Shown: piece after piece, positions 1 to 55,692 of the stretch
How the letters are laid out: the number at the start of each line of letters is the position of its first letter
How positions within the stretch are numbered: the stretch's first letter is position 1
IMG/VR virus record: IMGVR_UViG_2693429768_000005
From: a virus
Lineage: Duplodnaviria > Heunggongvirae > Uroviricota > Caudoviricetes
DNA: 55,692 nucleotides
Reading direction: 5' to 3' (one strand)
The notes under the pieces: model-generated
The model's input: only the letters and a program-made list of their open reading frames with translations
What the model was told of the DNA's origin: nothing
Databases searched by the model: none
Position numbers and translations under genes: made by a program

Positions 1-1446
1 ATGAGTATGTCATCCATACCGTCGTCCTCCCAATCCGGGAAGCTCTATGGCTGGGTCGAAAGAATTGGTAACAAGGTTCCCCATCCTTTTTTGCTCTTTA
101 TCTATTTGATAATCGTACTCATGGTGACGACGGCAATTTTGTCAGCCTTTGGCGTCAGTGCGAAAAACCCGACCGATGGTACGCCGGTGGTGGTGAAAAA
201 CCTGCTCAGTGTGGAAGGATTACACTGGTTTTTACCCAATGTGATTAAAAACTTTAGCGGTTTTGCTCCACTTGGAGCGATCCTGGCGCTGGTTTTAGGT
301 GCCGGTCTGGCGGAGCGCGTCGGCTTACTGCCAGCGCTAATGGTTAAAATGGCATCGCATGTTAATGCCCGCTACGCCAGTTATATGGTGCTGTTTATTG
401 CTTTTTTCAGCCACATTTCTTCCGATGCGGCGTTAGTGATCATGCCACCGATGGGTGCGCTGATTTTTCTGGCGGTGGGCAGGCATCCAGTTGCAGGTTT
501 ACTGGCTGCCATTGCAGGCGTAGGTTGCGGCTTTACGGCTAATTTACTGATTGTCACAACCGACGTGTTGCTGTCGGGGATCAGCACGGAAGCGGCGGCT
601 GCGTTCAATCCGCAAATGCACGTCAGTGTAATTGATAACTGGTATTTTATGGCCAGCTCCGTAGTCGTACTGACGATTGTTGGCGGCCTGATAACCGACA
701 AAATCATCGAGCCACGATTAGGTCAATGGCAGGGAAACAGCGATGAGAAACTGCAGACATTGACCGAAAGTCAGCGTTTTGGTTTACGCATAGCAGGTGT
801 CGTATCGCTACTTTTTATTGCTGCGATCGCGCTGATGGTGATCCCGGAAAACGGGATATTGCGCGATCCGATTAATCACACCGTGATGCCATCACCCTTT
901 ATTAAAGGTATCGTGCCACTGATCATTCTTTTTTTCTTTGTTGTCTCGCTGGCTTATGGCATCGCTACCCGCACAATTCGACGTCAGGCGGATTTACCGC
1001 ATTTAATGATTGAACCGATGAAAGAGATGGCGGGATTTATCGTGATGGTTTTTCCCCTCGCCCAATTTGTCGCCATGTTTAACTGGAGCAACATGGGGAA
1101 ATTCATCGCCGTGGGGCTGACCGATATACTGGAAAGTTCAGGGCTTAGCGGCATACCGGCGTTTGTCGGTCTGGCGTTGCTTTCCTCTTTCTTATGCATG
1201 TTTATTGCCAGCGGTTCCGCAATCTGGTCGATTCTGGCCCCCATTTTCGTACCAATGTTTATGCTACTTGGCTTTCACCCGGCATTTGCGCAAATCCTCT
1301 TTCGTATTGCCGACTCATCCGTATTGCCTTTAGCGCCGGTATCTCCTTTTGTCCCACTGTTTCTTGGATTCCTGCAACGCTACAAACCAGACGCGAAACT
1401 GGGTACTTACTATTCGTTAGTCTTGCCCTATCCGCTTATCTTTTGA
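1..1446 (+). CDS. abgT: AbgT-family p-aminobenzoyl-glutamate transporter (host gene; C-terminus ends at prophage junction)
   Basis: 481-aa multi-TM protein starting MSMSSIPSSSQSGKLYGWVERIGNKVPHP, recognised as AbgT/MtrF family from memory; ORF starts at window position 1 and stops 150 bp before the first phage gene. Confidence 0.85.
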   Translation: MSMSSIPSSSQSGKLYGWVERIGNKVPHPFLLFIYLIIVLMVTTAILSAFGVSAKNPTDGTPVVVKNLLSVEGLHWFLPNVIKNFSGFAPLGAILALVLGAGLAERVGLLPALMVKMASHVNARYASYMVLFIAFFSHISSDAALVIMPPMGALIFLAVGRHPVAGLLAAIAGVGCGFTANLLIVTTDVLLSGISTEAAAAFNPQMHVSVIDNWYFMASSVVVLTIVGGLITDKIIEPRLGQWQGNSDEKLQTLTESQRFGLRIAGVVSLLFIAAIALMVIPENGILRDPINHTVMPSPFIKGIVPLIILFFFVVSLAYGIATRTIRRQADLPHLMIEPMKEMAGFIVMVFPLAQFVAMFNWSNMGKFIAVGLTDILESSGLSGIPAFVGLALLSSFLCMFIASGSAIWSILAPIFVPMFMLLGFHPAFAQILFRIADSSVLPLAPVSPFVPLFLGFLQRYKPDAKLGTYYSLVLPYPLIF

Positions 1447-1543
1447 ATGGGTGGGCTGGCGAAAAACTAATTTGTATTCAACATTTTATGTTTTGTTTTG
1501 TTTTTGATTTATCAATTTGGTCACTATTTGGTACACAAAAAGA

Positions 1544-1567
1544 AACGAGGCGTTAGCCTCGTTTCGC
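1544..1567. terminator. bidirectional rho-independent terminator hairpin
   Basis: AAACGAGGC-gtta-GCCTCGTTT inverted repeat flanked by A/T runs, between convergent abgT and tail fibre gene. Confidence 0.5.
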
Positions 1568-1594
1568 GCGGCGATGTTCTGCGCACATCACCTC

Positions 1595-4264
1595 TTATTT
1601 TTCGCTTCCAGTCAACTTACTGACAAGCGCTTCAAGTTTTGCGATACGCTCATCCATTGCGGCAATGTTGGCGCGTAGGCTGGCGTTTTCTTCTTCCAGT
1701 TCGGTTACGCGGTTATCCGTTTCGCGTGCCACCTGGACAAGTAAACCAGTCACTGCGGCGTAGTCAACATTGAGGTAACGCGTTTCCTCGCGTAACTCGT
1801 TGCCGTCAGTGGTCGGGCCTTGTAACGCTTCACCGTAATGAGTAAACGATCCCACAGCTTCCGGCAGCGCCTCCATTACCTCCTGAGCGATAACGCCAGC
1901 GTAAGGCAGGCCGTTTTCCTTGAGGGTGTAGGTGTACCCGTTCATTTTACGGATGGCTTCAGTTGCATCACCTATAACCTGAATGTTGTCTTTTAAGTCC
2001 CTGTCTGATGATTGGGTAACTGAAGTGCATGTGATAGTGCCTTCAACCGCAAGCGAAGCAGAACCATCGGAAAGGTATTTAGCCACAAACAGCGTTTTTA
2101 ATGATGTTTGTGCGCCGTTTGTATCAACAGCTTTAACCTCATAATTCAGCGGGGATGATGAACCGCCCCATGTCATCACCTGTACGTTTGCCGAGGTTGT
2201 TGCGTAAGCAATATGCCTTATGAAACGTGTGTGCGTGCTATCAAAGATATAATGACCACTAAAATGATTGTCTGCTGTCCATACGTTTGCTGTATTAAGC
2301 GTTGCAAGTTGACACCAATCCTTGATCGTTCCATTTTCAATACTTCTTGCATAGAATGATGAGTTGCGCCCGGCGAACTGGGTAGCATAGTTACCGCTAA
2401 AGGTGACATGAAAACCACCCGCAACGCCAATACCCAAAGGACCATTGTCACTGCCTGCGATTGGCTTAAACTTCTCTACAGCATCCGTATGCTGATCGTT
2501 CCAGTTTTGCCCAGCATTTATGGCGTAACCTTTAGATGATCCTATCAGGCCATTTATGGTTAGTTTGGGCATCGTCATTGATATGTCTTCACCAACGGTA
2601 ATTCCGTTAAACAGACCTACGCGAGCACCACTACAAATATAATGGAGTCCTTCAGTTGTTGCAGAATAAAAACCACAACGCCCCATTCTGAAATCAAACA
2701 TAACCTGTAGGTTTTTATATGAACCTAAGGGGTCTGATACACCCCACGGTATGATCGTTTCTGTATCTTTACCACTATTATATACAACCTGGGCGGTTGG
2801 TACTTGTACTGTTACGCCCACAGGCAAGCGCATTTTAATAGGGAATGCCCTTGCTTCAACAAAAACAAAGAGCAGGTTATCTTTGTCTTTGCTGGAACTA
2901 CAGATAGAATGTAAAGCGATTTCTTTGTCGGTATAACGATTGTAAAAACCGTAACCTGCATCCTTTCTGTCACTCCACCCGCCAGTCCTTACATACCCGG
3001 AAAAGGTGTTACAGTTCATTGGGTAATTACCAGCGCCAGACACTGTAACAATATCGATCTGATAGCCAGTCAGGTAAGCGTTGTAATAATTGGCGTTTAT
3101 AATTATAGGGTAATACTTACCATCCTCAACGCCTTCCGGGGCTTCGATTGTTATCATCTCGCCACCGCCTATGGTTGGGATATTGATGTTTCTCCTTGTC
3201 TGTTCAGCGTTTTTAGGTTTGAAAGAGTCGGCTATAAATTCGCCGTTTATGTTGAGGCTTGCGTATTTGCTCACGCCGCCAGATCTTAAATGCATTGTTA
3301 ACTGGTCTGGCGAAGAAAGGTTTGTCTCAGGGTATAGTGCACCATAAATACGCTCCGATCCTGATGTACCAACCAAAACGCTGGAAAGAATACCTCCCGC
3401 AACCCATCCGGTAGTCACGTCAGTAGCTCTTTTTAGCGATACATTAGCAAACTGAGGACTATTTGAAGACCCAACGCCCAGGTTTGTTCTTGCTGTGTCT
3501 GCATCTCCTGCACCAGTGCCGCCAGCAGAAATTGAAAGCGGTAGATATTTACTAGCCTCTGAGTCGAAACAACCCCACGTTCCTGAATCATAGACGGTAA
3601 GGAATTTATTTGCGTTTTGAGAGCATACGCGTGTTTCTCCTGTTCTTTGAATAAGCCTGTTTACTTCATCCTTGCGTGCGTGACGTGTCCAGTTCGGTCC
3701 TGATGTTGCGACCCATGTGTAAGTATAAAGTGATCGCGTAGACCAACCGACAAAGACGCCTGCATACGAAGGCGATGTATCCTGCTGACAGATAAATCCA
3801 CTCAAAAATGATTCACCAGCCGCTACGGAAGGAAAACCCTTAGTCGTTTCCTTTATGCGCAAAAAGCCAACGTAAGAAGACGGATTGCCTGATATATCGA
3901 CGCAATCTCGCGGCTCTGGACCCAAGCCAATATTGCTGCCATCTATTGCGCTTGATATTTCATCTTCCTTTTCCTGATAAAAACGAAGCGTTTCTGCTAC
4001 ATCCTGGGCAAGTCCATCAACTGAGATCGAGTCAGAAAGCAGAATACTGAATTTTGTCCCGGCAGCGATGGCAGGATTAGCCGCTGGCGTCACTGATAAT
4101 TCAGTACCGCTCTTAATTTCTGTGATGGTAAAGATCTGGATAGGGTTGCTGATGGCAATAAGCGTGCAACCCACACGAATGAGAGAAAGCGGCTCGGAAA
4201 AGTTTGTTCCCGTGCCTGCAACGGTATTGCCATTGATGGCAATTGTTCCAGTTGTGTAAATCAT
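1595..4264 (-). CDS. tail fibre/tailspike with C-terminal peptidase S74 intramolecular chaperone domain
   Basis: 889-aa ORF; C-terminal ~130 aa (DRDLKDNIQVIGD...GYTYT...YAGVIAQEV...coiled coil) matches the self-cleaving chaperone domain of phage tail fibres/endosialidases (family recalled from memory). Confidence 0.75.
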   Translation of the reverse strand: MIYTTGTIAINGNTVAGTGTNFSEPLSLIRVGCTLIAISNPIQIFTITEIKSGTELSVTPAANPAIAAGTKFSILLSDSISVDGLAQDVAETLRFYQEKEDEISSAIDGSNIGLGPEPRDCVDISGNPSSYVGFLRIKETTKGFPSVAAGESFLSGFICQQDTSPSYAGVFVGWSTRSLYTYTWVATSGPNWTRHARKDEVNRLIQRTGETRVCSQNANKFLTVYDSGTWGCFDSEASKYLPLSISAGGTGAGDADTARTNLGVGSSNSPQFANVSLKRATDVTTGWVAGGILSSVLVGTSGSERIYGALYPETNLSSPDQLTMHLRSGGVSKYASLNINGEFIADSFKPKNAEQTRRNINIPTIGGGEMITIEAPEGVEDGKYYPIIINANYYNAYLTGYQIDIVTVSGAGNYPMNCNTFSGYVRTGGWSDRKDAGYGFYNRYTDKEIALHSICSSSKDKDNLLFVFVEARAFPIKMRLPVGVTVQVPTAQVVYNSGKDTETIIPWGVSDPLGSYKNLQVMFDFRMGRCGFYSATTEGLHYICSGARVGLFNGITVGEDISMTMPKLTINGLIGSSKGYAINAGQNWNDQHTDAVEKFKPIAGSDNGPLGIGVAGGFHVTFSGNYATQFAGRNSSFYARSIENGTIKDWCQLATLNTANVWTADNHFSGHYIFDSTHTRFIRHIAYATTSANVQVMTWGGSSSPLNYEVKAVDTNGAQTSLKTLFVAKYLSDGSASLAVEGTITCTSVTQSSDRDLKDNIQVIGDATEAIRKMNGYTYTLKENGLPYAGVIAQEVMEALPEAVGSFTHYGEALQGPTTDGNELREETRYLNVDYAAVTGLLVQVARETDNRVTELEEENASLRANIAAMDERIAKLEALVSKLTGSEK

Positions 4265-4423
4265 CGCAATGACTCCATTATGTTAATTAACGGAATAATT
4301 CTACCATTTTGTGATCTTTGTTGCATTTTCTGCTTACACAAAATGTATTTGTTGATTTATGTCAATGTTGCGTAAATGCGGTTTATGGATACTACAAACA
4401 ACGAAACAACGGAGGGTAAGACA

Positions 4424-4663
4424 ATGAAAGGCTTTAAAAATATAGCTATCGCTGCAATGGTTGCTGGTCTGGTTGGTTGTGCTGATATGCCGAAACGTGA
4501 ATGCACGGCAACTTATCAAACTGGCGGTAATGAGTATGCGGTTGCAGTCTTCGGTGTCGCGGATGTTGGCGGTCATAAAATGGTTAAGGCCGGGTATCCG
4601 TTTAACTTCCAATGGGTAAGCGTTGACAACTTCAATAAAACGGATTGCCCGGAACTAAATTAA
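4424..4663 (+). CDS. small lipoprotein, candidate Cor/Llp-like superinfection-exclusion protein
   Basis: 79 aa from internal ATG after GGAGGG; signal peptide with lipobox LVGC; divergent from adjacent receptor-binding genes. Confidence 0.55.
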   Translation: MKGFKNIAIAAMVAGLVGCADMPKRECTATYQTGGNEYAVAVFGVADVGGHKMVKAGYPFNFQWVSVDNFNKTDCPELN

Positions 4664-5292
4664 TCATAGGCATCGGTTTTGATGGCGGTTATGGCGTTAC
4701 CGTGGTTTATATAGCCAGTAGGATTATATACGCCACCAGCCGTAACGCCATAGATTCTTGTTTTGCTGCCGTTATAGTATGCGGCAGCATAAATAGACGC
4801 TGAACCTTGCCCAACAACCGCGCCCAACAATTGCGGGCAAATTGCGTATGATCCTGAAAGTGTCTGATCTATATTTATACCCCCACTATTACCTGGTGAA
4901 CCGACTGTAACAATGTCCGTTAATATTCTTGATTCATTAGTTAGCACCAGTTCCCCCGAAGCGTTCCAGATAGCCATGCCCCACTTAGGGAGCGAAGGTG
5001 GGAAAATAGAAAACACATATACAGTAGCAGTATAGGTATTCTTAGTGTCCCTACCAAAAGCGCAAAGTATCTGCCCAGAGTTGGCCCTGCTAACGCTTGC
5101 TGTGACACCGCCTATACTTGTTTTTACGAATACCATTACAGGCTTGTTTGTTGGGACTGCAATGTATCTTGATGTGTTTTGCGTTGGTGGGCAAGAAATA
5201 TCTTGCCTTGTGTATAGACATATGGGCGTCGCTTCCGGTGTAACGAAAATATTCCCGTTACTTAATCTTAAATAAGCTCCGAATGTTGCCAT
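4660..5292 (-). CDS. phage distal-tail protein of unknown function (MATFG paralogue, 210 aa)
   Basis: ORF directly downstream of J; shares N-terminus MATFG with the adjacent ORF. Confidence 0.4.
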   Translation of the reverse strand: MATFGAYLRLSNGNIFVTPEATPICLYTRQDISCPPTQNTSRYIAVPTNKPVMVFVKTSIGGVTASVSRANSGQILCAFGRDTKNTYTATVYVFSIFPPSLPKWGMAIWNASGELVLTNESRILTDIVTVGSPGNSGGINIDQTLSGSYAICPQLLGAVVGQGSASIYAAAYYNGSKTRIYGVTAGGVYNPTGYINHGNAITAIKTDAYD

Positions 5293-5603
5293 TAAGCCGC
5301 CTCCGCAAATATAACAATTTCACACTGTGATGCGGGCCATATATTGGCTCCTACTGTATTACCTGCCGATGAAATTGATACGGTTCCGCCAGAAATTGTA
5401 ATCCTTCTACGCGTCGTTGATAACGTACCATGATCAAGCGTCATGCCGTATGATAATTTGCATCCGGTAGGAACGGTAAAGCTATATGTGCCTGATACTT
5501 GTCCTGAGGATAGCGAAATATAACCAACAACTACTGAAGGTTTGATTCCGTAGTTATTTGGATTTCCGTTGGCATCCCAGGTGGCTATGCCGAAAGTAGC
5601 CAT
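5292..5603 (-). CDS. phage distal-tail protein of unknown function (MATFG paralogue, 103 aa)
   Basis: ORF coupled to the 210-aa paralogue (stop/start overlap), same N-terminal motif. Confidence 0.4.
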   Translation of the reverse strand: MATFGIATWDANGNPNNYGIKPSVVVGYISLSSGQVSGTYSFTVPTGCKLSYGMTLDHGTLSTTRRRITISGGTVSISSAGNTVGANIWPASQCEIVIFAEAA

Positions 5604-5628
5604 AATTGCACCTCCTTAATAAAACTGA

Positions 5629-5650
5629 GGCCGAACAAATTCGGCCCCTT
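5629..5650 (-). terminator. rho-independent terminator downstream of J
   Basis: GGCCGAA-caaa-TTCGGCC hairpin followed on the minus strand by a T-rich tract. Confidence 0.5.
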
Positions 5651-5654
5651 AATT

Positions 5655-8600
5655 TTACCATGATCCGGTAATTCGTCCAATTTGGACGCGCAACCTACCG
5701 TTTCCATCCCTAACGGAAATGGTTGTATTTGTTAGTTTCATCGCGCCCTCACCACTTACAGAACCGTAGTTTTCAAATGTGCCTGATTTATCCAGCTTCC
5801 AGCCTGTGCTATTGGAAACATAGTTGTTTGATTGAATGTATGAACCAATTTTTGCATTAGTGATTGACGCGTCTTTAATAAACGCCTCGCGCACATACAT
5901 TGCACCGTTAGACACATAGAAAGGCGTTGTATATGTGCCGTTTGCTGCGGTCATCAATACGAAGCGGTCAACGAGGAAAATACACTGCGATTGAACGTTA
6001 GTACCGCTGCCAGTTAAACCAAGTGACATACCTGTTGCGTATTTCATGCCGTTGTTGTCGGTTGCCAGCTTGATGGAGTACGTCGCATCAACATTACCTT
6101 TGAAGTCGGTTAACGCTTTTGACGTCGTTTCTATTGCCGTTGTGTTCCCGTTAACGGTCACTGTTAGCTGATCGATTTTGCTTGATAATGCCTCGTCAGC
6201 CGTAGCCATTGCCTGCGACCATTCTGTAATGTTTGAGTTTACAGAATCGAAAGACGCTGAGATCTGGCCAAATTTTTCCGCGCTTGACGCTTCATGCGTA
6301 GAAAGCGCCGTTGATACTTCAGACACCTTAGAGTTAATCGTACTGGTAAGCGATGAGTTAAGACTACTTATCGCGTCAGTGCGTGCCTTCGTTTCGTCTG
6401 CAATGGCCTTGTCGATACGGGTCACGTTGCTTGTAACCTTGCCATCAAGGGTTGAAATTGACGCATTTACGCCACTGATAGCTTGAGCGCGGGCGCTTGA
6501 CTCGTCAGCAATAGCCTGGTCCAAGCGTTTGACGCTGGCGTTTGTGTTACTTTCGAGCGTTGTTAAATCAGCTTTGACCTCTGTTATTGCGTCGCTTCTT
6601 GCCTGCGTTTCGTCAGATATTGCCTTATCAAGTCTGCTAACGCTGGCGTCTGTTTTGCTTTCAAGATTGCTTATCGAGGCATTCACGCCGCTGATAGCCT
6701 GAGCGCGGGCGCTCGTTTCGTCGGCGATAGCTTGATCAAGGCGGTTAACGCTGGCGTCGGTTTTCTTGTCGAGATCGCTTATTGATGCGTTCACGTTGTT
6801 AATTGCTTCAGCGCGGGCACTTGTTTCGTCTGCTACTGCGCGTTCCACGCTGGAAATCTGACCTTTAAGGTTGGAATCCATCGTGTTCATTTCTGCCGTG
6901 ATGGTTTTCAGCGATTCAGCCGTGGCCTTTTTCTCTTCAGCAATAACGTTGTCAATGCGGTCAATTTGCGCGTTTGTTTCTGATTGCCCTTTCTTGTATT
7001 GTGCAGTGAGCGTAACCCGCGTGTTGGTCTGCGCGAGCGAGTTATTAATCAGCGCCAAAGATGCGTTTTGCAGGCTTGCTTTTGCTTGCGCCAGTTCGCT
7101 GTCGATTCTTTCGCTGGATACCTCTAGCGAGTCAATTCTTACCTCATGTTGTCCAATACCATCGGTGTTTTCCCCAACCTTTTTATAAAGATCTTCCGTT
7201 TCTTTTTTCAGTGTGTCCGTATCAGCTTTTATGGCCCCCGTTTCTGTGATTAGGCCGTCCGTGTCAGTCCTCAAATCTTCAGTGATGTTTGTCAGGTTAT
7301 CGGTTGCAGTTTTGAGGCTGTCAGTAGCGTTTTTAAGGTCATTTGTAGCGCTTTCGATAAGGTCTGCACGGTCGCCTAGATCTTTAATGTCGCCAATCAT
7401 CCCTTTAAACTGTTCTGAATTAATCACGTCTTTTGTGACGTAGTCGCTGATTTCATCGAAGTTTTCAGTCGGTTTGCCGGATGCTTCAACGAAGTCTGAC
7501 ACACCAAAGGCATTACGCGTGCGCACATAAACGTAATAGGTGTGGCCCGTATTCATGCCGCCGAAAGTCCATTGGTAGCCGCGCCCGGTGAACTGTGCCA
7601 GCGTGGTTACTTTTGATGGGTCCGTGATCTGGTTTTCACCTGAGAAGTAGAACTCATATGCCGTATCAGTGGTCAGGGTTGTTTTGCTGATCGGGTACAC
7701 TGTTGCCTGGAAAACACCTGGAACCCAATTAACTCCAATCGGGGCCGCTGGCGCACCAATAACCAGGTCCACAATACTTTCCGCACCCTTCATGCCAGTG
7801 TCATTACGACCGCGAATACCAAGCGTGTAGCTGCCAGCATCAAGGCCATAAAAATCATAGCGGTAATTCGTTGTTTCATAAGCTGCCACCACGCGGCCTT
7901 CTGCGTTATATGCGCGGATCTCAAAGGTCAGGCGATGCGTTGTCGTCTGTGTTTCCCATGTAGCTCGACATTGAACAGTTTCAGAACCAACATTTAACAC
8001 CTTCAGGTTTTCAATGTTCGGCACGCGGAAGTGATTAAGCGTGTCGTTGTTTACCTCAAAGATTGCGCCTTCATCAACTACAGCCTGTTTGTGAGGATCA
8101 TGCTGTGCCGCCTCGATGGTGTACACGCTGTTATTTTCGGTTTCCGCTACGCTGGTGATTCGACACAGGACAGGTTTCGCGGATTCAGTTGATACGGCGA
8201 ATACGGTCCCGTTACGAATCCATGCGGGCGCCGCCGCAAGGGTAATATTGTTTCCGTCAACTCCAGTGATCTGATGTTTTTTAAACTTGCCGTCGCTGTC
8301 CAGTAAGCTGATAGTGTCACCAGCCGCCACCAGGTCAGAATCAACCTTGTCTACAGTTATCACTTTCCCGTTATTCGCCACGATGCGACCGCCCAAACGA
8401 GCGCCAGCGCGGTTATTGTCGAGTATCTCGATAATATCCCCGGGTGTGAAGTGAATTGCGTCACGGGCCATTTTAAACGTGAATTTTGAGGGTTCGCGTT
8501 TTGCTGTTTCTATCAGCCATTTGCCAGCGCGGTACGCCTGCCCGCGTGACGTGCAACCAAAAGCCTCTAACGTGGTTTCGTTGTAACCATCGCGGGCGAT

Positions 8601-9869
8601 CAGTTCGTCATCTGCCACGTATTCTTTTGATTGTTCCCAACCGTTTTCCGGGTCAGTCCATGACACGATCACGGCGTTGTAAGATTCTGCGCGGGCGATA
8701 CTTGAGCGAGTGAACGCGCCATCAACGACGTTAGCATTCGTTATGGTAGCAATTGGATCCTGCGGCGCATCAATCATCACAGTAAGGCGCTGCCCGTCCC
8801 ATAACGCGATACCACGGAACATGCCTGCAATGTTGTCCAGCAAGTCGCGGGCGCTCATTTGCTCCGTGATGTAAGCGTTAAGCGTCATGCGTGGTTCAAG
8901 GCCACCGTAACCGTCGTTCACCAACTGGTCGCAGTATTGAGAAAGCGTATACAGTGCGCCATCATCAACGTCGATGTAACCAGCGTGGCGGGCAAGCCCG
9001 AAGCGTTCATTTTTCACCAGATACCGGAAAAGCCATGCAGGGTTATTGGTGTATGCCTTTTTAAAGCCACCAAGCCATAAGCCTGAGTATGTGCGCGTTT
9101 CCGGGTCGTAGTTATCAGGCACATCAACAATCAGACCACGCATGTGATAGGTGCGTGTCGGCGTGTCAGTATACTGATCGTGGTCAATTACCGCGCCAGC
9201 GACAGCGGTATGAGGATAAGACAAGTTATCGTCGATTATCTCGCTGTAACTGCTCCACCTGGTGTCATTGCGAAGTAGATCGCTTTTGCTGTCTGGCGTT
9301 ACGCGACGAACGCGAATATCAAACGGTTTTTCATCCGGTGCCTGGATGATATGCGCTTCCATGTACTCGCCGCTTTGCTTACCTGGGCCAATGTGAATAT
9401 CCTTAACCAGTGACCAAGATGTTGATGATGAAGGCTTAACGTCAACCATCAACGTGACTGATGTATTGTATTGATTGCCCTTATCATCTGACTGAACCAG
9501 AGAATCAACGCCAAGATTCAGCCTTACGCGGTTAACGTTTGGATCTGAAACAGTCCTGATTATCGGCGTATCGTGAGTTACTTTTGCGTTTACAATAACG
9601 GTTGATTCAATGGCGTTGAAGCCGTTGATTGGTGACTGGTCAGCCGTACCATTACGCCACGCCACGCTAACGCCTGAGACTGATGTACCGCCGTTGGCGT
9701 CAGTGATTGGGCTGTCATTAAGCATTACGCTGTTTAATGGCGCTTTCTGGTTTACAGGTCCGTAGATTGGGCCTTCGCTGAGAATATCCAAAACACGATA
9801 AAACTGTTTATGAAACAGGTTATCGTTTAATAATGTTGGTGTTTTGGCTTTGCCGCCGCCGCTACTCAT
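5655..9869 (-). CDS. J: central tail fibre / host-specificity protein (lambda gpJ-like) with C-terminal coiled-coil repeat region
   Basis: 1404 aa; N-terminal two thirds align by eye to lambda J (TP..NL...EGPIxGPV...RMTPDS...FGCTSRGQA.RAGKWLI); C-terminal third diverges. Confidence 0.9.
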   Translation of the reverse strand: MSSGGGKAKTPTLLNDNLFHKQFYRVLDILSEGPIYGPVNQKAPLNSVMLNDSPITDANGGTSVSGVSVAWRNGTADQSPINGFNAIESTVIVNAKVTHDTPIIRTVSDPNVNRVRLNLGVDSLVQSDDKGNQYNTSVTLMVDVKPSSSTSWSLVKDIHIGPGKQSGEYMEAHIIQAPDEKPFDIRVRRVTPDSKSDLLRNDTRWSSYSEIIDDNLSYPHTAVAGAVIDHDQYTDTPTRTYHMRGLIVDVPDNYDPETRTYSGLWLGGFKKAYTNNPAWLFRYLVKNERFGLARHAGYIDVDDGALYTLSQYCDQLVNDGYGGLEPRMTLNAYITEQMSARDLLDNIAGMFRGIALWDGQRLTVMIDAPQDPIATITNANVVDGAFTRSSIARAESYNAVIVSWTDPENGWEQSKEYVADDELIARDGYNETTLEAFGCTSRGQAYRAGKWLIETAKREPSKFTFKMARDAIHFTPGDIIEILDNNRAGARLGGRIVANNGKVITVDKVDSDLVAAGDTISLLDSDGKFKKHQITGVDGNNITLAAAPAWIRNGTVFAVSTESAKPVLCRITSVAETENNSVYTIEAAQHDPHKQAVVDEGAIFEVNNDTLNHFRVPNIENLKVLNVGSETVQCRATWETQTTTHRLTFEIRAYNAEGRVVAAYETTNYRYDFYGLDAGSYTLGIRGRNDTGMKGAESIVDLVIGAPAAPIGVNWVPGVFQATVYPISKTTLTTDTAYEFYFSGENQITDPSKVTTLAQFTGRGYQWTFGGMNTGHTYYVYVRTRNAFGVSDFVEASGKPTENFDEISDYVTKDVINSEQFKGMIGDIKDLGDRADLIESATNDLKNATDSLKTATDNLTNITEDLRTDTDGLITETGAIKADTDTLKKETEDLYKKVGENTDGIGQHEVRIDSLEVSSERIDSELAQAKASLQNASLALINNSLAQTNTRVTLTAQYKKGQSETNAQIDRIDNVIAEEKKATAESLKTITAEMNTMDSNLKGQISSVERAVADETSARAEAINNVNASISDLDKKTDASVNRLDQAIADETSARAQAISGVNASISNLESKTDASVSRLDKAISDETQARSDAITEVKADLTTLESNTNASVKRLDQAIADESSARAQAISGVNASISTLDGKVTSNVTRIDKAIADETKARTDAISSLNSSLTSTINSKVSEVSTALSTHEASSAEKFGQISASFDSVNSNITEWSQAMATADEALSSKIDQLTVTVNGNTTAIETTSKALTDFKGNVDATYSIKLATDNNGMKYATGMSLGLTGSGTNVQSQCIFLVDRFVLMTAANGTYTTPFYVSNGAMYVREAFIKDASITNAKIGSYIQSNNYVSNSTGWKLDKSGTFENYGSVSGEGAMKLTNTTISVRDGNGRLRVQIGRITGSW
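6360..6900 (-). repeat. in-frame tandem ~105-bp repeats inside J encoding reiterated coiled-coil units
   Basis: protein repeats of the type DASVxRLDQAIADETSARAQAISGVNASIS.L..KT at least five times; DNA repeats visible (gcgcgggcgct...gcgatagc..g.tc.a.gcg.tt.acgctggcg). Confidence 0.6.
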
Positions 9870-9882
9870 GGTTTTTCTCCTG

Positions 9883-10413
9883 TTAACTTACAACGTCAAG
9901 GGCGTCTCTGTTGTTGCTTGTGTCTATGCCTAACGACCCGACATTTGAACCTATTTTCATTTCACCCAACAGGATCGGCACTGGTCTACCCTGGCCTACC
10001 TTGTTTTCAACGCTGGTGTATGTGTTGTTAGATATGGTGTTATCTTGTGCGCTTTCTGCTGATGTTTTTATCTTCATGTTGCGTGACATAAAGATCGAGA
10101 ACGCAACGCTAACAACCGAAACACCGATCAAAATCCAGCCTACAACGCCAATCCCCGCAATACCGCCTTCCACCACTGGCGCAACAATGACGGTAGTCCC
10201 GTCCGGGTATTTACTGTTAACCGCTGCGGGCGCGGTCTTTTCGTCATAATCTTTTCCGGCAATTCGCAAGCGCAACGGGGTGCTTAAAAACGCCTTCTTG
10301 AACTCATGATTCTGTGCAACCAGCAAGCCAAGTCCCTGCGCTGGTGTATCAACGTTTAAACACACTTTGCCGTAATATCTTCGAAGATTGCCCGTAAATC
10401 TAAACTTGAGCAT
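9883..10413 (-). CDS. I: tail tip assembly protein I
   Basis: 176 aa; similarity to lambda gpI (ILLGEMKIGS, Gly/Ala-rich hydrophobic core); position after K. Confidence 0.8.
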   Translation of the reverse strand: MLKFRFTGNLRRYYGKVCLNVDTPAQGLGLLVAQNHEFKKAFLSTPLRLRIAGKDYDEKTAPAAVNSKYPDGTTVIVAPVVEGGIAGIGVVGWILIGVSVVSVAFSIFMSRNMKIKTSAESAQDNTISNNTYTSVENKVGQGRPVPILLGEMKIGSNVGSLGIDTSNNRDALDVVS

Positions 10414-11087
10414 TTGTCAGATCTCCATATTGAATTGGTCTGTCGAACATACGCGGGCCGCATTTGCTCGCGGCGGCTTAACAGTCCGGCATTGTCATGA
10501 TGCAAAACAGTGTTATCGCCCAGGTAAATCATCGCGTGGCATGGGTCAGCGCCTTTAAACGGCTGACGGATAATCACGTCACCGGGCTGAATGCTTTGCG
10601 CGTCAACCATGAAAAACCCGTTCAATGGCAGGTTCTTTATGTACAGGTTTTCCCCACGCAGCCACCACCCGTCGTGTCGTTCAAAGTCAGGCAGATCCAC
10701 GCCGCATAGGTGATAGGCGTCACGGAAAAGTGAATAACAGTCTGTTTTCCCGTGCTCAAATTTACGGCCTAACAGGTGCGCCACCGGGCGGAATTTTCTC
10801 ACCCTGCCACCGGAACACAAAAACCACGGCAGGCCGGAAATAACCTGCTGTTGTCGATCCCGCGCTGACAATACCAATGAATTGTCAGTATGGGAGTGAA
10901 AAACGGCTGTTATAACGCCTAATTCGTCAGCTTTGATATAATCGTCAGGCGAGATTTTAAAGCTGTTGTGCGGCGTTTCAGACGCGTTTAAACATGGGTA
11001 AAAATAATCGTTATCTATCACCAGCCCGCAGACTTCCTCGCGCGGATGGGCTGCGGCATAGCGAATCATTTTATCTTCAAGTGCCAT
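10356..11087 (-). CDS. K: tail assembly protein K (JAB/MPN plus NlpC/P60-like)
   Basis: lambda gpK-like (HSH...D motif, Cys-His region); start set at ATG overlapping the L stop (TGATTATG). Confidence 0.8.
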   Translation of the reverse strand: MALEDKMIRYAAAHPREEVCGLVIDNDYFYPCLNASETPHNSFKISPDDYIKADELGVITAVFHSHTDNSLVLSARDRQQQVISGLPWFLCSGGRVRKFRPVAHLLGRKFEHGKTDCYSLFRDAYHLCGVDLPDFERHDGWWLRGENLYIKNLPLNGFFMVDAQSIQPGDVIIRQPFKGADPCHAMIYLGDNTVLHHDNAGLLSRREQMRPAYVRQTNSIWRSDKCSSLDLRAIFEDITAKCV

Positions 11088-11089
11088 AA

Positions 11090-11794
11090 TCAACCCACCT
11101 TGCTCGATCCTGGGAAACATGAAATTGGTAACGGATTAGGGCGCGGGAAACGCAAACGACAACCGCTCAGGCGGTGGCTGCATTTATCCAGCTTTGGATC
11201 GCTGGTCGATTCGTCTTTATCTGTAGCTACAGGGCCGCCACTGTATCCGCAACCGTCGCCCCGGTATTGCCACTGGCAAACGTCAGCAAGGATTGTGCGC
11301 CCAGGAATAACCGCCTTGTCAGCATCAATTGGCGTTGACAGTTCATACTGCACCTGGTCGGCTGTTTCTTCGCTCATCGCCTCAACGACGTAAAAAGATA
11401 CAGCCTCGATAGATGGATCTGCATCCGGGTTGCCGTTGGGGAAATTAACGGCGTCCAGGTATTTTACTTCCACCTGGCGGCGCGTAACCTTCATTCCTCG
11501 CAGGTCGTTAAAATCGTTGTTCATCCCGGTGATTAGCCCGCCAATGTTGGCTACTACCATTTGCGGGCGCGAGTAAACGCCTTCGTTTTTCATTTCGAAG
11601 CCAGTAGCCTCGATTGGGTAGCTGTTGTAAGTCACTCCCTTCCAGATAACCGGGCCGTAATAACCATTCGCGCCGGAATGGAAGCGGATAACCTCGCCAC
11701 CCAGGGGTGTGAGGTCTAATTCAAACAGGTCAATTACCGCGCCGACTCCGGCATCGACGGAATCAATAATCATTTCTGTAGGTATGCTGCGCAT
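11090..11794 (-). CDS. L: minor tail protein L
   Basis: 234 aa; aligns to lambda gpL (LDAVNF.NGN..ADP, C-terminal Cys cluster CxW.YRGD.CGY). Confidence 0.85.
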   Translation of the reverse strand: MRSIPTEMIIDSVDAGVGAVIDLFELDLTPLGGEVIRFHSGANGYYGPVIWKGVTYNSYPIEATGFEMKNEGVYSRPQMVVANIGGLITGMNNDFNDLRGMKVTRRQVEVKYLDAVNFPNGNPDADPSIEAVSFYVVEAMSEETADQVQYELSTPIDADKAVIPGRTILADVCQWQYRGDGCGYSGGPVATDKDESTSDPKLDKCSHRLSGCRLRFPRPNPLPISCFPGSSKVG

Positions 11795-11892
11795 TTTATC
11801 ACCTTGTCATTTTGTGATCGCCATCACGCTAAATCATGCCAAAACGGTTGATCGCGTTTTTTACAATATGTATATTGTACTCAAAAGGAAGC

Positions 11893-12078
11893 ATGGTTAA
11901 CAAAATGGCGCGGAGGTGTGAAATGGATGATAAGGTGTGGAGGTTGGCGGTGTTCCTTGCGGATGGCAGGAAAATGACTGTGGCCCTGTATAAAGATGAA
12001 GGCGAGGCACTTACCGACGCGCTCTTACTCGCTGAAGACGAACGCGTTTTGGGGTACAGAATCGAACCTGTCAAATGA
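11893..12078 (+). CDS. hypothetical moron protein
   Basis: ORF on opposite strand to tail operon, SD-like AAGGAAG before ATG; part of cassette with own terminator. Confidence 0.35.
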   Translation: MVNKMARRCEMDDKVWRLAVFLADGRKMTVALYKDEGEALTDALLLAEDERVLGYRIEPVK

Positions 12079-12090
12079 GAGGTTAACGAA

Positions 12091-12438
12091 ATGCAAAAAT
12101 ATAGTCTTGATGTGTGGTTAAGTGGTTGCAAGGAGTGTTTCGGATTATTTGATAGCGAAGAGGCAGCTTTGGAAGAAGGAAGGATTCTTGAATGTAGTTT
12201 AGGCCATCCAGTGAAATATGCCGCTAATCCGGTGCAGATAATTGATGAGGTGGAAAACATGAATCCGAAAGATATTAACTTTAACGTCAATGTTGAATTT
12301 GCTGATTCTATGGATCAGTCTTGCCCTGGTGAAATACACGCAAAAGGTTTCCCGGCAGACGATCCGCAAGCAAAACGCGAATACGAAAAAGCTGCGAAAG
12401 ACTTCTGTATCGACAATTTGTCTGCGTTCGATAAATAA
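12091..12438 (+). CDS. hypothetical moron protein (115 aa, Cys-containing, acidic)
   Basis: ORF with GAGAGG SD; no recognisable domain. Confidence 0.4.
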   Translation: MQKYSLDVWLSGCKECFGLFDSEEAALEEGRILECSLGHPVKYAANPVQIIDEVENMNPKDINFNVNVEFADSMDQSCPGEIHAKGFPADDPQAKREYEKAAKDFCIDNLSAFDK

Positions 12439-12447
12439 GGCGACAAC

Positions 12448-12696
12448 ATGGGGCGGCGCAATCACGGTGATTATGTGTACACGTTGAAACAGGCCGCCCG
12501 CCTCGTTGGTTATCATGAACACGAATTTATTGATTTGCTGATTGAGCGCGGGATACTGTACCAGGTATGTTTAACGCTGTACCCTAAAGCGAAATATCTA
12601 CAGGAAAAGTTATTCATCATCATGACGGATGAAAACCAGGTTAATCATTCATTCGTCACGGATAAGGGCGTTAATTATCTGCGTGATAACTTATAG
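12448..12696 (+). CDS. hypothetical moron protein (82 aa, possible HTH)
   Basis: ORF following previous with 9-bp gap; segment LKQAARLVGYHEHEFIDLLIERGIL resembles a DNA-binding helix pair. Confidence 0.4.
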   Translation: MGRRNHGDYVYTLKQAARLVGYHEHEFIDLLIERGILYQVCLTLYPKAKYLQEKLFIIMTDENQVNHSFVTDKGVNYLRDNL

Positions 12697-12706
12697 GTGA
12701 CAGGTT

Positions 12707-12823
12707 ATGAAAATAGAAGTTTTGGCGCTAATAATAATGGGATTGATAGTATTTGGCGTTCATGCTGTAGATCTGGACTGGAAAACGATAGCGGAAAATA
12801 TAGCATTAATGGAAATGGAATAA
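12707..12823 (+). CDS. small single-helix membrane peptide (38 aa)
   Basis: ATG after AGGTGA; MKIEVLALIIMGLIVFGVHAV...; just upstream of terminator. Confidence 0.35.
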   Translation: MKIEVLALIIMGLIVFGVHAVDLDWKTIAENIALMEME

Positions 12824-12827
12824 TAAT

Positions 12828-12860
12828 AACCCCGCTTCGCGCGGGGTCGTGTTTATACGC
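12828..12860. terminator. bidirectional rho-independent terminator
   Basis: CCCCGCTTCGCGCGCGGGG hairpin with T-rich tracts on both strands; ends plus-strand moron and the minus-strand M unit. Confidence 0.55.
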
Positions 12861-13050
12861 CATCAACCAAAAATAAAACCTCCTTCCCTTCCCGGGATCT
12901 ACACCCCACGTACCCATCGCCAACGTCGTGAAGATACCATATATCGCCGTTGTCAGCTTTTACAGTAAGGTCGTTGATCTCATAGTCGTCAAACAATGTA
13001 AAAGCGTAAGTTTTGTCAACTACACAAGTCCCGTACATATCAACCCCCAT
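12853..13050 (-). CDS. hypothetical protein (65 aa) downstream of M
   Basis: ORF starting at the M stop; no domain recognised. Confidence 0.35.
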   Translation of the reverse strand: MGVDMYGTCVVDKTYAFTLFDDYEINDLTVKADNGDIWYLHDVGDGYVGCRSREGKEVLFLVDGV

Positions 13051-13403
13051 TAGCCGACAACTTGTTCAAACGTTGCGTTTAGCGTGTACACAGGCCCGTC
13101 TTTAGTCATGCTCCAGCTACGGCAAACAAAAAGCCTTTGCACGTTATCCATCGACGGCGTCCAGTAGAAAGCCTCGACAGCGCCGCGCGCCCTCAAAAAT
13201 GCTTCAGCCTGGATCGCCACGTTTCCACCATCACCACATCCCGCGCTACTGCCTTTGAAAACCAGGGTATAGCTATCAAGCAACGTGTTAATCCCTTTTG
13301 CCTGCCTTTGTTCATAGTTGTCGCCAAGTTTAATCACAGAAACGTTAGGTTCTCTCGTTACCGTGTAGCTTCTTTGTGGTTTCCATATAAAAACTTCTGG
13401 CAT
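13050..13403 (-). CDS. M: minor tail protein M
   Basis: C-terminus ...FYWTP...TFEQVVG resembles lambda gpM (...FLWTP...EFEQVVN); start set at internal ATG. Confidence 0.75.
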   Translation of the reverse strand: MPEVFIWKPQRSYTVTREPNVSVIKLGDNYEQRQAKGINTLLDSYTLVFKGSSAGCGDGGNVAIQAEAFLRARGAVEAFYWTPSMDNVQRLFVCRSWSMTKDGPVYTLNATFEQVVG

Positions 13404-13416
13404 AATACCCACCTCA

Positions 13417-13890
13417 TTACTTGCCGTGATTTTCAAAATATCCATAGCGCAATTCGGCTTCTTTCCTTGCGGCTATGGCGTCACCTACATTTGAATATCG
13501 CCCTACAGCTATTTGCTTCCCGTGGTCGTATATTCTTACAACCCACTTATTGCGCGCCTTATCCCAAGAAATGCCGTTTAATCCGCTTTTATTTGTGCTG
13601 CGCAATGATTGATTCACTGCGTTACCTCTATGTGTAACTAGTCGTAAGTTTTCGATTGCGTTATTTAGTCTGTTGTGATCGATGTGGTCTACCTCCATTC
13701 CTTCTGGTATCGAGCCGTTGTGCATTTCCCATATGATGCGATGCACTTTATGACTCCTGCCGTTAGCCCACACCCGCAAGTATCCATCCGAAGTAAGGCC
13801 ACCCGCGCGATCACCAGCGTGATGCTGGGAGTTTTTTGTCTTCCAATAAATTTCACCTTCTTGATAGTGGAAAATGTCGTTCCAGTTCAT
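13417..13890 (-). CDS. HNH homing-type endonuclease with AP2 DNA-binding domain
   Basis: 157 aa; motifs HRIIWEMHNGSIPEGMEVDHIDHNRLNN (HNH) and GISWDKARNKWVVRI...AVGRY...AIAARKEAE (AP2-like). Confidence 0.8.
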   Translation of the reverse strand: MNWNDIFHYQEGEIYWKTKNSQHHAGDRAGGLTSDGYLRVWANGRSHKVHRIIWEMHNGSIPEGMEVDHIDHNRLNNAIENLRLVTHRGNAVNQSLRSTNKSGLNGISWDKARNKWVVRIYDHGKQIAVGRYSNVGDAIAARKEAELRYGYFENHGK

Positions 13891-13917
13891 AACTTCACTC
13901 TCATAAGTTACATATTG

Positions 13918-13955
13918 TATACATCTTTACGCGTTTCTACGCGAAAAATGAGAAA
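13918..13955. repeat. 34-bp conserved element, copy 1 (tandem TACGCG repeats)
   Basis: ATACATCTTTACGCGTTTCTACGCGAAAAATGAGAAA; near-identical copy at 26524-26560. Confidence 0.5.
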
Positions 13956-14061
13956 TTCATCACAAGAATTATAACCAGTTTACAAAATGGCTTCACATAA
14001 GGCGTGACAAGATGTATATAGTAAGCAAGAAGAAAAAGCAGTACCGACAAAGGGGGACAAT

Positions 14062-14217
14062 ATGGAACGCTATGTGGTTGTGATGCTGAACAAAGCATTC
14101 GAACAGGTGGAAGTTGCGATTGTGAAGGGCTTTGATGATGCATTCAAATACGGTCAATTCATGATGAATGCGAAGGAAAACGAGTACCGTGATTTCTTCC
14201 TGAAAGTGGTCAACTAA
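14062..14217 (+). CDS. hypothetical moron protein (51 aa)
   Basis: ATG after AAAGGGGGACAAT; opposite strand to tail operon. Confidence 0.35.
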   Translation: MERYVVVMLNKAFEQVEVAIVKGFDDAFKYGQFMMNAKENEYRDFFLKVVN

Positions 14218-14235
14218 TGGATTGTGGGGTGTGTT

Positions 14236-14490
14236 ATGAAATTGGTGGCGATTGGTAAAAACTTGAAAGCACAGAAAAACGCACAGGACCGGATCATCAA
14301 AAAGGGCAAGGCTTTATTAAATGCTTTCCTGAGAAAAGAGGCCACCCCCAAAAAATTACGCGATGGCTACGGTTATAAATTTGATATTAACCCCGACTGG
14401 CGGTTATTCAGCGAAGATTTAAAGGCGTGGTTAATTATCGACCATCTGGAATATAACAGACACTGTGGGGTTAAAGGGGCGCATAAGTAA
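14236..14490 (+). CDS. hypothetical moron protein (84 aa, basic)
   Basis: ATG after GGGGTG; followed by terminator. Confidence 0.4.
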   Translation: MKLVAIGKNLKAQKNAQDRIIKKGKALLNAFLRKEATPKKLRDGYGYKFDINPDWRLFSEDLKAWLIIDHLEYNRHCGVKGAHK

Positions 14491-14598
14491 GGCGGGCATG
14501 AAGGGCGATAAATTCACCCGGCGGGGAACTGGAATGTTTGACAGGTAATTTTGGATAGGGTGTATCGCGCGGAATGGTTGTTTATAAATACGAAAATA

Positions 14599-14635
14599 GC
14601 CCCGGCATTGTACCGGGGTTTGGTTTATTTGCGGC
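14599..14635. terminator. bidirectional rho-independent terminator between moron and tape-measure gene
   Basis: CCCCGG-cattgta-CCGGGG hairpin with TTTGGTTTATTT on plus and T-rich tract on minus. Confidence 0.6.
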
Positions 14636-17600
14636 GAGGTTGCAACATTCCTCCCGGTCTGGATGATTCGCGGTGTATCAGGCCCATACAGATCTTTTCC
14701 ATATCCTGCTGTAGTTTTTTGGCGTCCTCATCACTCCATCCATTTTGTGGGTAAACACTAATCGGTGCGTTTATACTAACGTTACCGCCGCCCGCACCAC
14801 CAATGTCGCGATTTGATATTATCCTGCCGTTGTCACCCGGAATCATGTACTGCTCGCCGTTTCGAGATTGGAAGATCTCTGGCTTGCCGTGCTCGCCAAC
14901 CCTATAAAGATTGCCGCCATTAACCGCGCCGCCGTTATAGCGAGCACCCGCCAGGCCAAGCGCTTTTGCCCCAGCTAATCCGGTAGCCATCGCCGCTGAC
15001 CCCGCCGTCGCTGCGCCGCCCATTGTTGCCACGCTTGCCAGGTATGCCGGGGTGGACCATGCAGAACTTAACGCCACCGCCTCGCCCATTGCCTTTGCTG
15101 TTGCGGCGGCACTGGCAGCCTCCCCTATTAATTGCTGCTTGACCCATTCAGCGCCCATCTGAACAAGCGTACCGATCACGGATGACAGAATTGTATTGCC
15201 AATGTTAGCAAGCGCCTGTTGCCAACTCTGAGTGCCGTTAACCAGTCCGACAAGCGCGTTTGTTGCGGAACCACTCATTGCATCAACAGTATCACCTAAC
15301 AATTGGTTGCTCATTGACTGCGCTTTATATCGTTCCCATTCAAGGGAAAGCATTTCCTGTGCGTGCGCTTTTTCTTGCTCCCTCATATATTGCTCGGTAG
15401 CGCCTAAATCGGTAAGCATTTGTTTGCGAACAGCCCATTCGTTTTGCGCCTGCTGGATTGGGTCTACCTGCCCGCGCACTTGTAGCTCTTTGTTTACCAG
15501 ATTATCCCAGCTAGCCTGACGTTTGCGTTGTTCCTCGGTTCCAATTAATTCTTTCCATGCCTTATTGTATTGTTCCGCGCTTATTTTCCCGCTTTTAAGT
15601 GCGGCGTTTAGCGCCTCCTGATCCTCTTTTAATTTCCGTTGTGCTGCAGCTTCTACGTTGTATTTGTCTGCAACATTCTGGCCCCGCTTCTCAAGCTCTT
15701 TGCGCAGGCGTTCAGCCTCTTTTAGACGTTTTTTCTCCTCGCTTTCCCCATGACTGGCCTTTCTTTCAGCTTCGGCGCGTTTCTGCTCGGTGTCGTATGC
15801 TTTGGTCATTGTAGCCATGTATTTTTCATACGCTTCCCCGGTCAGGTTTGCTTTCTCAGCCTCACGCTTAAACCCATCAATCGCCTTTTCCCTGCTGGCT
15901 GTTTTGGAGTCGAGTTTTGCCAGTTCCAGGCGGCGGTTTGCCAGATCCATTAGCTCTTGCTGATCTGCGTTAAGTGCGGCTGAAGCGTGTTGCGTTGCTG
16001 CTGCTGCGCGTTCTGCTTCTGTGGTGATTCTTCCGTATGCGTCTGCCACCAACCCTAATGAAGTGGCAAGGGTCTTCATTAGCGGATCTGTATCCTGCAT
16101 AAGCAAAATATATTTGCGCTGCATTTGATTAAGGCGGTCGAGAATATCCTCACGCTGCGCCTCTTCCCTGGTCAGGCGGGCTGTGATTTCCTGATTAGCT
16201 TTCGATAGGTTGGCGTAAGCGCGTGACCCCTCCTCTGCTTTCTCCAGTGCCTGTTTATTCAGCTCTAGCGCCTGCGTGTCCTGGTCAATCTGTTTGTTGA
16301 GACTGACAACGTCTTCCTCTAACTGACCCATTGATATTTGTAGTTTATCTGCGCCAGCCAGTTTAGCCGCCTTGCTCATTCGCTCCAGTGATTCGGTACT
16401 AACATCCACTGAATCAGCAAGGTTGCGGTTTGCCTCTGCCGTTTGATCTACGTGATCTACATATGCTGTCAACCCGTAAACAGCAAGCATTAACGCGCCA
16501 GGGATACCACCAATCGCGCCCAGAGTAGCGCTAAATGCTGTTTTTAGTAGTCCCGCATTAGTCGCCGCCGCAGTGTGGGCCGCAGCAAGGCGCTGCTCTG
16601 CCGCAGTAAGGGCGTTTGATGCCGCCGTGTTCTGTGCTTTGGCTACAGCCAATTCTTTCAGCGTCTGAACTTCGAATTTTGTTCCGGCGTTTGCCGCAGC
16701 ATAAGCCTGCGCCTCTCTCAGCCTTGCCGCCGCCGCCGCTGCTGATTGCCGTGCTGATACCACCTGAGCGTTAGCTAGCGCCAATTCACTCTGAGCGGCC
16801 TGCCGTGCCGCTGCCGTTTGTGCCCTGGTTGCCTGAGCGTTAGTTAATGCCTCTGCTGTTGCAGCTACGAATTTATTTACCACTCTGCCACCCATCACAG
16901 TGGCAAGGCCAATAAATGCAGTAGCTATTTCGTTAAGGTTTTCTGACAGGGTTACAACTGCCGAATTAAAAGCACCAATCCCGCCCATAATTGACGAATT
17001 GCTGCCGAAAAATTTAGCTGCGTTGTTGCCTGCAACAGTGAAAGCCTCCTGCATAGTTGGGGTGAGTTTAGAAAACTCAGCATCAACCTCCGCTTTCATT
17101 TCCTTAAGGGCTTTAATGATAGCTTCACGGGTGATCTTCCCTTCTGCTGCCATCTTGCGCATTTCTGCCGACGATACGCCCAATGATTTAGCCAAACCCT
17201 CTGACAGCCTGGTAGCGTTTTCTGTAACGGAGTTAAATTCATCGCCATTCAAAACACCTTTGGCGAGGGATTGACCCAACTGACGGATCCCGCCTTCTGC
17301 TTCAGCGGCAGAAGCGCCAGAAATGCGGAATGTTTTGTTAATGGTTTCAACCATATCACCAAGTGCTTGCGTCGATAAACCAGCGTCGCGCGTCGAGCGC
17401 TCTAATTTACCGTAAAGATCTGCCGTAGCATCAAGATCGCTTCGTGAATTTTGCGCGATCTGAAATACACGCTGATTAACGTCTGCCAGTGATTCACCAG
17501 CACGAACGCTATTGATTAGCCTGTTATTCACCTCCTGCCAGGCGTTTGCATACTCAATGATTTTTTTTGCTGCCATTGCAGCACCCAGGGCACTGGCAAT

Positions 17601-17768
17601 CGAGGATAGCTTTGACAGTGACTTACTTGCCTGAGTGGCGGCACTATCCACGCGCTCCAAATCCTTTTCCATTTTGCCAGTTGCGCGATCTACCTCGCGC
17701 TGAACAGTCAGAAGCTGACCCGTTTTTGCATCAACCTCGTAATAAATTGTGCCTAAATTTGTTGACAT
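14625..17768 (-). CDS. H: tail tape measure protein
   Basis: 1047 aa, Ala/Gln-rich coiled-coil-like protein upstream of M-L-K-I-J; typical tape-measure composition. Confidence 0.9.
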   Translation of the reverse strand: MSTNLGTIYYEVDAKTGQLLTVQREVDRATGKMEKDLERVDSAATQASKSLSKLSSIASALGAAMAAKKIIEYANAWQEVNNRLINSVRAGESLADVNQRVFQIAQNSRSDLDATADLYGKLERSTRDAGLSTQALGDMVETINKTFRISGASAAEAEGGIRQLGQSLAKGVLNGDEFNSVTENATRLSEGLAKSLGVSSAEMRKMAAEGKITREAIIKALKEMKAEVDAEFSKLTPTMQEAFTVAGNNAAKFFGSNSSIMGGIGAFNSAVVTLSENLNEIATAFIGLATVMGGRVVNKFVAATAEALTNAQATRAQTAAARQAAQSELALANAQVVSARQSAAAAAARLREAQAYAAANAGTKFEVQTLKELAVAKAQNTAASNALTAAEQRLAAAHTAAATNAGLLKTAFSATLGAIGGIPGALMLAVYGLTAYVDHVDQTAEANRNLADSVDVSTESLERMSKAAKLAGADKLQISMGQLEEDVVSLNKQIDQDTQALELNKQALEKAEEGSRAYANLSKANQEITARLTREEAQREDILDRLNQMQRKYILLMQDTDPLMKTLATSLGLVADAYGRITTEAERAAAATQHASAALNADQQELMDLANRRLELAKLDSKTASREKAIDGFKREAEKANLTGEAYEKYMATMTKAYDTEQKRAEAERKASHGESEEKKRLKEAERLRKELEKRGQNVADKYNVEAAAQRKLKEDQEALNAALKSGKISAEQYNKAWKELIGTEEQRKRQASWDNLVNKELQVRGQVDPIQQAQNEWAVRKQMLTDLGATEQYMREQEKAHAQEMLSLEWERYKAQSMSNQLLGDTVDAMSGSATNALVGLVNGTQSWQQALANIGNTILSSVIGTLVQMGAEWVKQQLIGEAASAAATAKAMGEAVALSSAWSTPAYLASVATMGGAATAGSAAMATGLAGAKALGLAGARYNGGAVNGGNLYRVGEHGKPEIFQSRNGEQYMIPGDNGRIISNRDIGGAGGGNVSINAPISVYPQNGWSDEDAKKLQQDMEKICMGLIHRESSRPGGMLQPRRK

Positions 17769-17925
17769 GATTTAACCTCATACAAAATGTGATCTATGCC
17801 TCTATTTTATACAAAATGGATTTACCTCAGTGAACACATTTTGTATAAAGAAGCCAAAGGAAAGGGATAGAGCGAAGGGACTTAAAAGGCCGGATTGACC
17901 GGAGGAAGCAAAAGAGGATAAGAAA

Positions 17926-18015
17926 ATGAAAAACGTAAACTACCACCCCAACGAACATGAGCGCTATGCTGACTTTATCGAGCAAATGTTAAAAGCGCTG
18001 AAAAACAAAAACTAA
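17926..18015 (+). CDS. hypothetical mini-protein (29 aa)
   Basis: ATG after AAAGAGGATAAG; first ORF of plus-strand cassette. Confidence 0.3.
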   Translation: MKNVNYHPNEHERYADFIEQMLKALKNKN

Positions 18016-18027
18016 GCGGGGTGAAAT

Positions 18028-18387
18028 ATGAAAAGTCTGGCAAAAATCTTAATCGTGGCGGTACTTGCAGGAGTTGCGCTTAATGCTAATGCTGAGCACT
18101 CTCCGTCCGCAAAATACATACTTCGTGAATGTGCGCATAATGCTCAGTTGTACGATATAAAGCATGGTGACGGTAATGGTGATCTGGAAATGCCATTTAA
18201 CGTTGGCTGTATTCATTACGCAATGAAGCCAGTATTAGAAAAAACCGCTGAATGGAAAGATCTTAATAGCAAGTACAATGAATTAAAAGAGGCGGCAAAA
18301 AACAATAAAGCGTCACTAAATGCGTTTAAGGATGGCGAGTCTTATGGTGTAAACGTGGCCCACAGAGTTGATGCGTATTTCAACTAA
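18028..18387 (+). CDS. secreted (signal-peptide) protein of unknown function
   Basis: 119 aa; N-terminal MKSLAKILIVAVLAGVALNANA-EH signal peptide; own terminator downstream. Confidence 0.5.
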   Translation: MKSLAKILIVAVLAGVALNANAEHSPSAKYILRECAHNAQLYDIKHGDGNGDLEMPFNVGCIHYAMKPVLEKTAEWKDLNSKYNELKEAAKNNKASLNAFKDGESYGVNVAHRVDAYFN

Positions 18388-18394
18388 CACAGAA

Positions 18395-18425
18395 TTTTAG
18401 AGGCCCGGCTAATCCCGGGCTTTTT
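18395..18425 (+). terminator. rho-independent terminator
   Basis: GCCCGG-ctaat-CCCGGGC hairpin followed by TTTTTCTT. Confidence 0.55.
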
Positions 18426-19098
18426 CTTGCTCGCTATTTTCCATTCTTTTTAGTATCTCCATAGCCTCCCTCATTCCATCGTCATAAGCCTTTTTATCCA
18501 GTAATACATCTGGTCGTTTTTGTTTGTTTCTTGCTTCTGGTGGCGTTTTAGCACGCACAGCGGCCCTATATCCGGTCATTGTCATATTCCACGCTTCTGA
18601 TTCTGATAACCCCAGGTGAGCAACGGCAGAATAAACAAACTCCAGTATGTCGAACGTTGGTTTGTATTCACCTTCCTGTCTATCGCTTGCGACCTCTTCA
18701 GGGCCATCACCAATTAAGCCGTGGTACATGCAGTGTTGCGCCAGCGTAATAACATCATCAACCGGCATTATTCCCGGTTTTAATCTCAATTTACCCGAAG
18801 GAGTGAACCAGCATTCGCCTAACAACGGGCCTGTTTCGTCGTCTGAGCAACATTTCAGGATGTGTATAGACGTTTGCACTATCTCACCATAACACCGCGC
18901 CATAATGCGATTGCGGAGGTCTGGATCTGTAGGTAATCGTGAAGGGTATTCGCTACCGTGGATGGTTGCGAAACATTCCACAAGCTCCCTGTCATTGCCG
19001 ATTTTAGCCATCGCAGCAAAGCAAGGATTAAACTTATAGCGCTTACCGTTCACCACAGCCGCAAATTGTCCTGTACGAACATGGATCATAGTATTCAC
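18409..19098 (-). CDS. putative tail assembly chaperone (G/GT position)
   Basis: 229-aa acidic ORF between major tail protein and tape measure; assignment by position only. Confidence 0.4.
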   Translation of the reverse strand: MNTMIHVRTGQFAAVVNGKRYKFNPCFAAMAKIGNDRELVECFATIHGSEYPSRLPTDPDLRNRIMARCYGEIVQTSIHILKCCSDDETGPLLGECWFTPSGKLRLKPGIMPVDDVITLAQHCMYHGLIGDGPEEVASDRQEGEYKPTFDILEFVYSAVAHLGLSESEAWNMTMTGYRAAVRAKTPPEARNKQKRPDVLLDKKAYDDGMREAMEILKRMENSEQEKARD

Positions 19099-19133
19099 CC
19101 TAAAAGGAAGGGGCTAAATAGCCCCTTTATTGT

Positions 19134-19610
19134 TTATGCGGCAACCGGATCGGTTACAGTTACCTGGCCCGCGCTTTCGCACTCAATGGACCAGGTTGTC
19201 ACATCATCGTGCGGCGCCTCTTCTTCGAAAGATGTGCAAAGGAATGGACCCTCAGTCACATCGGTGGGAGTGACGATTTTTAGCCACACGTATGGCTGAT
19301 TTCCGGTAGCAGTGCCCGGTGACATTACATGACGCTTTAGTTCTTTCTGGTTGTGTAGAGCATCACTACGTGATACGCCGTCGCCGGAGAAAGAAACAGA
19401 TTTGTAAGTGACCAGGGATTCTTTGGTATAGTCGGCGGATTTATCAGCGGTGGCGTCTGCGGTTTCCCATTCTACGGAAAGTGTTTTACCGCGCATCATG
19501 CCTAACGCCTTGTACGCTCCAGTTTCCGGTTTGGCATTAGGGCAAGCGATAGCAAAGAATACAGCAACGTCACGGCCTGTAAATGAGCCATTTTCGCAAG
19601 TCTGAGACAT
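19134..19610 (-). CDS. putative major tail protein
   Basis: 158 aa; position corresponding to lambda V; assignment mainly by synteny. Confidence 0.5.
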   Translation of the reverse strand: MSQTCENGSFTGRDVAVFFAIACPNAKPETGAYKALGMMRGKTLSVEWETADATADKSADYTKESLVTYKSVSFSGDGVSRSDALHNQKELKRHVMSPGTATGNQPYVWLKIVTPTDVTEGPFLCTSFEEEAPHDDVTTWSIECESAGQVTVTDPVAA

Positions 19611-19623
19611 GTTTTGTTACCTC

Positions 19624-20010
19624 TTATCTAGATATGATGGTTTGAAAAGCTACGGTAAAAATAAAGCGCCCTTCTTTTGTCTGCATTGCAGGAATAGCGC
19701 CTACTGGCTTCATGTGTGTAATTTTATCAGTTTTATACTCTGTTATCATACTTTGCCGTATTGCGTCGGCGAGGTCTTCCACTTCACTAATATTTGCGTC
19801 ATTACGCGCTGAAATAATCAGGATGCGAAAATAGTCACGGGTTATCGCCTCTTCTCCCGCCGCGCCGCCGTTTTGCTGTATGACAATATATCTGCTGTTA
19901 TTCGAATTGGATCGCTCATTCCAGAAACGGGCCTGCAAAATATAACCTTCGTCGTACCCGTGGGATTTAATCCAATCCCTTATTTCGTCGTATACTTCGC
20001 TGCGTTTCAT
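19624..20010 (-). CDS. putative tail terminator (gpU position)
   Basis: 128 aa; synteny. Confidence 0.4.
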   Translation of the reverse strand: MKRSEVYDEIRDWIKSHGYDEGYILQARFWNERSNSNNSRYIVIQQNGGAAGEEAITRDYFRILIISARNDANISEVEDLADAIRQSMITEYKTDKITHMKPVGAIPAMQTKEGRFIFTVAFQTIISR

Positions 20011-20447
20011 GTTTTGTAACCTTCTACAATCGTTTTATAAATATCGTCGGCGTTATCTGGTTCTTCGAATGCCTTGCGCAAAAATTCCGGTTCCGCGTTT
20101 GGATCCCAGTAATCACCCTTACCAGTACCGCCGCCAAATTCGACGCCTTCTCTTGTTTTGCCGAAATGTTCGCGCGGCTGGCCTTTTAATGTGCCTGGCA
20201 TATTGTGTACCCATTCAGCGTAACGGGCCGTATATCCCAGCCGTAACTGCATACCCTCAGCCGTGCTACCTATGTACTGGAATTGACTGTTAATTAAAAA
20301 ACCAGTATCGATCGGTGTCATGTTCGCAGCGAATCCACCAGCAACAAGCCCCACTCGCCATAATACATCGTGCGTTTTTCTGTCTGTAATTTCCTTTATT
20401 TCCTGCTTCAATCGCTCCCTGACGCGTTTAACACCCTTAATAGGCAT
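20007..20447 (-). CDS. putative tail completion protein (HK97 gp10-like / gpZ position)
   Basis: 146 aa; synteny and family resemblance recalled from memory. Confidence 0.45.
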   Translation of the reverse strand: MPIKGVKRVRERLKQEIKEITDRKTHDVLWRVGLVAGGFAANMTPIDTGFLINSQFQYIGSTAEGMQLRLGYTARYAEWVHNMPGTLKGQPREHFGKTREGVEFGGGTGKGDYWDPNAEPEFLRKAFEEPDNADDIYKTIVEGYKT

Positions 20448-20449
20448 GA

Positions 20450-20824
20450 TTAACCCCCTGTCACGATCTTATAATCCGGCGCGTCATTAAACATGCTCAT
20501 GTCCCATTCAACGATCCCGGTTATAAAGTTGGCCCCAGCCGCCAGCGGGTCGGCAATAGCAGTAGTGTCACCAGTGGCAAGCATCCATCCTTTTTCCGGG
20601 CGCTGTACTGGCTGCATCTTGTGAAGCAGTTCGGTATATACGGTTATCGCGTTGCTAACCTCATTACCGTTTGCGTCTGTTGCGGTTCCGTCAGTGCGTT
20701 CCCATGCACAATCAATCAGGTATGGCGTTCCGTATACATCTGAGTTTGTCCAGTCGTCACGCGTTACGGGGTAAATGGTGGCTAATGCCTTGTAGCTGAA
20801 TCTCGCGATCTTACTCATAGCCAT
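20450..20824 (-). CDS. putative head-tail joining protein
   Basis: 124 aa; synteny. Confidence 0.4.
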   Translation of the reverse strand: MAMSKIARFSYKALATIYPVTRDDWTNSDVYGTPYLIDCAWERTDGTATDANGNEVSNAITVYTELLHKMQPVQRPEKGWMLATGDTTAIADPLAAGANFITGIVEWDMSMFNDAPDYKIVTGG

Positions 20825-20996
20825 AGCTCCATTTAACGATTTTCGGATGGGTTTTCGCCACGCGCGGGCACAGAATTACCCATTCACCAGCATCATTAAG
20901 ATAGGCCGCCACCTGTCGCCCGGTGTCAGTTTTCACCCACACGCGGGTAAACAGTTTCGGCAATAGCGGATCCGGTAATGTCAGGTCGTTCCACAT
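20811..20996 (-). CDS. hypothetical protein (61 aa)
   Basis: ORF coupled to neighbours. Confidence 0.3.
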   Translation of the reverse strand: MWNDLTLPDPLLPKLFTRVWVKTDTGRQVAAYLNDAGEWVILCPRVAKTHPKIVKWSYGYE

Positions 20997-20998
20997 TG

Positions 20999-21385
20999 TT
21001 ACATCCTCCCGCTTTTACCTATCCAAAGCCCAGCGTGTGCGGTGTTTTCTGGATCTGGTGGAATCAGTTCGGCTGTACAGTGATGTTTATCAAGGGAGTA
21101 AAGCAACGAGCAGGCTGCCTTCCATTTTTTATTAAAATCGACATAGCGGTATGACTGGCCTGCACCGTTCGGACCAGTTTGCGAGGAAACGTACTTGTTA
21201 GCCTGGGTAAGTCCTAACAGGCCAATAAGATAAAGTTGAATCAATGTTGCACTGGAGGCCGGATAGTTGGCATCAAGGCATTCATTAACGCTGTTTGCCT
21301 GCTCCACCAGCAAAGATAAGATAACGTCTGGCAGGTCAATACCCTGGCTTTCAAGATATTCCCGCGCCTGTTCTGTAGTGACCAT
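20999..21385 (-). CDS. putative head-tail connector / packaging accessory protein
   Basis: start set at MVTTEQAREY; synteny downstream of capsid gene. Confidence 0.4.
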   Translation of the reverse strand: MVTTEQAREYLESQGIDLPDVILSLLVEQANSVNECLDANYPASSATLIQLYLIGLLGLTQANKYVSSQTGPNGAGQSYRYVDFNKKWKAACSLLYSLDKHHCTAELIPPDPENTAHAGLWIGKSGRM

Positions 21386-21399
21386 TTTGTTTTCTCCAC

Positions 21400-21435
21400 A
21401 TACAAAAAAAATCCCCGGCATTGCGCCGGGGAGTC
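21400..21435 (-). terminator. rho-independent terminator after major capsid gene
   Basis: CCCCGGCGCAATGCCGGGG hairpin followed by T8 on minus strand. Confidence 0.6.
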
Positions 21436-21450
21436 ACAGAAACATATCAA

Positions 21451-22515
21451 TTAGGTATTGCTGCCGTAGACCACACCCGAACGACCTTTCATATCACAGG
21501 TGATCTGAAGCCCCTCAGCAGACATAATGCGGAAGTTGTAGTTATCGGTCGGCATCATGCGCGGTAACGGAACTACGCCAGTGGTCATGCCAATCAGCGG
21601 GGTGATGACGCTGCGACTACGCTGATAAGCGATAAATTCGTTGCCAGTCAGCGCATAGGTCTGGCGAATATCATCAACCGGGACAAACGGCTTGATAACA
21701 TCCAGTACACTACCAACAATTGCGCCATTAACGATGTGTGGGCGTGCCAGGTTAGCCATGATTTCTGGCGATACCCACATTACATCGTATTTAGCTACGA
21801 AGTTGGCGCGGGCCAGTTTCCCGAACTCACCAGTGGTAAAGAATTCAATAATCTTATCGAAAGTCGCGGTGGTCAGGTCGATTTTAGCGACAGTTTTCAG
21901 TTTAAGTTGCTGGGTGTTTTTGTGGTTTTTAATACCCATTGCTTTATGACCATCAACCACGATGCGATCGTTACCATTCAGGTAGAACTGGACGCGTGCC
22001 TTGTTGAATTTTTTCAGTTTAAGGCGCTGGCTGTCTAATGCAAGGTCGATGCCTACAGTATTTAAGCCCTGAGCTAAACGCCAGTTAACACCGTAACCCG
22101 CTGCGAACATCGGGATCGGGTCGCCATCGCTGCCGTATTCGGTGTGATCAAAGCCGTGTGGCGCTTGACCATCCATAGACATCACAACTTCATCATTGAT
22201 GTCACCGGATACGTTGTACATTTTCAGCGTTTTACCGATAGGCAGTACGGTTTGAACACCCATCAGGTCGTTAACGATCTCAATGCCGATTTCTTCGGTG
22301 TTCAGTTCGATGATCTGGTTATCAATTTCTTTCCAGAACTCTTTTGCAAAGCCACCAACAGCGTTACAGGCCAGCATTTCGGAAGTCATGTTTGCTTTGT
22401 TTGCTGCAATCATGGCGTCATGCTTAGCGTTGAAGATATTGCGCTGCGCCCACAGTTCGTTCCAATGGCCCTGCATACGGGCGTTGGTAGCAAGGTTTTC
22501 TTTAGTAAAGTACAT
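21451..22515 (-). CDS. major capsid protein
   Basis: 354 aa; position after decoration/scaffold genes, followed by strong terminator. Confidence 0.75.
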   Translation of the reverse strand: MYFTKENLATNARMQGHWNELWAQRNIFNAKHDAMIAANKANMTSEMLACNAVGGFAKEFWKEIDNQIIELNTEEIGIEIVNDLMGVQTVLPIGKTLKMYNVSGDINDEVVMSMDGQAPHGFDHTEYGSDGDPIPMFAAGYGVNWRLAQGLNTVGIDLALDSQRLKLKKFNKARVQFYLNGNDRIVVDGHKAMGIKNHKNTQQLKLKTVAKIDLTTATFDKIIEFFTTGEFGKLARANFVAKYDVMWVSPEIMANLARPHIVNGAIVGSVLDVIKPFVPVDDIRQTYALTGNEFIAYQRSRSVITPLIGMTTGVVPLPRMMPTDNYNFRIMSAEGLQITCDMKGRSGVVYGSNT

Positions 22516-22532
22516 GTTTTTCCCCTTTTAAA

Positions 22533-22961
22533 TTAAGCGACGCGAACGCGGATAAAGTCTTCCGCTTCCAGGGTTACGTCTTCCTGGCAGTATGCGACAA
22601 TCGGATCTGCGGGTGCTGACTCAAGCGGCTCGGTAAACAGCTTGACGCCAGTAGCCGTGAAAGCGATAGCTGCCCCCTTTTTGTATGCTGCGGCAGGGAC
22701 ACGAAGAGCAAACTCACGGCCCTGTTCCACATAATCAGCAACAACGGTTGCGTCTTTAGCAATTTCATCAGCAATGGTTTTGCCTTCATGGAATGCCGGG
22801 TTAACGATGAAAAGTTGGGCCTTGCCAACATCTGCAAGGGCTGCTTTAGCGAATTTACCTTCAGCCAGTTTAACCAGTTCACCAGGCTTCACCGCCTCAT
22901 TGGCTGCATAGGTTTCGGTAATTGACTTACCATCAATATTTACACGACGAAAACGAAACAT
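22533..22961 (-). CDS. putative head decoration protein
   Basis: 142 aa Ala-rich protein immediately upstream of capsid gene. Confidence 0.5.
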   Translation of the reverse strand: MFRFRRVNIDGKSITETYAANEAVKPGELVKLAEGKFAKAALADVGKAQLFIVNPAFHEGKTIADEIAKDATVVADYVEQGREFALRVPAAAYKKGAAIAFTATGVKLFTEPLESAPADPIVAYCQEDVTLEAEDFIRVRVA

Positions 22962-22977
22962 TGTGATCCCCTTTTAA

Positions 22978-24261
22978 TTAGAAATAAGTGTTAAAGTCTG
23001 GTACTTCGCCTTTTTTACCTTCGCTTGCTGCATTGGTTGCCATCGGCGCGGCTTTGCCCAGGGATTTAAACATTGCTTCTAACGCTTCACCATTTAATGC
23101 GTTAGCAACAATTTCGCCGTGTACTTTCGCAACTGCGGCGCGTTTTTCTGCTACTTCTTTATTTGCGTTTGCTGCGATCTCTTCTTTAATCGCTTTCTGA
23201 TTGGTCTGTAATTCTTCTACGCTTGCCTGTACTGGTTTAAGTGCTTCAGCGATTGCATTAGCCATATTTGCAGTGATGCTTTCGTTAATTTCTTTTACCA
23301 GTTCGGCGCGTTCTTCTTTGGTCAAAGGCATGGGATCGTCCTCCGATTTATTGGCCTTAATTTTTTCATTCAGGGAGAAAAGATTAGAAAGGTGTTCGGC
23401 GAACTGAGCGAACCATGATTTACTTTCCTCATTGGTTGCAAGCTCGCCATTATTGAGAATAATTTTATCAGCCTGTTTCTGGTAGTTGTATTTTTCCGCG
23501 TAATTTTTGTTGGTTGCAATTGTCACTTCTTTATCAGTGAAGTCCACAACATAGACATAATCGGCATCAGGAAGTAATTCACGCGCCGCTTCCGTCAGTT
23601 GTCTTTCAAGCGTGCGATAGCTGTTTTCTTTCATTGCCACAGCCATTAAAGGCTTCGCCTGGTCAGTGTTAACCATCAGGCCAACGCCCTGCTCTGGCGA
23701 TGCGGCTGGCGGTTCATGCAGTAAGATAGCGTCATGGTCGATCGACATGATTTTAACAACGCTATCAGCACCCTGGGCCTTCATCTCTTCAGTAGCTGGC
23801 ATACGCTGACGATATACGGCTACGGATGACCAGATAGGATCTTTGCTTTCGCCTTTTTCCAGTGCTTCGAGTCGGCTTAGCAATTCGCGCCCCTGTTCTG
23901 AATGGCTGGCGGTTTCAACATCCACCCATTTTTCCACATAAACACGGTTGCCACGTAATTCAACATTTCTGTTCCATGCACCACAAAAGCCAATATTCAG
24001 ACCTTCCGGGCTAAATGCGGAAACAAATTCACCGTCAACCGTAGGATGTCCCAGCGGTGCGAGCGTGCCTTCCAGAGATTGATAATTAGCAATGATTTCA
24101 GCTTCCGGGTAATATTCCCGATTCATAACGATATTGAAGGGCAATGTATATGACGGAACAACAATATGCTCACGCCCGTTATACGTTTCCCGGCGTATGG
24201 TGTTAGCGGTTAATTTGGTATTAACCTGAATCAATTCTTTATTCACGATTTTTACTCCCAA
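22978..24261 (-). CDS. putative prohead scaffold/protease
   Basis: 427 aa with C-terminal coiled-coil-like region; synteny between MuF-like and decoration genes. Confidence 0.5.
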   Translation of the reverse strand: MGVKIVNKELIQVNTKLTANTIRRETYNGREHIVVPSYTLPFNIVMNREYYPEAEIIANYQSLEGTLAPLGHPTVDGEFVSAFSPEGLNIGFCGAWNRNVELRGNRVYVEKWVDVETASHSEQGRELLSRLEALEKGESKDPIWSSVAVYRQRMPATEEMKAQGADSVVKIMSIDHDAILLHEPPAASPEQGVGLMVNTDQAKPLMAVAMKENSYRTLERQLTEAARELLPDADYVYVVDFTDKEVTIATNKNYAEKYNYQKQADKIILNNGELATNEESKSWFAQFAEHLSNLFSLNEKIKANKSEDDPMPLTKEERAELVKEINESITANMANAIAEALKPVQASVEELQTNQKAIKEEIAANANKEVAEKRAAVAKVHGEIVANALNGEALEAMFKSLGKAAPMATNAASEGKKGEVPDFNTYF

Positions 24262-25148
24262 TCTTCGCCATATTTAGCGTGCGCAACCTTATAGTTTTCT
24301 TGCGCCCGTTCTAATATTCGTTTGTTTAATATATTACCGTCTTCGTCAACTAATACGGTAATAGTGCTGCATTTGCAGTTAATTGAATTAGGGGATCTAC
24401 TCCACCATTCGCGCTGCTCTTCTATGGTGTATGTTTTCCCGTGTCGCTGTGCGTGTGATAGCCTGGTAGTCGGTGACAATGCCGAAATGTGCATTTGCAT
24501 AGTGCGCAAGTTAAGCTCATCCGATGCGGCTTCTGCCTCATCCATACGCGCTGTGCGTAACGCTGTGCATATTTCAGTACGGGCAATACGTTTGCACCTG
24601 TATAGCGGTAATTGCGTTTCCTGCTGCAATGTGCGCGCTATTTCTAGTGGGTTTAGGCCACGGGCCATGCCTTCGGTTAATCGGCGGGCCATATCCTTCT
24701 TGATCTGTGCGGTAAGCCCGCGCATCTCTTCAAATACACGGGTACGAACCAGGGCAAGGCGTGTGCGATATGTCTGACTGGTTAATACCGCAGACACTTC
24801 AGGGTAAGCCCTGGAATATGTGACTGACTGGTTAGCGAGGTTGGCATATTCCTGAGAAGTGCCGCGCTGATATGCCACCTTCACGTATTCCTGCCAGAAC
24901 CAGAAGTTTTCCGGGTCTGTTAACTCGAATATTTCATCAATCATGTCGCTGGCGTCTTCCAGCAAATCATGTAATTCGTCGATGTAGATCTGGAAGGTGT
25001 ATTTTTTATTAACAGCCAGGGTATATTGTATTCTGTCCAGTATGGCGATATATGGATCGGCTACTTTCTTCAGGCAGGCTTTAAAACGCTTGATAGCACC
25101 AGACCTTAACTTCCCTGTCATGGTCGGGTCTTCGGTGTTAGATGGCAT
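24252..25148 (-). CDS. head morphogenesis protein (Mu F-like)
   Basis: start set at ATG overlapping portal stop; family recalled from memory. Confidence 0.6.
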   Translation of the reverse strand: MPSNTEDPTMTGKLRSGAIKRFKACLKKVADPYIAILDRIQYTLAVNKKYTFQIYIDELHDLLEDASDMIDEIFELTDPENFWFWQEYVKVAYQRGTSQEYANLANQSVTYSRAYPEVSAVLTSQTYRTRLALVRTRVFEEMRGLTAQIKKDMARRLTEGMARGLNPLEIARTLQQETQLPLYRCKRIARTEICTALRTARMDEAEAASDELNLRTMQMHISALSPTTRLSHAQRHGKTYTIEEQREWWSRSPNSINCKCSTITVLVDEDGNILNKRILERAQENYKVAHAKYGEDWE

Positions 25149-26508
25149 TATCGCGGCTGGAGGTATTCGCCTGATTATCTTCTTCACCCTCATCATCGTC
25201 CTCCTCTTCCGTTTCTACTTCACTGGCTGGGCCATCGTATCCGGCAGCCTCGCGGATCTCGTCACCGCTAAATATTTCTTCACCAGTAGCCAGACAAGCC
25301 TGATTGATTTGTGCCATTTTGTCTGCGGCTTCCAGTAGCTCTGCTTTGGTCATGGCGTTAAGGTCGTCCCATAGCACTGATACATCTACTGGCATACTGA
25401 TAAGGCGTAGATCTGCCATCTTGCGGAACAGATCTTCAATCTCGCCACCGATTTCCTCCCTGCGGGTCATGCAGCGGCTGTTGAAGTAACGCAGGTCTTC
25501 GGTTGATGCACGCTCTCCCTGTTGGTTCCCAACCAGGATGCGGGTTGGAATATCAACACCAGCGGCGGCGGTTTGCAGGTTTACATCATAGGTTGATGAC
25601 GGGTCAGACACGGCAGTAACCAGCGGGCTTACTGTCGCACCCTGTAACGCCATCATTACGTCATTACCCTTATTCATTTCAGCCGTAGCCTCATTGAATC
25701 TTTCGCGTAACTCTGTAACGTCGCAATCGTATGTTGCAGCCAGGGAACGGAAGTCAATCTCTTTATCGAACGAAATAGCAAGCTGACGCGCTGCGTTTTT
25801 CAGGAATGATTCACCACTACCGCCTTCCACTTTTTCCAGTGATACGAATGCGTTGTAGGAAGGTTCAAGGAAAGCGATGACATCATCAGAATAGTCGCCA
25901 AAGATGAATATGCGGTCAGGGTGGATCTTTCTGGCAATGGTCTTACTGTTAATGCGTTCTTTGTATTCCCACCATGTCGGCAGGCCATAATTTTCACTGT
26001 CCGGGTCTTCTTCGAACTCCTTCGGTGTAAGAGCGCCAGCCCACACAGGGGTAAATTTGGCAATACCTACGCCTTTTGTCACTGGCTGATCCCACGGCTG
26101 GTTATCTCTGACATGAATCAACAGACCAGCATAACGACCAATGAGGCGGCGGCGATCACATTCAGCAACAGTGCGCCAAAATCTGTTGTTAAATTTCTTC
26201 TTGATTTCTCTTTCCCACGGTGTTTCCTTTTTCGCTTTCTCGTCTTCAGTTCCCTCAATCATCTTTGGCTTGGTGCGCCAGCAAGTCGTAACAATCTTTT
26301 CTACAGCACCGTGAGCGATGCCGCCGCGTCTGTACAGTTTGTATAGATCGTGGTACGTGATCTCTTCTTTGAATCCGTATTCACTCCACGCAGCATCACG
26401 TTTGGCATCTATCCCCATAGTGAATGGGTTGGCTGCGGCATAGCGGGCGTAGGCCGCCTGGCGTTGTGACAAGGCAGCATTAACCGCCAATTCTAAATTG
26501 GATGGCAT
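25138..26508 (-). CDS. portal protein
   Basis: about 456 aa, acidic C-terminus; follows terL; start set at ATG after AGGAG. Confidence 0.7.
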   Translation of the reverse strand: MPSNLELAVNAALSQRQAAYARYAAANPFTMGIDAKRDAAWSEYGFKEEITYHDLYKLYRRGGIAHGAVEKIVTTCWRTKPKMIEGTEDEKAKKETPWEREIKKKFNNRFWRTVAECDRRRLIGRYAGLLIHVRDNQPWDQPVTKGVGIAKFTPVWAGALTPKEFEEDPDSENYGLPTWWEYKERINSKTIARKIHPDRIFIFGDYSDDVIAFLEPSYNAFVSLEKVEGGSGESFLKNAARQLAISFDKEIDFRSLAATYDCDVTELRERFNEATAEMNKGNDVMMALQGATVSPLVTAVSDPSSTYDVNLQTAAAGVDIPTRILVGNQQGERASTEDLRYFNSRCMTRREEIGGEIEDLFRKMADLRLISMPVDVSVLWDDLNAMTKAELLEAADKMAQINQACLATGEEIFSGDEIREAAGYDGPASEVETEEEDDDEGEEDNQANTSSRDNAI

Positions 26509-26523
26509 AATGTTTACTCCTGA

Positions 26524-26560
26524 ATACATGTTTACGCGTTGCTACGCGAAAAATAGAAAA
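26524..26560. repeat. 34-bp conserved element, copy 2 (tandem TACGCG repeats)
   Basis: ATACATGTTTACGCGTTGCTACGCGAAAAATAGAAAA between terL and portal. Confidence 0.5.
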
Positions 26561-26586
26561 ACTTGTGGGGGATTGTGGGATGGTTT

Positions 26587-28071
26587 TTAAAATCCGCGCA
26601 GGCGCTTCGGTAACATGAGGCCTATCGCCTGTGGCTGGCTTAGTTCGGTAATACCCCATACCATTGCGTCCATACGGTCAGGGGATTTTTTAGCGGTGGC
26701 TGGCACATATTCCATCATTTGATTTTCCAGCGTGTACAGGCTGCCAGTGTGGGCCACCCTTCCCTGCGCATATAGTGCCGATATTGGCTCTGCACGGGCG
26801 AATTTACCTTTGCTTGCGTGCACCTTAACAATGCGGCCTTTGAATCCGGCATTGCGTAGCGTGGCCTCTGCCATGTCACCGCCCTGGTTGGTTTCGATAA
26901 CCATCGCGTCAGCTTCATGGATGTCATATGCTTTCATGGATGCTTGCGCCCAGTCGTTAGGCGACATGCGGCCTGAATAGTCACCATCAACAGAATACTG
27001 AGCATTCTTACCGCCACCATATGCGGAACACGCCACGATCCCCGTTTCGTCAGATTCATCAGATGACGTTGTCGCCGGGTCGATGGCTATTACCGTGCGG
27101 ATCTTGTCCTGCGTTATCTGCATCCGGTGCGCTGCGGTTATCATCGCTTCAGTCCACAATGCACCCTCTTCGTCGAATTTACGCGGGCGCTGCATGTACT
27201 GGGCCTCAAATGACCGCCTGTGTGCTTTCAGTCCAGCTTCATGGGCGTCATTGTGCTTTTTAGGCCATAGCCAGCCGTCTGGCAGGTTGTGAGGAATAGG
27301 GATAGCGAACTCGTTTTCAGGATACAAATCCCGGTAGTCAACGCTGTTGTCGATCTTCACTGGCAGGTTCAGGTGATACCATTTCTCCCCGCTTCCACCA
27401 CGTAGCAGGTAGCCGGACAAATCATCGTAGTGGATGCGCTGCATGATGACGATAACAGGCGTCGTTTGCACTGCCAGACGTGAAGCAAGCGTGTCGTTAT
27501 AGTTAGTGTTTACCTGCTTTCTCACCACGTCAGAGTAAGCGTCGGCGGGCTTTAATGGGTCGTCGATGATTAACGCGCCGTTAAATCCTGGTTCCATATA
27601 CCCCGCACGGAACCCAGTAACCTGGCCAAGCGATGAAGTTGCATACACGCCGCCACCGTATTCAGTCCACCACATCGATTTTGAGTTTGCATCGTTGCGG
27701 ATCTTCATGGGCCACATTGCCTGATACTCAGGCGTACAGATCATGTTTCTTACAGTTGAGGAGTTGAGTAGCGCCAGGTTGTTGGAATAGGAAACGTGAA
27801 GGAATCGTGTGCGGGGATTTATTGCGAGGGACCGCGCCATCATATTGATAGTAGCGATCATGGTTTTGCCGTACCCTGGGGGGATGTTGATGATGAGTCG
27901 GGTTATCTCACCATTGACAACGCGTTGTAGTGCGTCGCGGATAGCTAAATGATGGCCTGAGATTAACATCTTCGTTCCGTTCGCTTGCTTGTAAAAGTAG
28001 CGATTGAAAAACAGGCCATCGTTTTCACATTTGGACTGAATAACTCGTTCTTTGATTGTCAGCATAATCAC
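26587..28071 (-). CDS. terminase large subunit
   Basis: 494 aa; Walker A-like IPPGYGKT; ATPase-nuclease architecture. Confidence 0.9.
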   Translation of the reverse strand: MIMLTIKERVIQSKCENDGLFFNRYFYKQANGTKMLISGHHLAIRDALQRVVNGEITRLIINIPPGYGKTMIATINMMARSLAINPRTRFLHVSYSNNLALLNSSTVRNMICTPEYQAMWPMKIRNDANSKSMWWTEYGGGVYATSSLGQVTGFRAGYMEPGFNGALIIDDPLKPADAYSDVVRKQVNTNYNDTLASRLAVQTTPVIVIMQRIHYDDLSGYLLRGGSGEKWYHLNLPVKIDNSVDYRDLYPENEFAIPIPHNLPDGWLWPKKHNDAHEAGLKAHRRSFEAQYMQRPRKFDEEGALWTEAMITAAHRMQITQDKIRTVIAIDPATTSSDESDETGIVACSAYGGGKNAQYSVDGDYSGRMSPNDWAQASMKAYDIHEADAMVIETNQGGDMAEATLRNAGFKGRIVKVHASKGKFARAEPISALYAQGRVAHTGSLYTLENQMMEYVPATAKKSPDRMDAMVWGITELSQPQAIGLMLPKRLRGF

Positions 28072-28553
28072 ACCTCATCTTCTACTTCCTGAACGATGCG
28101 GGCGATTTCTTCTTTCGTTACTTCCACCTGGACGGGTGCTTCTTCCTTGTTACCTACAATCTCCTGTGTAACGCGTTCACCATATTTGCGCGGTTGCAGT
28201 TTTGCCAATAGCCATTTACGGGTTTCAATCATCAGTTGATGTCTGCGGCATTGGTCTTTATCGGTGTTCTCCGCTGCGTCGGCTATATCGATAATCTCAT
28301 CAGCCAACACCTCAAATCCGATCTCCTTCGCGCGCGCGTACATGGTGGAAAACTCGGGCACATCACGGAACCATTTGAGGATTGTTGAACGGTTCGGCAT
28401 GTCAGGCATCTTCGAGATTTTGTTAATACTCTGACCGTCCGCCACCAGCTCACAGATCTCTAATGCCTTTTCTTCGGTATAGCCATGCGGACGGCCCGTC
28501 TTTTTGGCTGCTGGCTTTTTATCGTCAGCCTTTGCCTTTTTCGTGCGGGCCAT
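28068..28553 (-). CDS. terminase small subunit
   Basis: 161 aa; basic N-terminus and HTH; overlaps terL start. Confidence 0.7.
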   Translation of the reverse strand: MARTKKAKADDKKPAAKKTGRPHGYTEEKALEICELVADGQSINKISKMPDMPNRSTILKWFRDVPEFSTMYARAKEIGFEVLADEIIDIADAAENTDKDQCRRHQLMIETRKWLLAKLQPRKYGERVTQEIVGNKEEAPVQVEVTKEEIARIVQEVEDEV

Positions 28554-28563
28554 AATTCACCTC

Positions 28564-28647
28564 TTAAAATTTATTCACTATATATAAACACTCAATTAAT
28601 GTTGCGAAGTATATTGATACACCCAACAAGCTGGATAGATCTTTCAT
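28564..28647 (-). CDS. mini-ORF I of tandem array (27 aa, MKDLSSLLGVSIYFATLIECLYIVNKF)
   Basis: ATG after GGAA; stop 10 bp before terS SD. Confidence 0.35.
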   Translation of the reverse strand: MKDLSSLLGVSIYFATLIECLYIVNKF

Positions 28648-28657
28648 TTTTTCCTTA

Positions 28658-28723
28658 TTACGATAAAGCCACCATAGTGATAACAATCGCAACAACCAGG
28701 AAAAAGAAATCAAGCCATTTCAT
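28658..28723 (-). CDS. mini-ORF H (21 aa, MKWLDFFFLVVAIVITMVALS)
   Basis: AGGAG-N7-ATG; hydrophobic helix. Confidence 0.45.
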   Translation of the reverse strand: MKWLDFFFLVVAIVITMVALS

Positions 28724-36289: not shown

Positions 36290-37011
36290 TATTCACCCCG
36301 TGTCACTCGTTTGATTTCGTTATCAGCCCGCGCCTCTTCTTTGAACAATTCAGCAATGGCGTCTTCATAGAAAGCACGGTATTTCTTCCACCATGTTGAT
36401 CGGCTTACCGGAAAAACAAGCTGATTAACAGCCTGCCGGACAAGATCTACAGGGAAACGCGAGTACCCGCGCCCGCCGCAGTGCTGGCACGTTTTGAACA
36501 CTGGCATTTCCGCCGCTTCACTGGCTGCTTTATCCGGTACTTCGCCACGACCCTTGCATTGTTTACAATGATTGCGAACTGTCCCGTGGCCATTGCATTT
36601 TTTGCAAAGGTGTTTTTCTCCGTAGTCGTCAAACGTAAATTTATATCCGCCGCACTCCATACAGGTTTTTTCCGTCGCGGCGCTTTGGCAATAATCCCGA
36701 AACGCGAAAACGGCAACAAGAATAATAAGATCATTGCGTTTGGCCTCGTCCAGTTCCATAACGTATTCATAATCTTTTGCCATAGCTCTTAAACGCTCTG
36801 TAAGCAAAACTACGGCCTTATGTTTTTCTGCTTGTGATAGTTCCATCTTCCCTAAAAAAGCGCTGTAGCCAAGCTCTACGCGCGATTGCGCCATACCTGC
36901 AGCAGTTAGTGCATCAGTAGTATTAAGCGCATCCGGGGACGTGCCCCGGCTTTCATCCGACAAACGCGGTGACTTTGGGAAGTGGAATTTAAGAATTGAT
37001 TCCAGGTTCAT
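36289..37011 (-). CDS. Q: late-gene antiterminator Q (lambda type, zinc-finger)
   Basis: N-terminus MNLESILKFHFPKSPRLSDESRGT aligns with lambda Q MRLESVAKFHSPKSPMMSDSPRAT (from memory); CxxC clusters. Confidence 0.85.
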   Translation of the reverse strand: MNLESILKFHFPKSPRLSDESRGTSPDALNTTDALTAAGMAQSRVELGYSAFLGKMELSQAEKHKAVVLLTERLRAMAKDYEYVMELDEAKRNDLIILVAVFAFRDYCQSAATEKTCMECGGYKFTFDDYGEKHLCKKCNGHGTVRNHCKQCKGRGEVPDKAASEAAEMPVFKTCQHCGGRGYSRFPVDLVRQAVNQLVFPVSRSTWWKKYRAFYEDAIAELFKEEARADNEIKRVTRGE

Positions 37012-37193
37012 CTTTTGCCCTCGTAACGCGCAATAAGTTTCTTGCGATCAGATATTGCTTGCGCCAACTTTCTTTCAAGCTCTTTAAGTGCAAGCAATTC
37101 TCGCATGTGGAAAGCCTGTATTTGTCGCACAGTCTCTAAATCATGCTCGTCGCGCTGAATATCTATTTGCAGATCTTTAATTTCGTTTTTCAT
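37008..37193 (-). CDS. hypothetical coiled-coil protein (61 aa)
   Basis: ORF between rusA and Q. Confidence 0.35.
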   Translation of the reverse strand: MKNEIKDLQIDIQRDEHDLETVRQIQAFHMRELLALKELERKLAQAISDRKKLIARYEGKR

Positions 37194-37597
37194 TTGTCAC
37201 CCCATATATTAGTTTCGTATTCACCAATATCCGGTAACAGGTCGCCGCGTTCGCGAACTTTAATAAACAATCGCCCGCCTTTTACCTTCCGGCAGCGAAC
37301 AATTTTTATTGCGTCGATTTGTCCGTCATCCTTCCAGAACTCTGCATAAGTAAGACTATCAAAAAGGCATTTGGGGATATTATCCAGATCTCTGGTTCGG
37401 TTATCCGGCGGCGCGGCATGAATGGTAATTGCCAGTCGGCAAGATAGGCTGATGTTTAAATTTAATAGCTCGATGATGTCTTTTACTTGCTCCCGGTATT
37501 CTTTCCCAACCTTGCTGATATAGTGAAAACCTCGTGAATGTCGGTAATAGCGGTTATTAGATGGCGGGTAAGGTAGGCTAAAAGAATATTCATTCAT
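37190..37597 (-). CDS. rusA: Holliday junction resolvase RusA
   Basis: 135 aa; RusA family features recalled from memory; typical nin-region position. Confidence 0.8.
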   Translation of the reverse strand: MNEYSFSLPYPPSNNRYYRHSRGFHYISKVGKEYREQVKDIIELLNLNISLSCRLAITIHAAPPDNRTRDLDNIPKCLFDSLTYAEFWKDDGQIDAIKIVRCRKVKGGRLFIKVRERGDLLPDIGEYETNIWGDK

Positions 37598-38199
37598 GCT
37601 GCCTTTCTCCTTAAGGCGTCTAATTTAGCCTGATAGACTTTTATGATCTCCTTACATTCTTCTATCGTCCATTTGTGAGTTTCGTTGTTGTTCTCCAGCG
37701 CCACCACCCTGGCGAGGCCAATTTTTCGAATCAGCGCCGGGCGATACCCTCCGATGTTGCCGTCTAGTGTCTGGTTGCAGTGCCTACATTGCTTGTGGAC
37801 GTTATCTTCATTGAAGCGAAGGTGTCCGGCGGCGGCTACAGTCCTATAATGGCCCGCATCGTATCCGCATTGCTCACCGTAATAAGTCCCGCAGGATATA
37901 CACGGCAAACTCGCGTCACGCTCGCGGATATAGGCATTAAATACCGCTTGCGCCTGCTTTAACCAATAGCTACGCGGATTTAACTGCTTCCGCTTCCGGT
38001 TGCGTTCTTCCCTCTGGCTATCACGGCGTTTCTTCCGCTCCATAGCCTTCATAGCCTTCTCACGGTCGCGGCATAGCTGGTCAAACTTCAGTTCTTCCAG
38101 ACATTCATCGCTGCACCACGTTTGATTATGGTATTTAGGCTCAAAAAAAACGCCGCAGCATTTGCAACGGCGTCTTATGGTTTTTTTAGGGTTCTGCAT
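37594..38199 (-). CDS. ninG: NinG/Rap recombination protein
   Basis: Cys/His-rich protein similar to lambda NinG; start set at ATG after GGGGTGG. Confidence 0.8.
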   Translation of the reverse strand: MQNPKKTIRRRCKCCGVFFEPKYHNQTWCSDECLEELKFDQLCRDREKAMKAMERKKRRDSQREERNRKRKQLNPRSYWLKQAQAVFNAYIRERDASLPCISCGTYYGEQCGYDAGHYRTVAAAGHLRFNEDNVHKQCRHCNQTLDGNIGGYRPALIRKIGLARVVALENNNETHKWTIEECKEIIKVYQAKLDALRRKAA

Positions 38200-38213
38200 A
38201 AAAACCACCCCGA

Positions 38214-38390
38214 TTATTTTTGATTCTCTGTTTCGTTCAGCCTTTCGGCGTGTCCGGCCCTTAGCCAATGTTCTAAGCATTCGTTGCACTCGTTATAGCC
38301 TCCTTTCTTCGTGCTGCATACATTGCACATTGCACGCATAACGCTCTCTCGTTCATAGTCGTCATGCCATTGGTAATTATCAAAAGACAT
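38214..38390 (-). CDS. small Cys4 zinc-ribbon-like protein (58 aa)
   Basis: internal ATG after AAAAGGAGAGAG; CxxC...CxxC. Confidence 0.4.
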   Translation of the reverse strand: MSFDNYQWHDDYERESVMRAMCNVCSTKKGGYNECNECLEHWLRAGHAERLNETENQK

Positions 38391-38566
38391 AATGCTCTCT
38401 CCTTTTAAGGTGATTTCTACGCATTTCAGCGCTGCCGGATTTTTAAAGAGCATTTTGTTTGCTTGAAGTATACAAAATGGATACGCCATAACAAGGTGAA
38501 AAGCGCCATTATGTGATCTATATCACGTAATGACGCCATTATGTAAACTTCAGTCCGGCAAAACGC

Positions 38567-39100
38567 TTATTCCCTACCCTCAAACGTGAAATAACAGCGC
38601 ATGATGATAGTGATCACCGTTACCGCTGCCATTTTTGAGATGAACTGCATCGCCGATATTTCCGGCATGAATGCCATAAACGATAGCGTAGGGAAAATCA
38701 ACGCATCCCCGATGGCTGAAGCTATATTTGCAGGCCAGCGTTTCGAATCAAAATCACCAGGCAAAACCCGGTAAACGCCGCCAGAAATAAGCGCACCGGA
38801 AACAACAGCAACGAATGACGCGATCGCCACCATTCCGGCGTCGTAATTTATCAGCACAGTGATTGCGCCAGCGGCGGCGCATGTTGTAGCCGACCATTTC
38901 AGGCCGCCGTCATATAACAGAAAGTCGCGGATCATCATATTTACACACACTGCGGCTACCGTAGTGACCGGAATCACCCACGGGCCGCAATGGTTAACAA
39001 TAAGGTTGATGATCACGAAAACGGCGACATAAACGCAGGCCAGTAACCTGTCAATTGCCACCTTTTCCATTTTGCTATCCCTCTTCTGACTGATACCCAA
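38567..39100 (-). CDS. multi-pass membrane protein of unknown function
   Basis: 4-5 hydrophobic helices. Confidence 0.45.
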   Translation of the reverse strand: MGISQKRDSKMEKVAIDRLLACVYVAVFVIINLIVNHCGPWVIPVTTVAAVCVNMMIRDFLLYDGGLKWSATTCAAAGAITVLINYDAGMVAIASFVAVVSGALISGGVYRVLPGDFDSKRWPANIASAIGDALIFPTLSFMAFMPEISAMQFISKMAAVTVITIIMRCYFTFEGRE

Positions 39101-39554
39101 AATTCAAATCAAGCAAATCAGTAGCGCAACGACATTGAGGGTTAATCTCTGAAGGAGATAAGCCATTACAGGATATTATAACTCCATCATTTACCATCCC
39201 ATCATTAATATTGGCGGCAGTGAACTGATTTTTCTTTTGCTCATTCTCCCGATCATTTAATATTTGCTCCGCTTTTAGTGCGCTGTAGCTGATTAAGTCA
39301 ACCAAAGTATCAGTAGGGTCAGAACCATTAGCCAAAATTGCCTCTAAACGCGCCTCCTTAAGACAAATCAACAGATCCCATACATCAAGTGGGGTTAAAT
39401 TTGCGCCCTTCTTAGCGTTGTAAATGGTGGCTATTTTTGGCGCTGATTTTTCTTCTTTTCTGTCGTAGCCGTTTTGTTTACCTCTTTGCTCTATTGTTTC
39501 TGCTGCAAGTCGTAATAAATCTGCTGCACTAGTCATTTTCTGCACCTCTTGCAT
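39075..39554 (-). CDS. hypothetical protein (159 aa) upstream of Dam
   Basis: ORF; no domain recognised. Confidence 0.4.
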   Translation of the reverse strand: MQEVQKMTSAADLLRLAAETIEQRGKQNGYDRKEEKSAPKIATIYNAKKGANLTPLDVWDLLICLKEARLEAILANGSDPTDTLVDLISYSALKAEQILNDRENEQKKNQFTAANINDGMVNDGVIISCNGLSPSEINPQCRCATDLLDLNFGYQSEEG

Positions 39555-40077
39555 ATAGCTCTTTACGTGTTATCTGCGTGAAAATACATTCATGTCTGCA
39601 CCGTGGATGCCAGATCAAAAACAAGCTCCCTTTGTTGTTTCCGCTCACTGGCTTACCAGTCGCAGCATTTATAAAAGCCAGCCGCCCGCGCGTTATTAAT
39701 CTGCATTCGTTTGCCGTCTCAACGCCGTTCATAAACCAGCTAACAGAAATGTCAGCGGGCAATAACATTACGCAACCGATGTGGTTTCGGCTGTGTTCAA
39801 GCGCCGCTTTATCAACGAATGGCCCCGGGTTCGAATATGGTGGATTCATCCAGACATACTCACCAGGCATTGCCACCGCTCCCCACGGATAATGCAGCGT
39901 GTCCATTTCTTCGGTTATATATCGCGGGATTAATGCGTTTGCCTTGTTTGCCGCCACGTCAGCGACAAATTCAAACTCACGATCCATTCCTCTAAAAACT
40001 GGTTTAGGTGTCTGCCACAGGTCTTTAATTTCCTTCGGCGTACTGCTGCCTCCAAAATCATTTTTCATTATGACCAC
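39529..40077 (-). CDS. phage DNA N6-adenine methyltransferase (Dam-like)
   Basis: 182 aa; motif VWMNPPYS (NPPY catalytic motif). Confidence 0.8.
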   Translation of the reverse strand: MVIMKNDFGGSSTPKEIKDLWQTPKPVFRGMDREFEFVADVAANKANALIPRYITEEMDTLHYPWGAVAMPGEYVWMNPPYSNPGPFVDKAALEHSRNHIGCVMLLPADISVSWFMNGVETANECRLITRGRLAFINAATGKPVSGNNKGSLFLIWHPRCRHECIFTQITRKELYARGAEND

Positions 40078-40080
40078 CCA

Positions 40081-40332
40081 CTAGAAATAGTCCTGTTCCG
40101 TTCCCCAACGGTTGTTCAAATATCCCACCAACCAGATAAAACGCTCAATACTGATTAGTGGGGCGACCTTGCGATAATGCTTTTCTAATATCAGCCGCGT
40201 AGCTTTATCGCTGTAGCCGTTTCTTTCTACCTCCGCTTTGCAGGCAGAAAGCGCTGCGCGGGCGGCAGCTTTTACGGCATTAAATTGCAGTTCTGACATA
40301 TTGAACAAAGCCATAGGATCACCATTCATCAC
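40081..40332 (-). CDS. hypothetical protein (83 aa)
   Basis: ORF. Confidence 0.35.
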   Translation of the reverse strand: MMNGDPMALFNMSELQFNAVKAAARAALSACKAEVERNGYSDKATRLILEKHYRKVAPLISIERFIWLVGYLNNRWGTEQDYF

Positions 40333-40555
40333 CCCAATCAGGCGCTACAGTCCAGCAAAAACCAATGAATGCGCTAACAGCCAATAAAGCGCGGGCTGCA
40401 AAAAGAATATTCCCAATGTCGTTAAATTCAGGCAGCGACCACGTAATAAACATATCCCCCAGCATGATAACACCGATAACAGTCAGGGCCGCCAGGAAAA
40501 CAAAAAGCGTAGCCAAAAGCCACACCCCCAACCAGTTAAAAAAGCTCTTAACCAT
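40319..40555 (-). CDS. hypothetical membrane protein (78 aa)
   Basis: two hydrophobic helices. Confidence 0.4.
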   Translation of the reverse strand: MVKSFFNWLGVWLLATLFVFLAALTVIGVIMLGDMFITWSLPEFNDIGNILFAARALLAVSAFIGFCWTVAPDWGDEW

Positions 40556-40556
40556 T

Positions 40557-40760
40557 TTAAACCTCGTCTATTACACCGCCTTGCACGCGTTCCTTAATAT
40601 CCCACACGTGAGGCAAGCATATTTCTTGATAATAGTGATCCGGCCTGCTGCCGAAATACCATTTACCATCCATATAAAAATAAACGCCAGAAAAATCTCC
40701 CGGCGCTGCTTTTGTTGCTGCTTCTGGAATTTTCCATTCTTTATAGCGTTTATACTTCAT
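40557..40760 (-). CDS. hypothetical protein (67 aa)
   Basis: ORF. Confidence 0.3.
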   Translation of the reverse strand: MKYKRYKEWKIPEAATKAAPGDFSGVYFYMDGKWYFGSRPDHYYQEICLPHVWDIKERVQGGVIDEV

Positions 40761-40941
40761 ACATTTTTACCGTCTGTTTTAGATCTTTTAATGTGCAAGG
40801 CATCAAGCGAAAATGCTGAACGCCTTTAATGATGCAGATTAGGTAAATGTCACCGATTGAGTTGTAGTAATAACATCCGCAATAACCGACACCAGCTAAT
40901 TTGGCGTTGTCCGGTAACTTATATTCTCCAACGCACTTCAT
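40750..40941 (-). CDS. hypothetical protein (63 aa)
   Basis: ORF. Confidence 0.3.
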   Translation of the reverse strand: MKCVGEYKLPDNAKLAGVGYCGCYYYNSIGDIYLICIIKGVQHFRLMPCTLKDLKQTVKMYEV

Positions 40942-41039
40942 AAATCACCTCATATGGTATTCAATAAACCACCTGATAAACAGGCATAAGGCAATAAAAC
41001 CCCAGCAACAGCACATATAAAACAATGTGTCGTCCATAA

Positions 41040-41258
41040 TTAAGCCTCAATAACACCGTAATCAAACGTGCCTAAATACCGTTCGATGCTTACAACCTCA
41101 ATACCATCAATGCACCGTTTCCACACAGACACCCGGCTTTCATTTTCCCGGAAGTGCATATTAGAAAGCACTTCATCGGCTGGATAGCCTTTCCCGGCGA
41201 CGTAGGCATCGTGACCTACTCCACCCTCAACACAATAAAGCATTAATTCGCGGGCCAT
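41040..41258 (-). CDS. hypothetical protein (72 aa)
   Basis: ORF. Confidence 0.35.
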   Translation of the reverse strand: MARELMLYCVEGGVGHDAYVAGKGYPADEVLSNMHFRENESRVSVWKRCIDGIEVVSIERYLGTFDYGVIEA

Positions 41259-41358
41259 CTTGTTTTTCCTCCGCGCCGTAAACCTTTTGATTTCAGTTCA
41301 CAAAACGGATTTACGATCACAACACAAAATGTATTTCTATGTGATCGCCATCACTATG

Positions 41359-41979
41359 TTAATGAAGTACGCGTTTTTCAGGTTCTGGCATTAGCTGTGC
41401 GTCTTTCCGCGCGTCATTAAGCACAGCTATAGCTACCTGTACACCTAAATCATTTGCGCGCATATTATTGCCAACCATTTCGCCGTAAAATAATGGCATG
41501 ATCGCCTTTACTTCTTCCTCTGTGTGACCTTCATCAATACACTTCTGTAACGCTTTAGCCTCGAATACTTTTTTCATTACGCCACGCACAGAATACAGCG
41601 CAACGCTACCCATATGATTTTCATCTAACGGGAAAATAACAGCACTTCCGAACGCCAGCGGGTCAATCTCTTCCGGTACTGGTACTCGCCCAAATTCTTC
41701 TTCCATTCGTTTTACGAAAGTGAGGCAGAAGACATAACGAGCTACGGCAGTTTTTTCTTCAGCGTTTAAAGACACATAATCGCGGATCGACGCGTCCATC
41801 ACAATATCAACAATCTGTAACGCCAGATTCAAATCAGCGTCATACGCACCAGCTTCCATATCTTTTAATACTTCGTGATAATCCTTCGTTTCCACTTCAT
41901 GAAAACTTGCATCTTCAGCATAACGAGTGATTAACATGCCATCGCTGCCGAGTGAATAAGCTGTTTTGATGTCGTTCAT
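41359..41979 (-). CDS. hypothetical acidic protein (206 aa)
   Basis: ORF; no domain recognised. Confidence 0.4.
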   Translation of the reverse strand: MNDIKTAYSLGSDGMLITRYAEDASFHEVETKDYHEVLKDMEAGAYDADLNLALQIVDIVMDASIRDYVSLNAEEKTAVARYVFCLTFVKRMEEEFGRVPVPEEIDPLAFGSAVIFPLDENHMGSVALYSVRGVMKKVFEAKALQKCIDEGHTEEEVKAIMPLFYGEMVGNNMRANDLGVQVAIAVLNDARKDAQLMPEPEKRVLH

Positions 41980-41991
41980 GATATTTATCCT

Positions 41992-42324
41992 TTATAGTGG
42001 GTGATGCCATTTCATTTCAGTTTCTGGATTGAACGGGTTTCCTTCACTTGAAAGGAATAAATCACGCTCCCGTTTTAGCTCTTCCTGGCTTATTTCTATT
42101 TCATCAATCTGACCGAACGATCCAGGCATCATCCGTTTTAAATCAGATAGCGGGCGCATAAGGCCGCAACCACGTAACAACATGTCTAACGCGAACTGTC
42201 TCCGCCCTGCCGCATCATTAAAGCGCCGAGAATAAGGAACAACCACGATCCTGCGCTCGAACTCAATAAATAGCGATAGCTTGTTAGTAGCTGAATCATA
42301 GCCTTTATGGAATTTAATTTTCAT
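41992..42324 (-). CDS. hypothetical protein (110 aa)
   Basis: ORF. Confidence 0.35.
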   Translation of the reverse strand: MKIKFHKGYDSATNKLSLFIEFERRIVVVPYSRRFNDAAGRRQFALDMLLRGCGLMRPLSDLKRMMPGSFGQIDEIEISQEELKRERDLFLSSEGNPFNPETEMKWHHPL

Positions 42325-42505
42325 TTAACACCTCGACGTATTGCTCAAGATGCCATTTACCAACCTCGTCATCTTCCTCATCAAATAATGTTACCTGACC
42401 ACCTGGCCCAAAAGAAAAGGCAGCTATAATAAATTTATACCCATACCACGTGCGGATCTTTTCGCCGCCTTTTAAATCTTTAACTTTCACTAATTTTATA
42501 GCCAT
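42314..42505 (-). CDS. hypothetical protein (63 aa)
   Basis: ORF. Confidence 0.3.
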   Translation of the reverse strand: MAIKLVKVKDLKGGEKIRTWYGYKFIIAAFSFGPGGQVTLFDEEDDEVGKWHLEQYVEVLNEN

Positions 42506-42768
42506 ACACCGAACATCCCATTCAGTCCGGCGAACAATTTCCGCCAGTGGTTTTCAGCATAAGCCCGGAACGGCTTAACGCGAACATTGCGGGCCTTCAG
42601 TTCAATATCATCAAAGTAGCGCGGTTCGATGATTGTTCCGTCCAGGTATTTAACCACTAGCGGGCGCTCTAGATCGTCATACATCTTATTCAGTACAACC
42701 AGGCCAGGGTCATCACGATATTCAGGCAACACAACAAGATCACCAGCCTTTGCATCCCATGTTTTCAT
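42496..42768 (-). CDS. hypothetical protein (about 90 aa)
   Basis: ORF; ATG overlapping stop of upstream mini-ORF. Confidence 0.35.
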   Translation of the reverse strand: MKTWDAKAGDLVVLPEYRDDPGLVVLNKMYDDLERPLVVKYLDGTIIEPRYFDDIELKARNVRVKPFRAYAENHWRKLFAGLNGMFGVWL

Positions 42769-42887
42769 CACAGCAATCCTCTGAAAATAAAGCTAACCAG
42801 CGCAGCAAATGCGCCACAAGAAACAACCACAAACAGGAAGCAAATAATGCAAAACGCGACAGTCACAATATCCTTACCGACTTTCAT
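42768..42887 (-). CDS. small single-helix membrane peptide (39 aa)
   Basis: MKVGKDIVTVAFCIICFLFVVVSCGAFAALVSFIFRGLL; GAGG SD. Confidence 0.4.
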   Translation of the reverse strand: MKVGKDIVTVAFCIICFLFVVVSCGAFAALVSFIFRGLL

Positions 42888-42895
42888 GATTGGCC

Positions 42896-43009
42896 TCACA
42901 TGTTAGTAATGAGTTTAATGATCGCTACCGTGATATAAAGAGATACGCTGAGATACAGCACGGCGATAGATAAAGCCGCAAGCAATGCGGCAATTTTTGC
43001 AAAGCTCAT
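42896..43009 (-). CDS. small single-helix membrane peptide (37 aa)
   Basis: MSFAKIAALLAALSIAVLYLSVSLYITVAIIKLITNM; ATG overlaps upstream stop. Confidence 0.4.
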   Translation of the reverse strand: MSFAKIAALLAALSIAVLYLSVSLYITVAIIKLITNM

Positions 43010-43245
43010 TTGCCACCCTCCGCAATTAACTTATCAAGCCATTTGTTATTAGCCAGCCGTTCTTTGTCACTACCAAAACTGTTTCTGCTTAGAAGCTCCT
43101 CTTTTGTTAATTGCGGCCACTTATCCGTCCACCCAGCCGACGTATCGAACTCATACAGACCGCCGTCAAAAGTAACAAAGTCATCAGCCGTGTCAGGCAC
43201 TTCTTTATCAACTTCTTTTTCTTCGATCATGATTTGATACCTCAT
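43006..43245 (-). CDS. hypothetical protein (79 aa)
   Basis: ORF. Confidence 0.35.
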   Translation of the reverse strand: MRYQIMIEEKEVDKEVPDTADDFVTFDGGLYEFDTSAGWTDKWPQLTKEELLSRNSFGSDKERLANNKWLDKLIAEGGK

Positions 43246-43524
43246 TAATCGTTAATGACCTGGCCCATACGCCCGCGATATTTGCGCATACGTGGATCGA
43301 CATATTCAGGCCAGTGCATATCCGGTTTTCTTTGCAGTGGGTAAAAACTTGCCTGCCAGTTGTCGAACCATATTTGTTTTGCGTACAGGTCACTAAATCT
43401 TTTTGCCATCCGTTCCGCTGCCGTGCCGCATAAAAAAAGCCCGCGATCGATTTGATCACGGGCTTCTTTTAATACTTGCTCTTTTGTTCGTGGTTGCGGT
43501 GGCGGTTTTAGATAATCACTCATC
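43245..43524 (-). CDS. hypothetical protein (about 93 aa)
   Basis: internal ATG avoiding overlap with ssb. Confidence 0.35.
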
Positions 43525-43539
43525 GCTAACACATTGATT

Positions 43540-43959
43540 CTAAAAAGGAATATCGTCGTCAAAGTCCATCGAAGGCGGATTATTCCCGTTATTATTCTGC
43601 TGCTGCGGCGGCGCTTTCTGCTGCTGTCCTTGCTGCTGGCCTTGTTGGTTAACATTCATGAATTCAAATTCGTTAACCGCCACTTCTACCGCAGTCCCCT
43701 TCGTGCCGTCGTTCCGGTCATATTGCCGAACATCCAGGCGACCGCTTACCACTATTTTTCCACCCTTACGGATATGTGGCGCTAATTTTTCCGCACGCTC
43801 GCCAAATATCAGGCAAGTGATCCACATTACCCGCTTATTATCACCGTAGCCATTCGTTACAGCTAACGGAAAACTACCAATCGCTTTTCCGTTTTGCGTG
43901 TAGCGAACTTCCATATCATTCCCGATATTACCGCCCAGTGTGATTGAATTTAAGCTCAT
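43540..43959 (-). CDS. ssb: single-stranded DNA-binding protein
   Basis: OB-fold N-terminus, Gln/Gly-rich linker and acidic tail DFDDDIPF. Confidence 0.9.
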   Translation of the reverse strand: MSLNSITLGGNIGNDMEVRYTQNGKAIGSFPLAVTNGYGDNKRVMWITCLIFGERAEKLAPHIRKGGKIVVSGRLDVRQYDRNDGTKGTAVEVAVNEFEFMNVNQQGQQQGQQQKAPPQQQNNNGNNPPSMDFDDDIPF

Positions 43960-44612
43960 TAACCGATCTCCCCGTTAAGCTCTTTTAAGCGAATGTCATA
44001 AACGTCTTTCGCTTTCTGTTGCTGTTCTGAATCTTTAGGCAGTAGTTTCCAGCACTTCCCGAAGATCTCGCGTAACTTGTTAGCGTCCTGCGCTTTCGCT
44101 GCCGCATCACAGAAACGCGCTAACACCTCATCAGGATTTGGCGGCGCTTTCTGCTGCTGTGGTTTCTGATTAGGTTGTTGTTTTGGTGGGGTTTTCTGCT
44201 GGCGAGGCTGCTGCCCTGTCTGCTTAGCGTATGCGTCAGTATCAGGATCTCGCGCATCGTCAATACAGAACAATCCGTTCAAAGCATATTTACGCGCGTA
44301 ACTTGATGTTGCTCCTGTTAACTGGCTTGCGTCCATTCCCTTCTTGCTTTCTTCCTCCCTGGCGTAAGCCGTTACCGCTATCTCATTCTCACCGTCGCTT
44401 AGTGTCGCAGTGGCTTTCACATAATAGCGATTGCCGATCAGGATAATTTCATCACTTACAGTCAGCGTAATACTTTGAAGCAGTGGTTTGACCGCTTCTA
44501 AAATATCCTCCGCCGACCTGTAATTGTATCCGCCGAAATTATTACGCTGATTTTTCGGCGCGTTCAGCGTTTGCTGAATCGTCCACAGTTTTTTATGTAA
44601 CTCTGTTTTCAC
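43959..44612 (-). CDS. erf: Erf-family single-strand annealing protein
   Basis: 217 aa; ERF-like N-terminal domain (recalled) with Gln/Pro-rich linker; adjacent to ssb; GTG start. Confidence 0.75.
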   Translation of the reverse strand: MKTELHKKLWTIQQTLNAPKNQRNNFGGYNYRSAEDILEAVKPLLQSITLTVSDEIILIGNRYYVKATATLSDGENEIAVTAYAREEESKKGMDASQLTGATSSYARKYALNGLFCIDDARDPDTDAYAKQTGQQPRQQKTPPKQQPNQKPQQQKAPPNPDEVLARFCDAAAKAQDANKLREIFGKCWKLLPKDSEQQQKAKDVYDIRLKELNGEIG

Positions 44613-44731
44613 TCTTTAATCTCCTTCGCTGTTAACACTATGTATAAGGCTTTATTCGCGGCGCTCCACATTTCGGCATCGTGAAGCATTTCCGCTACCG
44701 CAAGTTTGAATTGAAGCGCCTCGATAACCAT
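44609..44731 (-). CDS. hypothetical protein (40 aa)
   Basis: GGAGGT SD; stop overlaps erf start. Confidence 0.3.
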   Translation of the reverse strand: MVIEALQFKLAVAEMLHDAEMWSAANKALYIVLTAKEIKE

Positions 44732-44761
44732 AATGTAACCTCCGAATGTTTACATTTTGTA

Positions 44762-45052
44762 TTAATGGTAACGGACTTTATCCAGGGGTTTCTCCCCTAA
44801 ATGGCGTGGTTGCGTTGCGTGGTAGTAGCTGCCGCTTTCATTTTCCGTATACCATTTTACTGATCCTTTGCGACGTTCTTTAATGCTATTTGGTTTGCAC
44901 CTTTCCTCGTTTGCAAATCGAATAGCTTTATCCACATTGTCTGTTTTATTAATTGCAGGTGATGATTTTCTTTCGTTTTCTCTTTTTATCCTTCTGCGTT
45001 CCCTGGCGTTCATTTTGCTATCACATTTTCCATACATAATTGTAACGCTCAT
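44762..45052 (-). CDS. N-like transcription antiterminator (Arg-rich motif)
   Basis: MSVTIMYGK...NARERRRIKRENERK resembles P22 gp24 / lambda N Arg-rich motif (from memory); first gene of leftward operon beside cI. Confidence 0.6.
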   Translation of the reverse strand: MSVTIMYGKCDSKMNARERRRIKRENERKSSPAINKTDNVDKAIRFANEERCKPNSIKERRKGSVKWYTENESGSYYHATQPRHLGEKPLDKVRYH

Positions 45053-45394
45053 AATCTGATCTCCGTATATCCTTGATGAAACTTAATAAAAAATCATCTT
45101 CGTTAATTGCCGCACTTCCAGTGGCTGACCAGATTTTTAATGAGCGGCTTAACATCTTTCAACTAATCCCGCAATCATCGCCGTTCCCGGCGTGACCTTG
45201 CTCACTCCAAGCAAGCTGACTCGTCGCCTTGCGTGCGGTTTCGTGGGGGATGTAACGCTTTAAACACCCCATGCGCCTTGTTATCAGTGCCGCTTTCGGT
45301 CCCCCCATTGGGGAGTTACTCCACGGTTGACAAGGTGTTAAGCCTGATTTTTAAAGTGCCAGGAAGCCGCTTTTGTTACCTGCGCCCTTCCTTT

Positions 45395-45430
45395 GACTCG
45401 CAATATACGCCCCGTAAAACACCGAGTCAA
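45395..45430 (-). promoter_or_regulatory. candidate pL-like early promoter with flanking inverted repeat
   Basis: minus-strand TTGACT-N17-TATATT; 8-bp inverted repeat TTGACTCG/CGAGTCAA brackets it. Confidence 0.5.
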
Positions 45431-45521
45431 TCCATTTTGTATACTTTTTTAAAACATTTTATATGTTATTGATATTTAAACAATAAATAACGTTTTCTGT
45501 TTACGTTTTGGTGCTTTCATG

Positions 45522-45547
45522 GCAAAGAAAAGCCGCCATCCGGCGGC
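45522..45547 (-). terminator. rho-independent terminator after cI
   Basis: GCCGCC-atcc-GGCGGC hairpin followed by TTTTCTTTG on minus strand. Confidence 0.55.
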
Positions 45548-45553
45548 TAATGT

Positions 45554-46201
45554 TTATGGCAGGTTTACGATCTTCGCATCAACTACCACGCCTATGATTT
45601 TTGATTCTGGATTCATAGGGATTGGCGGATACAGCGGATTGAGCGAACGTAAAAGCCTTTGACCTCCATCAATAATCAACTGTTTAAACGTCGGTATCTG
45701 CCCTTCCTCAAGCTGGGCTATAACCAGTTTGCCGTCAATAGCTGGCGCGTGCGGGTCCACGAGTATCATCGTCCCCGCCGGGATGCTCAACCCCTGCGGC
45801 GCGTTCATTGATTCACCTTTGGCAACCAGCCAGTAACTATCATCTGAACAAATAACGCTAGTCGTAACGTGTGGTAATGCTGATCGCCTTGTGTCATCCA
45901 TATTGTTTACTGTATCCTTCCAGTCAATAACCGGGTAACTACCTAAATCACGCGGCGGTGCGGCCTGAAGTGTATTAGAAACAGAATCATCAATGACCAT
46001 ACCATCATGTGTAACAGTGAACTGCCGACGACCAAGCGCCCGCATAATCCGCGCAATATCTTCAAGATTTGGCTCGCGGCGACCGTTCAGCCAGTGTGAC
46101 AGGCCGCCTTTAGTTATCCCCATGAGATCTGCGAGTGAATCCTGACTCATGCCCTGCGCCCGCATGAGCTGCTTTGCTAAGTCATACCATTTTGTTTTCA
46201 T
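45554..46201 (-). CDS. cI: CI-like repressor (HTH plus S24 LexA-type peptidase domain)
   Basis: 215 aa; N-terminal HTH (SQDSLADLMGITKGGLSHWLNGRREP) and C-terminal autoprotease region with Ser (KGESM) and Lys (TFKQL). Confidence 0.85.
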   Translation of the reverse strand: MKTKWYDLAKQLMRAQGMSQDSLADLMGITKGGLSHWLNGRREPNLEDIARIMRALGRRQFTVTHDGMVIDDSVSNTLQAAPPRDLGSYPVIDWKDTVNNMDDTRRSALPHVTTSVICSDDSYWLVAKGESMNAPQGLSIPAGTMILVDPHAPAIDGKLVIAQLEEGQIPTFKQLIIDGGQRLLRSLNPLYPPIPMNPESKIIGVVVDAKIVNLP

Positions 46202-46506
46202 GTCGCTACCCTATAACCTCAAAAAGTTTGATGCAAGTCACAAAACGTGTATTTTAAGCCTTGATCTTAAAATTCCATTTTGTAAACTTGCAGACAAGGT
46301 AAGGCCATACTTGCAAAGACGCAAGGAAAAAGATAACGGAAGGCACAAAAAGGCACATACCTTAAGCTCTTTAAAAATCCGGTGTCGCTGCGAAGCGAAA
46401 AACAAATATCACGCAACGGCGGGATCTGTTGAGCGGTCAGTCACTGCTATCTAATGCTAATGGGATGCCCGCCCGCGCGTTCATTTTAACCATAGGAGAA
46501 AATACA

Positions 46507-46761
46507 ATGAGCATGAACATGATTAGCGAAGTATGGAAAGTAAAACTTAACAGCCCGATTCAAAAACTGGTCTTAATGGCTCTGGCTGAAAAGGCAGATA
46601 ACCGCCGTCACGTCATGGTATCACGACAAGAAATTGCAAAAATGTGTGAACTTCCTGTTCATACGGTACATGATGCCTTCGCCGCGTTAATGCATAAAGG
46701 GTTTGTTTGTCGTCTTGATGCGTTCAGTGATGTCTATGTAGTGATGTTACCGGAGGAATGA
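46507..46761 (+). CDS. putative HTH DNA-binding regulator (Cro/CII position)
   Basis: first rightward ORF after immunity intergenic region; GGAGAA SD; helix-turn-helix-like segment. Confidence 0.4.
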   Translation: MSMNMISEVWKVKLNSPIQKLVLMALAEKADNRRHVMVSRQEIAKMCELPVHTVHDAFAALMHKGFVCRLDAFSDVYVVMLPEE

Positions 46762-46764
46762 TCT

Positions 46765-47811
46765 ATGAAGTGGTTTAAGCATGATAGCGATGCGAACCGC
46801 GATGAAAAACTTCAAAACGTCTTGCTTGATTATGGCCTGGAAGGGTACGGGCTTTATTGGTATTGCCTCGAACTAATAACTTATGACGTAGATCAGCACA
46901 ATCTAACTTTTGACCTACGACATGACGCGAGAATCATTGCGCGAAACGTCGGATCGACTGAAAAACGTATAGAAGAAATGATGAAATACTTCATCGAAAT
47001 TGGTTTGTTTGAATGTTCTCAAGGCCACATAACTTGTTTAAAGTTATTGAAAAGGCTGGACCAATCAATGACTTCTAAAAGCGCATACAGGGCAGCCATA
47101 AACACAGCGAAGGAGCAATTAAAATTAGAAAAGTTAATCAATCCAACACAAAAAGGTCATGATAGGGTCATGACCGGGTCAGGAAAGGGTCATGAATTAG
47201 AATTAGAAGTAGAAGAAGAAAGAGAAGAAGAAAAGAAAAATATAAAAAGAAAAGAAGTCAATCAGGACGGTGATTTCCAGGTAAGCGAGGCGGCTTATCG
47301 TTGCTTAGCCTTCTACAACGACAAGGCTGGATGCAAATGTCGTGATGCTAAGCCATTCATCGAACTACTGACAGAAACAAAAACACGTAAAGCGTATACG
47401 GAGGATGAGATCACATTAGTGATTGAGTGGGCTTTAACGCAATGGCGTAGCCGTGGCGGAACACCTAAACCTATCAACATTTGCCGGGTAACTAAATTTG
47501 ACGGGTATCTTGCTGATGCTGAACAATGGCGCAATCTGTCAGTTACTGTAAACGCTGCCGATGTGGTAAATGAGTTTAACATCACGTTTGATGGCCTGTT
47601 GCCACCTGCTGAACTGGATCGGGATCTTGAACGTAAAATATATGCGTTCACTGACTACCTGAAAGACAAAAGCATTAACGGATTTATCGCCTACTTTGAA
47701 GCATTCAAGAGCAAGGCTTCAGACTTTTACTTCGGCGATGGCTTCACAGCGACACTTGATTTCCTGCTTAAACCAAAAACGCTACGCGATACACGCGCAG
47801 GCGCTCTTTGA
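46765..47811 (+). CDS. replication initiation / replisome organizer protein
   Basis: N-terminus MKWFKHDSDANRDEKL...GLEGYGLYWYCLELI typical of phage replisome-organizer N-domain (from memory). Confidence 0.6.
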   Translation: MKWFKHDSDANRDEKLQNVLLDYGLEGYGLYWYCLELITYDVDQHNLTFDLRHDARIIARNVGSTEKRIEEMMKYFIEIGLFECSQGHITCLKLLKRLDQSMTSKSAYRAAINTAKEQLKLEKLINPTQKGHDRVMTGSGKGHELELEVEEEREEEKKNIKRKEVNQDGDFQVSEAAYRCLAFYNDKAGCKCRDAKPFIELLTETKTRKAYTEDEITLVIEWALTQWRSRGGTPKPINICRVTKFDGYLADAEQWRNLSVTVNAADVVNEFNITFDGLLPPAELDRDLERKIYAFTDYLKDKSINGFIAYFEAFKSKASDFYFGDGFTATLDFLLKPKTLRDTRAGAL

Positions 47812-47945
47812 CCAACCACGATCCACAAAAACCCAAAATAACCCGCAAAACAAGCTCGCCAGCGAGATAAATCGCATGTGGTGCTACACTTGCTTACCTT
47901 TTTGCGATTAGCTCGTTATAGAGCGTTACAGAGAGGATTTCAAAA

Positions 47946-48047
47946 ATGGACGGTAAACACGTTTTTGCCCTGGTCTTTGCCATCGCTGCGGCAATCGCTG
48001 TTAACGTCGCTTTGTTCGGCGGTTTGTTCCTTCTAGTCAATCCATAA
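47946..48047 (+). CDS. small single-helix membrane peptide (33 aa)
   Basis: GAGAGGA SD; MDGKHVFALVFAIAAAIAVNVALFGGLFLLVNP. Confidence 0.4.
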   Translation: MDGKHVFALVFAIAAAIAVNVALFGGLFLLVNP

Positions 48048-48178
48048 CCTACCCACCATTCTGTAAATCAAAAATTAGCCACCTGAGAGCGTCTATAACG
48101 CAATAAGACACTGCAACCTGTGCAAACGGGTTACGCGGTGGAATTTTGCGTTGTAGAGCGTTTTACGGAGAAAATACA

Positions 48179-48919
48179 ATGTCTGATTTAATGGTTTTTG
48201 ATGTCGATAGCGAAGTATTAATGATTTCATCGCGTGAAATAGCAGAAGCAACAGGCAAGGATCATTCTTCTGTGGTTGTGCGTGATATTAAAAACATGCT
48301 GATCGATTTAGGGTTTACTGAGCATGATTTTTATCCTGCAAAAATGCAGGATTATGAATTTATAGGGTTTTTGTTTAAGTACAAGCACTACAACGGTCGC
48401 AACGTCATTGATGAGGTTTTGCTAAATAAAGAGCTAACAATGTGCTTGATCACTGGCTATGACGTTAAGCAACGCATGAAGGTAATTAAACGCGTTAAAG
48501 AGTTGGAGGAGGCGCAACACAAACTAGCTTTGCCGGATTTCACTGATCCGGTTGCGGCAGCCCGCGCATGGGCGGATGAGGTAGAGCAAAAATTATTAGT
48601 TAAGCAAGAAAATGAACGGCTTACACTGGTTAACAAACAGCTTGCGCCAAAAGCTGCTGTATGTGACGCGATAGTCAAAAACGATATGCACCGCACGGCT
48701 TCAGAGGTAGCTAAACCGCTGGGAATGTCAGCCGTAAAATTAAACAGAAAACTTTCGGCGGTTGGTGTTTATGATCTTCGCTGTCGCCGCCGTGTATTCA
48801 GTCAGTGGTTTATTGATGAGGGCTACGGTGAAATGAGGGTAACTCACGATGGATATGAGCAGGCTGTATTCACTGCTAAAGGACAAGTATGGATTACTGA
48901 GCTTTTAACTTGTAACTAA
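48179..48919 (+). CDS. phage antirepressor (Rha-like N-domain, KilAC-like C-domain)
   Basis: MSDLMVFD...SREIAEATGKDHSSVVRDI pattern; domain identity recalled from memory. Confidence 0.6.
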   Translation: MSDLMVFDVDSEVLMISSREIAEATGKDHSSVVVRDIKNMLIDLGFTEHDFYPAKMQDYEFIGFLFKYKHYNGRNVIDEVLLNKELTMCLITGYDVKQRMKVIKRVKELEEAQHKLALPDFTDPVAAARAWADEVEQKLLVKQENERLTLVNKQLAPKAAVCDAIVKNDMHRTASEVAKPLGMSAVKLNRKLSAVGVYDLRCRRRVFSQWFIDEGYGEMRVTHDGYEQAVFTAKGQVWITELLTCN

Positions 48920-48953
48920 GTATACAATTTGTTATTCGTGAGGAAATGACACT

Positions 48954-50084
48954 ATGTCACAAAGAAAAATCAGCGATGAGCAATTGATCGCTGAATATAA
49001 CAACGGTTTAACGTACAAGCAGATCGCTGAAAAATATGGCATGTCAAAACGCAACGTCGAGCGGCTAGGCGCAAAACTGGCGAAACGCGGTTTAATATCC
49101 ACGCGTCGCGCACCGGGTTTTGGCGTCAATGCTGAGTCATTGCTCGTCGATAAGGATGGCAATGTGATCATGCGCTGGATTAAAACAGCCCGTGACCGCG
49201 ACGAAATGGAACAGTTAATGGAAGCGGCCCGCGACGCTTTCACGGATGAAATACCACGCGCGGAGGCTGTGCCAGTGCCTGAAATTGATTTTCAAAAAAG
49301 CCTAGCCCTTTATCCGGTGTTTGATCTGCATATCGGGGCGCTTGCTCATAAAGCTGAATGCGGCGAGAGCTACGACACTGGGATCGCTGAGCGCGTGTTG
49401 AATGACTTCTTTGACTACGCTGTTGGCGCTGCTCCGATGTCTGAAAAAGCCGTACTGCTCCTCGGTGGCGATCTGCTTCATTCTGACGGTATGGTCCCGG
49501 TGACGCCAATAAGTGGGCACATTCTTGATCAAGATAGTCGCTACGCAAAACTTGTTTATGTGGCGATCCGGTCTGTCCGGCGGGCGGTAGGTAAAATGTT
49601 GTTAAATCATAAGGATGTTGAAATCCAGGTGTTATCAGGCAATCACGATCAGTCTGGTATGATTTGGCTACGTGCGGCGCTGGCGGCTTTTTACGAAGAT
49701 GAACCGCGCGTGACGGTTGATGTGTCACCTGCTATCGTCCACCACACGCAGTACGGCAAAACATTCCTTGCTTACCACCACGGGCACACTATCAAAAAGC
49801 CGGAAAATTTATTGTCTGCTTGCGTAGCTGACTGGCGTGAGGATTTCGGCAAGTCGAAATATGTTTACGTCCATGTCGGACATTTGCACCATAAATCAGT
49901 AACAGAATCATCTATAGGCATAGTTGAACACCACGGCACGTTAGCGGGCAAAGACGCTTATTCAACTAATGGAGGATGGAGATCGCAACGTTGCGCTGCG
50001 GTTATCCTTTACAGTCCTGATTATGGCGAAATTGGTCGCTTTGTATATAGGCCTGAAATGGTGGGGTGTCATGATGTGGGATGA
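48954..50084 (+). CDS. HTH-metallophosphoesterase fusion protein
   Basis: N-terminal HTH-like LTYKQIAEKYGMSKRNVER; C-terminal phosphoesterase motifs DLH, GDLLH, GNHD, HHGH, GHLHH. Confidence 0.55.
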   Translation: MSQRKISDEQLIAEYNNGLTYKQIAEKYGMSKRNVERLGAKLAKRGLISTRRAPGFGVNAESLLVDKDGNVIMRWIKTARDRDEMEQLMEAARDAFTDEIPRAEAVPVPEIDFQKSLALYPVFDLHIGALAHKAECGESYDTGIAERVLNDFFDYAVGAAPMSEKAVLLLGGDLLHSDGMVPVTPISGHILDQDSRYAKLVYVAIRSVRRAVGKMLLNHKDVEIQVLSGNHDQSGMIWLRAALAAFYEDEPRVTVDVSPAIVHHTQYGKTFLAYHHGHTIKKPENLLSACVADWREDFGKSKYVYVHVGHLHHKSVTESSIGIVEHHGTLAGKDAYSTNGGWRSQRCAAVILYSPDYGEIGRFVYRPEMVGCHDVG

Positions 50085-50577
50085 TTTATTTACATATAGC
50101 GACGGCGTTCTATATTGGTCTTGTAACCGTGCAAATAACAAAATAAAAGCAGGTAGCGTGGCTGGATGTAAACATTATCGCGGATATTGGACTGTACGCG
50201 TTAATGGTATTTGTTGCACATGGCGTCACCGCATTATCTGGGAAATGTTTAACGGCCCTATTCCTGATGGAATGGAAATAGATCACATAAATCATATACC
50301 TGGTGACGATAGAATCGAAAACTTAAGGATGGTGACAAGGAAGGAGAATAACAGAAACAAAACAATGCCATCAAGTAATACTAGCGGATGCGTTGGCGTT
50401 ACGTGGAACAAGAAAACCAATAAATGGCGTGCGCAAATAGGTATAAGGGGGTCTGATGGGAAAAAGAAAACAATATACGTTTATTACGGTGACTCATTTG
50501 ATGATGCCGTAAAAGCAAGAAAAGAAGCTGAAAGAATGTATAACTTTCATAGCAATCACGGTATTTCTTTACCCTGA
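50071..50577 (+). CDS. HNH homing-type endonuclease with AP2 domain (second copy)
   Basis: HRIIWEMFNGPIPDGMEIDHINH plus AP2-like GVTWNKKTNKWRAQI; start overlaps upstream stop. Confidence 0.8.
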   Translation: MMWDDLFTYSDGVLYWSCNRANNKIKAGSVAGCKHYRGYWTVRVNGICCTWRHRIIWEMFNGPIPDGMEIDHINHIPGDDRIENLRMVTRKENNRNKTMPSSNTSGCVGVTWNKKTNKWRAQIGIRGSDGKKKTIYVYYGDSFDDAVKARKEAERMYNFHSNHGISLP

Positions 50578-50611
50578 ATATTCCATTTTGTAAACCGGAG
50601 GCAATAACATA

Positions 50612-52027
50612 ATGGTAACTGAGCAAATGAACTCACTACGGCAGGAACGTGAAGCGTCAGTTATCGGCGGGCTGCTGTTAGGCGGCCTAACTCCTAACGC
50701 ACAAGATGTTCTCGCCACTCTTGATCCTGAAGTGTTCACGATTCCGCTGTATAAACGTGCGTTTGAAGTTATCCGGGCGCAAGCCAGAAACAGAAATCTT
50801 ATCGACGCGTTATTGGTTGGCGATGAGATTGGCAATGAAAACTTTGTACCGCTAATGCAAACGGCGCGATCGTGCCCGTCTGCTGCCAACCTGAAGGGAT
50901 ACGCACAGCTACTACGTGAAGAGCACCAGCGGCGGCAGATGTTGGAACTCATCGACGATATGCGCTACAAACTGGAAACGGGGACGCTTGAGGTCGTCAA
51001 AGAGACGATGAAAGACTTTGATTCCCGGTATTCAAAATTGAAGGTAACGAAAGACAAGATCATTCCGGTGTTGTTGCGCGATGCGGTACAGGAATACACG
51101 GAGGTGTTAAGCAAACGCATGGAATGCGGTGTCAATTCTGACAACATCAAAACAGGGATAGAACCACTCGACGAAATGTTAGGCGGCATTAACGCTACTG
51201 ATCTGGTGCTTCTCGCCGGGCGCCCTGGGTCTGGTAAATCTGCGTTGGCGCTGGCAATTGCCCGCGCTGCTGCTGAACGCCCTTACCCTGGCAGCAAGGA
51301 TCAGCGGGTTGGCGTTTTGTTCTTCACGCTTGAAATGTCACTCGATCAGATGACTGAACGCGCTATAGCTGGCGCTGGTAATTTATCAACCGACTGTCTG
51401 CGTAATCCGGTAAAACTTGATGATGAGGGGTGGGCGCATGTTGGTCAGGGTATGAGCGCACTTGCTAATCTTGACGTGTGGATCGTTGACGCATCGCAGT
51501 TAACGGTTGAGGAAATACGCGCCACAACGGAACGGATGAAACAGGAGCATCCCAACCTGGGTATGGTAATGATTGACTACATCGGGTTGATGAAGCTGGC
51601 TAAGGCTGAACGTCATGATCTCGCCGTAGGGCAATTATCATGGTCGTTGAAGATGATGGCGAAAGAATTGCGCGTACCGGTGTTGGCGCTGGCGCAATTA
51701 TCCCGCCGCGTTGAGGAACGACCGAACAAGCGTCCTAACAATTCTGATCTGCGCGATTCCGGTAATCTTGAGCAGGACGCTGACAGGATAATCATGGTAT
51801 ACCGCGATGGCTACTACGATGAGCAGTCTGTAGCCCGCGAATATATGGAAATCATTGTATCTAAAAACCGTCACGGCAAATCTGGCACTGTTTACCAGCG
51901 GTTTGATGACAACGGCAATATCTTACCATGCGACCAGGCCCGCGCGGCTGCGGCGTGTATTCAGTCTATGAATCATCGTACAAGCAGATTTAACCAACGA
52001 AACAACCAGAATAACGCATCCTTTTAA
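50612..52027 (+). CDS. replicative DNA helicase (DnaB family)
   Basis: 471 aa; Walker A GRPGSGKS, DnaB-like N- and C-domains. Confidence 0.85.
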   Translation: MVTEQMNSLRQEREASVIGGLLLGGLTPNAQDVLATLDPEVFTIPLYKRAFEVIRAQARNRNLIDALLVGDEIGNENFVPLMQTARSCPSAANLKGYAQLLREEHQRRQMLELIDDMRYKLETGTLEVVKETMKDFDSRYSKLKVTKDKIIPVLLRDAVQEYTEVLSKRMECGVNSDNIKTGIEPLDEMLGGINATDLVLLAGRPGSGKSALALAIARAAAERPYPGSKDQRVGVLFFTLEMSLDQMTERAIAGAGNLSTDCLRNPVKLDDEGWAHVGQGMSALANLDVWIVDASQLTVEEIRATTERMKQEHPNLGMVMIDYIGLMKLAKAERHDLAVGQLSWSLKMMAKELRVPVLALAQLSRRVEERPNKRPNNSDLRDSGNLEQDADRIIMVYRDGYYDEQSVAREYMEIIVSKNRHGKSGTVYQRFDDNGNILPCDQARAAAACIQSMNHRTSRFNQRNNQNNASF

Positions 52028-52103
52028 TCAATATGAGCAAACGGCTTACCAGAAAGTTTACCGCTTTCTGGTGGCTGTTATCGCGTTTAAAGCGAGGCTG
52101 AAA

Positions 52104-52631
52104 ATGAAAACTTCATACCAACAACAAATAATTGATTTTTTAAATGACGCTGTTATTTCAGGTGAGGGAACGATAGTTAAATCTATTCCTGGGCCGGAAG
52201 GTGAAATAATTTGCGCTTTGGATGCTTTAGTTTCTGATGGCGTTATTATCAAAGTAGATCTAAATAGTAAAAGATTATCATATTGCTTGAAGTCAGTAAG
52301 AGAAATGGCGATAAGGGATATAATCCCTTTGTTTTCAAATAGTAGCGGGTATTTTTCAGCGGAAGATGTTAAAAATGAATTGAATATTAATATAAACAAA
52401 GGAAAGGTCGGGAGAATATTGCGGATGTTAGGAAGTGAGAACCTATTAACTGTTAATAAGTTTGACGGTAAATATTTTTTCAGAAACGCGCGTTTTTATG
52501 GTTATTCAAATGTTATCGCATTTAATTTTAGTAACTTATTAAACGAATACCGTAAAAATAACGGCCTGCTACCGGATAAACCAATATTTGAGATCGAAAA
52601 ACTTAACGGCGAAACGGGGTTGGAATTATGA
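52104..52631 (+). CDS. hypothetical protein in AT-rich island (possible tandem winged-helix)
   Basis: by-eye composition markedly more AT-rich than flanks; no enzymatic motif. Confidence 0.4.
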   Translation: MKTSYQQQIIDFLNDAVISGEGTIVKSIPGPEGEIICALDALVSDGVIIKVDLNSKRLSYCLKSVREMAIRDIIPLFSNSSGYFSAEDVKNELNININKGKVGRILRMLGSENLLTVNKFDGKYFFRNARFYGYSNVIAFNFSNLLNEYRKNNGLLPDKPIFEIEKLNGETGLEL

Positions 52632-52834
52632 GACGGGTAATTTTTTATTCAGTTGAAACGTTTGTCGACGATACGCGCGTTTATTATCCGTGGGAAGTAT
52701 ACGACGCAAAGGTGTATACACCGCCACTGATGCGGAAATATAAACACGTAAAATTTAACCGGGTTTTCGTGCCAATGCGCGATGCATTACGGGCGCTGCG
52801 TGGGGAATTAAGAAACACAATGCGGATTGTGTAA
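52628..52834 (+). CDS. hypothetical protein (68 aa)
   Basis: ORF coupled to previous. Confidence 0.35.
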   Translation: MRRVIFYSVETFVDDTRVYYPWEVYDAKVYTPPLMRKYKHVKFNRVFVPMRDALRALRGELRNTMRIV

Positions 52835-52843
52835 GGGGGAATC

Positions 52844-53071
52844 ATGAACAAGGATTTAGAATTGACCGTGGAGGATTTAAGCACGATCGCGGAATACAAG
52901 CGCGGCGGTGATCCTGATAAACCTGTTACGGTTGATATGAAATATTTAAAAGGCGCTTTTATGACTTCTTCAAGATTGATAAGTCTTAAAGCAATTATAA
53001 AGGCGCGCTGGGAAAGTTGGCAGGAATACAAAGCGAAAAATAAGGTGAAAAGAAATAATGCGGCAAATTAG
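52844..53071 (+). CDS. hypothetical protein (75 aa)
   Basis: ORF. Confidence 0.35.
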   Translation: MNKDLELTVEDLSTIAEYKRGGDPDKPVTVDMKYLKGAFMTSSRLISLKAIIKARWESWQEYKAKNKVKRNNAAN

Positions 53072-53486
53072 ATTTGAGATAGTCAACGACGCCGTGAAAG
53101 AAAACGCTATCAGGCAGATAAGAGAGATCCAGCCTGATAGCAAAAGCCCGCTGATAATTACCATCCAGGAGAAAACCCGCTCGCTAAGCCAAAACGCGTT
53201 GCTTTGGGCGCTGTTAACCGACATTAGCGATCAGGTTAATTGGTACGGTAAGAAGCTGTCGCCGGAAGACTGGAAAGCGGTATTTACTGCCGGGCTTAAG
53301 AAATATGGCGTCGTCCCTAACCTGGATAAATCCGGCTTTGTTGTATTGGGGACATCAACCAGCCGGATGAGTAAATCAGAATTCAGTGAACTAATCGAGC
53401 TGATCTACTCGTTCGGCGCTGAACATGATGTTCAATGGTCTGGCGATACGAAATTAAACGAGGAATTCATAAAACGCTGGGGGTAA
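53058..53486 (+). CDS. ninB: NinB (Orf-family recombination mediator)
   Basis: aligns to lambda NinB: ...IQEKTRSLSQNALLWALL.DIS.QV.W.G...VPNL...GFVVLG.STSRM...EF.ELIELI..FG. Confidence 0.8.
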   Translation: MRQIRFEIVNDAVKENAIRQIREIQPDSKSPLIITIQEKTRSLSQNALLWALLTDISDQVNWYGKKLSPEDWKAVFTAGLKKYGVVPNLDKSGFVVLGTSTSRMSKSEFSELIELIYSFGAEHDVQWSGDTKLNEEFIKRWG

Positions 53487-53488
53487 TA

Positions 53489-53665
53489 ATGGCGCGTTAT
53501 TACATGGCTAAACCTACAGGAATTTTGTATAAGGTTGATGGCGAATATGTTTATTACTTCCACAACCAGGCGCGGGAGTGGCGATTGTGTCACGCGCACT
53601 TCAAGCACGAAATAGAAAATCACCCTGAATACTTTATCAAAGTTGACAATGTAACGGTGGCGTAA
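53489..53665 (+). CDS. hypothetical protein (58 aa)
   Basis: ATG 3 bp after ninB stop. Confidence 0.35.
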   Translation: MARYYMAKPTGILYKVDGEYVYYFHNQAREWRLCHAHFKHEIENHPEYFIKVDNVTVA

Positions 53666-53666
53666 T

Positions 53667-54317
53667 ATGGCAAATAAAACACCTCGTGCAATAGGCACAA
53701 TGTTCCACCGCTTCCGTGGTGATATTCAGCCTTTTGAAGTAACCACGTTTTCAAGTTATTACGATTTTGGGACGGAGTATTACGCCGGATCTAAGGTAGG
53801 CGGTGAATCTTATACGCTGATGGCTAATACGTGGCGCTTTGTGCGTTACTCTGAAAAGGATGGTGACGGTATGAATAAAGAAAGTGAAATCATTGATGAA
53901 TTAATCGAAGATGAGCGCCATGATTGCGATGCGCCGGAAGTTACGGAATGGAAACCAGGAGAAAAGCCGCCGTGCGGCGTGTGGCTTGATTGTATTGGAT
54001 TAGCAAGTGATAGAGTGATTGATGTCGTTAAGTTTTTCTACCTGGGCGATAAGTGGTCTATTGCTCACAGTAAGTTAGAAACGGGTATAGAAACACCGAT
54101 TGCATGGAAACAATACTCATACCGCATTCACATTGACCCGAAAGAAAAAGCAATGACACGAATTGCGTTTGCGCTGGCTGTTGAGGTTATTGGTGGAGAT
54201 GCGGCAAAAGAGATTAACTTTAACCGCGACAACGAATTTTCGCGCGATTGGCGCAATATGGCAAAAGCCATTATTAATGGCGATATTCCTTTTACTAATT
54301 ACAATGGTGATGAGTAA
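53667..54317 (+). CDS. hypothetical protein (216 aa)
   Basis: ORF; no domain recognised. Confidence 0.4.
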   Translation: MANKTPRAIGTMFHRFRGDIQPFEVTTFSSYYDFGTEYYAGSKVGGESYTLMANTWRFVRYSEKDGDGMNKESEIIDELIEDERHDCDAPEVTEWKPGEKPPCGVWLDCIGLASDRVIDVVKFFYLGDKWSIAHSKLETGIETPIAWKQYSYRIHIDPKEKAMTRIAFALAVEVIGGDAAKEINFNRDNEFSRDWRNMAKAIINGDIPFTNYNGDE

Positions 54318-54535
54318 TGGATAAGATCGGGACAATACTTATTAACCGTGAGCAAGTGCAAAAAATGTTAGGCGGGCTTAGCAAGTCCGCCTTTTTTAAG
54401 CTCGTTAAAAAATGGAAAGAAGCGGGAACTCCTTTCCCTGAACCTGTAAAGGGGATGCCAGCATTAAAGCGCGGGGGATCTCTTTACCGTTATCAGGACG
54501 TTATTTCATTTTGTAAATCGATGGGCTTCATGTAG
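54317..54535 (+). CDS. excisionase/AlpA-like HTH protein
   Basis: 72 aa; adjacent to integrase; HTH-like INREQVQKMLGGLSKSAFFKLVKK. Confidence 0.45.
   Translation: MDKIGTILINREQVQKMLGGLSKSAFFKLVKKWKEAGTPFPEPVKGMPALKRGGSLYRYQDVISFCKSMGFM

Positions 54536-55692: not shown

Follow-up and report, generated by a model that had tools for sequence, protein, structure and literature searches.

The small gene at positions 4424–4663 (+ strand) of the DNA analyzed here almost certainly encodes a member of the Cor family of phage exclusion lipoproteins, as judged from its sequence. This DNA is a 55,692-nt stretch of a caudoviricete virus record (IMG/VR IMGVR_UViG_2693429768_000005), the whole of which is referred to below as the window. 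By analogy with characterized relatives, the protein very probably blocks FhuA and thereby excludes FhuA-dependent phages. The gene is an ordinary, typical cor of a kind that is already annotated and already known.

Residues 7–75 of the 79-residue protein matched the NCBIfam model NF047972 (lamb_exclu_cor, "phage exclusion lipoprotein Cor") with 58.7 bits, the curated cut-off being 31 bits, and PHROG 1119 ("Cor superinfection exclusion protein") was matched with an E-value of 1.2e-23. A first-pass annotation of this DNA had proposed a Cor/Llp-like exclusion lipoprotein on the basis of gene position, "not sequence identity". The two matches bear out this proposal, and the reservation proved too cautious, as homology to Cor can be established by sequence, beyond position alone. 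A tblastn search matched 206 phage records, many of them annotated as Cor or super-infection exclusion protein. The window protein shares 61–64% identity with Cor of Drexlerviridae and Dhillonvirus phages, 48% with that of T1, and 35–38% with those of phi80, N15, and HK022 (34–35% when read from the alignment). An alignment covering ten Cor proteins, among them those of phi80, N15, HK022, and T1, showed that it keeps all invariant positions (L16, G18, C19, C27, G35, E37, V40, A56-G57-Y58-P59-F60, V65, F70, and C75). Across 67 diverse members of the family, C19, C27, G57, P59, and C75 are invariant, and the AGYPF positions vary little or not at all.

In a large protein collection, a single-sequence search (word index) gave 6 close relatives only, and a profile built from phage Cor proteins retrieved 326 clusters across Enterobacterales, many of which are named "phage exclusion lipoprotein Cor". 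The corresponding locus of E. coli UMNK88 shows 88% identity at the DNA level and 97% at the protein level, and its gene is annotated as cor by PGAP. Near matches to this particular Cor subtype are rare, occurring in four of 5426 complete E. coli genomes. No Pfam family was obtained, at E-values up to 0.1, for Cor or either of the J-distal proteins described below, PADLOC likewise gave none, and scans of the whole window with Rfam (gathering threshold) and for tRNAs gave nothing.

The cor reading frame starts at ATG 4424, with a translation that begins MKGFKNIAIAAMVAGLVGC, and ends with the stop codon at 4661–4663. A strong ribosome-binding site, the Shine-Dalgarno sequence GGAGGG (4411–4416, +), lies 7 nt 5' of the start codon and is kept across related loci, as GGAGGG in three and GGAGGA in two. 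We also considered a 95-aa reading from ATG 4376, which would add 16 mostly acidic or polar residues before the signal peptide. It was rejected because it lacks a ribosome-binding site and because both the homologs and the PGAP annotation start at the 79-aa position. Extended starts are also found in databases: the cor gene of E. coli M15 (locus L006), where a copy of IS903B (463–1926) lies between the tail-fiber gene and cor, is annotated as a 127-aa, N-terminally extended reading, and Cor proteins of 106–127 aa occur in the database clusters P0001, P0002, P0004, and P0005. All of these extended starts are probably start-codon miscalls.

The first-pass description of a 79-aa lipoprotein with the lipobox LVGC agrees with what we read from the sequence. 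The signal peptide (4424–4480, +) consists of an n-region (MKGFK), an h-region (NIAIAAMVAG), and the lipobox L16-V17-G18-C19, which is encoded at 4469–4480 with the Cys19 codon at 4478–4480; L16, G18, and C19 belong to the positions that are invariant across the ten aligned Cor proteins. The same signal peptide and an acylated Cys are annotated in the phi80 record. Residue +2 is Ala and not an inner-membrane retention residue, which predicts sorting of Cor to the outer membrane. Mature Cor would comprise 61 aa (6.7 kDa) and have three Cys residues, at mature positions 1, 9, and 57. By conservation, the mature domain extends from Cys27 (4502–4504) to Cys75 (4646–4648) and includes the AGYPF motif at residues 56–60 (4589–4603). 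A Cys27-Cys75 disulfide is likely by analogy with T5 Llp, in which a Cys11-Cys58 disulfide ties the termini (PMC9586334); the Cor cysteines occupy the equivalent mature positions 9 and 57.

The AF2 model of Cor has pLDDT values above 90 over about residues 25–79, and its predicted fold is closest to that of T5 Llp bound to FhuA and conforms to the Llp fold, a small beta-barrel whose termini are linked by a disulfide. The same conclusion on a Cor/Llp fold has been reached by others for the Cor proteins of T1, phi80, mEp167, HK022, and KanT1 (PMC13164509; bioRxiv 10.64898/2026.03.26.714494). In contrast to the fold, the sequence similarity between Cor and Llp (PDB 8A60, 7QJF) is marginal. A phmmer search of PDB sequences with the single Cor sequence gave no match at E-values up to 10. 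With the Cor family profile, Llp (8a60_B) was the best match (E 0.017, 18.3 bits), mainly over the signal peptide and the first strand. The two systems also differ in their partners, since Llp of T5 is paired with a single large receptor-binding protein, pb5, whereas the window encodes two small J-distal proteins (PHROG 557 and PHROG 425). Another exclusion lipoprotein, Rtp45 of phage Rtp, is directed at LptD and alters the receptor loops (PMC12685063). Like Cor, it is a small lipoprotein of the periplasmic face that is encoded in the receptor-binding locus of a T1-like phage, downstream of J (PMC12685063), but its receptor is LptDE and its neighboring receptor-binding genes are different. No Rtp45 chain (9RPS) was among the PDB matches of Cor or its profile at E-values up to 10, which, provided that the copy searched includes this entry, means no detectable sequence similarity.

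The surroundings of the gene are those of a receptor-binding locus. Upstream of cor lies the gene for the lateral tail fiber (1595–4264, –), a protein of 889 aa with a C-terminal S74 intramolecular chaperone (Pfam Peptidase_S74, E 3.6e-14; PHROG tail-fiber families). On the other side are the second gene of the FhuA-type locus or cor cassette, encoding a 210-aa "membrane-associated protein" (4660–5292, –; PHROG 425, E 8e-57), and the first gene, directly after J, encoding a 103-aa "outer membrane protein" (5292–5603, –; PHROG 557, E 5e-30). They are followed by the gene for a J-like tail tip protein of 1404 aa (5655–9869, –; Pfam FNIII-A_GpJ, Phage-tail_3, Ig_J, Ig_J_second, and Phage_Tail_Tip). 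All four genes are on the – strand, so that cor is divergent from the lateral fiber gene and convergent with the J-distal genes and J; the first-pass annotation had likewise described the lipoprotein gene as opposite to the flanking tail fiber and J-distal genes. The 103-aa protein is 48% identical to phi80 gp22, and homologs of the 210-aa protein occupy the same position in T1-like, Dhillonvirus, and HK022/mEp-type phages. Homologs of both J-distal proteins were found in about 350 phage records, among which are phi80 (gp22) and the HK022/mEp group.

The order J, a protein of ~100 aa, a protein of ~210 aa, cor, and lateral fiber is common to the window, T1, PeterMerian, bob, phi80, and N15, and to the equivalent E. 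coli prophages UMNK88, MFDS1019527, Ecol_244, and M15. Relative to J, cor is inverted in T1, PeterMerian, and the Dhillonvirus bob and co-directional in phi80 and N15; it is also co-directional in HK022, where about 1 kb without annotation separates the two. In the window, cor and the convergent 210-aa gene share 4 nt at their stop codons (TTAA, 4660–4663). The same overlap was observed in three E. coli relatives (L001, 6696–6699; L004, 2214–2217; L005, 2205–2208), and a gap of 17–30 nt separates cor from the convergent gene in T1, PeterMerian, and bob. Because of the 4-nt overlap, there is no room for a cor terminator and the convergent transcripts must overlap. Moreover, to reach the lateral fiber gene, the late tail transcript has to run across cor in antisense.

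In both sequence and layout, the closest known phage counterparts of the window gene are those of T1-like (Drexlerviridae) and Dhillonvirus phages (T1, PeterMerian/Bas05, GeorgBuechner/Bas16, and bob), whose Cor proteins are 48–64% identical and of the same length class, with the lipobox, the Cys pair, AGYPF, and the arrangement J(–), ~100 aa(–), ~210 aa(–), cor(+); in Dhillonvirus, the lateral fiber gene is likewise divergent from cor. The difference is that these phages are virulent, whereas the window cor is carried by a temperate lambdoid prophage, and that the h-region of the window protein is two residues longer. The Cor proteins of phi80, N15, and HK022/mEp167, also from temperate E. 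coli phages, share the NF047972 match, the invariant residues, and a cassette located after J and before the side tail fiber. However, the phi80 record gives cor its own annotated promoter and terminator, whereas the window cor is inverted and has no recognizable promoter or terminator. The window adds a further example of an inverted cor cassette of the T1/Dhillonvirus type that has been moved into a lambdoid prophage, and it illustrates how receptor-binding loci are exchanged as modules.

Several side observations concern the neighboring proteins. The J-like protein has 1404 aa, compared with 1159 aa for J of phi80, and its counterpart in UMNK88 is still longer (5043 nt). Its Ig domains are separated from the C-terminal Phage_Tail_Tip domain by a long segment that is rich in Ala, Ser, and Asp and contains repeats; within this segment, at 6606–6830, TRF reported 2.1 copies of a 108-nt (36-aa) unit. 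In the lateral fiber, Peptidase_S74 covers residues 753–804, with a coiled-coil tail after it. Many E. coli prophage fibers share the N-terminal ~110 residues of this protein, and the remainder is strain-variable. Homologs of the J-distal proteins were found in 111 Klebsiella phage records, and the window Cor matched one Klebsiella record by tblastn; in those phages, the receptor-binding pair may be accompanied by a Cor that has diverged beyond detection, or by no Cor. Eight records labeled "Campylobacter phage" carry E. coli-type Cor cassettes, and these look like mislabeled or contaminant T1-like phages.

In small siphophages, loci of this type have been described as the module that sets receptor specificity (PMC8594841), and in the BASEL collection the complete three-gene cassette is limited to FhuA-dependent phages (PMC13164509). 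The closest phage Cor homologs are carried by PeterMerian and GeorgBuechner, for which FhuA is the experimentally determined terminal receptor according to the BASEL supplementary table. The Cor proteins of HK022, N15, and phi80 inactivate FhuA; they also reduce the uptake of ferrichrome and give protection from colicin M (PMC3594210). The Cor proteins that have been tested for exclusion (phi80, N15, HK022, and T1) share 35–48% identity with the window allele, and the relatives with 61–64% identity come from FhuA-dependent phages. From these relationships we infer the FhuA target and the exclusion phenotype. The most likely function would be lysogenic conversion, with FhuA blocked from the periplasmic side.

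For T5, Llp has been located on the periplasmic face and plug of FhuA, upon which the extracellular loops fold in and close it to the receptor-binding proteins of phages (PMC9586334). For Cor, the mechanism has yet to be solved at the molecular level (bioRxiv 10.64898/2026.03.26.714494), and periplasmic allosteric blocking by Cor would be an extrapolation from Llp. [quoted passage not shown] A Cys27-Cys75 disulfide, as conservation and Llp suggest, would tie the ends of a small SH3-like beta-barrel. This 6.7-kDa domain could then bind the periplasmic face of FhuA, the ferrichrome transporter, and the extracellular loops would refuse receptor-binding proteins; this step draws on homology to Cor of phi80, N15, HK022, and T1 and on the similarity of the fold to FhuA-bound T5 Llp. 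As a result, the lysogen, the infected cell, and lytic debris would stop adsorbing this phage and other FhuA-dependent phages such as T1, T5, phi80, HK022, and N15, and colicin M sensitivity and ferrichrome uptake should drop.

The gene itself adds little that is new, and the following predictions may be of use in the choice of therapeutic phages and in reading host-range data. FhuA is expected to serve the prophage as terminal receptor. Cells lysogenic for it should be resistant to FhuA-dependent phages (T1, T5, phi80, and their relatives) as well as to colicin M, and should show reduced ferrichrome uptake.

Belonging to the family is not enough to identify the target, since Cor/Llp-like lipoproteins are also present in BtuB-targeting phages (PMC13164509). 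The window protein might hence be a divergent subtype of the Cor family that blocks a receptor other than FhuA, such as BtuB, another TonB-dependent transporter, or LptD. Its identity to functionally tested Cor proteins is just 35–48%, and small siphophages exchange receptor-binding loci horizontally (PMC8594841), both of which would fit such a shift. We nevertheless consider it unlikely, because all three genes of the cassette are present, which in its complete form is confined to FhuA-dependent phages in BASEL (PMC13164509), because the closest homologs of Cor and of the J-distal proteins are in FhuA-dependent phages (PeterMerian, GeorgBuechner, T1, phi80, and the HK022/mEp group), and because the LptD-type Rtp45 did not appear among the PDB sequence matches of Cor or the family profile.

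Two further explanations would remove exclusion altogether. Small lipoprotein morons adjoining tail-fiber genes include some with Bor/Lom-type functions, and the window gene could accordingly be a virulence or envelope moron like lambda Bor (serum resistance), or else an accessory of tail assembly. The authors of the KanT1 study call the roles of the two neighboring proteins unresolved (PMC13164509), which leaves some space for a reading of this kind. It is extremely improbable, however: the Pfam search gave no match and hence none to a Bor/Lom family, the above-cut-off matches are to Cor models only, and the best structural match is itself an exclusion lipoprotein. Alternatively, the intact-looking cor ORF could be an inert remnant that is unexpressed or non-functional in the prophage, in keeping with the absence of a consensus promoter on the cor strand and of a terminator, and with the late tail transcript running antisense through the gene. 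Against this stand the intact ORF, the strong ribosome-binding site, the retention of all family-invariant residues, and the conservation of the region upstream of cor. In addition, virulent phages of the T1-like and Dhillonvirus groups have the same inverted layout, as do four E. coli prophages (94–97% protein identity), which argues for selection and makes an inert remnant very unlikely. The reading of the gene as a functional cor that acts on FhuA is therefore preferred here.

The intergenic region between the fiber start and the cor start (4265–4423) is 159 nt long with 34% GC and is conserved throughout in four related E. coli loci. It contains a perfect inverted repeat of 9 bp (100% complementary), CATTTTGTG at 4305–4313 and CACAAAATG at 4337–4345, with 23 nt between the arms, and a near-copy of the arm, CATTTTCTG, at 4324–4332. 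Of 5000 dinucleotide-shuffled versions of the region, 4.1% contained a perfect inverted repeat (9 nt or more, gap of 3–40 nt), as did 11 of 350 window tiles of equal size, so the repeat is only mildly unusual in statistical terms. The right arm reads TACAAAATG in three of the four related E. coli loci, and one locus differs by a mismatch in the left arm, in each case without a compensatory change. Upstream of cor in PeterMerian, bob, phi80, N15, and HK022, the repeat sequence is absent; T1 has a different 9-nt repeat, TTTTGTAAC/GTTACAAAA, at a similar distance from cor. Given its absence in relatives and the lack of compensatory change in the E. coli loci, we rejected the repeat as a conserved operator of the family. 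The weak statistics and the non-conservation leave it as an unexplained local feature and not an established operator.

Promoter searches of this region gave little for cor. A sigma-70 consensus scan upstream of cor on the + strand found no match, and in a crude weight-matrix scan the best + strand score equaled the median of random tiles. A terminator scan returned a single terminator-like site, on the opposite strand inside the 210-aa gene, and none for cor. With neither a + strand promoter nor a terminator, expression of cor in the lysogen is therefore assumed. The inverted motif pair that the first-pass annotation had placed in the promoter region is real as a perfect 9-nt repeat, but the promoter role is not supported, as there is no + strand sigma-70 match and the repeat is not conserved in the family.

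On the – strand, an extended –10-like element, TGgTAGAAT (4306..4298), with ATGCAA 17 nt upstream, faces the lateral fiber gene. It reaches the 95th percentile of the best scores of tiles, and its start would fall upstream of the tail-fiber ribosome-binding site. A candidate CRP-like site, TGTGA-N6-TTGCA (4310–4325), agrees at 8 of 10 core positions, and at 9 of 10 in UMNK88, Ecol_244, and M15; its assignment is speculative. The –10-like element (4298–4326, – strand) and the CRP-like site overlap each other and arm 1 of the inverted repeat. The identification of the gene as cor is unaffected by these elements, by the lack of a + strand promoter match, and by the overlap with the 210-aa gene. 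That the region 4265–4423 is a switch coupling cor and the fiber gene to host physiology or to a phage regulator, or that the Cor subtype has shifted away from FhuA, seems quite improbable to us.

The host is E. coli, as the flanking abgT gene is 98.6% identical. The prophage sits in the 3' end of abgT, leaving an ORF of 481 aa (window positions 1–1600), and a pseudogene is annotated at the same abgT site in UMNK88. In many E. coli genomes, a tail-fiber gene lies directly beside abgT, which indicates a recurrent integration site. When the abgT junction was compared with the rest of the window for att-type direct repeats, a 13-mer was all that emerged; the window ends inside the integrase gene and so does not include the other junction. 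The prophage carries a CI-like repressor, replication genes, and an integrase, and the presence of the repressor and the integrase makes lysogeny plausible. This gene content marks it as a temperate phage, for which cor would serve in lysogenic conversion. Within the replication module, an HNH endonuclease ORF (49969–50577, +), located just upstream of the gene for a DnaB-like helicase, overlaps the 3' end of the exonuclease gene (48954–50084) by about 116 nt and may represent a homing-type insertion.

What the first reader, a model, noticed from the sequence alone, without database searches (positions are those of the whole stretch)
5655..9869. gpJ-like central fibre with a long internal array of coiled-coil repeats and a non-lambda C-terminal domain
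The N-terminal ~900 residues are lambda J-like. Residues ~990-1170 consist of at least five reiterated ~35-aa units encoded by in-frame DNA repeats (6360-6900), followed by a distinct C-terminal domain. Intragenic tandem repeats in a host-range protein are a substrate for length variation and domain swapping.
Basis: seen in the sequence. Interest (0 to 1): 0.45.

Follow-up and report, generated by a model that had tools for sequence, protein, structure and literature searches.

The report
Phage central tail fibre with variable repeats
This is the central tail-fibre gene of an E. coli prophage of the known mEp021 group; its long helical shaft is built from 36-residue repeats whose number differs between related phages, a feature already noted in the literature, so it is real but ordinary.

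Summary
Window 5655-9869 (-) encodes a 1404-aa homologue of lambda J, the central tail fibre. It sits in an mEpimmI (mEp021-like) prophage of E. coli.

- Residues 1-811 form the lambda-like hub.
- Residues 812-1256 form a helical shaft containing two repeat arrays: eight heptads, and 36-aa (108-nt) units with five clean copies at aa 1005-1184.
- Residues 1245-1382 form the tip.

The tip is Pfam Phage_Tail_Tip, which lambda J also has. It matches phage T1 gp33 to the last residue. What is missing is lambda's receptor-binding domain.

Receptor binding is probably supplied in trans by the two downstream genes plus cor. This is the T1/phi80-type module, so I predict FhuA as the receptor.

Among 130 relatives the 36-aa units number 4-14, in 65 different arrangements. 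Unit 4 of the window is a chimera lying exactly at a deletion junction. At least six tip types combine freely with copy number.

Repeat-length variation in this J family was already reported in 2025. [quoted passage not shown]

The parts
5655..9869 (-). Gene for the central tail fibre / tip attachment protein (gpJ homologue), 1404 aa
   Evidence: ORF. Five gpJ Pfam domains. phrog_31 'central tail fiber J', 1083 bits. 38% identity to lambda J over aa 1-850. An identical protein, P0026, is annotated in E. coli.
7437..9869 (-). Lambda-J-like hub part, aa 1-811 (FNIII-A, Phage-tail_3, two Ig-like domains)
   Evidence: Pfam hits. BLASTP to lambda J.
7182..7349 (-). Heptad array, aa 841-896: eight units (ATNDLKN ATDSLKT ... 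ETEDLYK). This is the proximal part of the helical shaft.
   Evidence: Autocorrelation peaks at lags 7/14/21. Register printed. Relatives differ here in steps of 7 or 14 aa, through 0-4 extra copies of VDTDNLTNITDELR.
6102..7073 (-). Repeat region of the shaft, aa 933-1256, carrying the SxSxxMxxLxS-type motif. The motif holds an exact 36-residue register from aa 946 to 1162 and is degenerate and out of register from about aa 1185.
   Evidence: Forward motif at aa 946, 982, 1018, 1054, 1090, 1126, 1162. Reverse motif at aa 1039, 1075, 1111, 1147. Together with out-of-register matches there are 22 hits, against 5.8 +/- 2.4 in shuffles. Lag-36 autocorrelation.
6318..6857 (-). Five clean 36-aa (108-nt) units, aa 1005-1184; unit types I-J-B-D-A
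6426..6533 (-). Unit 4 (aa 1113-1148), a chimera marking an in-register deletion junction
   Evidence: The 5' half matches mEp010 unit E and the 3' half matches mEp010 unit D. The crossover lies in a ~20-nt block that encodes SARAQA and is shared by both units.
5724..6137 (-). Tip-fibre domain (Pfam PF09327 Phage_Tail_Tip), aa 1245-1382, all-beta
   Evidence: Pfam E 4.9e-43. AF2 with alignment, pLDDT 89, all strands. Foldseek match to the lambda J open-state fibre 8xcj/8xci, probability 1.0.
5658..5861 (-). T1-type terminal segment, aa 1337-1404 (...RLRVQIGRITGSW); the probable docking site for the downstream proteins. No receptor-binding domain follows.
   Evidence: End-to-end alignment with T1 gp33 aa 978-1172, PDB 9l9p_S, E 2.8e-48. 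This segment is shared only with UMNK88-type alleles. Every allele with this end that I examined is followed by the same downstream trio of genes.
5292..5603 (-). 103-aa protein, homologue of T1 / phi80 gp22 / N15 gp22; putative tip accessory (Ig-like) protein
   Evidence: phrog_557 E 5e-30. Synteny in phi80 and T1. Modelling reported in PMC12309495.
4660..5292 (-). 210-aa protein, homologue of T1 / phi80 gp23; putative receptor-binding protein (FhuA class)
   Evidence: phrog_425 E 8e-57. tblastn gives 43-45% identity at 100% coverage to T1 and phi80. Literature: PMC8594841, PMC12309495, bioRxiv 10.64898/2026.04.02.716166.
4376..4663 (+). cor, a superinfection-exclusion lipoprotein. The ORF as listed may start too early: the likely signal peptide begins at MKGFKNIAIAAMVAGLVGC.
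   Evidence: phrog_1119 'Cor superinfection exclusion protein', E 2e-23. Translation.

Best explanation
The gene encodes the trimeric central tail fibre (gpJ homologue) of an mEpimmI (mEp021-like) temperate siphophage. The prophage is integrated in E. coli next to abgT.

The protein has three parts:
1. A lambda-like hub, aa 1-811.
2. A roughly 445-residue alpha-helical shaft, aa 812-1256. It is built from eight heptads and from 36-aa units, of which five are clean.
3. A beta-structured tip of the lambda/T1 kind, ending in the phage T1-type terminal peptide with no receptor-binding domain of its own.

Inferred: the receptor is recognised by the 210-aa and 103-aa proteins encoded just downstream. 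These would dock on that terminal segment, as proposed for T1, phi80, Dhillonvirus and F-type pyocins. Their homology to the T1/phi80 proteins, together with the adjacent cor gene, predicts FhuA as the receptor.

Shown: the shaft arrays change length in whole units by in-register homologous recombination. Relatives carry 4-14 units, and the window allele (I-J-B-D-A) derives from a two-block allele by a deletion whose junction is unit 4.

Inferred: the shaft sets how far the tip reaches. [quoted passage not shown]
For: Identity and synteny:
- Pfam, PHROG and BLASTP results.
- Genes for L, K and I lie upstream and the tape-measure gene beyond them.
- Nucleotide identity to mEp phages is 84-95% for J and 86-92% over 24 kb of flank.

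Repeats.

Copy-number variation and unit arrangements.

Chimeric junction.

Tip:
- PF09327 is present in both the window protein and lambda J, and lambda's PF12421 is absent here.
- T1 gp33 aligns to the last residue.
- The AF2 model is all-beta with pLDDT 89, and Foldseek matches lambda's open-state fibre.

Trans module:
- PHROG hits.
- 350 phage records carry the 210-aa homologue, including T1 and phi80 at 43-45% identity and full coverage.
- Synteny in phi80 and T1.
- The same trio follows all four J alleles with this terminus, whether they carry 5, 6, 9 or 11 units.
- Alleles with a 125-155-aa distal domain lack these genes.

Literature:
- PMC11893012: J of mEpimmI phages is a virion protein, has repeats of different length, and the phages use LamB or OmpA.
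- PMC8594841 and bioRxiv 10.64898/2026.04.02.716166: the locus downstream of gpJ encodes receptor specificity, and the FhuA family is defined by >30% identity.
- PMC12309495 and PMC12874032: J ends without a receptor-binding domain and is capped by the downstream proteins.

Helical shaft: AF2 without an alignment gives a helix for aa 1077-1254.
Against: - No experiment on this prophage exists. Attachment of the 103-aa and 210-aa proteins to J, and FhuA binding, rest on homology, synteny and published modelling.
- These two proteins have no sequence match in the PDB.
- PHROGs labels them membrane proteins or morons. PMC12309495 argues that this label is a misannotation.
- Both AF2 models are of single chains, whereas the fibre is a trimer.
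- The units inside this allele are too diverged for frequent intragenic recombination: 48-71% nt identity, with at most 14 nt exact in register. The rate of length change is therefore unknown.
- The functional effect of shaft length has not been tested.
Confidence: 0.85

Rival explanations
1. The shaft is a metastable spring. On receptor binding the repeat array refolds from a trimeric coiled coil into a triangular beta-prism, as in F7 pyocin. This shortens the fibre by tens of nanometres, opens the tail tip and drives tape-measure ejection. Copy number would then tune both reach and stored energy.
For: - The shaft and tip are homologous to the F-pyocin central fibre: PDB 25vf_A aa 920-1188 aligns with J aa 1095-1367, E 1e-34. 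That stretch covers the pyocin segment reported to switch, aa 921-1083 (PMC12874032).
- The published SxSxxMxxLxS motif recurs in alternating orientation twice per 36-aa unit: 22 hits against 5.8 +/- 2.4 in shuffles, and 3 in the 811-aa hub.
- Across 413 distinct units, the S positions are 92-100% small and the L and M positions are 100% hydrophobic. E11 is invariant and R15 is 91% conserved, which fits the buried salt bridge described in that paper.
- AF2 predicts aa 1185-1254 as helix without an alignment (pLDDT 81-95) and as long beta strands with an alignment (pLDDT 87-96). The paper reports the same split between shallow and deep alignments.
- The paper predicts the switch in 21 of 24 siphophage central fibres.
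Against: - The experimental switch is known only for a 163-residue pyocin segment, described in a preprint.
- Here the repeat region is 324 residues, and it exceeds 600 in relatives.
- In the pyocin the coil needs side fibres to stay assembled. No equivalent was examined here.
- The two AF2 runs used single chains and different segments. The clean units 1-5 were never predicted with a deep alignment.
- Lambda and T5 do not use this switch (PMC12874032).
Confidence: 0.35
2. The shaft is only a rigid spacer. It sets the distance between the tail tip and the receptor binder, for example to span O-antigen or capsule or to match side-fibre length, and it does not refold. Copy-number differences are neutral or adapt the fibre to different surface layers.
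For: - The helix prediction is confident.
- Length varies from 4 to 14 units with conserved first (I) and last (A) units, and the variation is independent of tip type. This shows the function tolerates a wide range of lengths.
- The T1 gp33 distal part is described as a long flexible extension of about 370 Å (PMC11945409).
Against: - It does not explain why the small residues exposed in the coil (positions 7, 9, 14, 16, 24, 35) are 92-100% conserved in 413 distinct units.
- It does not explain why an alignment-based AF2 run turns the distal shaft into strands.
Confidence: 0.4
3. One reading: the C-terminal domain is a foreign, non-lambda receptor-binding domain, and J itself decides host range. 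The repeats serve as the recombination site where such domains are exchanged.
For: - Distal ends do differ between relatives.
- One junction lies inside the array.
- In relatives with a 125-155-aa distal extension, J probably does bind LamB directly (PMC11893012).
Against: - The terminal domain here is PF09327, which lambda J shares.
- The protein ends 22 residues after that domain, with the T1 terminus.
- The tip types diverge inside and after PF09327, from about aa 1336, and not in the repeats.
Confidence: 0.08
4. The repeat units are docking sites for the side tail fibres, as on the alpha-helical shaft of F-type pyocins. Copy number would then set how many side fibres are carried, or where they sit.
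For: - F2 and F7 pyocin side fibres bind an acidic kink in the helical shaft (PMC13455828, PMC12874032).
- Each unit here has acidic residues at positions 5, 10 and 11 and a frequent Gly at position 21.
- A side-fibre gene lies nearby, at 1595-4264.
Against: - No test was made.
- The side fibre here has a different N-terminus (phrog_1980/1591 type).
- In lambda-like phages side fibres attach around the distal tail protein (PMC13455828).
Confidence: 0.1

Closest known systems
J proteins of mEpimmI coliphages (mEp010, mEp013, mEp021, mEp044, mEp515, mEp554; Front Microbiol 2025, PMC11893012)
   Same: - Same gene in the same genome backbone: 84-95% nt identity over J and 86-92% over 24 kb of flank.
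- Same hub, same two repeat arrays and same conserved post-repeat stretch.
- The paper already states that these J proteins differ in size and contain 'repeats of different length (positions 950-1,475)'.
   Different: - The window allele has one short block of five units (I-J-B-D-A). The six phages have 4-12 units, mostly in two blocks.
- Its terminus is the T1 type, followed by the two-gene module plus cor. It is neither the LamB type with a distal domain nor the OmpA type with a 311-aa DUF6453 partner.
Phage T1 gp33 central fibre with its two downstream genes and cor (also phi80 gp21-gp24 and N15 gp21-gp24)
   Same: - The tip aligns end to end, with the same final peptide.
- Same order of genes: J, a ~100-aa gene, a ~210-230-aa gene, then cor.
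- The 210-aa protein is 43-45% identical at full coverage.
- T1 gp33 also has a short helical repeat segment before the tip (alignment).
   Different: - T1, phi80 and N15 J proteins are about 1170-1190 aa, with roughly 100-150 residues of helical segment.
- The window protein has about 445 residues of shaft, with ordered 36-aa units.
- The genome backbone is different.
F-type pyocin central fibre protein (PyoF10; PDB 25vf/25vj/26ci; PMC12874032, PMC13455828)
   Same: - Sequence homology over the distal shaft and tip, E 1e-34.
- No receptor-binding domain in cis; two small downstream proteins (PyoF11 and PyoF12) are proposed to cap the fibre.
- Trimeric coiled-coil shaft carrying the SxSxxMxxLxS motif.
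   Different: - The pyocin shaft is 163 residues and is not described as a tandem array of variable copy number.
- It belongs to a tailocin of Pseudomonas and not to a phage of E. coli.
- The fold switch is shown there and only inferred here.
Lambda gpJ
   Same: Hub domains, Ig-like domains and the Phage_Tail_Tip domain.
   Different: - Lambda has no helical shaft: its tip domain starts about 30 residues after the second Ig domain.
- Lambda ends in its own LamB-binding domain, PF12421, which is absent here.

Membership tests
Lambda gpJ-like tip attachment / central tail fibre proteins | Hub and Ig-like domain set: FNIII-A_GpJ, Phage-tail_3, Ig_J, Ig_J_second | tested here: met
   All four are above the Pfam cut-offs. 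38% identity to lambda J over 850 aa.
Lambda gpJ-like tip attachment / central tail fibre proteins | Position in the tail-tip operon after the genes for L, K and I | tested here: met
   Phage_tail_L at 11090-11794, JAB+NlpC/P60 (gpK type) at 10356-11120, and a 176-aa I-position gene at 9883-10413. Relatives are annotated the same way.
Lambda gpJ-like tip attachment / central tail fibre proteins | Central straight-fibre domain (PF09327 Phage_Tail_Tip) | tested here: met
   E 4.9e-43 at aa 1245-1382. Lambda J has it at aa 845-972. Foldseek match to 8xcj/8xci.
Lambda gpJ-like tip attachment / central tail fibre proteins | C-terminal receptor-binding domain of lambda J (PF12421 Ig_GpJ_C) | tested here: not met
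   No hit in the window protein at E <= 0.1. Lambda J scores 4.5e-74. The protein ends 22 aa after PF09327.
mEpimmI (mEp021-like) phage J family | High nucleotide identity and shared genome backbone with the mEp phages | tested here: met
   84-95% identity over J. 86-92% over 70-87% of a 24-kb flank.
mEpimmI (mEp021-like) phage J family | J is a virion structural protein | not testable with these tools
   Shown by mass spectrometry for mEp021 only (PMC11893012).
T1/phi80-type fibre lacking its own receptor-binding domain, with receptor binder encoded downstream | J ends in the T1-type terminal segment | tested here: met
   9l9p_S aa 978-1172 aligns with J aa 1208-1404 to the last residue, E 2.8e-48.
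T1/phi80-type fibre lacking its own receptor-binding domain, with receptor binder encoded downstream | Two downstream genes homologous to T1 / phi80 gp22 and gp23, plus cor | tested here: met
   phrog_557, phrog_425 and phrog_1119. tblastn to T1 and phi80. Synteny.
T1/phi80-type fibre lacking its own receptor-binding domain, with receptor binder encoded downstream | Downstream proteins physically cap the fibre and bind FhuA | not testable with these tools
   Only published AlphaFold models and genetics for other phages exist (PMC12309495, PMC8594841, bioRxiv 10.64898/2026.04.02.716166). The two proteins have no PDB sequence match.
Fold-switching central fibres (F7 pyocin type) | Homology to the pyocin central fibre over shaft and tip | tested here: met
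   25vf_A E 1.3e-34, aligned over J aa 1095-1367.
Fold-switching central fibres (F7 pyocin type) | SxSxxMxxLxS motif in strands of alternating direction | tested here: met
   Motifs at an exact 36-residue period in both orientations, enriched about fourfold over shuffles. The key positions are conserved in 413 distinct units.
Fold-switching central fibres (F7 pyocin type) | Both coiled-coil and beta-prism conformations predicted for the same residues | tested here: inconclusive
   aa 1185-1254 is helix without an alignment and strands with one. Both are single-chain models, and the clean units were not run with an alignment.
Fold-switching central fibres (F7 pyocin type) | Alpha-to-beta transition on receptor binding, required for function | not testable with these tools
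   Needs cryo-EM or cryo-ET and mutagenesis.
Slippage-prone (contingency-type) tandem repeats | Near-identical units that allow frequent gain or loss within a lineage | tested here: not met
   The units are 48-71% identical at nt level, and the longest exact in-register run is 14 nt. TRF sees only 2.1 copies.

The most novel reading that the evidence does not exclude
The 36-aa array is a naturally expandable fold-switch module. Each unit would be one beta-hairpin of a post-ejection beta-prism, or about 5.4 nm of pre-ejection coiled coil. Phages of this group would then tune the stroke length and stored energy of their tail-tip trigger by adding or removing whole units, from 4 to 14. That gives a ready-made allelic series for testing the coiled-coil-to-beta-prism mechanism in a phage that can be propagated.
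Probability: 0.3. Interest if true: 0.6.

Novelty: new member of a known kind. Interest (0 to 1): 0.3.

Why it matters
As it stands, this is a well-behaved example of modular host-range hardware. It has a conserved hub, a shaft whose length changes in whole units, and an exchangeable tip matched to a receptor-binding module encoded downstream. That allows a receptor prediction (FhuA) for an uncharacterised E. coli prophage.

The wider value lies in the allelic series. Closely related, culturable mEp phages differ mainly in the number of shaft units. This makes them a practical system for two questions. Does central-fibre length matter for reaching receptors through surface polysaccharide? Does the fold switch recently found in F-type pyocins operate in real phages?

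Tried and rejected
- **Weak Pfam coiled-coil hits.** DUF1664, SF-assemblin, DUF4618 and DUF3584 are all below their cut-offs, and the precomputed PF28217 turned out to be 'FAM81B (faint)'. I rejected them as composition-driven matches to a coiled coil.
- **TRF.** It reports only 2.1 copies because the units have diverged. I used a protein-level profile and autocorrelation instead.
- **First autocorrelation script.** It timed out and was rewritten.
- **PDB sequence searches with the 210-aa and 103-aa proteins.** Nothing found.
- **Foldseek of the tip model.** Probability 1.0 to lambda's open-state fibre, but TM-scores are low (0.25-0.39). The cause is that one chain of an intertwined trimer is compared with extended chains. 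I use it only as support for the Pfam and sequence result.
- **Second large protein search with the tip alone.** It returned mostly fragments. These were good enough for an alignment but not for a survey.
- **Unit profile against 1.84 billion representatives.** It gave only 66 hits. This shows the exact unit type is narrow, though similar ADExxAR units with 18-, 33- and 35-aa periods occur in other fibre proteins. I did not follow those up.
- **Contingency-locus or slippage explanation.** Considered and rejected because unit identity is too low.
- **No tRNA genes in the window.**
- **Link between side-fibre length and repeat number.** Considered from the annotated lengths of relatives. No pattern was apparent, and no formal analysis was made.

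Full report
**What is in the sequence**

The finding coincides with one ORF, 5655-9869 on the minus strand, of 1404 codons. Pfam places four gpJ hub domains in the first 811 residues:
- FNIII-A_GpJ at aa 88-214
- Phage-tail_3 at aa 335-492
- Ig_J at aa 609-707
- Ig_J_second at aa 709-811

PHROGs gives 'central tail fiber J' at 1083 bits. BLASTP to lambda J gives 38% identity over residues 1-850. Upstream lie genes of the L, K and I types and a tape-measure gene.

The window starts in a host abgT-family gene (1-1446) and ends in an integrase gene (54493-55692). The 24 kb next to J is 86-92% identical to the mEp021-group coliphages. The window is therefore an mEpimmI-type prophage of E. coli. 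An identical 1404-aa protein is on record from E. coli on eight contigs (P0026).

**The repeats**

TRF finds a 108-nt period at 6606-6830. The repeat finder gives four-copy families spaced 108 or 216 nt apart between 6349 and 6850. Written in a 36-residue register, the protein shows five clean units at aa 1005-1184, window 6318-6857. Their consensus is VxRLDxAIADETSARAxAISxVNASISxLxSKTxAS.

BLOSUM autocorrelation of aa 933-1256 peaks at lags 36, 72 and 108, with scores 1.53, 1.46 and 1.22. The maximum over 500 shuffles was 0.17. The array is therefore not a chance effect of composition.

**The C-terminal domain is not 'non-lambda'**

Residues 1245-1382 match Pfam PF09327 (Phage_Tail_Tip) at E 4.9e-43. 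Lambda J has the same domain at aa 845-972, followed by its LamB-binding domain PF12421 at aa 1001-1132. The window protein stops 22 residues after PF09327 and has no PF12421.

Compared with lambda, then, about 430 residues of shaft are inserted between the second Ig domain and the tip-fibre domain, and the terminal receptor-binding domain is missing.

A sequence search of the PDB with aa 812-1404 gave three relevant matches:
- Phage T1 gp33 (9l9p_S) was best. Residues 978-1172 align with J aa 1208-1404 to the very last residue (RLRVQIGRLTGSW against RLRVQIGRITGSW), E 2.8e-48.
- The F2-pyocin central fibre (25vf_A) aligns aa 920-1188 with J aa 1095-1367, E 1e-34.
- Lambda J matches weakly.

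An AF2 model of aa 1185-1404, built with a 32-sequence alignment, is all-beta with mean pLDDT 89. Foldseek matches it to lambda's open-state central fibre (8xcj, 8xci) at probability 1.0 but with low TM-scores. Low TM-scores are expected when one chain of an intertwined trimer is compared.

**The probable receptor binder is encoded downstream**

Directly after J come three genes:
- a 103-aa gene (5292-5603, phrog_557)
- a 210-aa gene (4660-5292, phrog_425)
- cor on the other strand (4376-4663, phrog_1119)

Homologues of the 210-aa protein occur in 350 phage records. These include T1 (43.2% identity, full coverage) and phi80 (44.6%, full coverage). In both phages the gene order is J, a ~100-aa gene, a ~225-aa gene, then cor.

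Among relatives, every J that ends in ...RVQIGRITGSW is followed by the same trio, whether it carries 5, 6, 9 or 11 units. I checked the window, UMNK88, P0001 and P0067. Other tip types have other partners:
- J alleles ending ...GGKI(V/I)(V/I)G(K/V)W are followed by a 311-aa DUF6453 protein. In mEp021 this protein is annotated as a virion structural protein.
- Alleles with an extra 125-155-aa distal domain have only a small lipoprotein gene downstream.

This pattern fits published proposals:
- The locus downstream of gpJ encodes the receptor binder and its cognate exclusion protein (PMC8594841; bioRxiv 10.64898/2026.04.02.716166). The latter defines the FhuA family by >30% identity and >99% coverage.
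- J proteins that lack the Ig-like domain are capped by these small proteins (PMC12309495; PyoF11 and PyoF12 in PMC12874032 and PMC13455828).

T1 and phi80 are classical FhuA phages (abstract of PMC10373560), and Cor excludes FhuA-dependent phages (Arguijo-Hernandez et al. 2018, as listed in the references of PMC11893012). I therefore predict FhuA as the receptor. This is an inference from homology and was not shown here.

**Length variation and recombination**

A profile of the five units counts copies in nine annotated relatives:

| Relative | Units |
|---|---|
| mEp554 | 12 |
| mEp021 | 12 |
| UMNK88 | 11 |
| mEp010 | 9 |
| M1/5 | 7 |
| N1286 | 5 |
| mEp515 | 4 |
| MagusPhagus | 4 |
| mEp013 | 4 |

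In 120 database representatives the count runs from 5 to 14.

I grouped the 1221 units into 25 types and wrote each array as a string. The commonest is IJBE-CHFDA, two blocks separated by a 46-aa spacer. The window is IJBDA. There are 65 different strings among 130 proteins. The first unit is nearly always type I (type P in a few alleles such as mEp013 and MagusPhagus) and the last nearly always type A.

The heptad region also varies, in steps of 7 or 14 aa, through 0-4 extra copies of VDTDNLTNITDELR.

At nucleotide level the window gene is collinear with mEp010 at 94.6% identity up to gene position 3392, where the match breaks inside unit 4. The next stretch is closest to mEp013 (91%). The last 207 nt are shared only with UMNK88-type alleles.

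Unit 4 is a chimera. Its 5' half matches mEp010 unit E and its 3' half matches mEp010 unit D. The crossover lies in a ~20-nt block, encoding SARAQA, that both units share. The window allele therefore arose from a two-block allele by an in-register deletion.

At least six kinds of C-terminus occur, and each combines with several copy numbers.

One qualification applies. Units within this allele are only 48-71% identical in DNA, and the longest exact in-register run is 14 nt. The array is therefore not a fast slippage locus. The changes look like occasional homologous exchanges, probably mostly between co-infecting or resident relatives.

**What the shaft does**

AF2 without an alignment predicts aa 1077-1254 as one uninterrupted helix, with pLDDT 81-96 up to about aa 1236. 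At 1.5 Å per residue (textbook helical rise), the ~445-residue shaft would be roughly 65 nm long, and each unit would add about 5.4 nm. These lengths are inference.

A 2026 preprint (PMC12874032) shows that a 163-residue coiled coil at the homologous position of the F7 pyocin central fibre refolds into a beta-prism on target binding. It shows that this refolding is required for killing, and it describes a motif, SxSxxMxxLxS, in each strand.

The window array carries this motif:
- The forward form is at aa 946, 982, 1018, 1054, 1090, 1126 and 1162. The reverse form is at aa 1039, 1075, 1111 and 1147. That is once in each orientation per 36-aa unit.
- In all there are 22 matches in aa 812-1260. 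Shuffles give 5.8 +/- 2.4, and the 811-residue hub has only 3.
- Across 413 distinct units from relatives, the S positions are 92-100% small and the L and M positions are 100% hydrophobic. E11 is invariant and R15 is 91% conserved. This fits the buried salt bridge the preprint describes.
- Residues 1185-1254 are helix in the alignment-free model and long strands in the alignment-based model. The preprint reports the same split between shallow and deep alignments.

This makes a fold-switching shaft a serious possibility. I put it at about one in three, because the models are single-chain, the clean units were not run with a deep alignment, and the only experimental case is a much shorter pyocin segment. 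A passive spacer is about equally likely. A role as a side-fibre dock, as on the pyocin shaft (PMC13455828), is possible but untested.

**Comparison with what is known, and novelty**

The gene family, its virion location, the size differences and the presence of 'repeats of different length (positions 950-1,475)' followed by a conserved stretch and a variable terminus are already stated for six mEpimmI phages in PMC11893012. The J-plus-downstream-binder arrangement is described for T1-like, Dhillonvirus and related phages and for F-type pyocins.

What this analysis adds is modest:
- the exact 36-aa unit grammar
- the chimeric junction in this allele
- the pairing of tip type with downstream module inside the mEpimmI group, including a T1/phi80-type FhuA module that the 2025 paper did not characterise
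- the observation that the units carry the fold-switch motif

I rate it a new member of a known kind, with interest 0.3.

Noticed in passing
window 4376-5603: Two small genes after J (103 aa and 210 aa) plus cor on the opposite strand form the T1/phi80/N15-type module. PHROGs labels the two proteins 'outer membrane' and 'membrane associated' proteins. Recent papers argue that these labels are misannotations of tail-tip receptor-binding components.
   Followed up: yes
window 7182-7349 (J aa 841-896): A second repeat array of eight heptads lies in the proximal shaft. Relatives gain 0-4 copies of a 14-aa unit, VDTDNLTNITDELR, at this spot. This shifts the start of the 36-aa array to aa 998, 1005, 1019, 1033 or 1047.
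   Followed up: yes
window 1-1446 and 54493-55692: The window begins in a host AbgT-family transporter gene and ends in a tyrosine integrase gene. The prophage therefore fills nearly the whole window, with the tail-fibre end next to abgT. The attachment site itself was not located.
   Followed up: partly
L003 2437-3003 and L004 1937-2503 (mEp021, mEp515); window 9870-9882: mEp021 and mEp515 carry a 567-nt HNH endonuclease gene inserted between the I and J genes. The window and the other relatives have only a 13-nt gap there.
   Followed up: no
L003 8220-9155, L004 6718-7653, L013 8059-8994: J alleles ending ...GGKI(V/I)(V/I)G(K/V)W have no distal domain. This is the OmpA-dependent type in mEp021 and mEp515. 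They are followed on the opposite strand by a 311-aa DUF6453 protein that was found in mEp021 virions. It is a likely separate receptor binder for that tip type.
   Followed up: partly
window 1595-4264 (-): An 889-aa side tail fibre with a C-terminal Peptidase_S74 intramolecular chaperone domain. Its length and sequence differ widely among relatives.
   Followed up: no
proteins P0193, P0197, P0203, P0209, P0214: Units of the same ADExxAR kind occur in other large proteins with periods of 36, 33, 35, ~34 and 18 residues. P0214 has a run of ten copies spaced 18 aa apart (twelve matches in all). This suggests the basic structural period is 18 residues. Only 66 cluster representatives out of 1.84 billion match the window's unit profile.
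   Followed up: partly
window 4334-4612 (-): A 92-aa ORF overlaps cor on the opposite strand and has no family match. It is probably not a gene.
   Followed up: no
J aa 1185-1254 (window 6108-6317): AF2 predicts these residues as a confident helix without an alignment (pLDDT 81-95) and as confident beta strands with an alignment (pLDDT 87-96).
   Followed up: partly

Follow-up and report, generated by a model that had tools for sequence, protein, structure and literature searches.

The analysed stretch of DNA (55,692 nucleotides, IMG/VR record IMGVR_UViG_2693429768_000005, hereafter the window) is a mEpimmI (mEp021-like) coliphage or prophage, and between its tail genes L (11090-11794, minus strand, PF05100) and M (13050-13445, minus strand, PF05939) it carries a real, self-contained four-gene operon on the strand opposite to the tail genes. 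Judged by their alignment, the predicted promoter of this operon and the early promoter beside the CI-like repressor gene are paralogous in sequence, and we propose, at somewhat less than an even chance, that the cassette as a whole is a non-structural, host-directed module. The window shares 86-97% DNA identity with mEp phages and with prophages of E. coli. In lambda, M and L adjoin each other; here about 1 kb of coding DNA on the plus strand lies between them, as the initial annotation had described, and the layout of L, four plus-strand ORFs, a terminator and M recurs in all 55 related loci, with identical gene order in 13/13 GenBank/RefSeq loci and 42/43 IMG/VR loci. Because all 55 mEpimmI loci have the cassette, which is known to be absent only from distant phages such as lambda, it is, across the loci compared, a fixed feature of the whole clade and not a sporadic insertion. 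The autonomous inserted element that had been proposed holds for its anatomy (conserved predicted promoter, terminator and lower GC content) and fails as regards sporadic insertion. Specifically, two hallmarks of morons are present, namely an own factor-independent terminator downstream and a base composition unlike that of the neighbours (42.9% GC in the cassette vs 52.8% in L, 47.2% in M and 49% in J and K), while another, patchy presence among relatives whose flanking genes otherwise adjoin, was not observed in these 55 loci. Overall, the cassette is an ordinary kind of element, a moron-type operon, with some interesting details. Single genes within it are gained or lost among relatives, and a fifth ORF between M and L (65 aa, 12853-13050, minus strand) is coupled to the M stop codon.

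The same locus and gene order occur in mEp021 (gp71-gp74), mEp010, mEp013, mEp044, mEp515, mEp554, MagusPhagus and about 35 E. coli prophages, from which the window shows no substantive difference and of which it is a further member. The mEp021 counterparts of the cassette genes are annotated already, and GenBank lists such genes as hypothetical proteins and a "KilAC antirepressor." A KilAC-like gene has been counted among the near-core genes of the mEpimmI group; that paper and its supplements give no function and state nothing on gp70-75, and the paper is silent on the cassette and on its promoter, CRP-like site and recurrent motif (PMC11893012). New here are the promoter paralogy, the conserved TGTGA-N6-TCAC half-sites, the two-domain make-up of ORF2, and the unit of ORF2 C-domain and membrane peptide in an unrelated 121-kb phage contig (L059).

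Transcription of the cassette is predicted to begin near 11882-11883 from a sigma-70-type promoter (TTGATC-17-TATATT, 11848-11876, plus strand). Of the 55 loci, 53 have its full architecture, in which the palindrome is followed by 10 nt, the motif, TTGATN, 17 bp and TATATT; the −10 TATATT is kept in 53/53, the −35 as TTGATN in 53/53, and the 17-bp spacer in 52. This promoter can be aligned gap-free to the PR-like promoter (45455-45375, minus strand) and also to the promoters of two other plus-strand cassettes in the tail region. The two paralogous promoters share the recurrent motif, which touches the −35, as well as a spacer of 17 bp, GTATAT, and the initial transcribed CAAAGGAAG. A PR-specific inverted repeat (TTGACTCG...CGAGTCAA) is a candidate repressor operator.

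The recurrent motif, ACAAAAYGG, occurs in 16 copies against 1.76 expected, and the two upstream copies noted at the outset were recovered, at 11839-11847 and 11900-11908. Copy A (CCAAAACGG, 11839-11847, plus strand) directly abuts the −35; of the 53 full-architecture loci, 51 keep it as CCAAAAYGG(A), the remaining two reading CCGAAATGG. Copy B (ACAAAATGGC, 11900-11909, plus strand) falls within the predicted 5′ leader (about +17 to +26), is found 21-22 nt past the −10 in 53/55 loci, and is retained even where an unrelated gene replaces ORF1; an inverted partial copy occupies 11806-11813. Four of the 21 motif copies are coupled to a following promoter, vs a background of 0.4% (P = 1.6e-6), the four sites being the cassette, the early promoter and two other plus-strand cassettes. 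Moreover, the recurrent motif is the only element of at least 11 nt common to both regions flanking the repressor gene. A divergent, overlapping promoter-like site directed toward L (TTGTTA-18-TACAAT, 11874-11903, minus strand), which is a consensus match only (9/12), sits inside an 18-bp palindrome, TACAATAT-GT-ATATTGTA. Inspection of this palindrome as a LexA box led to its rejection because CTG/CAG half-sites are absent.

Upstream of the promoter lies a CRP-type palindrome, TGTGA-TCGCCA-TCACG (11813-11828, no strand, centre 11820.5; TGTGATCGCCATCAC at 11813-11827), which agrees with TGTGA-N6-TCACA at 9/10 core positions. The CRP-like palindrome of the initial annotation is upheld, the pattern TGTGA-N6-TCAC being found at 4 sites (5 strand matches) vs 0.28 expected. 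In 53 of the 55 related loci, the TGTGA half-site is invariant and TCAC is kept in 51/53, with 12 variants of the 6-bp spacer. The centre of the palindrome falls 27.5 bp upstream of the −35 and about −61.5 to −62.5 from the predicted start, a position uncertain by 1-2 bp because the start site is itself predicted; the class I CRP positions used for comparison are centres near −61.5, −72.5, −82.5 or −92.5. The TGTGA-N6-TCAC site is thus real and conserved and, from its sequence and placement, a candidate class-I CRP site, and the protein that binds it could be a phage protein rather than CRP. A 15-mer identical to the palindrome is located at 41340, and each of the three other TGTGA-N6-TCAC copies follows a motif copy at a distance of exactly 40 bp. 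The idea of a phage protein that reads the spacer, which came from the identical 15-mers at 11813 and 41340, is unsupported because the three mEp021 copies carry three different spacers. A reading of the palindrome as a boxB/nut hairpin was likewise rejected because published nut sites have adenine-rich loops and lie at other locations.

At its other end the operon is closed by an intrinsic terminator (stem CCCCGC/GCGGGG, 12828-12848) predicted by folding to act on both strands, with energies of −15.5 (plus) and −16.1 (minus) kcal/mol, in keeping with the strong bidirectional terminator that had been claimed. Its stem is kept in 55/55 loci, which show 8 loop variants with inverted loops among them, and the mEp021 annotation marks a terminator on both strands. 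By this evidence, a GC-rich bidirectional terminator separates the operon from M and the downstream minus-strand ORF. The operon is oriented against the Q-dependent late tail operon, and since the minus strand encodes a Q antiterminator (PF03589) upstream, the terminator can be passed by late transcripts.

The cassette products fall into four groups: the beta-beta-alpha-beta domains of ORF1 and the ORF2 N-domain, which are swapped, diversified or lost; the ORF2 C-domain; ORF3; and ORF4. From the sizes first given for the four ORFs (61, 115, 82 and 38 aa), the last three are retained and the first is revised, ORF1 being best taken as a 51-aa acidic soluble protein (11923-12078, plus strand, phrog_29559) that begins at ATG 11923. 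This start is preceded by GGAGG and the 51-aa form is the RefSeq and GenBank call; the phrog_29559 alignment begins at residue 11 of the 61-aa form, and ATG 11893, the start of that longer form, is missing in relatives. ORF1 (dN/dS = 0.25) was found in 10/13 GenBank/RefSeq and 41/43 IMG/VR loci, an unrelated 52-aa ORF taking its place elsewhere, and the RefSeq label "transporter" for it is unsupported. Searches of the cassette proteins gave no match in PADLOC-DB at E ≤1 and none in NCBIfam, ORF1, ORF2, and ORF3 returned nothing usable from PDB sequences, and Rfam gave no match at E ≤1 over 11000-15000.

ORF2 (115 aa, 12091-12438, plus strand) is strongly acidic (net charge about −12, pI 4.4), and its dN/dS of 0.20 points to purifying selection. 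Its N-domain (residues 1-56, 12091-12258, plus strand) has a variable, modelled beta-beta-alpha-beta fold and occurs as divergent alleles (42-50% identity) within otherwise 85-97% identical DNA; it is duplicated in one relative (P0056) and pseudogenised in some prophages in which the C-domain persists. The C-domain (residues 57-115, 12259-12438, plus strand) is acidic and highly conserved, starts at a nearly invariant internal Met, and holds nearly all of the invariant columns of ORF2. It is present in 13/13 and 43/43 of the respective loci, it forms a stand-alone ORF in three genomes (L004, L059 and L010), and, with a pLDDT <50, it is probably disordered on its own. A profile search with ORF2 over 1.84 billion representatives yielded 14 proteins at E ≤1e-3, belonging to the same orphan family or being fragments. 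Neither ORF1 nor ORF2 matched Pfam, DUF7336 included, at E ≤0.1; both resemble DUF7336 at the fold level only (BFVD, E 5e-3 to 0.1). The weak similarity between ORF1 and the ORF2 N-domain (hhalign E = 0.002-0.01, probability 4-13%) makes their paralogy suggestive, not established, and neither of them resembles the 51-aa protein encoded in the ParE-like cassette. The acidic, conserved C-domain of ORF2, modelled as disordered, adjoins the KilAC gene and elsewhere travels with the membrane peptide, which is circumstantial evidence for a possible type II toxin-antitoxin pair.

That gene, ORF3 (82 aa, 12448-12696, plus strand), overturns the claim that none of the four proteins is recognisable. ORF3 matches Pfam PF03374 (KilAC, the ANT C-terminal domain) with 29.1 bits against a cut-off of 25.3 (E = 1.3e-6) over profile positions 23-105 of 108, and its homologues in L004 and L005 also pass this threshold. 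It is modelled as a winged helix-turn-helix (wHTH) with MerR/Xis-like, excisionase-type structural neighbours, has a pI of 6.9 and near-neutral charge, and is the most constrained gene of the cassette (dN/dS = 0.08). The window also encodes a two-domain Rha+KilAC protein (48146-48919) to which ORF3 is 13% identical. A TxKG signature is found in ORF3 at T71-D72-K73-G74, of which T71 and G74 are invariant, the Rha-KilAC protein of the window included. ORF3 was also considered as a two-domain antirepressor (Ant, Bro-N, Rha or KilA-N joined to KilAC) and rejected, having no N-terminal partner domain; because it consists of KilAC only, the name "antirepressor" is unjustified.

Among known systems, CreP of Acinetobacter baylyi ADP1 is likewise a single KilAC domain with no N-terminal partner and a TxKG motif, a likeness of domain and motif. 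CreP, which has KilAC only, is bacteriostatic, makes cells of A. baylyi and E. coli filament, and weakly co-immunoprecipitates with FtsZ; the TxKG signature was noted for CreP and for P1 KilA (bioRxiv 10.1101/2024.01.05.574328). The two also differ, CreP being a protein of 103 aa in a CRISPR-Cas locus, kept silent by a dedicated repression system in which a CRISPR-like RNA represses it, and ORF3 a protein of 82 aa encoded by an operon within the tail region of a phage. AriS of Listeria phage phi10403S has the KilAC domain in common with ORF3, and its KilAC domain alone inhibits SOS, probably through RecA, an effect observed on overexpression (PMC9043618). Small early phage proteins that block host division include lambda Kil, P1 KilA and phi11 Gp07. 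The latter two carry KilAC domains (bioRxiv 10.1101/2024.01.05.574328), whereas lambda Kil is not a KilAC protein, and all three, unlike the cassette, are early-region genes under main early promoters.

ORF4 (12707-12823, plus strand) encodes a 38-aa peptide with a single predicted transmembrane segment (residues 5-19, Kyte-Doolittle mean 2.67), which bears out the membrane peptide described initially, and its dN/dS of 0.48 indicates purifying selection. In 12/13 GenBank/RefSeq loci, the KilAC gene is followed by one for a small transmembrane peptide; each of the 43 IMG/VR loci also has such a peptide, which takes one of two forms (38-45 aa or 24 aa) that are quite unlike each other. An extra ORF between ORF2 and ORF3 was found in 4/13 GenBank/RefSeq loci and in four IMG/VR loci. 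The unrelated contig L059 carries the ORF2 C-domain and an ORF4-like membrane peptide without a KilAC gene; this pair has its own promoter and terminator and sits among small genes with strong promoters. Three consecutive genes of a 58-kb phage (L010) encode an ORF2-C-like protein, a protein of 59 aa and a transmembrane peptide of 42 aa. The link between the ORF2 C-domain and the membrane peptide is thus one of synteny in three contexts.

Under our preferred proposal of a host-directed module, infection or induction would turn the operon on along with the early genes, and cAMP-CRP would modulate it from a class-I position. The KilAC protein may act on host cell division and/or the RecA/SOS pathway, because isolated KilAC domains (CreP, AriS) do so elsewhere; as the domain alone is in common, this transfer of function is weak, and the modelled wHTH fold fits DNA binding equally well. 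The ORF2 C-domain and the membrane peptide would work as a separable pair, given that they travel together without KilAC in another phage, and the C-domain could serve to bind or neutralise a membrane-active peptide.

The strongest rival, though doubtful, is that of a classic moron that the repressed prophage would express under tuning by cAMP-CRP and that would benefit the lysogen, its membrane peptide, with ORF2, keeping out the DNA of superinfecting phages or excluding phages in another way. HK97 gp15, an autonomously transcribed small gene within the tail region of a lambda-like siphophage, reportedly encodes an inner-membrane moron protein for which superinfection exclusion was shown; this precedent within a tail operon is a single gene in tail-gene orientation, unlike the four counter-oriented genes with a putative membrane peptide found here. 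The own predicted promoter, the terminator, the low GC content and the small transmembrane peptide conserved at the 3′ end fit this account, and the host-factor-type site at a predicted class-I position, here and in the neighbouring ParE-like cassette, fits expression in the living lysogen best. In addition, the third plus-strand cassette codes for a secreted protein, which is typical conversion cargo. Against these points, the promoter is paralogous to an early promoter that is necessarily off in lysogens, and the ORF2-C/peptide pair also occurs among strongly promoted small genes of the unrelated 121-kb contig, so that a role at infection or induction is at least as favoured. The lack of PADLOC matches also tells against it, and the characterised exclusion function of mEpimmI phages is an Lpp lipoprotein encoded elsewhere in the genome (PMC11893012). 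The repressor operators could lie outside the shared promoter module, leaving the cassette constitutively on in lysogens, and such constitutive expression would favour the moron account.

A further and rather improbable possibility is that the ORF2 C-domain and the single-pass peptide form an undescribed two-component module, possibly a membrane-active peptide and its protein partner or antidote, that moves between unrelated phages as a unit running from promoter to terminator. In the mEpimmI phages this module would have captured a stand-alone KilAC effector and come under copies of the early promoter and a cAMP-CRP input, so that the three counter-oriented cassettes of the tail region would make up one motif-defined regulon with the early genes.

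It is unlikely that the cassette serves anti-defence or host takeover, with acidic ORF1 and ORF2 as early inhibitors of defence proteins or others of the host and the diversity of the N-domain reflecting an arms race. ORF2 is strongly acidic, its N-domain alleles are divergent and can be duplicated, and the promoter has an early-type architecture, all of which would suit such inhibitors; however, the overall dN/dS of ORF2 is 0.20 and not >1, the N-domain is dispensable, being pseudogenised in some prophages, and no homologue has a known anti-defence role.

Slimmer still is the prospect of a phage-internal regulator, according to which ORF3 would bind DNA, possibly the asymmetric TACAAAAYGG, and would tune motif-linked promoters or antagonise the Rha-KilAC protein (48146-48919). 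Small monomeric wHTH proteins of the MerR/excisionase type typically bind asymmetric sites of 10-13 bp, and ORF3 is modelled with such a fold. Two to three motif copies flank the cassette promoter, making autoregulation possible, and the phage has a second, paralogous KilAC domain. However, ORF3 is near-neutral at pI 6.9, several other phage HTH proteins could bind the motif, and DNA binding by KilAC is not reported in the CreP or AriS studies (bioRxiv 10.1101/2024.01.05.574328, PMC9043618). Finally, it is very improbable that these are small virion or tail-assembly proteins whose genes lie on the other strand by chance, the sole support being the position between tail genes, whereas the operon lies on the opposite strand with its own predicted promoter and terminator, KilAC is a regulatory domain, ORF1 and the ORF2 N-domain are replaceable or pseudogenised in relatives, and mEp021 gp71-74 are not annotated among the virion structural proteins identified by mass spectrometry.

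In E. coli from the human gut, mEpimmI phages are reported to equal lambdoid phages in frequency (PMC11893012), and a near-core operon of such common phages has gone without an assigned role. If none of the above proposals holds, this is an ordinary accessory cassette, already annotated. Should ORF3 prove to inhibit division or SOS, temperate phages of enterobacteria would have their first stand-alone KilAC effector, which would also offer a simple handle on the role of this widespread domain. Moreover, the promoter paralogy yields a testable model in which one sequence module controls the early promoter and three late-region cassettes, and which, if true, would show a phage co-regulating accessory genes that are scattered through its structural operon.

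The plus-strand operon between the minus-strand tail genes L (11090-11794, PF05100) and M (13050-13445, PF05939) comprises four small genes, the third of which was identified as encoding a KilAC protein, overturning the initial annotation, in which none of the four products was recognizable. ORF2 (12091-12438, 115 aa), ORF3 (12448-12696, 82 aa), and ORF4 (12707-12823, 38 aa) stand as first proposed, while the 61-aa first frame is better read as a 51-aa ORF1 (11923-12078), because its ATG at 11923 is preceded by GGAGG, the PHROG profile alignment begins at residue 11 of the longer form, the upstream ATG is absent from relatives, and both GenBank and RefSeq annotate the shorter form. Pairwise dN/dS across relatives was 0.25, 0.20, 0.08, and 0.48 for ORF1 to ORF4; in such comparisons all four behave as coding, with ORF3 under strong constraint. 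The cassette has 42.9% GC vs 47-53% for L, M, K (10356-11120), and J (5655-9869), the latter two on the minus strand together with I (9883-10413). The predicted bidirectional terminator was recovered at the 3' end as a GC-rich hairpin (12828-12848) scoring -15.5 and -16.1 kcal/mol on the two strands. A Q-type antiterminator (36289-37011, PF03589) lies upstream of the tail genes on the same minus strand, and late transcription is thus expected to pass internal terminators.

The 1.4 kb around the cassette shares 86-91% DNA identity with six mEp phages (mEp010, 013, 021, 044, 515, and 554), 90% over part of the region with MagusPhagus, and at most 96.6% with prophages from 35 completely sequenced E. 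coli genomes. These relatives are the "mEpimmI" Nus-dependent non-lambdoid siphophages (PMC11893012). The window was compared with 12 loci from GenBank/RefSeq and 43 from IMG/VR. Every mEpimmI-type locus had the gene order L, ORF1, ORF2, ORF3, small membrane peptide, 65-aa ORF, M; the KilAC gene (89-100% identity) and the C-terminal half of ORF2 (74-100%) were never missing. The N-terminal half of ORF2 exists as two divergent alleles and is interrupted by stop codons in some prophages, a few loci have an unrelated 52-aa ORF in place of ORF1, eight (four GenBank/RefSeq, four IMG/VR) have an additional ORF of 75-93 aa between ORF2 and ORF3, and the membrane peptide has two forms (38-45 aa and 24 aa). 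The constant order and retained KilAC and ORF2 C-terminal regions, set against a variable ORF1 and ORF2 N-terminus, mark the cassette as a fixed, core-like clade feature with a flexible 5' half rather than a sporadic insertion.

The neighboring minus-strand 65-aa acidic ORF between M and L (12853-13050, phrog_3249), which starts at the M stop codon and is coupled to it, is part of the tail operon and lies outside the cassette; present in 55 of the 56 loci inspected, it adds to that operon a small gene without a lambda counterpart. An HNH endonuclease gene (13417-13890, minus strand, PF13392, AP2-like C-terminus) overlaps the start of M. Most of the relatives inspected lack it there, which makes a mobile insertion of the homing type probable. 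A 34-nt repeat containing a CGCGT...ACGCG hairpin occurs in 91% identical copies upstream of the minus-strand HNH/M genes (13916-13949) and between the terminase and portal genes (26521-26554).

Upstream of ORF1, the CRP-like palindrome TGTGATCGCCATCAC (11813-11827) and two copies of the recurrent ACAAAAYGG-type motif (11839-11847 and 11900-11908) were confirmed. The architecture TGTGA-N6-TCAC, 10 nt, CCAAAAYGG(A), TTGATN, 17 bp, TATATT is the same in 53 of 55 loci; among these 53, TGTGA is invariant and TCAC is found in 51, with 12 variants of the 6-bp spacer. Fixed half-sites around a drifting spacer are the pattern expected of a CRP-type protein-binding site. The pattern TGTGA-N6-TCAC occurs at four sites (five strand matches) in the window vs 0.28 expected, and an inverted partial motif copy overlaps the cassette palindrome. 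Given a predicted start 6-7 nt past the -10, the site is centered at -61.5 to -62.5, a class-I CRP position. In 53/55 loci the -10 is followed 21-22 nt later by the second motif copy; as this copy is retained even where ORF1 is replaced, it functions at the DNA or RNA level and not as part of a coding region.

The motif core ACAAAAYGG has 16 exact copies in the window (1.76 expected). In its fuller asymmetric form the motif reads T(W)TACAAAAYGG(A/C). The copies are mostly intergenic and spread window-wide (e.g., 4304, 13982, 17811, 33745/33770, 38472, 41300, 45432, 46275, and 50583) at positions conserved in mEp021, and the motif may be a phage-wide regulatory site, whether operator, activator site, or UP-like element. 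Among elements of at least 11 nt, it is the sole one common to the DNA on either side of the CI-like repressor gene (45554-46201, S24 and HTH_3). Four of the 21 CAAAAYGG copies have a -35/17-bp/-10 promoter-like site within 0-1 nt, against a background of 0.4% (P = 1.6e-6): those of the cassette, of two other plus-strand units (the neighboring cassette, 14062-14490, and a third unit, 18028-18387), and of the promoter that lies immediately downstream of the repressor gene and, in the published map, drives the N-like antiterminator. A gap-free alignment of these four modules extends over ~65 nt and takes in the initial transcribed CAAAGGAAG, so the predicted cassette promoter is a paralogue of the early promoter of the phage.

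Two further counter-oriented units were observed. The first (13949-14620, plus strand), between M/HNH and the tape-measure gene (14625-17768, minus strand), has a motif-linked promoter and its own bidirectional terminator (14598-14620), and encodes a 51-aa protein (phrog_29810) along with an 88-aa protein that has a ParE-like toxin domain (PF24732). The two genes have the look of a toxin-antitoxin-like pair, and a conserved TGAGA-N6-TCACA site lies ~70.5 bp upstream of the predicted start. The second (17797-18387, plus strand), between the tape-measure gene and a minus-strand ORF (18409-19098), has the motif-linked promoter TTTACC-17-TATAAA and encodes a 119-aa protein that begins with a signal peptide and for which a Pfam search returned no match. 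Separately, a composite module of the motif, exactly 31 bp, and a TGTGAT...ATCAC palindrome occurs three times on the plus strand (33745-33799, 38472-38526, and 41300-41354) vs 0.03 expected. Two of the three are also found in mEp021, where they lie between genes of the early operon, and the palindrome at 38512 forms the tip of a longer, imperfect hairpin.

ORF2 belongs to an orphan family of 59 clusters whose named sources are all E. coli or phage, with only 14 matches among 1.84 billion representatives. The strongly acidic protein is modeled with a confident beta-beta-alpha-beta N-domain and a C-domain (pLDDT <50) that begins at a nearly invariant Met and nevertheless holds almost all invariant residues. 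Many phage proteins of 50-60 aa, DUF7336 among the names given, resemble the N-domain, though below formal significance. ORF1 may share the N-domain fold (hhalign E = 0.002), and ORF4 has a single hydrophobic helix. The RefSeq name "transporter" for ORF1 (e.g., WP_086611599.1) has no support: the protein is soluble and acidic with no transmembrane segment and no NCBIfam/Pfam match, and the name looks like a propagated mis-annotation.

An unrelated 121-kb viral contig (positions 2874-3325), which had no match in the phage collection by megablast (near-identity DNA), encodes a stand-alone 60-aa ORF2 C-domain (82% identical across the aligned stretch) and, 12 nt on, an ORF4-like peptide (63% identical). 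With its own TTGACA-17-TAAGAT promoter and a terminator, this is a complete two-gene unit, and it contains no KilAC gene. A 58-kb phage (4001-4478) encodes an ORF2-C-like protein, then a 59-aa protein, then a 42-aa membrane peptide. Because both components occur together in two phage backgrounds unrelated to this one, the acidic domain may cooperate with the membrane peptide, KilAC being an addition.

The sole functional leads for ORF3 are distant homologues studied by overexpression and apply by analogy. CreP of A. baylyi, a 103-aa KilAC-only protein, has a bacteriostatic effect, makes both Acinetobacter and E. coli cells filament, and weakly co-precipitates FtsZ; the same study names P1 KilA and phi11 Gp07 as division inhibitors of a related kind (bioRxiv 10.1101/2024.01.05.574328). 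For Listeria AriS, expressing just the KilAC domain is enough to suppress the SOS response, with RecA as the probable target (PMC9043618). The window also encodes a full-length Rha + KilAC protein (48146-48919, plus strand); its operon, which includes a DnaB-like replication helicase, is divergent from the repressor gene. The phage thus carries two KilAC domains, which share only 13% identity.

We tentatively favor a non-structural, host-directed accessory operon, although with less than even confidence: an early-type promoter, probably with cAMP-CRP input, would drive the cassette, the terminator would insulate it from the late operon, ORF3 would probably interfere with host division or SOS, and ORF2 would probably partner the membrane peptide. 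An exclusion or conversion moron expressed in lysogens is possible but doubtful; whether the shared promoter module includes the repressor's operator decides if lysogens would keep the cassette silent or express it. An anti-defence cassette is unlikely, and a phage-internal DNA-binding regulator slightly more so. A structural role is highly improbable, as the genes are counter-oriented and replaceable and their proteins are absent from the mEp021 virion proteins annotated after mass spectrometry.

Public genomes already contain the cassette and annotate it, and autonomous accessory operons within a phage structural region are a familiar class of element. What is new here is the correction of the gene model, the recognition of KilAC, the paralogy between promoters, the conservation of the CRP-type site, and the mobile pair of ORF2-C and peptide. 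Singly, none of these would greatly surprise a phage specialist; jointly, they lead to a defined set of experiments.

Follow-up and report, generated by a model that had tools for sequence, protein, structure and literature searches.

How did two small HNH endonuclease genes come to lie in conserved modules of one prophage, and do they behave as homing endonuclease genes? The question arose from a first-pass annotation of a 55,692-nt stretch of viral DNA (the window), which read the positions of two free-standing HNH-AP2 genes, here HNH1 and HNH2 (Table 1), as typical of homing endonuclease invasion. The window is an E. coli prophage of the mEp021/mEpimmI group (Nus-dependent non-lambdoid coliphages), with chromosomal abgT (1-1446) at one end and the integrase gene (54493-55692) at the other; ogt lies beyond, in an identical contig. 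The closest complete phage, mEp515, covers 88% of the tail stretch at 92% identity and 84% of the replication stretch at 94% identity.

Both genes exist at the coordinates given by that annotation and are free-standing in conserved modules. Its account of the neighbours also held: HNH1 lies between the genes for the tape measure protein and minor tail protein M (site 1) with a plus-strand pair beside it, and HNH2 lies between a DNA-repair exonuclease (metallophosphoesterase-like) gene and the DnaB helicase gene (site 2). The true start of M is at 13403, which gives 117 aa as in all relatives, and not at the longest-ORF start, 13445; HNH1 therefore stops 13 nt before M, with no overlap. The plus-strand pair, which had been taken for a moron and consists of a 51-aa ORF and a ParE-like toxin gene, is shared with HNH-less relatives and does not belong to the insertion. 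In promoter and terminator scans, bidirectional terminators bracketed the M unit, other match counts were at shuffle level and no dedicated promoter was found for HNH1 or HNH2. Group I and II introns or any other Rfam family gave no scoring match in the window and the tRNA scan was likewise empty; therefore neither gene has an intron context.

Table 1 Features at the two HNH sites of the window
Feature	Coordinates	Strand	Remarks
Minor tail protein M gene (117 aa)	13050-13403	-	Pfam Phage_min_tail, E 1.9e-28; start set by homologues
HNH1-linked divergent patch	13300-13403	-	First ~104 nt of M; 72-80% identical to nine HNH-less alleles
HNH1 insertion relative to HNH-less alleles	13404-13902	-	Junction alignments against mEp515, mEp013, mEp021 and six E. 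coli prophages
HNH1 coding sequence (157 aa)	13417-13890	-	HNH_3 nuclease, AP2-like C-terminal domain; catalytic D68/H69/N90
51-aa ORF	14062-14217	+	Part of plus-strand pair between tape measure gene and HNH1
ParE-like toxin gene	14224-14490	+	Second of plus-strand pair
Tape measure protein gene	14625-17768	-	Neighbour of HNH1 site
DNA-repair exonuclease / metallophosphoesterase-like gene (376 aa)	48954-50084	+	PHROG 704, E 7e-143; name from RefSeq homologues
HNH2-linked divergent patch	49856-50047	+	Last 192 nt of exonuclease gene upstream of insert; 58/192 mismatches to E. coli N921
HNH2 insertion relative to HNH-less alleles (521 nt)	50048-50568	+	Absent from mEp554, mEp013, MagusPhagus and six prophages
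HNH2 coding sequence (168 aa)	50071-50577	+	HNH_3 nuclease, AP2-like C-terminal domain; catalytic D71/H72/N93
DnaB-type replicative helicase gene	50612-52027	+	Downstream neighbour of HNH2

HNH_3 nucleases with a predicted AP2-like C-terminal domain

Against Pfam HNH_3 (PF13392, gathering cut-off 24.8 bits), HNH1 scored 80.3 bits (E 8e-23) and HNH2 76.5 bits (E 1.2e-21); therefore these are not chance matches. Both proteins also matched PHROG 99 'HNH endonuclease' (phrog_99, E 1e-60 to 1e-65), and tBLASTn of both against the window found no HNH_3 copy besides these two. For HNH2, the mechanical ORF begins at 49969, and the ATG at 50071 was chosen as the start matching the homologues. The sole PDB sequence match of HNH1 was I-HmuI (1u3e; E 7e-7, identity ~24%), and HNH2 had no significant match in the PDB by sequence. 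In the alignment, D68, H69 and N90 of HNH1 correspond to D74, H75 and N96 of I-HmuI, which we take, from the structure of that enzyme, to be metal ligands and the general base. These three residues, together with N81 of HNH1, do not vary across a 54-sequence alignment with HNH2 among its members, and the catalytic HNH residues have been lost in neither protein.

The AlphaFold model of HNH1 (pLDDT 85.5) had I-HmuI (1u3e) as its top Foldseek match (E 2.8e-5). Its C-terminal ~60 residues, modeled as three strands (107-110, 115-122 and 125-132) and a helix (135-148), matched the AP2 domains 3igm, 7et4, 7wq5 and 1gcc over 55-67 columns with a probability of 0.99-1.0 and E-values of just 0.01-0.08. 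By sequence, Pfam AP2 (PF00847) scored 19.2 bits (E 1.5e-3) for HNH1 and 23.0 bits (E 9.6e-5) for HNH2, below the gathering score of 33.3. The predicted structure of HNH1, the one protein modeled, is thus an I-HmuI-like fold with an AP2-like C-terminal domain, and the label 'HNH-AP2' is fair at the fold level, though not by the Pfam sequence threshold. Some homologues in a large protein database carry a precomputed PF00847 match.

I-HmuI, an HNH nicking homing endonuclease from Bacillus phage SPO1, resembles HNH1 in its N-terminal beta-hairpin region, its HNH_3 ('HNN') core, the catalytic Asp-His and the metal-binding Asn. It differs from the window genes in two respects: First, I-HmuI is intron-encoded, whereas HNH1 and HNH2 are free-standing. 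Second, the C-terminus of I-HmuI is a helix-turn-helix, in contrast to the AP2-like domain of three strands plus a helix predicted for the window proteins.

Empty and filled alleles of the two sites

Comparison with insertion-less relatives gave base-precise borders at both sites (Table 1), and both genes are polymorphic for presence and absence. We use 'insertion' relative to the HNH-less alleles throughout, the direction of gain or loss not being readable from the sequences. At site 1, the inserted segment is without counterpart in mEp515, mEp013 and mEp021, and homology of the flanks resumes within three bases. Written in gene orientation, the empty allele is ...AACTTAT-AGGGGGAATC-ATG(M), and the filled allele is ...AACTTAT-GAGAGTGAAGTT-ATG(HNH1)...TAA-TGAGGTGGGTATT-ATG(M). 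The native ribosome-binding spacer of M (10 nt, AGGGGGAATC) is replaced by the insert, which brings two Shine-Dalgarno sequences, GAGAGTGAAGTT-ATG for HNH1 itself and TGAGGTGGGTATT-ATG as the replacement at M. No repeat flanks the HNH1 insert, and M is the presumed target gene.

At site 2, the neighbours and the overlap with the upstream stop codon (14 nt) are as first described, but the gene does not occupy an intergenic space: the insertion point is inside the final eight codons of the exonuclease ORF, with which HNH2 is out of frame, and the exonuclease has acquired a new C-terminal tail. HNH-less exonuclease alleles end in ...GRFVYYPE(F/Y)SIL-stop, with the helicase start 18 nt further on. 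In the filled allele the exonuclease ends in ...GRFVYRPEMVGCHDVG-stop, so that its tail reads RPEMVGCHDVG-stop in the window as against YPE(F/Y)SIL-stop. The HNH2 stop codon reuses the original ...TTACCCTGA, the right border of the insert is sharp at 50568/50569, and the ribosome-binding site of DnaB is left intact. An imperfect target repeat, TTTGTATATAGGCCTGAA ... TTTCTTTACCCTGAA, flanks the insert, and the exonuclease gene is the presumed target of HNH2.

Neither gene is universally conserved at its position, and HNH-less alleles form the majority. Thirty-three of 5,426 complete E. coli genomes have a relative of the site-1 region, and HNH1 was absent from every site-spanning match among them (62% query cover, in two pieces) as well as from 7/7 related phage records; HNH1 DNA in the complete E. 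coli genomes was limited to short HNH-core stretches in other genes. The 521-nt HNH2 insert was absent from 34/34 spanning E. coli prophages. Among the seven related phages it was absent from four and present in mEp515, mEp021 and mEp010, whose same-site copies are 97%, 97% and 93.5% identical to HNH2 in amino acid sequence, respectively.

For HNH1, exact copies occur on 19 contigs of a 5.8-billion-protein collection. The five places fetched as DNA proved to be the same phage (at least 99.9% identical), and the remaining places mostly have the same neighbouring proteins. Differing gene calls on these five Logan contigs had suggested different backgrounds, which the BLAST identity rejected. One independent relative was found on another Logan contig (L008): it is 95% identical in amino acid sequence, lies on a contig 90% identical to the window and is again directly upstream of M. 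All other relatives in this collection are at most 54% identical, and IMG/VR held no close relative, all being at most 46% identical. The HNH1+ haplotypes are therefore effectively two, the window clone and this Logan contig, and the searched collections of annotated phages and of complete E. coli genomes lack the HNH1 lineage.

Nei-Gojobori estimates gave a dN/dS of 0.075 (dS 0.29) for HNH1 against the 95%-identical Logan copy and of 0.072 (dS 0.42) for HNH2 against the mEp010 copy. By these ratios both genes are under purifying selection; both proteins have stayed functional across a substantial divergence and are not decaying relics.

Further HNH_3 genes occur in the group. mEp515 has four: at exonuclease|DnaB, between two head genes, in the tape-measure-M island (on the opposite strand) and between tail genes I|J, the last copy being common to mEp515 and mEp021. 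Counting the HNH1 site of the window, the mEp021-like group has five HNH sites. In the matrix for these phages, identity is 93-100% between copies from one site and 26-52% between copies from different sites, by which measure HNH1 and HNH2 are independent, site-bound lineages. HNH1 and HNH2 share 44% protein identity and therefore, by the site-wise matrix, are not recent paralogues. The earlier idea that one copy arose from the other within the prophage, and that the pair signals ongoing intragenomic mobility, can be called very improbable: the two have the same domain architecture, but their identity is no closer than that of either gene to hundreds of copies in unrelated phages, each has closer kin in other phages (62-65% for HNH2 with Drexlerviridae copies, ~51% for HNH1 with many), similarity at the DNA level is limited to a ~60-115-nt HNH-core stretch and was found against other phages' copies alone, and near-identical orthologues of each gene sit at its own site in other genomes.

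Divergent patches in the adjoining genes

What is new here is that each HNH gene is completely linked to a divergent patch in the conserved gene next to it (Table 1), as revealed by sliding-window comparison with nine HNH-less alleles at each site. At site 1, the prophage of E. coli strain 190 matches the window at 96-100% identity across most of M and the sequence downstream of it (12850-13299) and at mostly 90-100% upstream of the HNH1 insert, but at just 74-80% over the patch; 23/104 positions mismatch in the patch and 20/798 in the flanks (Fisher p 4e-12). The M patch is at most 81% identical in all 32 matching prophages of complete E. coli genomes. Between the two HNH1+ haplotypes and the nine HNH-less alleles, 8/8 fixed flank differences fall at 13305-13389; these rest on n=2 and therefore could reflect one ancient recombination inherited by descent. 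A ninth fixed difference, at 13901, is within the insert junction.

At site 2, the window is 100% identical to the HNH-less prophage of E. coli N921 over 49300-49756 and 50607-51300, with 58/192 mismatches in the patch and 14/1287 in the flanks (Fisher p 6e-42). Against strain 190, a run of 107 bases free of mismatches ends where divergence sets in, at exactly position 49856. When four HNH2+ alleles are compared with nine HNH2- ones, 24/24 fixed differences fall at 49857-50045. HNH2+ genomes share the patch at 96-97% identity, including mEp010, whose outer flanks differ by 7-12%, and at least three backgrounds of flanking sequence contain the HNH2 cassette (that of the window, that of mEp515/mEp021 and that of mEp010). 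In the 32 matching E. coli prophages, one exonuclease match was in the 80-90% band and the others were below 80%. None of these 32 carried a patch allele without its HNH gene at either site.

Opposite the patch, each insert ends at a sharp border, beyond which the flank is ordinary. With a patch on one side and a sharp border on the other, the transferable unit would thus be the HNH gene plus an adjoining piece of the conserved gene, which puts the cassettes at an estimated ~600 nt at site 1 (13300-13902) and ~710 nt at site 2 (49856-50568). The patches carry amino acid changes as well as silent ones and therefore resemble imported alleles rather than purely silent immunity mutations. They look like alleles from a diverged donor, an appearance that any recombination, nuclease-driven or not, would give. 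For the M 5' patch, no donor above 81% identity was found in the complete E. coli genomes or phage records.

Homing, its alternatives and its relatives

With empty sites that are precise and in the majority, intact catalytic residues and linked patches, the homing reading of the first-pass annotation gained support. We consider it likely that HNH1 and HNH2 represent the I-HmuI-like HNH_3 ('HNN') class of free-standing homing endonuclease genes, joined to an AP2-like domain, and that they have homing-type mobility. An HNH+ and an HNH-less phage would share a cell, either by co-infection or by infection of a lysogen. The enzyme would then nick or cut the HNH-less allele in the adjoining gene, HNH1 acting at the 5' end of M and HNH2 at the 3' end of the exonuclease gene, and recombinational repair off the HNH+ genome would copy in the nuclease gene with the neighbouring stretch, biasing inheritance toward the cassette. 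The carrier version of the copied stretch is diverged and presumably uncleavable, in which case the patch would confer immunity. The initiating lesion is likely a nick turned into a break at replication, because I-HmuI, from what is known of the family, is a nicking enzyme. Each cassette would repair its own disruption, that of HNH1 by giving M a new ribosome-binding site and that of HNH2 by giving the exonuclease a new C-terminal tail with its stop codon, and both genes would ride on host operon transcription.

Passive mosaicism, in which the HNH genes are accessory cargo swapped by homologous or illegitimate recombination, is an unlikely explanation in our estimate. The nuclease would then be uninvolved in transfer and may have another role, for example attack on competing phage genomes or DNA processing. 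The mEp021-like phages are indeed highly mosaic here, with variable opposite-strand gene islands between tail genes, the flank patches contain non-synonymous changes as imported alleles do, and a dN/dS of ~0.07 reveals selection on the protein but is silent on which function is selected. However, each HNH lineage keeps to a single site and a single neighbour, HNH2 even across unrelated phage families; linkage of patch and gene is complete in about 40 genomes; the borders are identical in different backgrounds; and the protein family is the classical phage homing-endonuclease class.

A still poorer prospect is that the common ancestor of the mEp021-like phages already had the HNH genes and that the empty sites are precise deletions. 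The lineages are old at their sites, as the dS values of both genes show, and the imperfect direct repeat around HNH2 could in principle mediate deletion; HNH1, however, has no such repeat. The empty alleles are the large majority and mutually diverse, yet they share the native M ribosome-binding spacer (with minor variation) or the native tail YPE(F/Y)SIL, and no decayed HNH remnants were seen at the empty sites in the alleles examined. Ancestral loss is further disfavoured because a deletion would not also revert a 100-190 nt flank patch to the common allele.

HK97 gp74-type HNH proteins are terminase-adjacent and needed for cos cleavage. Like the window proteins they are small phage-encoded HNH proteins, but HNH1 and HNH2 are distant from the terminase-sized ORFs of the window (presumed terminase region, ~26.6-28.6 kb), and viable, plaque-forming relatives lack HNH1 and/or HNH2. 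On position and dispensability we reject a terminase-helper role.

Homing, the reading we prefer, has parallels in several phage systems. In intronless homing of T-even phages, a free-standing enzyme cleaves a neighbouring gene of the genome that lacks the nuclease, and repair co-converts the flanking markers; cleavage sites in T4 are displaced from the insertion site, and local exclusion of markers occurs (PMC2988022). By analogy, the pattern in the window matches intronless homing with co-conversion. The T4 Seg (GIY-YIG) and Mob (HNH, e.g. MobE) nuclease genes likewise lie between conserved genes and have a target in a neighbouring gene, as the window genes would. Unlike the predicted AP2-like C-termini of the window proteins, those of T4 Mob, which join the HNH domain, are of the zinc-finger type, and activity in T4 is experimentally shown whereas we infer it for the window genes. 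In the Vibrio myovirus ICP1, HNH-3 and AP2-associated HNH genes of 'HEG islands' bracket essential genes, including tail genes, at recombination boundaries (Barth, Dunham & Seed 2023, PMC10448857). The sharp identity steps at the two window cassettes fit that pattern; the phage group and the HNH lineages are different.

The AP2-HNH class is reportedly that of Magnani et al. in 2004. HNN-AP2 genes occur as multi-copy free-standing genes in T1, Rtp, T5 and the Xanthomonas phages Xp10, OP1 and Xop411 (PMC2248197). These genes (PHROG 99) share with those of the window the architecture and the free-standing, multi-copy habit in siphoviruses, but they reside in virulent phages and the window genes in a temperate prophage. 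The Xanthomonas phage study concluded that transmission was independent of sequence and locations were random (PMC2248197); the HNH lineages of the window, in contrast, have one site each and a linked flank patch.

Free-standing phage HNH homing endonucleases are well established, and the window genes are new members that leave the concepts unchanged: an ordinary example of homing-endonuclease spread, of modest interest but practical value. The published comparison of mEpimmI phages makes no mention of HNH genes or homing and passes over the HNH insertion sites, at least five in number, at which its six phages differ; for this reason the genes are useful chiefly as a tractable experimental system. 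Phages of the mEp021/mEpimmI group can be cultured on E. coli K-12 and offer natural HNH+/HNH- pairs, some 100% identical outside a ~700-nt cassette. With base-level predictions for the mobile unit, the target and the immunity determinants, the abundant HNH-AP2 class becomes testable in a temperate phage.

A wider and more tentative proposal, which we put forward as possible rather than probable, concerns HNH2: its lineage may track the exonuclease 3' end across virulent T1-like Drexlerviridae and temperate mEp021-like phages, carrying a piece of that gene along, and the cassettes may also serve as weapons that overwrite a competitor's essential-gene allele on superinfection of a lysogen. If true, homing endonucleases would move core-gene alleles between lytic and temperate phage families. 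Beyond the mEp021-like phages, HNH2 has its nearest relatives (62-65% aa) in two virulent phages of the Drexlerviridae, ACG-M12 and C119, where they are also directly downstream of the orthologous 'DNA repair exonuclease' gene, whose product is 55% identical to the window exonuclease. The ACG-M12 exonuclease ends in ...GRFICRPKMFG, resembling the HNH2-linked RPEMVGCHDVG rather than the HNH-less YPEYSIL, and has the patch-specific residues YVY and SQR in common with the window exonuclease. Over the whole patch the difference is marginal, the amino acid identity to the ACG-M12 orthologue being 59% as against 54-57%, and we regard the likeness in residues and tail as suggestive, not proof. Farther out, the context varies: a relative of HNH2 at 54% identity in Citrobacter phage K1M is in a different gene context, and the ~51% relatives of HNH1, spread over many phages, have no common gene context.

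Further HNH_3 sites in the phage group

In addition to HNH1 and HNH2, the two HNH_3 endonuclease genes of the window, relatives in the mEp021-like group carry HNH_3 genes at three other sites: in the gap between two head genes, in the tape-measure-M island on the opposite strand, and in the gap between tail genes I and J. The window is empty at all three; therefore, the phage group has five polymorphic HNH sites. The mEpimmI paper discusses none of the three further genes.

Features of the tail operon and further HNH_3 genes
Feature	Genome	Coordinates	Strand	Annotation
Three-gene opposite-strand island, small genes, between L and M	window	11836-12696	+	
Last gene of L-M island	window	12448-12696	+	KilAC-domain antirepressor (in relatives)
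Hairpin at L-M island	window	12828-12848		bidirectional, terminator-like
51-aa ORF and ParE-like toxin gene	window	14062-14490	+	PHROG 29810 (ORF); Pfam PF24732, E 4e-11 (toxin)
Hairpin ending the ORF/toxin unit	window	14598-14620		bidirectional, terminator-like
HNH_3 gene	mEp515	30511-30999		
HNH_3 gene	mEp515	41328-41834		
HNH_3 gene	mEp515	45978-46544		
HNH_3 gene	mEp021	2805-3371		

Opposite-strand islands in the tail operon

The 51-aa ORF and the ParE-like toxin gene are flanked by the tape measure gene on one side and by HNH1/M on the other, and lie on the strand opposite to both. HNH-less relatives also carry this pair, so its presence does not depend on the HNH insertion. A possible antitoxin is the product of the 51-aa ORF. 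With the second island between L and M, the minus-strand tail genes of the mEp021-like group are split into three blocks, and both islands are bounded by the bidirectional hairpins.

Sequence around the HNH2 cassette

On either side of the HNH2 cassette, the window is 100% identical to the HNH-less prophage of E. coli N921, a Swiss clinical isolate (49300-49756 and 50607-51300), and from 49757 to 49855 it changes over to identity with the strain 190 prophage. The mosaicism is fine-scale and directly adjoins the cassette. In mEp010, the C-terminus of the HNH2 copy differs at the right junction (~1930-1996, the counterpart of window 50570-50611): the usual stop codon is lost through a 1-nt indel and substitutions directly past the HNH2 core, and the annotated homing endonuclease consequently extends until it abuts the helicase start codon.

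In the strain 190 prophage, RefSeq names a head-module protein of ~460 aa (15965-17335, roughly corresponding to window 25138-26529) 'anti-CBASS protein Acb1 family protein'; its gene lies between those for terminase and the minor head protein, the position expected of the portal protein.

Follow-up and report, generated by a model that had tools for sequence, protein, structure and literature searches.

The word ACAAAATG, which recurs throughout the 55,692-nt sequence analysed here (the window), forms the centre of a 17-bp pseudo-palindrome, GTWTACA-AAA-TGKAWWC, and the 17-mers built around it are probably operators bound by dimers of the lambda-CI-like repressor Rep, possibly also by a protein of Cro function. 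This reading draws on the enrichment and symmetry of the sites, their overlap with predicted promoters, the homology of Rep, cross-validation in foreign prophages and an exchange of the gene at the Cro position, all of it evidence from sequence. The window is an mEpimmI-group prophage of E. coli, related to mEp021 and mEp515 and integrated at abgT; Rep021 confers immunity in this group, and its operators were left undefined in the 2025 description of the mEpimmI phages (PMC11893012).

An exhaustive search of both strands, proposed as a check in the original prediction, returned 23 copies of ACAAAATG against about 4 expected: dinucleotide shuffles (n = 100) held 4.15 ± 2.09 copies (maximum 10), an order-2 Markov model gave an expectation of 3.2, and the word is the top over-represented 8-mer of the window (z = 11). 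Maximal-order Markov k-mer statistics were uninformative, as the sub-words of ACAAAATG are themselves enriched. The original prediction had claimed a recurrent motif of at least 17 copies, and all 17 coordinates carry the word or its complement; the chance expectation of about 2 that accompanied it had to be raised to about 3–4. Six copies were added (11900 on the plus strand; 14741, 21383, 25315, 32680 and 46188 on the minus strand). The core is strict, with single-mismatch TACAAAATGG variants hardly enriched at core positions. To assign copies to genes or gaps we used the PGAP and mEp021 annotations of relatives, having dropped a naive greedy ORF map that over-called wrong-strand ORFs in intergenic regions; even under that deliberately over-called map, ORF-free sequence (6.8% of the total) holds 9 of the 23 copies. 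Seventeen copies are intergenic, namely 11900 and 16 of those first listed, all of which had been taken for intergenic; the exception, 54507, lies inside the 3' end of int. It is one of five coding copies (with 14741, 25315, 32680 and 46188), a number roughly at chance level, and 21383 provides a start codon. The density of the word is 0.41 copies per kb in the window, compared with 0.06 per kb in lambda and 0.11 per kb in a 100-kb sample of E. coli K-12.

The recurrent site is real, but it is a 17-bp pseudo-palindrome and no free-standing asymmetric 10-mer, with GTWTACA as the half-site and the A-tract as the operator centre. When the right half is reverse-complemented, its column preferences agree with those of the left half over 37 independent site families (T at k5 in 21 versus 20 families, A or T at k6, G/A at k8), and some sites, such as GTATACAAAATGGATAC and ATATACAAAATGTATAC, are near-perfect palindromes. 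A scan with a palindromic matrix of half-sites, in which the centre was left free, found 7 sites of at least 14 bits compared with 0.3 in simulated sequence, and added intergenic sites with other A/T-rich centres at 11867, 13914, 44639 and 48928. The window has about 25–30 candidate sites, distributed over about ten loci between 4 kb and 50 kb (Table 1). They come singly or in lambda-like tandem clusters with spacings of 22–35 bp, and a pair of operators 25 bp apart, bracketing a -35 and covering the -10, is a recurrent module. Rather than being confined to OL and OR of the immunity region, sites also occur at 4.3, 11.8, 13.9, 17.8, 33.7, 38.5, 41.3, 44.7, 48.9 and 50.6 kb. The exact-core copies at 4308, 11811, 11904, 33749 and 38454 have poor outer half-sites and a low score under the foreign-trained matrix introduced below. 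Of the 17 intergenic cores, 13 point in the direction of local transcription, a borderline bias, orientation being ambiguous in divergent regions. A weak strand bias of this kind has no explanation under a dyad-symmetric site.

Table 1. Predicted operators, other copies of ACAAAATG, predicted promoters and rep in the window. P and F are scores in bits under the palindromic and the foreign-trained matrix.
Feature	Coordinates	Strand	Core	Sequence	P	F	Remarks
Variant operator	4271..4287	-		ATTAACA-taa-TGGAGTC			Overlaps tail-fibre start codon; exact ACAAAATG copy in relative L002
Operator	4300..4316	-	4305	GATCACA-aaa-TGGTAGA			Exact core; TG and following TAGAAT form an extended -10-like element
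Operator	4334..4350	+	4338	TTACACA-aaa-TGTATTT		14.3	30 nt upstream of moron 4376-4663
Operator	11803..11819	-	11808				13 nt upstream of tail gene L start; downstream of predicted minus-strand promoter
Palindromic operator	11859..11875	.		TTTTACA-ata-TGTATAT	15.4	13.6	Over overlapping divergent promoters 11848-11876 (+) and 11903-11874 (-)
Operator	11896..11912	+	11900				First of the small plus-strand moron genes begins 15 nt downstream
Operator	13906..13922	.		AGTTACA-tat-TGTATAC	14.8	13.9	Tail gene M/moron junction
Operator	13978..13994	+	13982	GTTTACA-aaa-TGGCTTC			Adjoins -35 TTCACA of predicted promoter TTCACA-17-TATATA (13992-14020)
Weaker operator	14003..14019	.		CGTGACA-aga-TGTATAT			25 bp downstream; covers -10 of promoter 13992-14020
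Coding copy	14736..14752	-					Tape-measure 3' end, poor flanks; probably chance
Operator	17778..17794	+	17782	TCATACA-aaa-TGTGATC			14 nt from tape-measure start codon
Predicted promoter, mirror image	17806..17834	-		TTCACT-17-TATAAA			Toward tape-measure gene (14625-17768); consensus match only
Operator	17807..17823	+	17811	TTATACA-aaa-TGGATTT		13.7	29 bp from previous centre
Predicted sigma-70 promoter	17821..17849	+		TTTACC-17-TATAAA			Into moron 18028-18387; consensus match only
Operator	17832..17848	-	17837	TTATACA-aaa-TGTGTTC		15.3	25 bp from previous centre
Start-codon copy	21378..21394	-		GGAGAAAACAAAATGG			ATG is the gene start codon; probably translation-start context
Coding copy	25310..25326	-					Portal-region gene; probably chance
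Coding copy	32675..32691	-					Probably chance
Operator	33741..33757	+	33745				Inverted-pair partner; covers -10 TATATA of predicted minus-strand promoter
Operator	33766..33782	-	33771	GTATACA-aaa-TGGCATT			Overlaps -35 TTGTTT (33766-33761)
Core copy	38446..38462	-	38451				Exact core; over boxA of nutR2
Operator	38468..38484	+		GTATACA-aaa-TGGATAC	15.8	15.8	Best of the window; 6/8 symmetric pairs
Variant operator	38502..38518	-		GATCACA-taa-TGGCGCT			
Variant operator	38532..38548	-		GTTTACA-taa-TGGCGTC			Exact ACAAAATG copy in 43 relatives
Single operator	41320..41336	+		CAACACA-aaa-TGTATTT		13.8	Intergenic; early right operon
Candidate operator	44631..44647	.		GTTAACA-cta-TGTATAA	14.3	10.5	Just upstream of erf
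Operator	44748..44764	-		TAATACA-aaa-TGTAAAC		14.7	Between N-like gp17 gene and next gene; good half-sites both sides; 44 loci
PR-like promoter	45402..45430	-		TTGACT-17-TATATT			Upstream of nutR1 and N-like gp17 gene (44762-45052)
PR-proximal operator	45403..45419	.		TTTTACG-ggg-CGTATAT		12.1	Covers PR spacer and -10
PR-distal operator	45428..45444	-		GTATACA-aaa-TGGATTG		14.3	Overlaps first bases of -35 TTGACT
rep (proposed binder)	45554..46201	-					Lambda-CI-like repressor, HTH_3 + Peptidase_S24
Coding copy	46183..46199	-	46188				rep codons 3-5 (MKTKW); 53 bp from operator 46244
Variant operator	46236..46252	+		AGTCACA-aaa-CGTGTAT			Just 3' of predicted Prep -10 (TAAAAT, 46256-46251)
Predicted PL promoter	46261..46288	+		TTGATC-16-TAAACT			Consensus match and position relative to nutL
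Operator	46271..46287	-	46276	GTTTACA-aaa-TGGAATT			Covers PL -10 and Prep -35 region
Candidate operator	48920..48936	.		GTATACA-att-TGTTATT	14.1	10.5	Intergenic; left (replication) operon
Operator	50579..50595	-		GTTTACA-aaa-TGGAATA			Intergenic; just 5' of helicase Shine-Dalgarno; at mosaic junction
Coding copy	54502..54518	-					int 3' end, overlapping xis-like gene; possibly an operator, possibly chance

The sense orientation of 13 of the 17 intergenic copies, several of them 13–30 nt upstream of start codons, could also suggest an element acting at the RNA level, either a 5'-UTR motif ACAAAAUGG or hairpins formed by inverted pairs, with a part in translation, processing or termination. 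The inverted pairs reported earlier do exist, and two of them give stable folds, at 33.7 kb (-24.1 kcal/mol, z = -6.6) and at 17.8 kb (-17.9 kcal/mol, z = -5.7). However, the remaining pairs fold no better than shuffles, the hairpins carry no U-tracts, a search of Rfam gave no match, and relatives keep the operator arms at 17.8 kb but not the inner stem. Sites are moreover found in both orientations and upstream of promoters, so that the adjacent promoter would leave them untranscribed, and the same sequences are explained by dyad-symmetric DNA sites at OR and OL elsewhere; a function in RNA thus appears scarcely credible.

Predicted core promoters are overlapped by operators at PR, at PL/Prep, upstream of nutR2 and, back to back, at 17.8 kb, in support of the earlier suggestion of sites for one regulator at promoters. 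These promoters are mostly consensus matches, and the scans overall were not enriched over shuffles. The word might instead be a promoter element read by host RNA polymerase, as a -10/spacer in reverse orientation (CATTTTG-TAWACT) or as a proximal UP-like element at -46 to -38 in forward orientation, and would then recur because the phage has many promoters of a similar kind. In reverse the flank indeed supplies TATACT, TAAACT or TATAAA at the -10 position in 9 site families; forward, a -35-like hexamer stands at +10 in 5 families, and ACAAAATGG agrees with the consensus of the proximal UP subsite, AAAAAARNR, at 7 of 9 positions. Yet -35 matches at fixed offsets from the motif, including the required spacing, are only mildly enriched (23% versus a background of 12.6% in reverse, 11.6% versus 4.2% forward), many copies are placed where no promoter fits, either 13–30 nt from a start codon or 3' of a predicted start, and the invariant bases fall in the spacer, which sigma-70 does not read. 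Given the dyad symmetry and the presence of the motif at OR and OL of other prophages, we favour a repressor operator overlapping promoters and judge a polymerase-read element to be distinctly unlikely.

Other alignments with known elements were tried and rejected. A forward -10 (CAAAAT) had no consistent -35 17 bp upstream on manual check; with TTTACA or TATACA of the motif taken as a -35, the -10 matches at 16–18 bp were inconsistent; and in an extended -10 reading the TG is misplaced by one position, 4305 excepted. By-hand comparison with IHF, Fis and other host consensus sequences gave no fit.

Rep, the proposed ligand of the operators, has an N-terminal HTH_3 domain (Pfam, E = 5e-13) and a C-terminal Peptidase_S24 domain of the LexA/CI type (E = 4e-19), matches lambda CI (3bdn) over its full length (E = 1e-19) and is a genuine CI homologue. 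It is the most conserved early protein, with 91–100% identity across 46 loci, and its gene reads in the same direction as the PR operon. Tandem operators of about 17 bp with pseudodyad symmetry lie beside rep over predicted divergent early and maintenance promoters, spaced 25 bp at PR (45436 and 45411) and 35 bp at PL/Prep (46279 and 46244). The copy thought to abut the -35 of a 'pL-like' promoter does adjoin the -35 TTGACT, but the promoter corresponds to PR in mEp021 nomenclature, because the N-like gp17 is driven from there. The PR-distal operator was found in 46 of 46 relatives, and the proximal one, 25 bp away, also in mEp010. On the other side of rep, site 46236..46252 is an exact ACAAAATG copy in 13 relatives, and operator 46271..46287 forms the right arm of a 27-nt inverted repeat (46232-46292) that also encloses the site at 46236..46252. 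Downstream of the predicted PL promoter come nutL and the first gene of the PL operon (about 46495-46761), nut sites being placed following PMC11893012. The copy within the first rep codons is coding, and a dual role as an operator is conceivable.

Outside the immunity region, each of the four plus-strand moron junctions in the tail-gene region has an operator cluster on its divergent promoters, and the claim that a copy stands upstream of each plus-strand moron cluster was borne out. The cluster at 17.8 kb comprises three operators: the first, 17778..17794, is not conserved in mEp021 or mEp010; the core of the second, 17807..17823, is kept in 4 relatives though the flanks diverge; and the third, 17832..17848, covers a -10 and is conserved in relatives. 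The operators at 17815 and 17840 bracket the predicted promoter 17821..17849. The plus-strand morons include one gene resembling a KilAC antirepressor and one resembling a ParE toxin. Rep control of promoters facing tail genes would be odd. At 33.7 kb, the two operators are 25 bp apart. Near nutR2, operator 38468..38484 covers the -10 of a predicted minus-strand promoter, TTGTTA-16-TATACT (38494-38467), upstream of nutR2, and the neighbouring copy over boxA may be fortuitous because several relatives read GCAAAATG there. Single intra-operon sites were found at 41328, 44756, 48928, 50587, 11811 and 11904.

Several copies coincide exactly with points at which relatives switch from similar to dissimilar sequence, e.g. 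50584 in the comparison of the window with mEp010, and an AT-ACAAAATG-TAAAC-GGAGG cassette stands behind at least 3 different upstream contexts. Such sites could in principle be short, conserved recombination linkers at module boundaries, serving primarily the exchange of mosaic cassettes, a reading that we hold to be very improbable: it accounts neither for the dyad symmetry and OR-like spacing of the sites nor for their overlap with -35 and -10 elements and their link with the Rep family in non-mosaic contexts. A boundary location is expected in any case of regulatory sites heading modules, and recombination there could be a by-product.

Enrichment of ACAAAATG recurs in the relatives (18 copies per 50 kb in mEp515, 15 in mEp021 and 15 in mEp010), with 398 copies against 49 expected in 43 IMG/VR relatives, and sites span 3–44 kb in mEp021 and mEp010. 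Unrelated lambdoid prophages encode Rep-family repressors 40–51% identical to Rep, with the recognition helix ITKGAVSHW or ITQGGLGHW, and carry GTATACA-NNN-TGTATWC 17-mers beside the repressor gene; their OR clusters have three sites spaced 33 and 26 bp, and in their OL clusters the spacings are 34 and 25 bp. Under a matrix built solely from the half-sites at these foreign OR and OL, the window's motif sites ranked at the top, with 11 sites of at least 12 bits compared with 1.8 in simulated sequence (maximum 4) and 5 of at least 14 bits compared with 0.17. The same matrix recovered an OL cluster outside its training set (in L058), and found one site in lambda and, over 100 kb of K-12, none of at least 12 bits. 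As no such enrichment is seen in host DNA, sites for a host DNA-binding protein (DnaA, CRP or IHF, for example) are extremely unlikely, and of the phage- or host-encoded regulator left open in the original prediction, the phage alternative is the one supported. TTATACAAA does differ from the DnaA box, TTATNCACA, by a single mismatch, and separate CRP-like sites adjoin some copies, but the invariant ATG falls outside the box, G is preferred at the first flank position, and the motif goes together with a Rep-type N-terminal domain in unrelated prophages of different genera.

Within the phage, the sites might be bound by a protein other than Rep, either the Cro-position protein (46495-46761) or a 376-aa protein (48954-50084), although we regard this as unlikely. 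Both have weak HTH matches (a weak winged-helix match and an N-terminal winged helix, respectively), 43 of the 46 loci encode the 376-aa protein, with 88–91% identity, and since Cro shares the CI operators in lambda-type switches, co-binding by a Cro analogue is to be expected. The Cro-position protein, however, is variable (33–72% identity), and in three syntenic phages (L051-L053) the gene at this position encodes an unrelated protein of different fold, HTH_3 instead of winged helix, while the motif persists: in 20.6 kb, where chance would give 1.4, there are 10–12 ACAAAATG copies, and they occupy equivalent positions. Rep of these phages is 55% identical overall, and its N-terminal arm and recognition helix are identical. 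The lambdoid prophages with the same operator family at OR and OL, for their part, share only the Rep-family repressor with the window phage. In more distant Rep relatives (L048-L050, 38% identity) only Chi enrichment was seen, which is uninformative on the motif; a full-text literature search for the motif sequence matched primers only, and tblastn of a Rep-family member against phage records returned no experimentally characterised phage with the Rep N-terminal domain.

Rep dimers bound to these operators would occlude RNA polymerase at promoters, as suggested by the paired operators that bracket a -35 and cover the -10, and neighbouring dimers could bind cooperatively via the CI-like C-terminal domain. 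One repressor would thereby silence promoters across the whole genome in the lysogen, and the single intra-operon sites might serve as roadblocks or loop anchors. We infer binding, repression, cooperativity and the roadblock or looping roles from the arrangement of the sites. The 8-mer core, including the AAA centre, is far more strictly conserved than in the foreign operators, which may reflect involvement of the MKTKW N-terminal arm or of DNA shape, beyond Rep-type recognition. More tentatively, and as a possibility rather than an expectation, Rep may command a genome-wide regulon in a prevalent group of gut coliphages, with OR-like clusters in the tail-gene region placing moron and tail promoters under its control, intra-operon roadblocks or loop anchors, and immunity modules that cannot be swapped because about 25 scattered operators must all match one repressor.

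The analysis provides a concrete operator and a site map for Rep021; the promoters it predicts are PR, PL/Prep and another one upstream of nutR2. The plus-strand morons of the tail region would be probable repressor-controlled genes, not constitutive lysogenic-conversion genes. If confirmed, the dispersal of operators would give a mechanistic reason for the single immunity group formed by all known mEpimmI phages, compared with the many groups of lambdoids in the same collection, where mEpimmI phages account for about half of the temperate coliphages that were isolated from human faeces (PMC11893012).

The window resembles lambda (also 434 and P22 c2) in its homologous repressor with HTH and S24 autocleavage-type C-terminal domain, in its 17-bp pseudo-palindromes with one good and one poorer half-site, in tandem operators 2–3 helical turns apart on divergent promoters flanking the repressor gene, and in the N-like and Q-like antitermination that follows. 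Lambda, however, has six operators, all inside the immunity region, whereas the window has three-operator clusters inside the tail-gene region, a rep gene co-directional with the PR operon, and an operator centre that is a strictly conserved, oriented AAA. The uncharacterised lambdoid prophages of Enterobacter, Citrobacter and Serratia with Rep-family repressors (L054, L057-L059) share the half-site (G/A)(T/A)ATAC(A/G) with its 3-bp centre, spacings of 25–26 and 33–34 bp and homologous N-terminal domains, but there the operators form only two clusters, which flank the repressor gene, and vary in centre and inner bases, unlike the dispersed sites with a nearly invariant inner 8-mer of the mEpimmI phages.

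The unusual feature is this dispersal, which recalls the operators of P1 C1 and the stoperators of mycobacteriophage L5. P1 C1 is an unrelated monomeric protein, and P1 a plasmid prophage with tripartite immunity. Like the window, P1 pairs one immunity repressor with many genome-scattered operators over separate operons (22 operators of 17 bp; PMC8546580), and dispersal of this genome-wide type was found here; P1 operators are asymmetric (ATTGCTCTAATAAATTT), whereas the window has pseudo-palindromic sites and a CI/LexA-like repressor, so that an asymmetric 17-bp operator with a C1-family repressor does not describe it. In cluster A, more than 20 stoperators for L5 gp71 lie genome-wide in promoters and short intergenic spaces, their orientation correlated with transcription (PMC9283540). 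The window has single sites in short intra-operon gaps, and 13 of its 17 intergenic copies are sense-oriented, a borderline figure. Stoperators, though, are asymmetric and 13 bp long, are recognised by a monomer that has two DNA-binding domains, and stop elongation depending on their orientation, whereas the sites described here are dyad-symmetric, a roadblock at them is conjecture, and Rep is an HTH_3 and S24 protein homologous to CI rather than a gp71-type monomer. The mEpimmI phages would thus appear to combine a CI/LexA-type repressor with dispersed operators, an architecture documented earlier for the unrelated repressors of P1 and cluster A.

The 8-mer ACAAAATG, singled out in the original prediction, occurs 23 times on the two strands of the window, as opposed to 4.15 ± 2.09 times in shuffled sequences (none above 10), and is the window's most over-represented 8-mer (3.2 expected, z = 11). 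The 17 coordinates initially listed were all correct, and six further copies were found. Relatives' annotations place 17 copies between genes (13 of them in sense orientation, a borderline bias), one (21383) in a start-codon context and five (14741, 25315, 32680, 46188, 54507) in coding sequence, about the number predicted by chance. The density of 0.41 copies/kb compares with 0.11/kb in E. coli K-12 (100 kb) and 0.06/kb in lambda; mEp515, mEp021 and mEp010 are likewise enriched, and 43 IMG/VR relatives hold 398 copies where 49 are expected. Substitutions in the core are hardly tolerated. The repeat is real and strongly non-random.

The 3' part of the host gene abgT makes up bases 1-1446; the rest of the window is a prophage of the mEpimmI group (mEp021, mEp515, mEp010 and relatives, 80-97% DNA identity), oriented in reverse relative to the records of these phages. 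The group comprises Nus-dependent, non-lambdoid coliphages, for which a 2025 paper defined three nut sites and immunity conferred by Rep021, the mEp021 repressor, but gives neither operators nor a repeated motif (PMC11893012). The occupied attachment site is abgT ('motif II', PMC11893012), ydaM being the commoner one, and a terminator-like hairpin (1542-1565) lies near the abgT end. The minus strand holds the structural genes, and four small plus-strand clusters ('morons'), among them one KilAC antirepressor-like gene and one gene for a ParE-like toxin (so annotated by PGAP in a relative), interrupt the tail genes.

Extended into its flanks, the word reads G-W-W-T-ACAAAATG-G-M-W-T. The window and 47 related loci yielded 37 independent site families; with each centred on the fifth base of the core, the left half prefers the same bases as the reverse complement of the right half, giving a half-site G-T/A-W-T-A/C-C-A; several sites are near-perfect palindromes (e.g. 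38468-38484, GTATACA-AAA-TGGATAC). The asymmetry initially noted is therefore only apparent, arising from an oriented AAA centre and a weaker right half-site. Lambda operators, with one consensus and one non-consensus half, are similarly unequal. Scanning with the half-site matrix used symmetrically and the central triplet unconstrained returned seven sites at ≥14 bits (0.3 simulated) and further intergenic sites with A/T-rich centres at 11867 (ATA), 13914 (TAT), 44639 (CTA) and 48928 (ATT).

That the copies are sites for one regulator proved right in outline, and the motif is most probably the operator set of Rep, the prophage's CI-like repressor, notable for its dispersal throughout the genome; a swap test, foreign operators and cross-validation tie it to this protein. 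Rep carries HTH_3 and Peptidase_S24 domains and is a full-length lambda CI homologue (3bdn, E = 1e-19), and would therefore be expected to bind as a dimer to dyad-symmetric operators of about 17 bp, with cooperativity mediated by the C-terminal domain. No other early protein is as conserved (91-100% identity, 46 related loci), while the first gene of the PL operon (Cro position, 46495-46761) has a weak winged-helix match and 33-72% identity within the group. In three loci syntenic with the window (L051-L053), Rep shares just 55% identity overall, yet the N-terminal arm (MKTKW) and the recognition helix (ITKGGLSHWLNGRREP) match exactly, and the Cro-position gene (L051 9649-9876) encodes an unrelated HTH_3 protein; 10-12 ACAAAATG copies per 20.6 kb remain in these loci, where 1.4 are expected, and they occupy corresponding places, one of which is PR, the predicted early promoter. 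Replacement of the Cro-position gene by an unrelated HTH_3 gene with the Rep N-terminal domain and operators unchanged, as in P0008-type phages, is unusual for a CI/Cro pair. A protein of Cro function is expected to co-bind the sites, which is compatible with Rep as the binder.

Foreign Rep-family repressors (40-51% identical, with similar helices) occur in unrelated lambdoid prophages of Enterobacter, Citrobacter, Serratia and a metagenome. These prophages carry 17-mers of the form GTATACA-NNN-TGTATWC, three of which, at spacings of 33 and 26 bp, separate cro from the repressor gene, with another cluster (34 and 25 bp) downstream, an arrangement that by its layout is the canonical OR/OL one. 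A matrix trained on the foreign half-sites only returned the window's motif sites as top matches, together with the predicted PR-core operator: 11 sites at ≥12 bits (1.8 simulated, maximum 4) and five at ≥14 bits (0.17). It also recovered the OL cluster of locus L058, left out of training, and found one site in lambda and none in 100 kb of K-12, where the word itself is not enriched either; a host factor binding the sites is thus unlikely. At ≥11 bits, the foreign prophages have sites at OR and OL only, whereas in mEp021 and mEp010 such sites spread from 3 to 44 kb. Conservation is far stricter for the inner 8-mer with its oriented AAA than for the inner bases of foreign operators, and several exact-core copies have poor outer half-sites. 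The lambda CI arm reads the operator centre, and by analogy the Rep arm (MKTKW in mEp-type proteins; MNMKW or MKQRW in foreign ones) may do the same. The deposited start of mEp021 gp15 (Rep021) lies 45 nt further downstream than the ATG taken in this analysis (window 46156-46201; MH706966.1 11173-11218) and is probably too short, since the longer form (MKTKWYDLAKQLMRAQG...), which restores HTH_3 helix 1 and the conserved N-terminal arm, is kept in all homologues.

Operators occur singly and in clusters. One module recurs, in which a pair of operators with 25 bp spacing flanks a -35 hexamer and the second operator lies over the -10. The promoters named here are all predicted from consensus matches.

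Genes, operator clusters, modules and predicted promoters of the window
Feature	Position	Strand	Details
Integrase gene	54493-55692	-	
rep (repressor gene)	45554-46201	-	
N-like gp17 gene	44762-45052	-	
Q	36289-37011	-	
Cluster, site centres	4279/4308/4342		spacings 29 + 34 bp
Cluster, site centres	11811/11867/11904		
Cluster, site centres	13914/13986/14011		
Cluster, site centres	17786/17815/17840		spacings 29 + 25 bp; interval of the original prediction
Cluster, site centres	33749/33774		spacing 25 bp
Cluster, site centres	38454/38476/38510/38540		
Cluster, site centres	45411/45436		spacing 25 bp
Cluster, site centres	46244/46279		spacing 35 bp
Module at PR			GTATACA-AAA-TGGATTG, then TTGACT, then TTTTACG-GGG-CGTATAT overlapping TATATT
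Module	13.9 kb		predicted promoter TTCACA-17-TATATA
Module	33.7 kb		predicted promoter TTGTTT-17-TATATA
Predicted promoter	17.8 kb		TTTACC-17-TATAAA, towards moron
Predicted promoter	17.8 kb		TTCACT-17-TATAAA, towards tape-measure gene
Operators with abutting Dam sites	4300-4316, 11803-11819, 38502-38518, 17790-17796, 41312-41350		

At 17.8 kb, the symmetry yields two back-to-back predicted promoters. At rep/PL, two operators lie within a 27-nt inverted repeat (46232-46292), the first over the -10 of PL (predicted as TTGATC-16-TAAACT, ahead of nutL), the second directly downstream of the -10 of Prep, the predicted repressor-gene promoter. Immediately upstream of nutR2 lies a predicted promoter (TTGTTA-16-TATACT, 38467-38494, minus strand) with operator 38476 on its -10, so that all three published nut sites have a motif-bearing predicted promoter upstream. 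As nutL and nutR1 are likewise preceded by PL and PR, this suggests a separate promoter for nutR2, beyond any reinforcement of PR transcripts. nutR2 lies at about 38410-38445, and core copy 38451 overlaps its boxA (ACAAAA-TGCTCTTTAAAAA).

Were ACAAAATG purely a promoter element, neither the sites adjoining start codons, nor the dyad symmetry, nor the occurrence at OR/OL in other prophages would be explained. In window scans, promoter-like matches as a whole showed no enrichment over shuffles, and -35 hexamers matched at a constant distance from the motif showed only a mild one, which suggests an operator overlapping promoters at varying positions. An RNA element is not supported: there was no Rfam match, two of the four pairs fold better than shuffles and two do not, and the 17.8-kb extra stem lacks conservation.

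Several further features adjoin the operators. A perfect CRP core consensus (TGTGA-CTCGTA-TCACA, 33785-33800, minus strand) is centred about 60-61 bp upstream of the start predicted for the 33.7-kb promoter, the class I activator position, and CRP may activate, and Rep repress, this promoter, which precedes a 46-codon ORF (start near 33703). Another CRP-like sequence, TGTGATCGCCATCACT, is found at about 41340-41358. Both 33.7-kb operators belong to a near-perfect palindrome of about 46 bp (33735-33790; as RNA, -24.1 kcal/mol, z = -6.6), a segment missing from mEp021 and mEp515; only one relative shares the exact-core family of 33771, and 33745 occurs in the window alone. On the plus strand (45441-45560), the PR-distal operator offers a good -10 (TATACT), with a poor -35 (AAAACA), facing the bidirectional terminator at the end of rep (45531-45548); a short RNA of about 100 nt, antisense to the 3' end of rep, could result. 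A second short repeat, ACGTTTT/AAAACGT, has three copies around rep, 46240 coinciding with a variant operator and 45490 and 45503 lying between the rep terminator and PR. Dam sites (GATC) abut several operators (GATCACAAAATG, GATCACATAATGG, ACAAAATGTGATC), and the phage has its own Dam methyltransferase gene (39529-40077; Pfam Dam E = 6e-51); operator occupancy might vary with methylation.

Rep dimers are proposed to sit on these operators in the lysogen, where pairs would occlude the -35 and -10 at PR, PL, pre-nutR2, 33.7-kb and moron/tail-junction promoters, with the rep/PL pair also autoregulating Prep. Single intra-operon operators (41328, 44756, 48928, 50587, 11811, 11904) lie away from good promoter matches and might serve as roadblocks, as auxiliary sites in CI-type looping, or to control weak internal promoters. 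All of this, from binding and repression to cooperativity and roadblocking, is inferred from sequence. Induction would release all promoters jointly, and because of this the plus-strand morons look like repressor-controlled genes, not constitutively expressed conversion genes.

Mosaic breakpoints coincide with some sites, and recombination at shared operators is possible. Similarity to mEp010 (L004, about 5325) ends exactly at operator 50579-50595, and the cassette AT-ACAAAATG-TAAAC-GGAGG-ATG follows at least three different upstream contexts in relatives, which suggests exchange at or next to operators; the coincidence is, however, most simply a by-product of regulatory sites at module heads. 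Next to operator 50579-50595 is a gene for a homing (HNH) endonuclease (49969-50577), which only 9 of 46 relatives carry.

The reading of the sites as Rep operators is directly testable with existing reagents, namely the Rep021 plasmid pRep021 and mEp021 lysogens. In its dispersed architecture, the system resembles P1, with 22 asymmetric 17-bp C1 operators (PMC8546580), and the cluster A mycobacteriophages, with >20 asymmetric, monomer-bound 13-bp operator/stoperator sites (PMC9283540), but it falls outside both families because repressor type and site symmetry differ. With the lambda-type CI switch it shares protein family and operator design, departing from it solely in that its operators extend beyond the immunity region.
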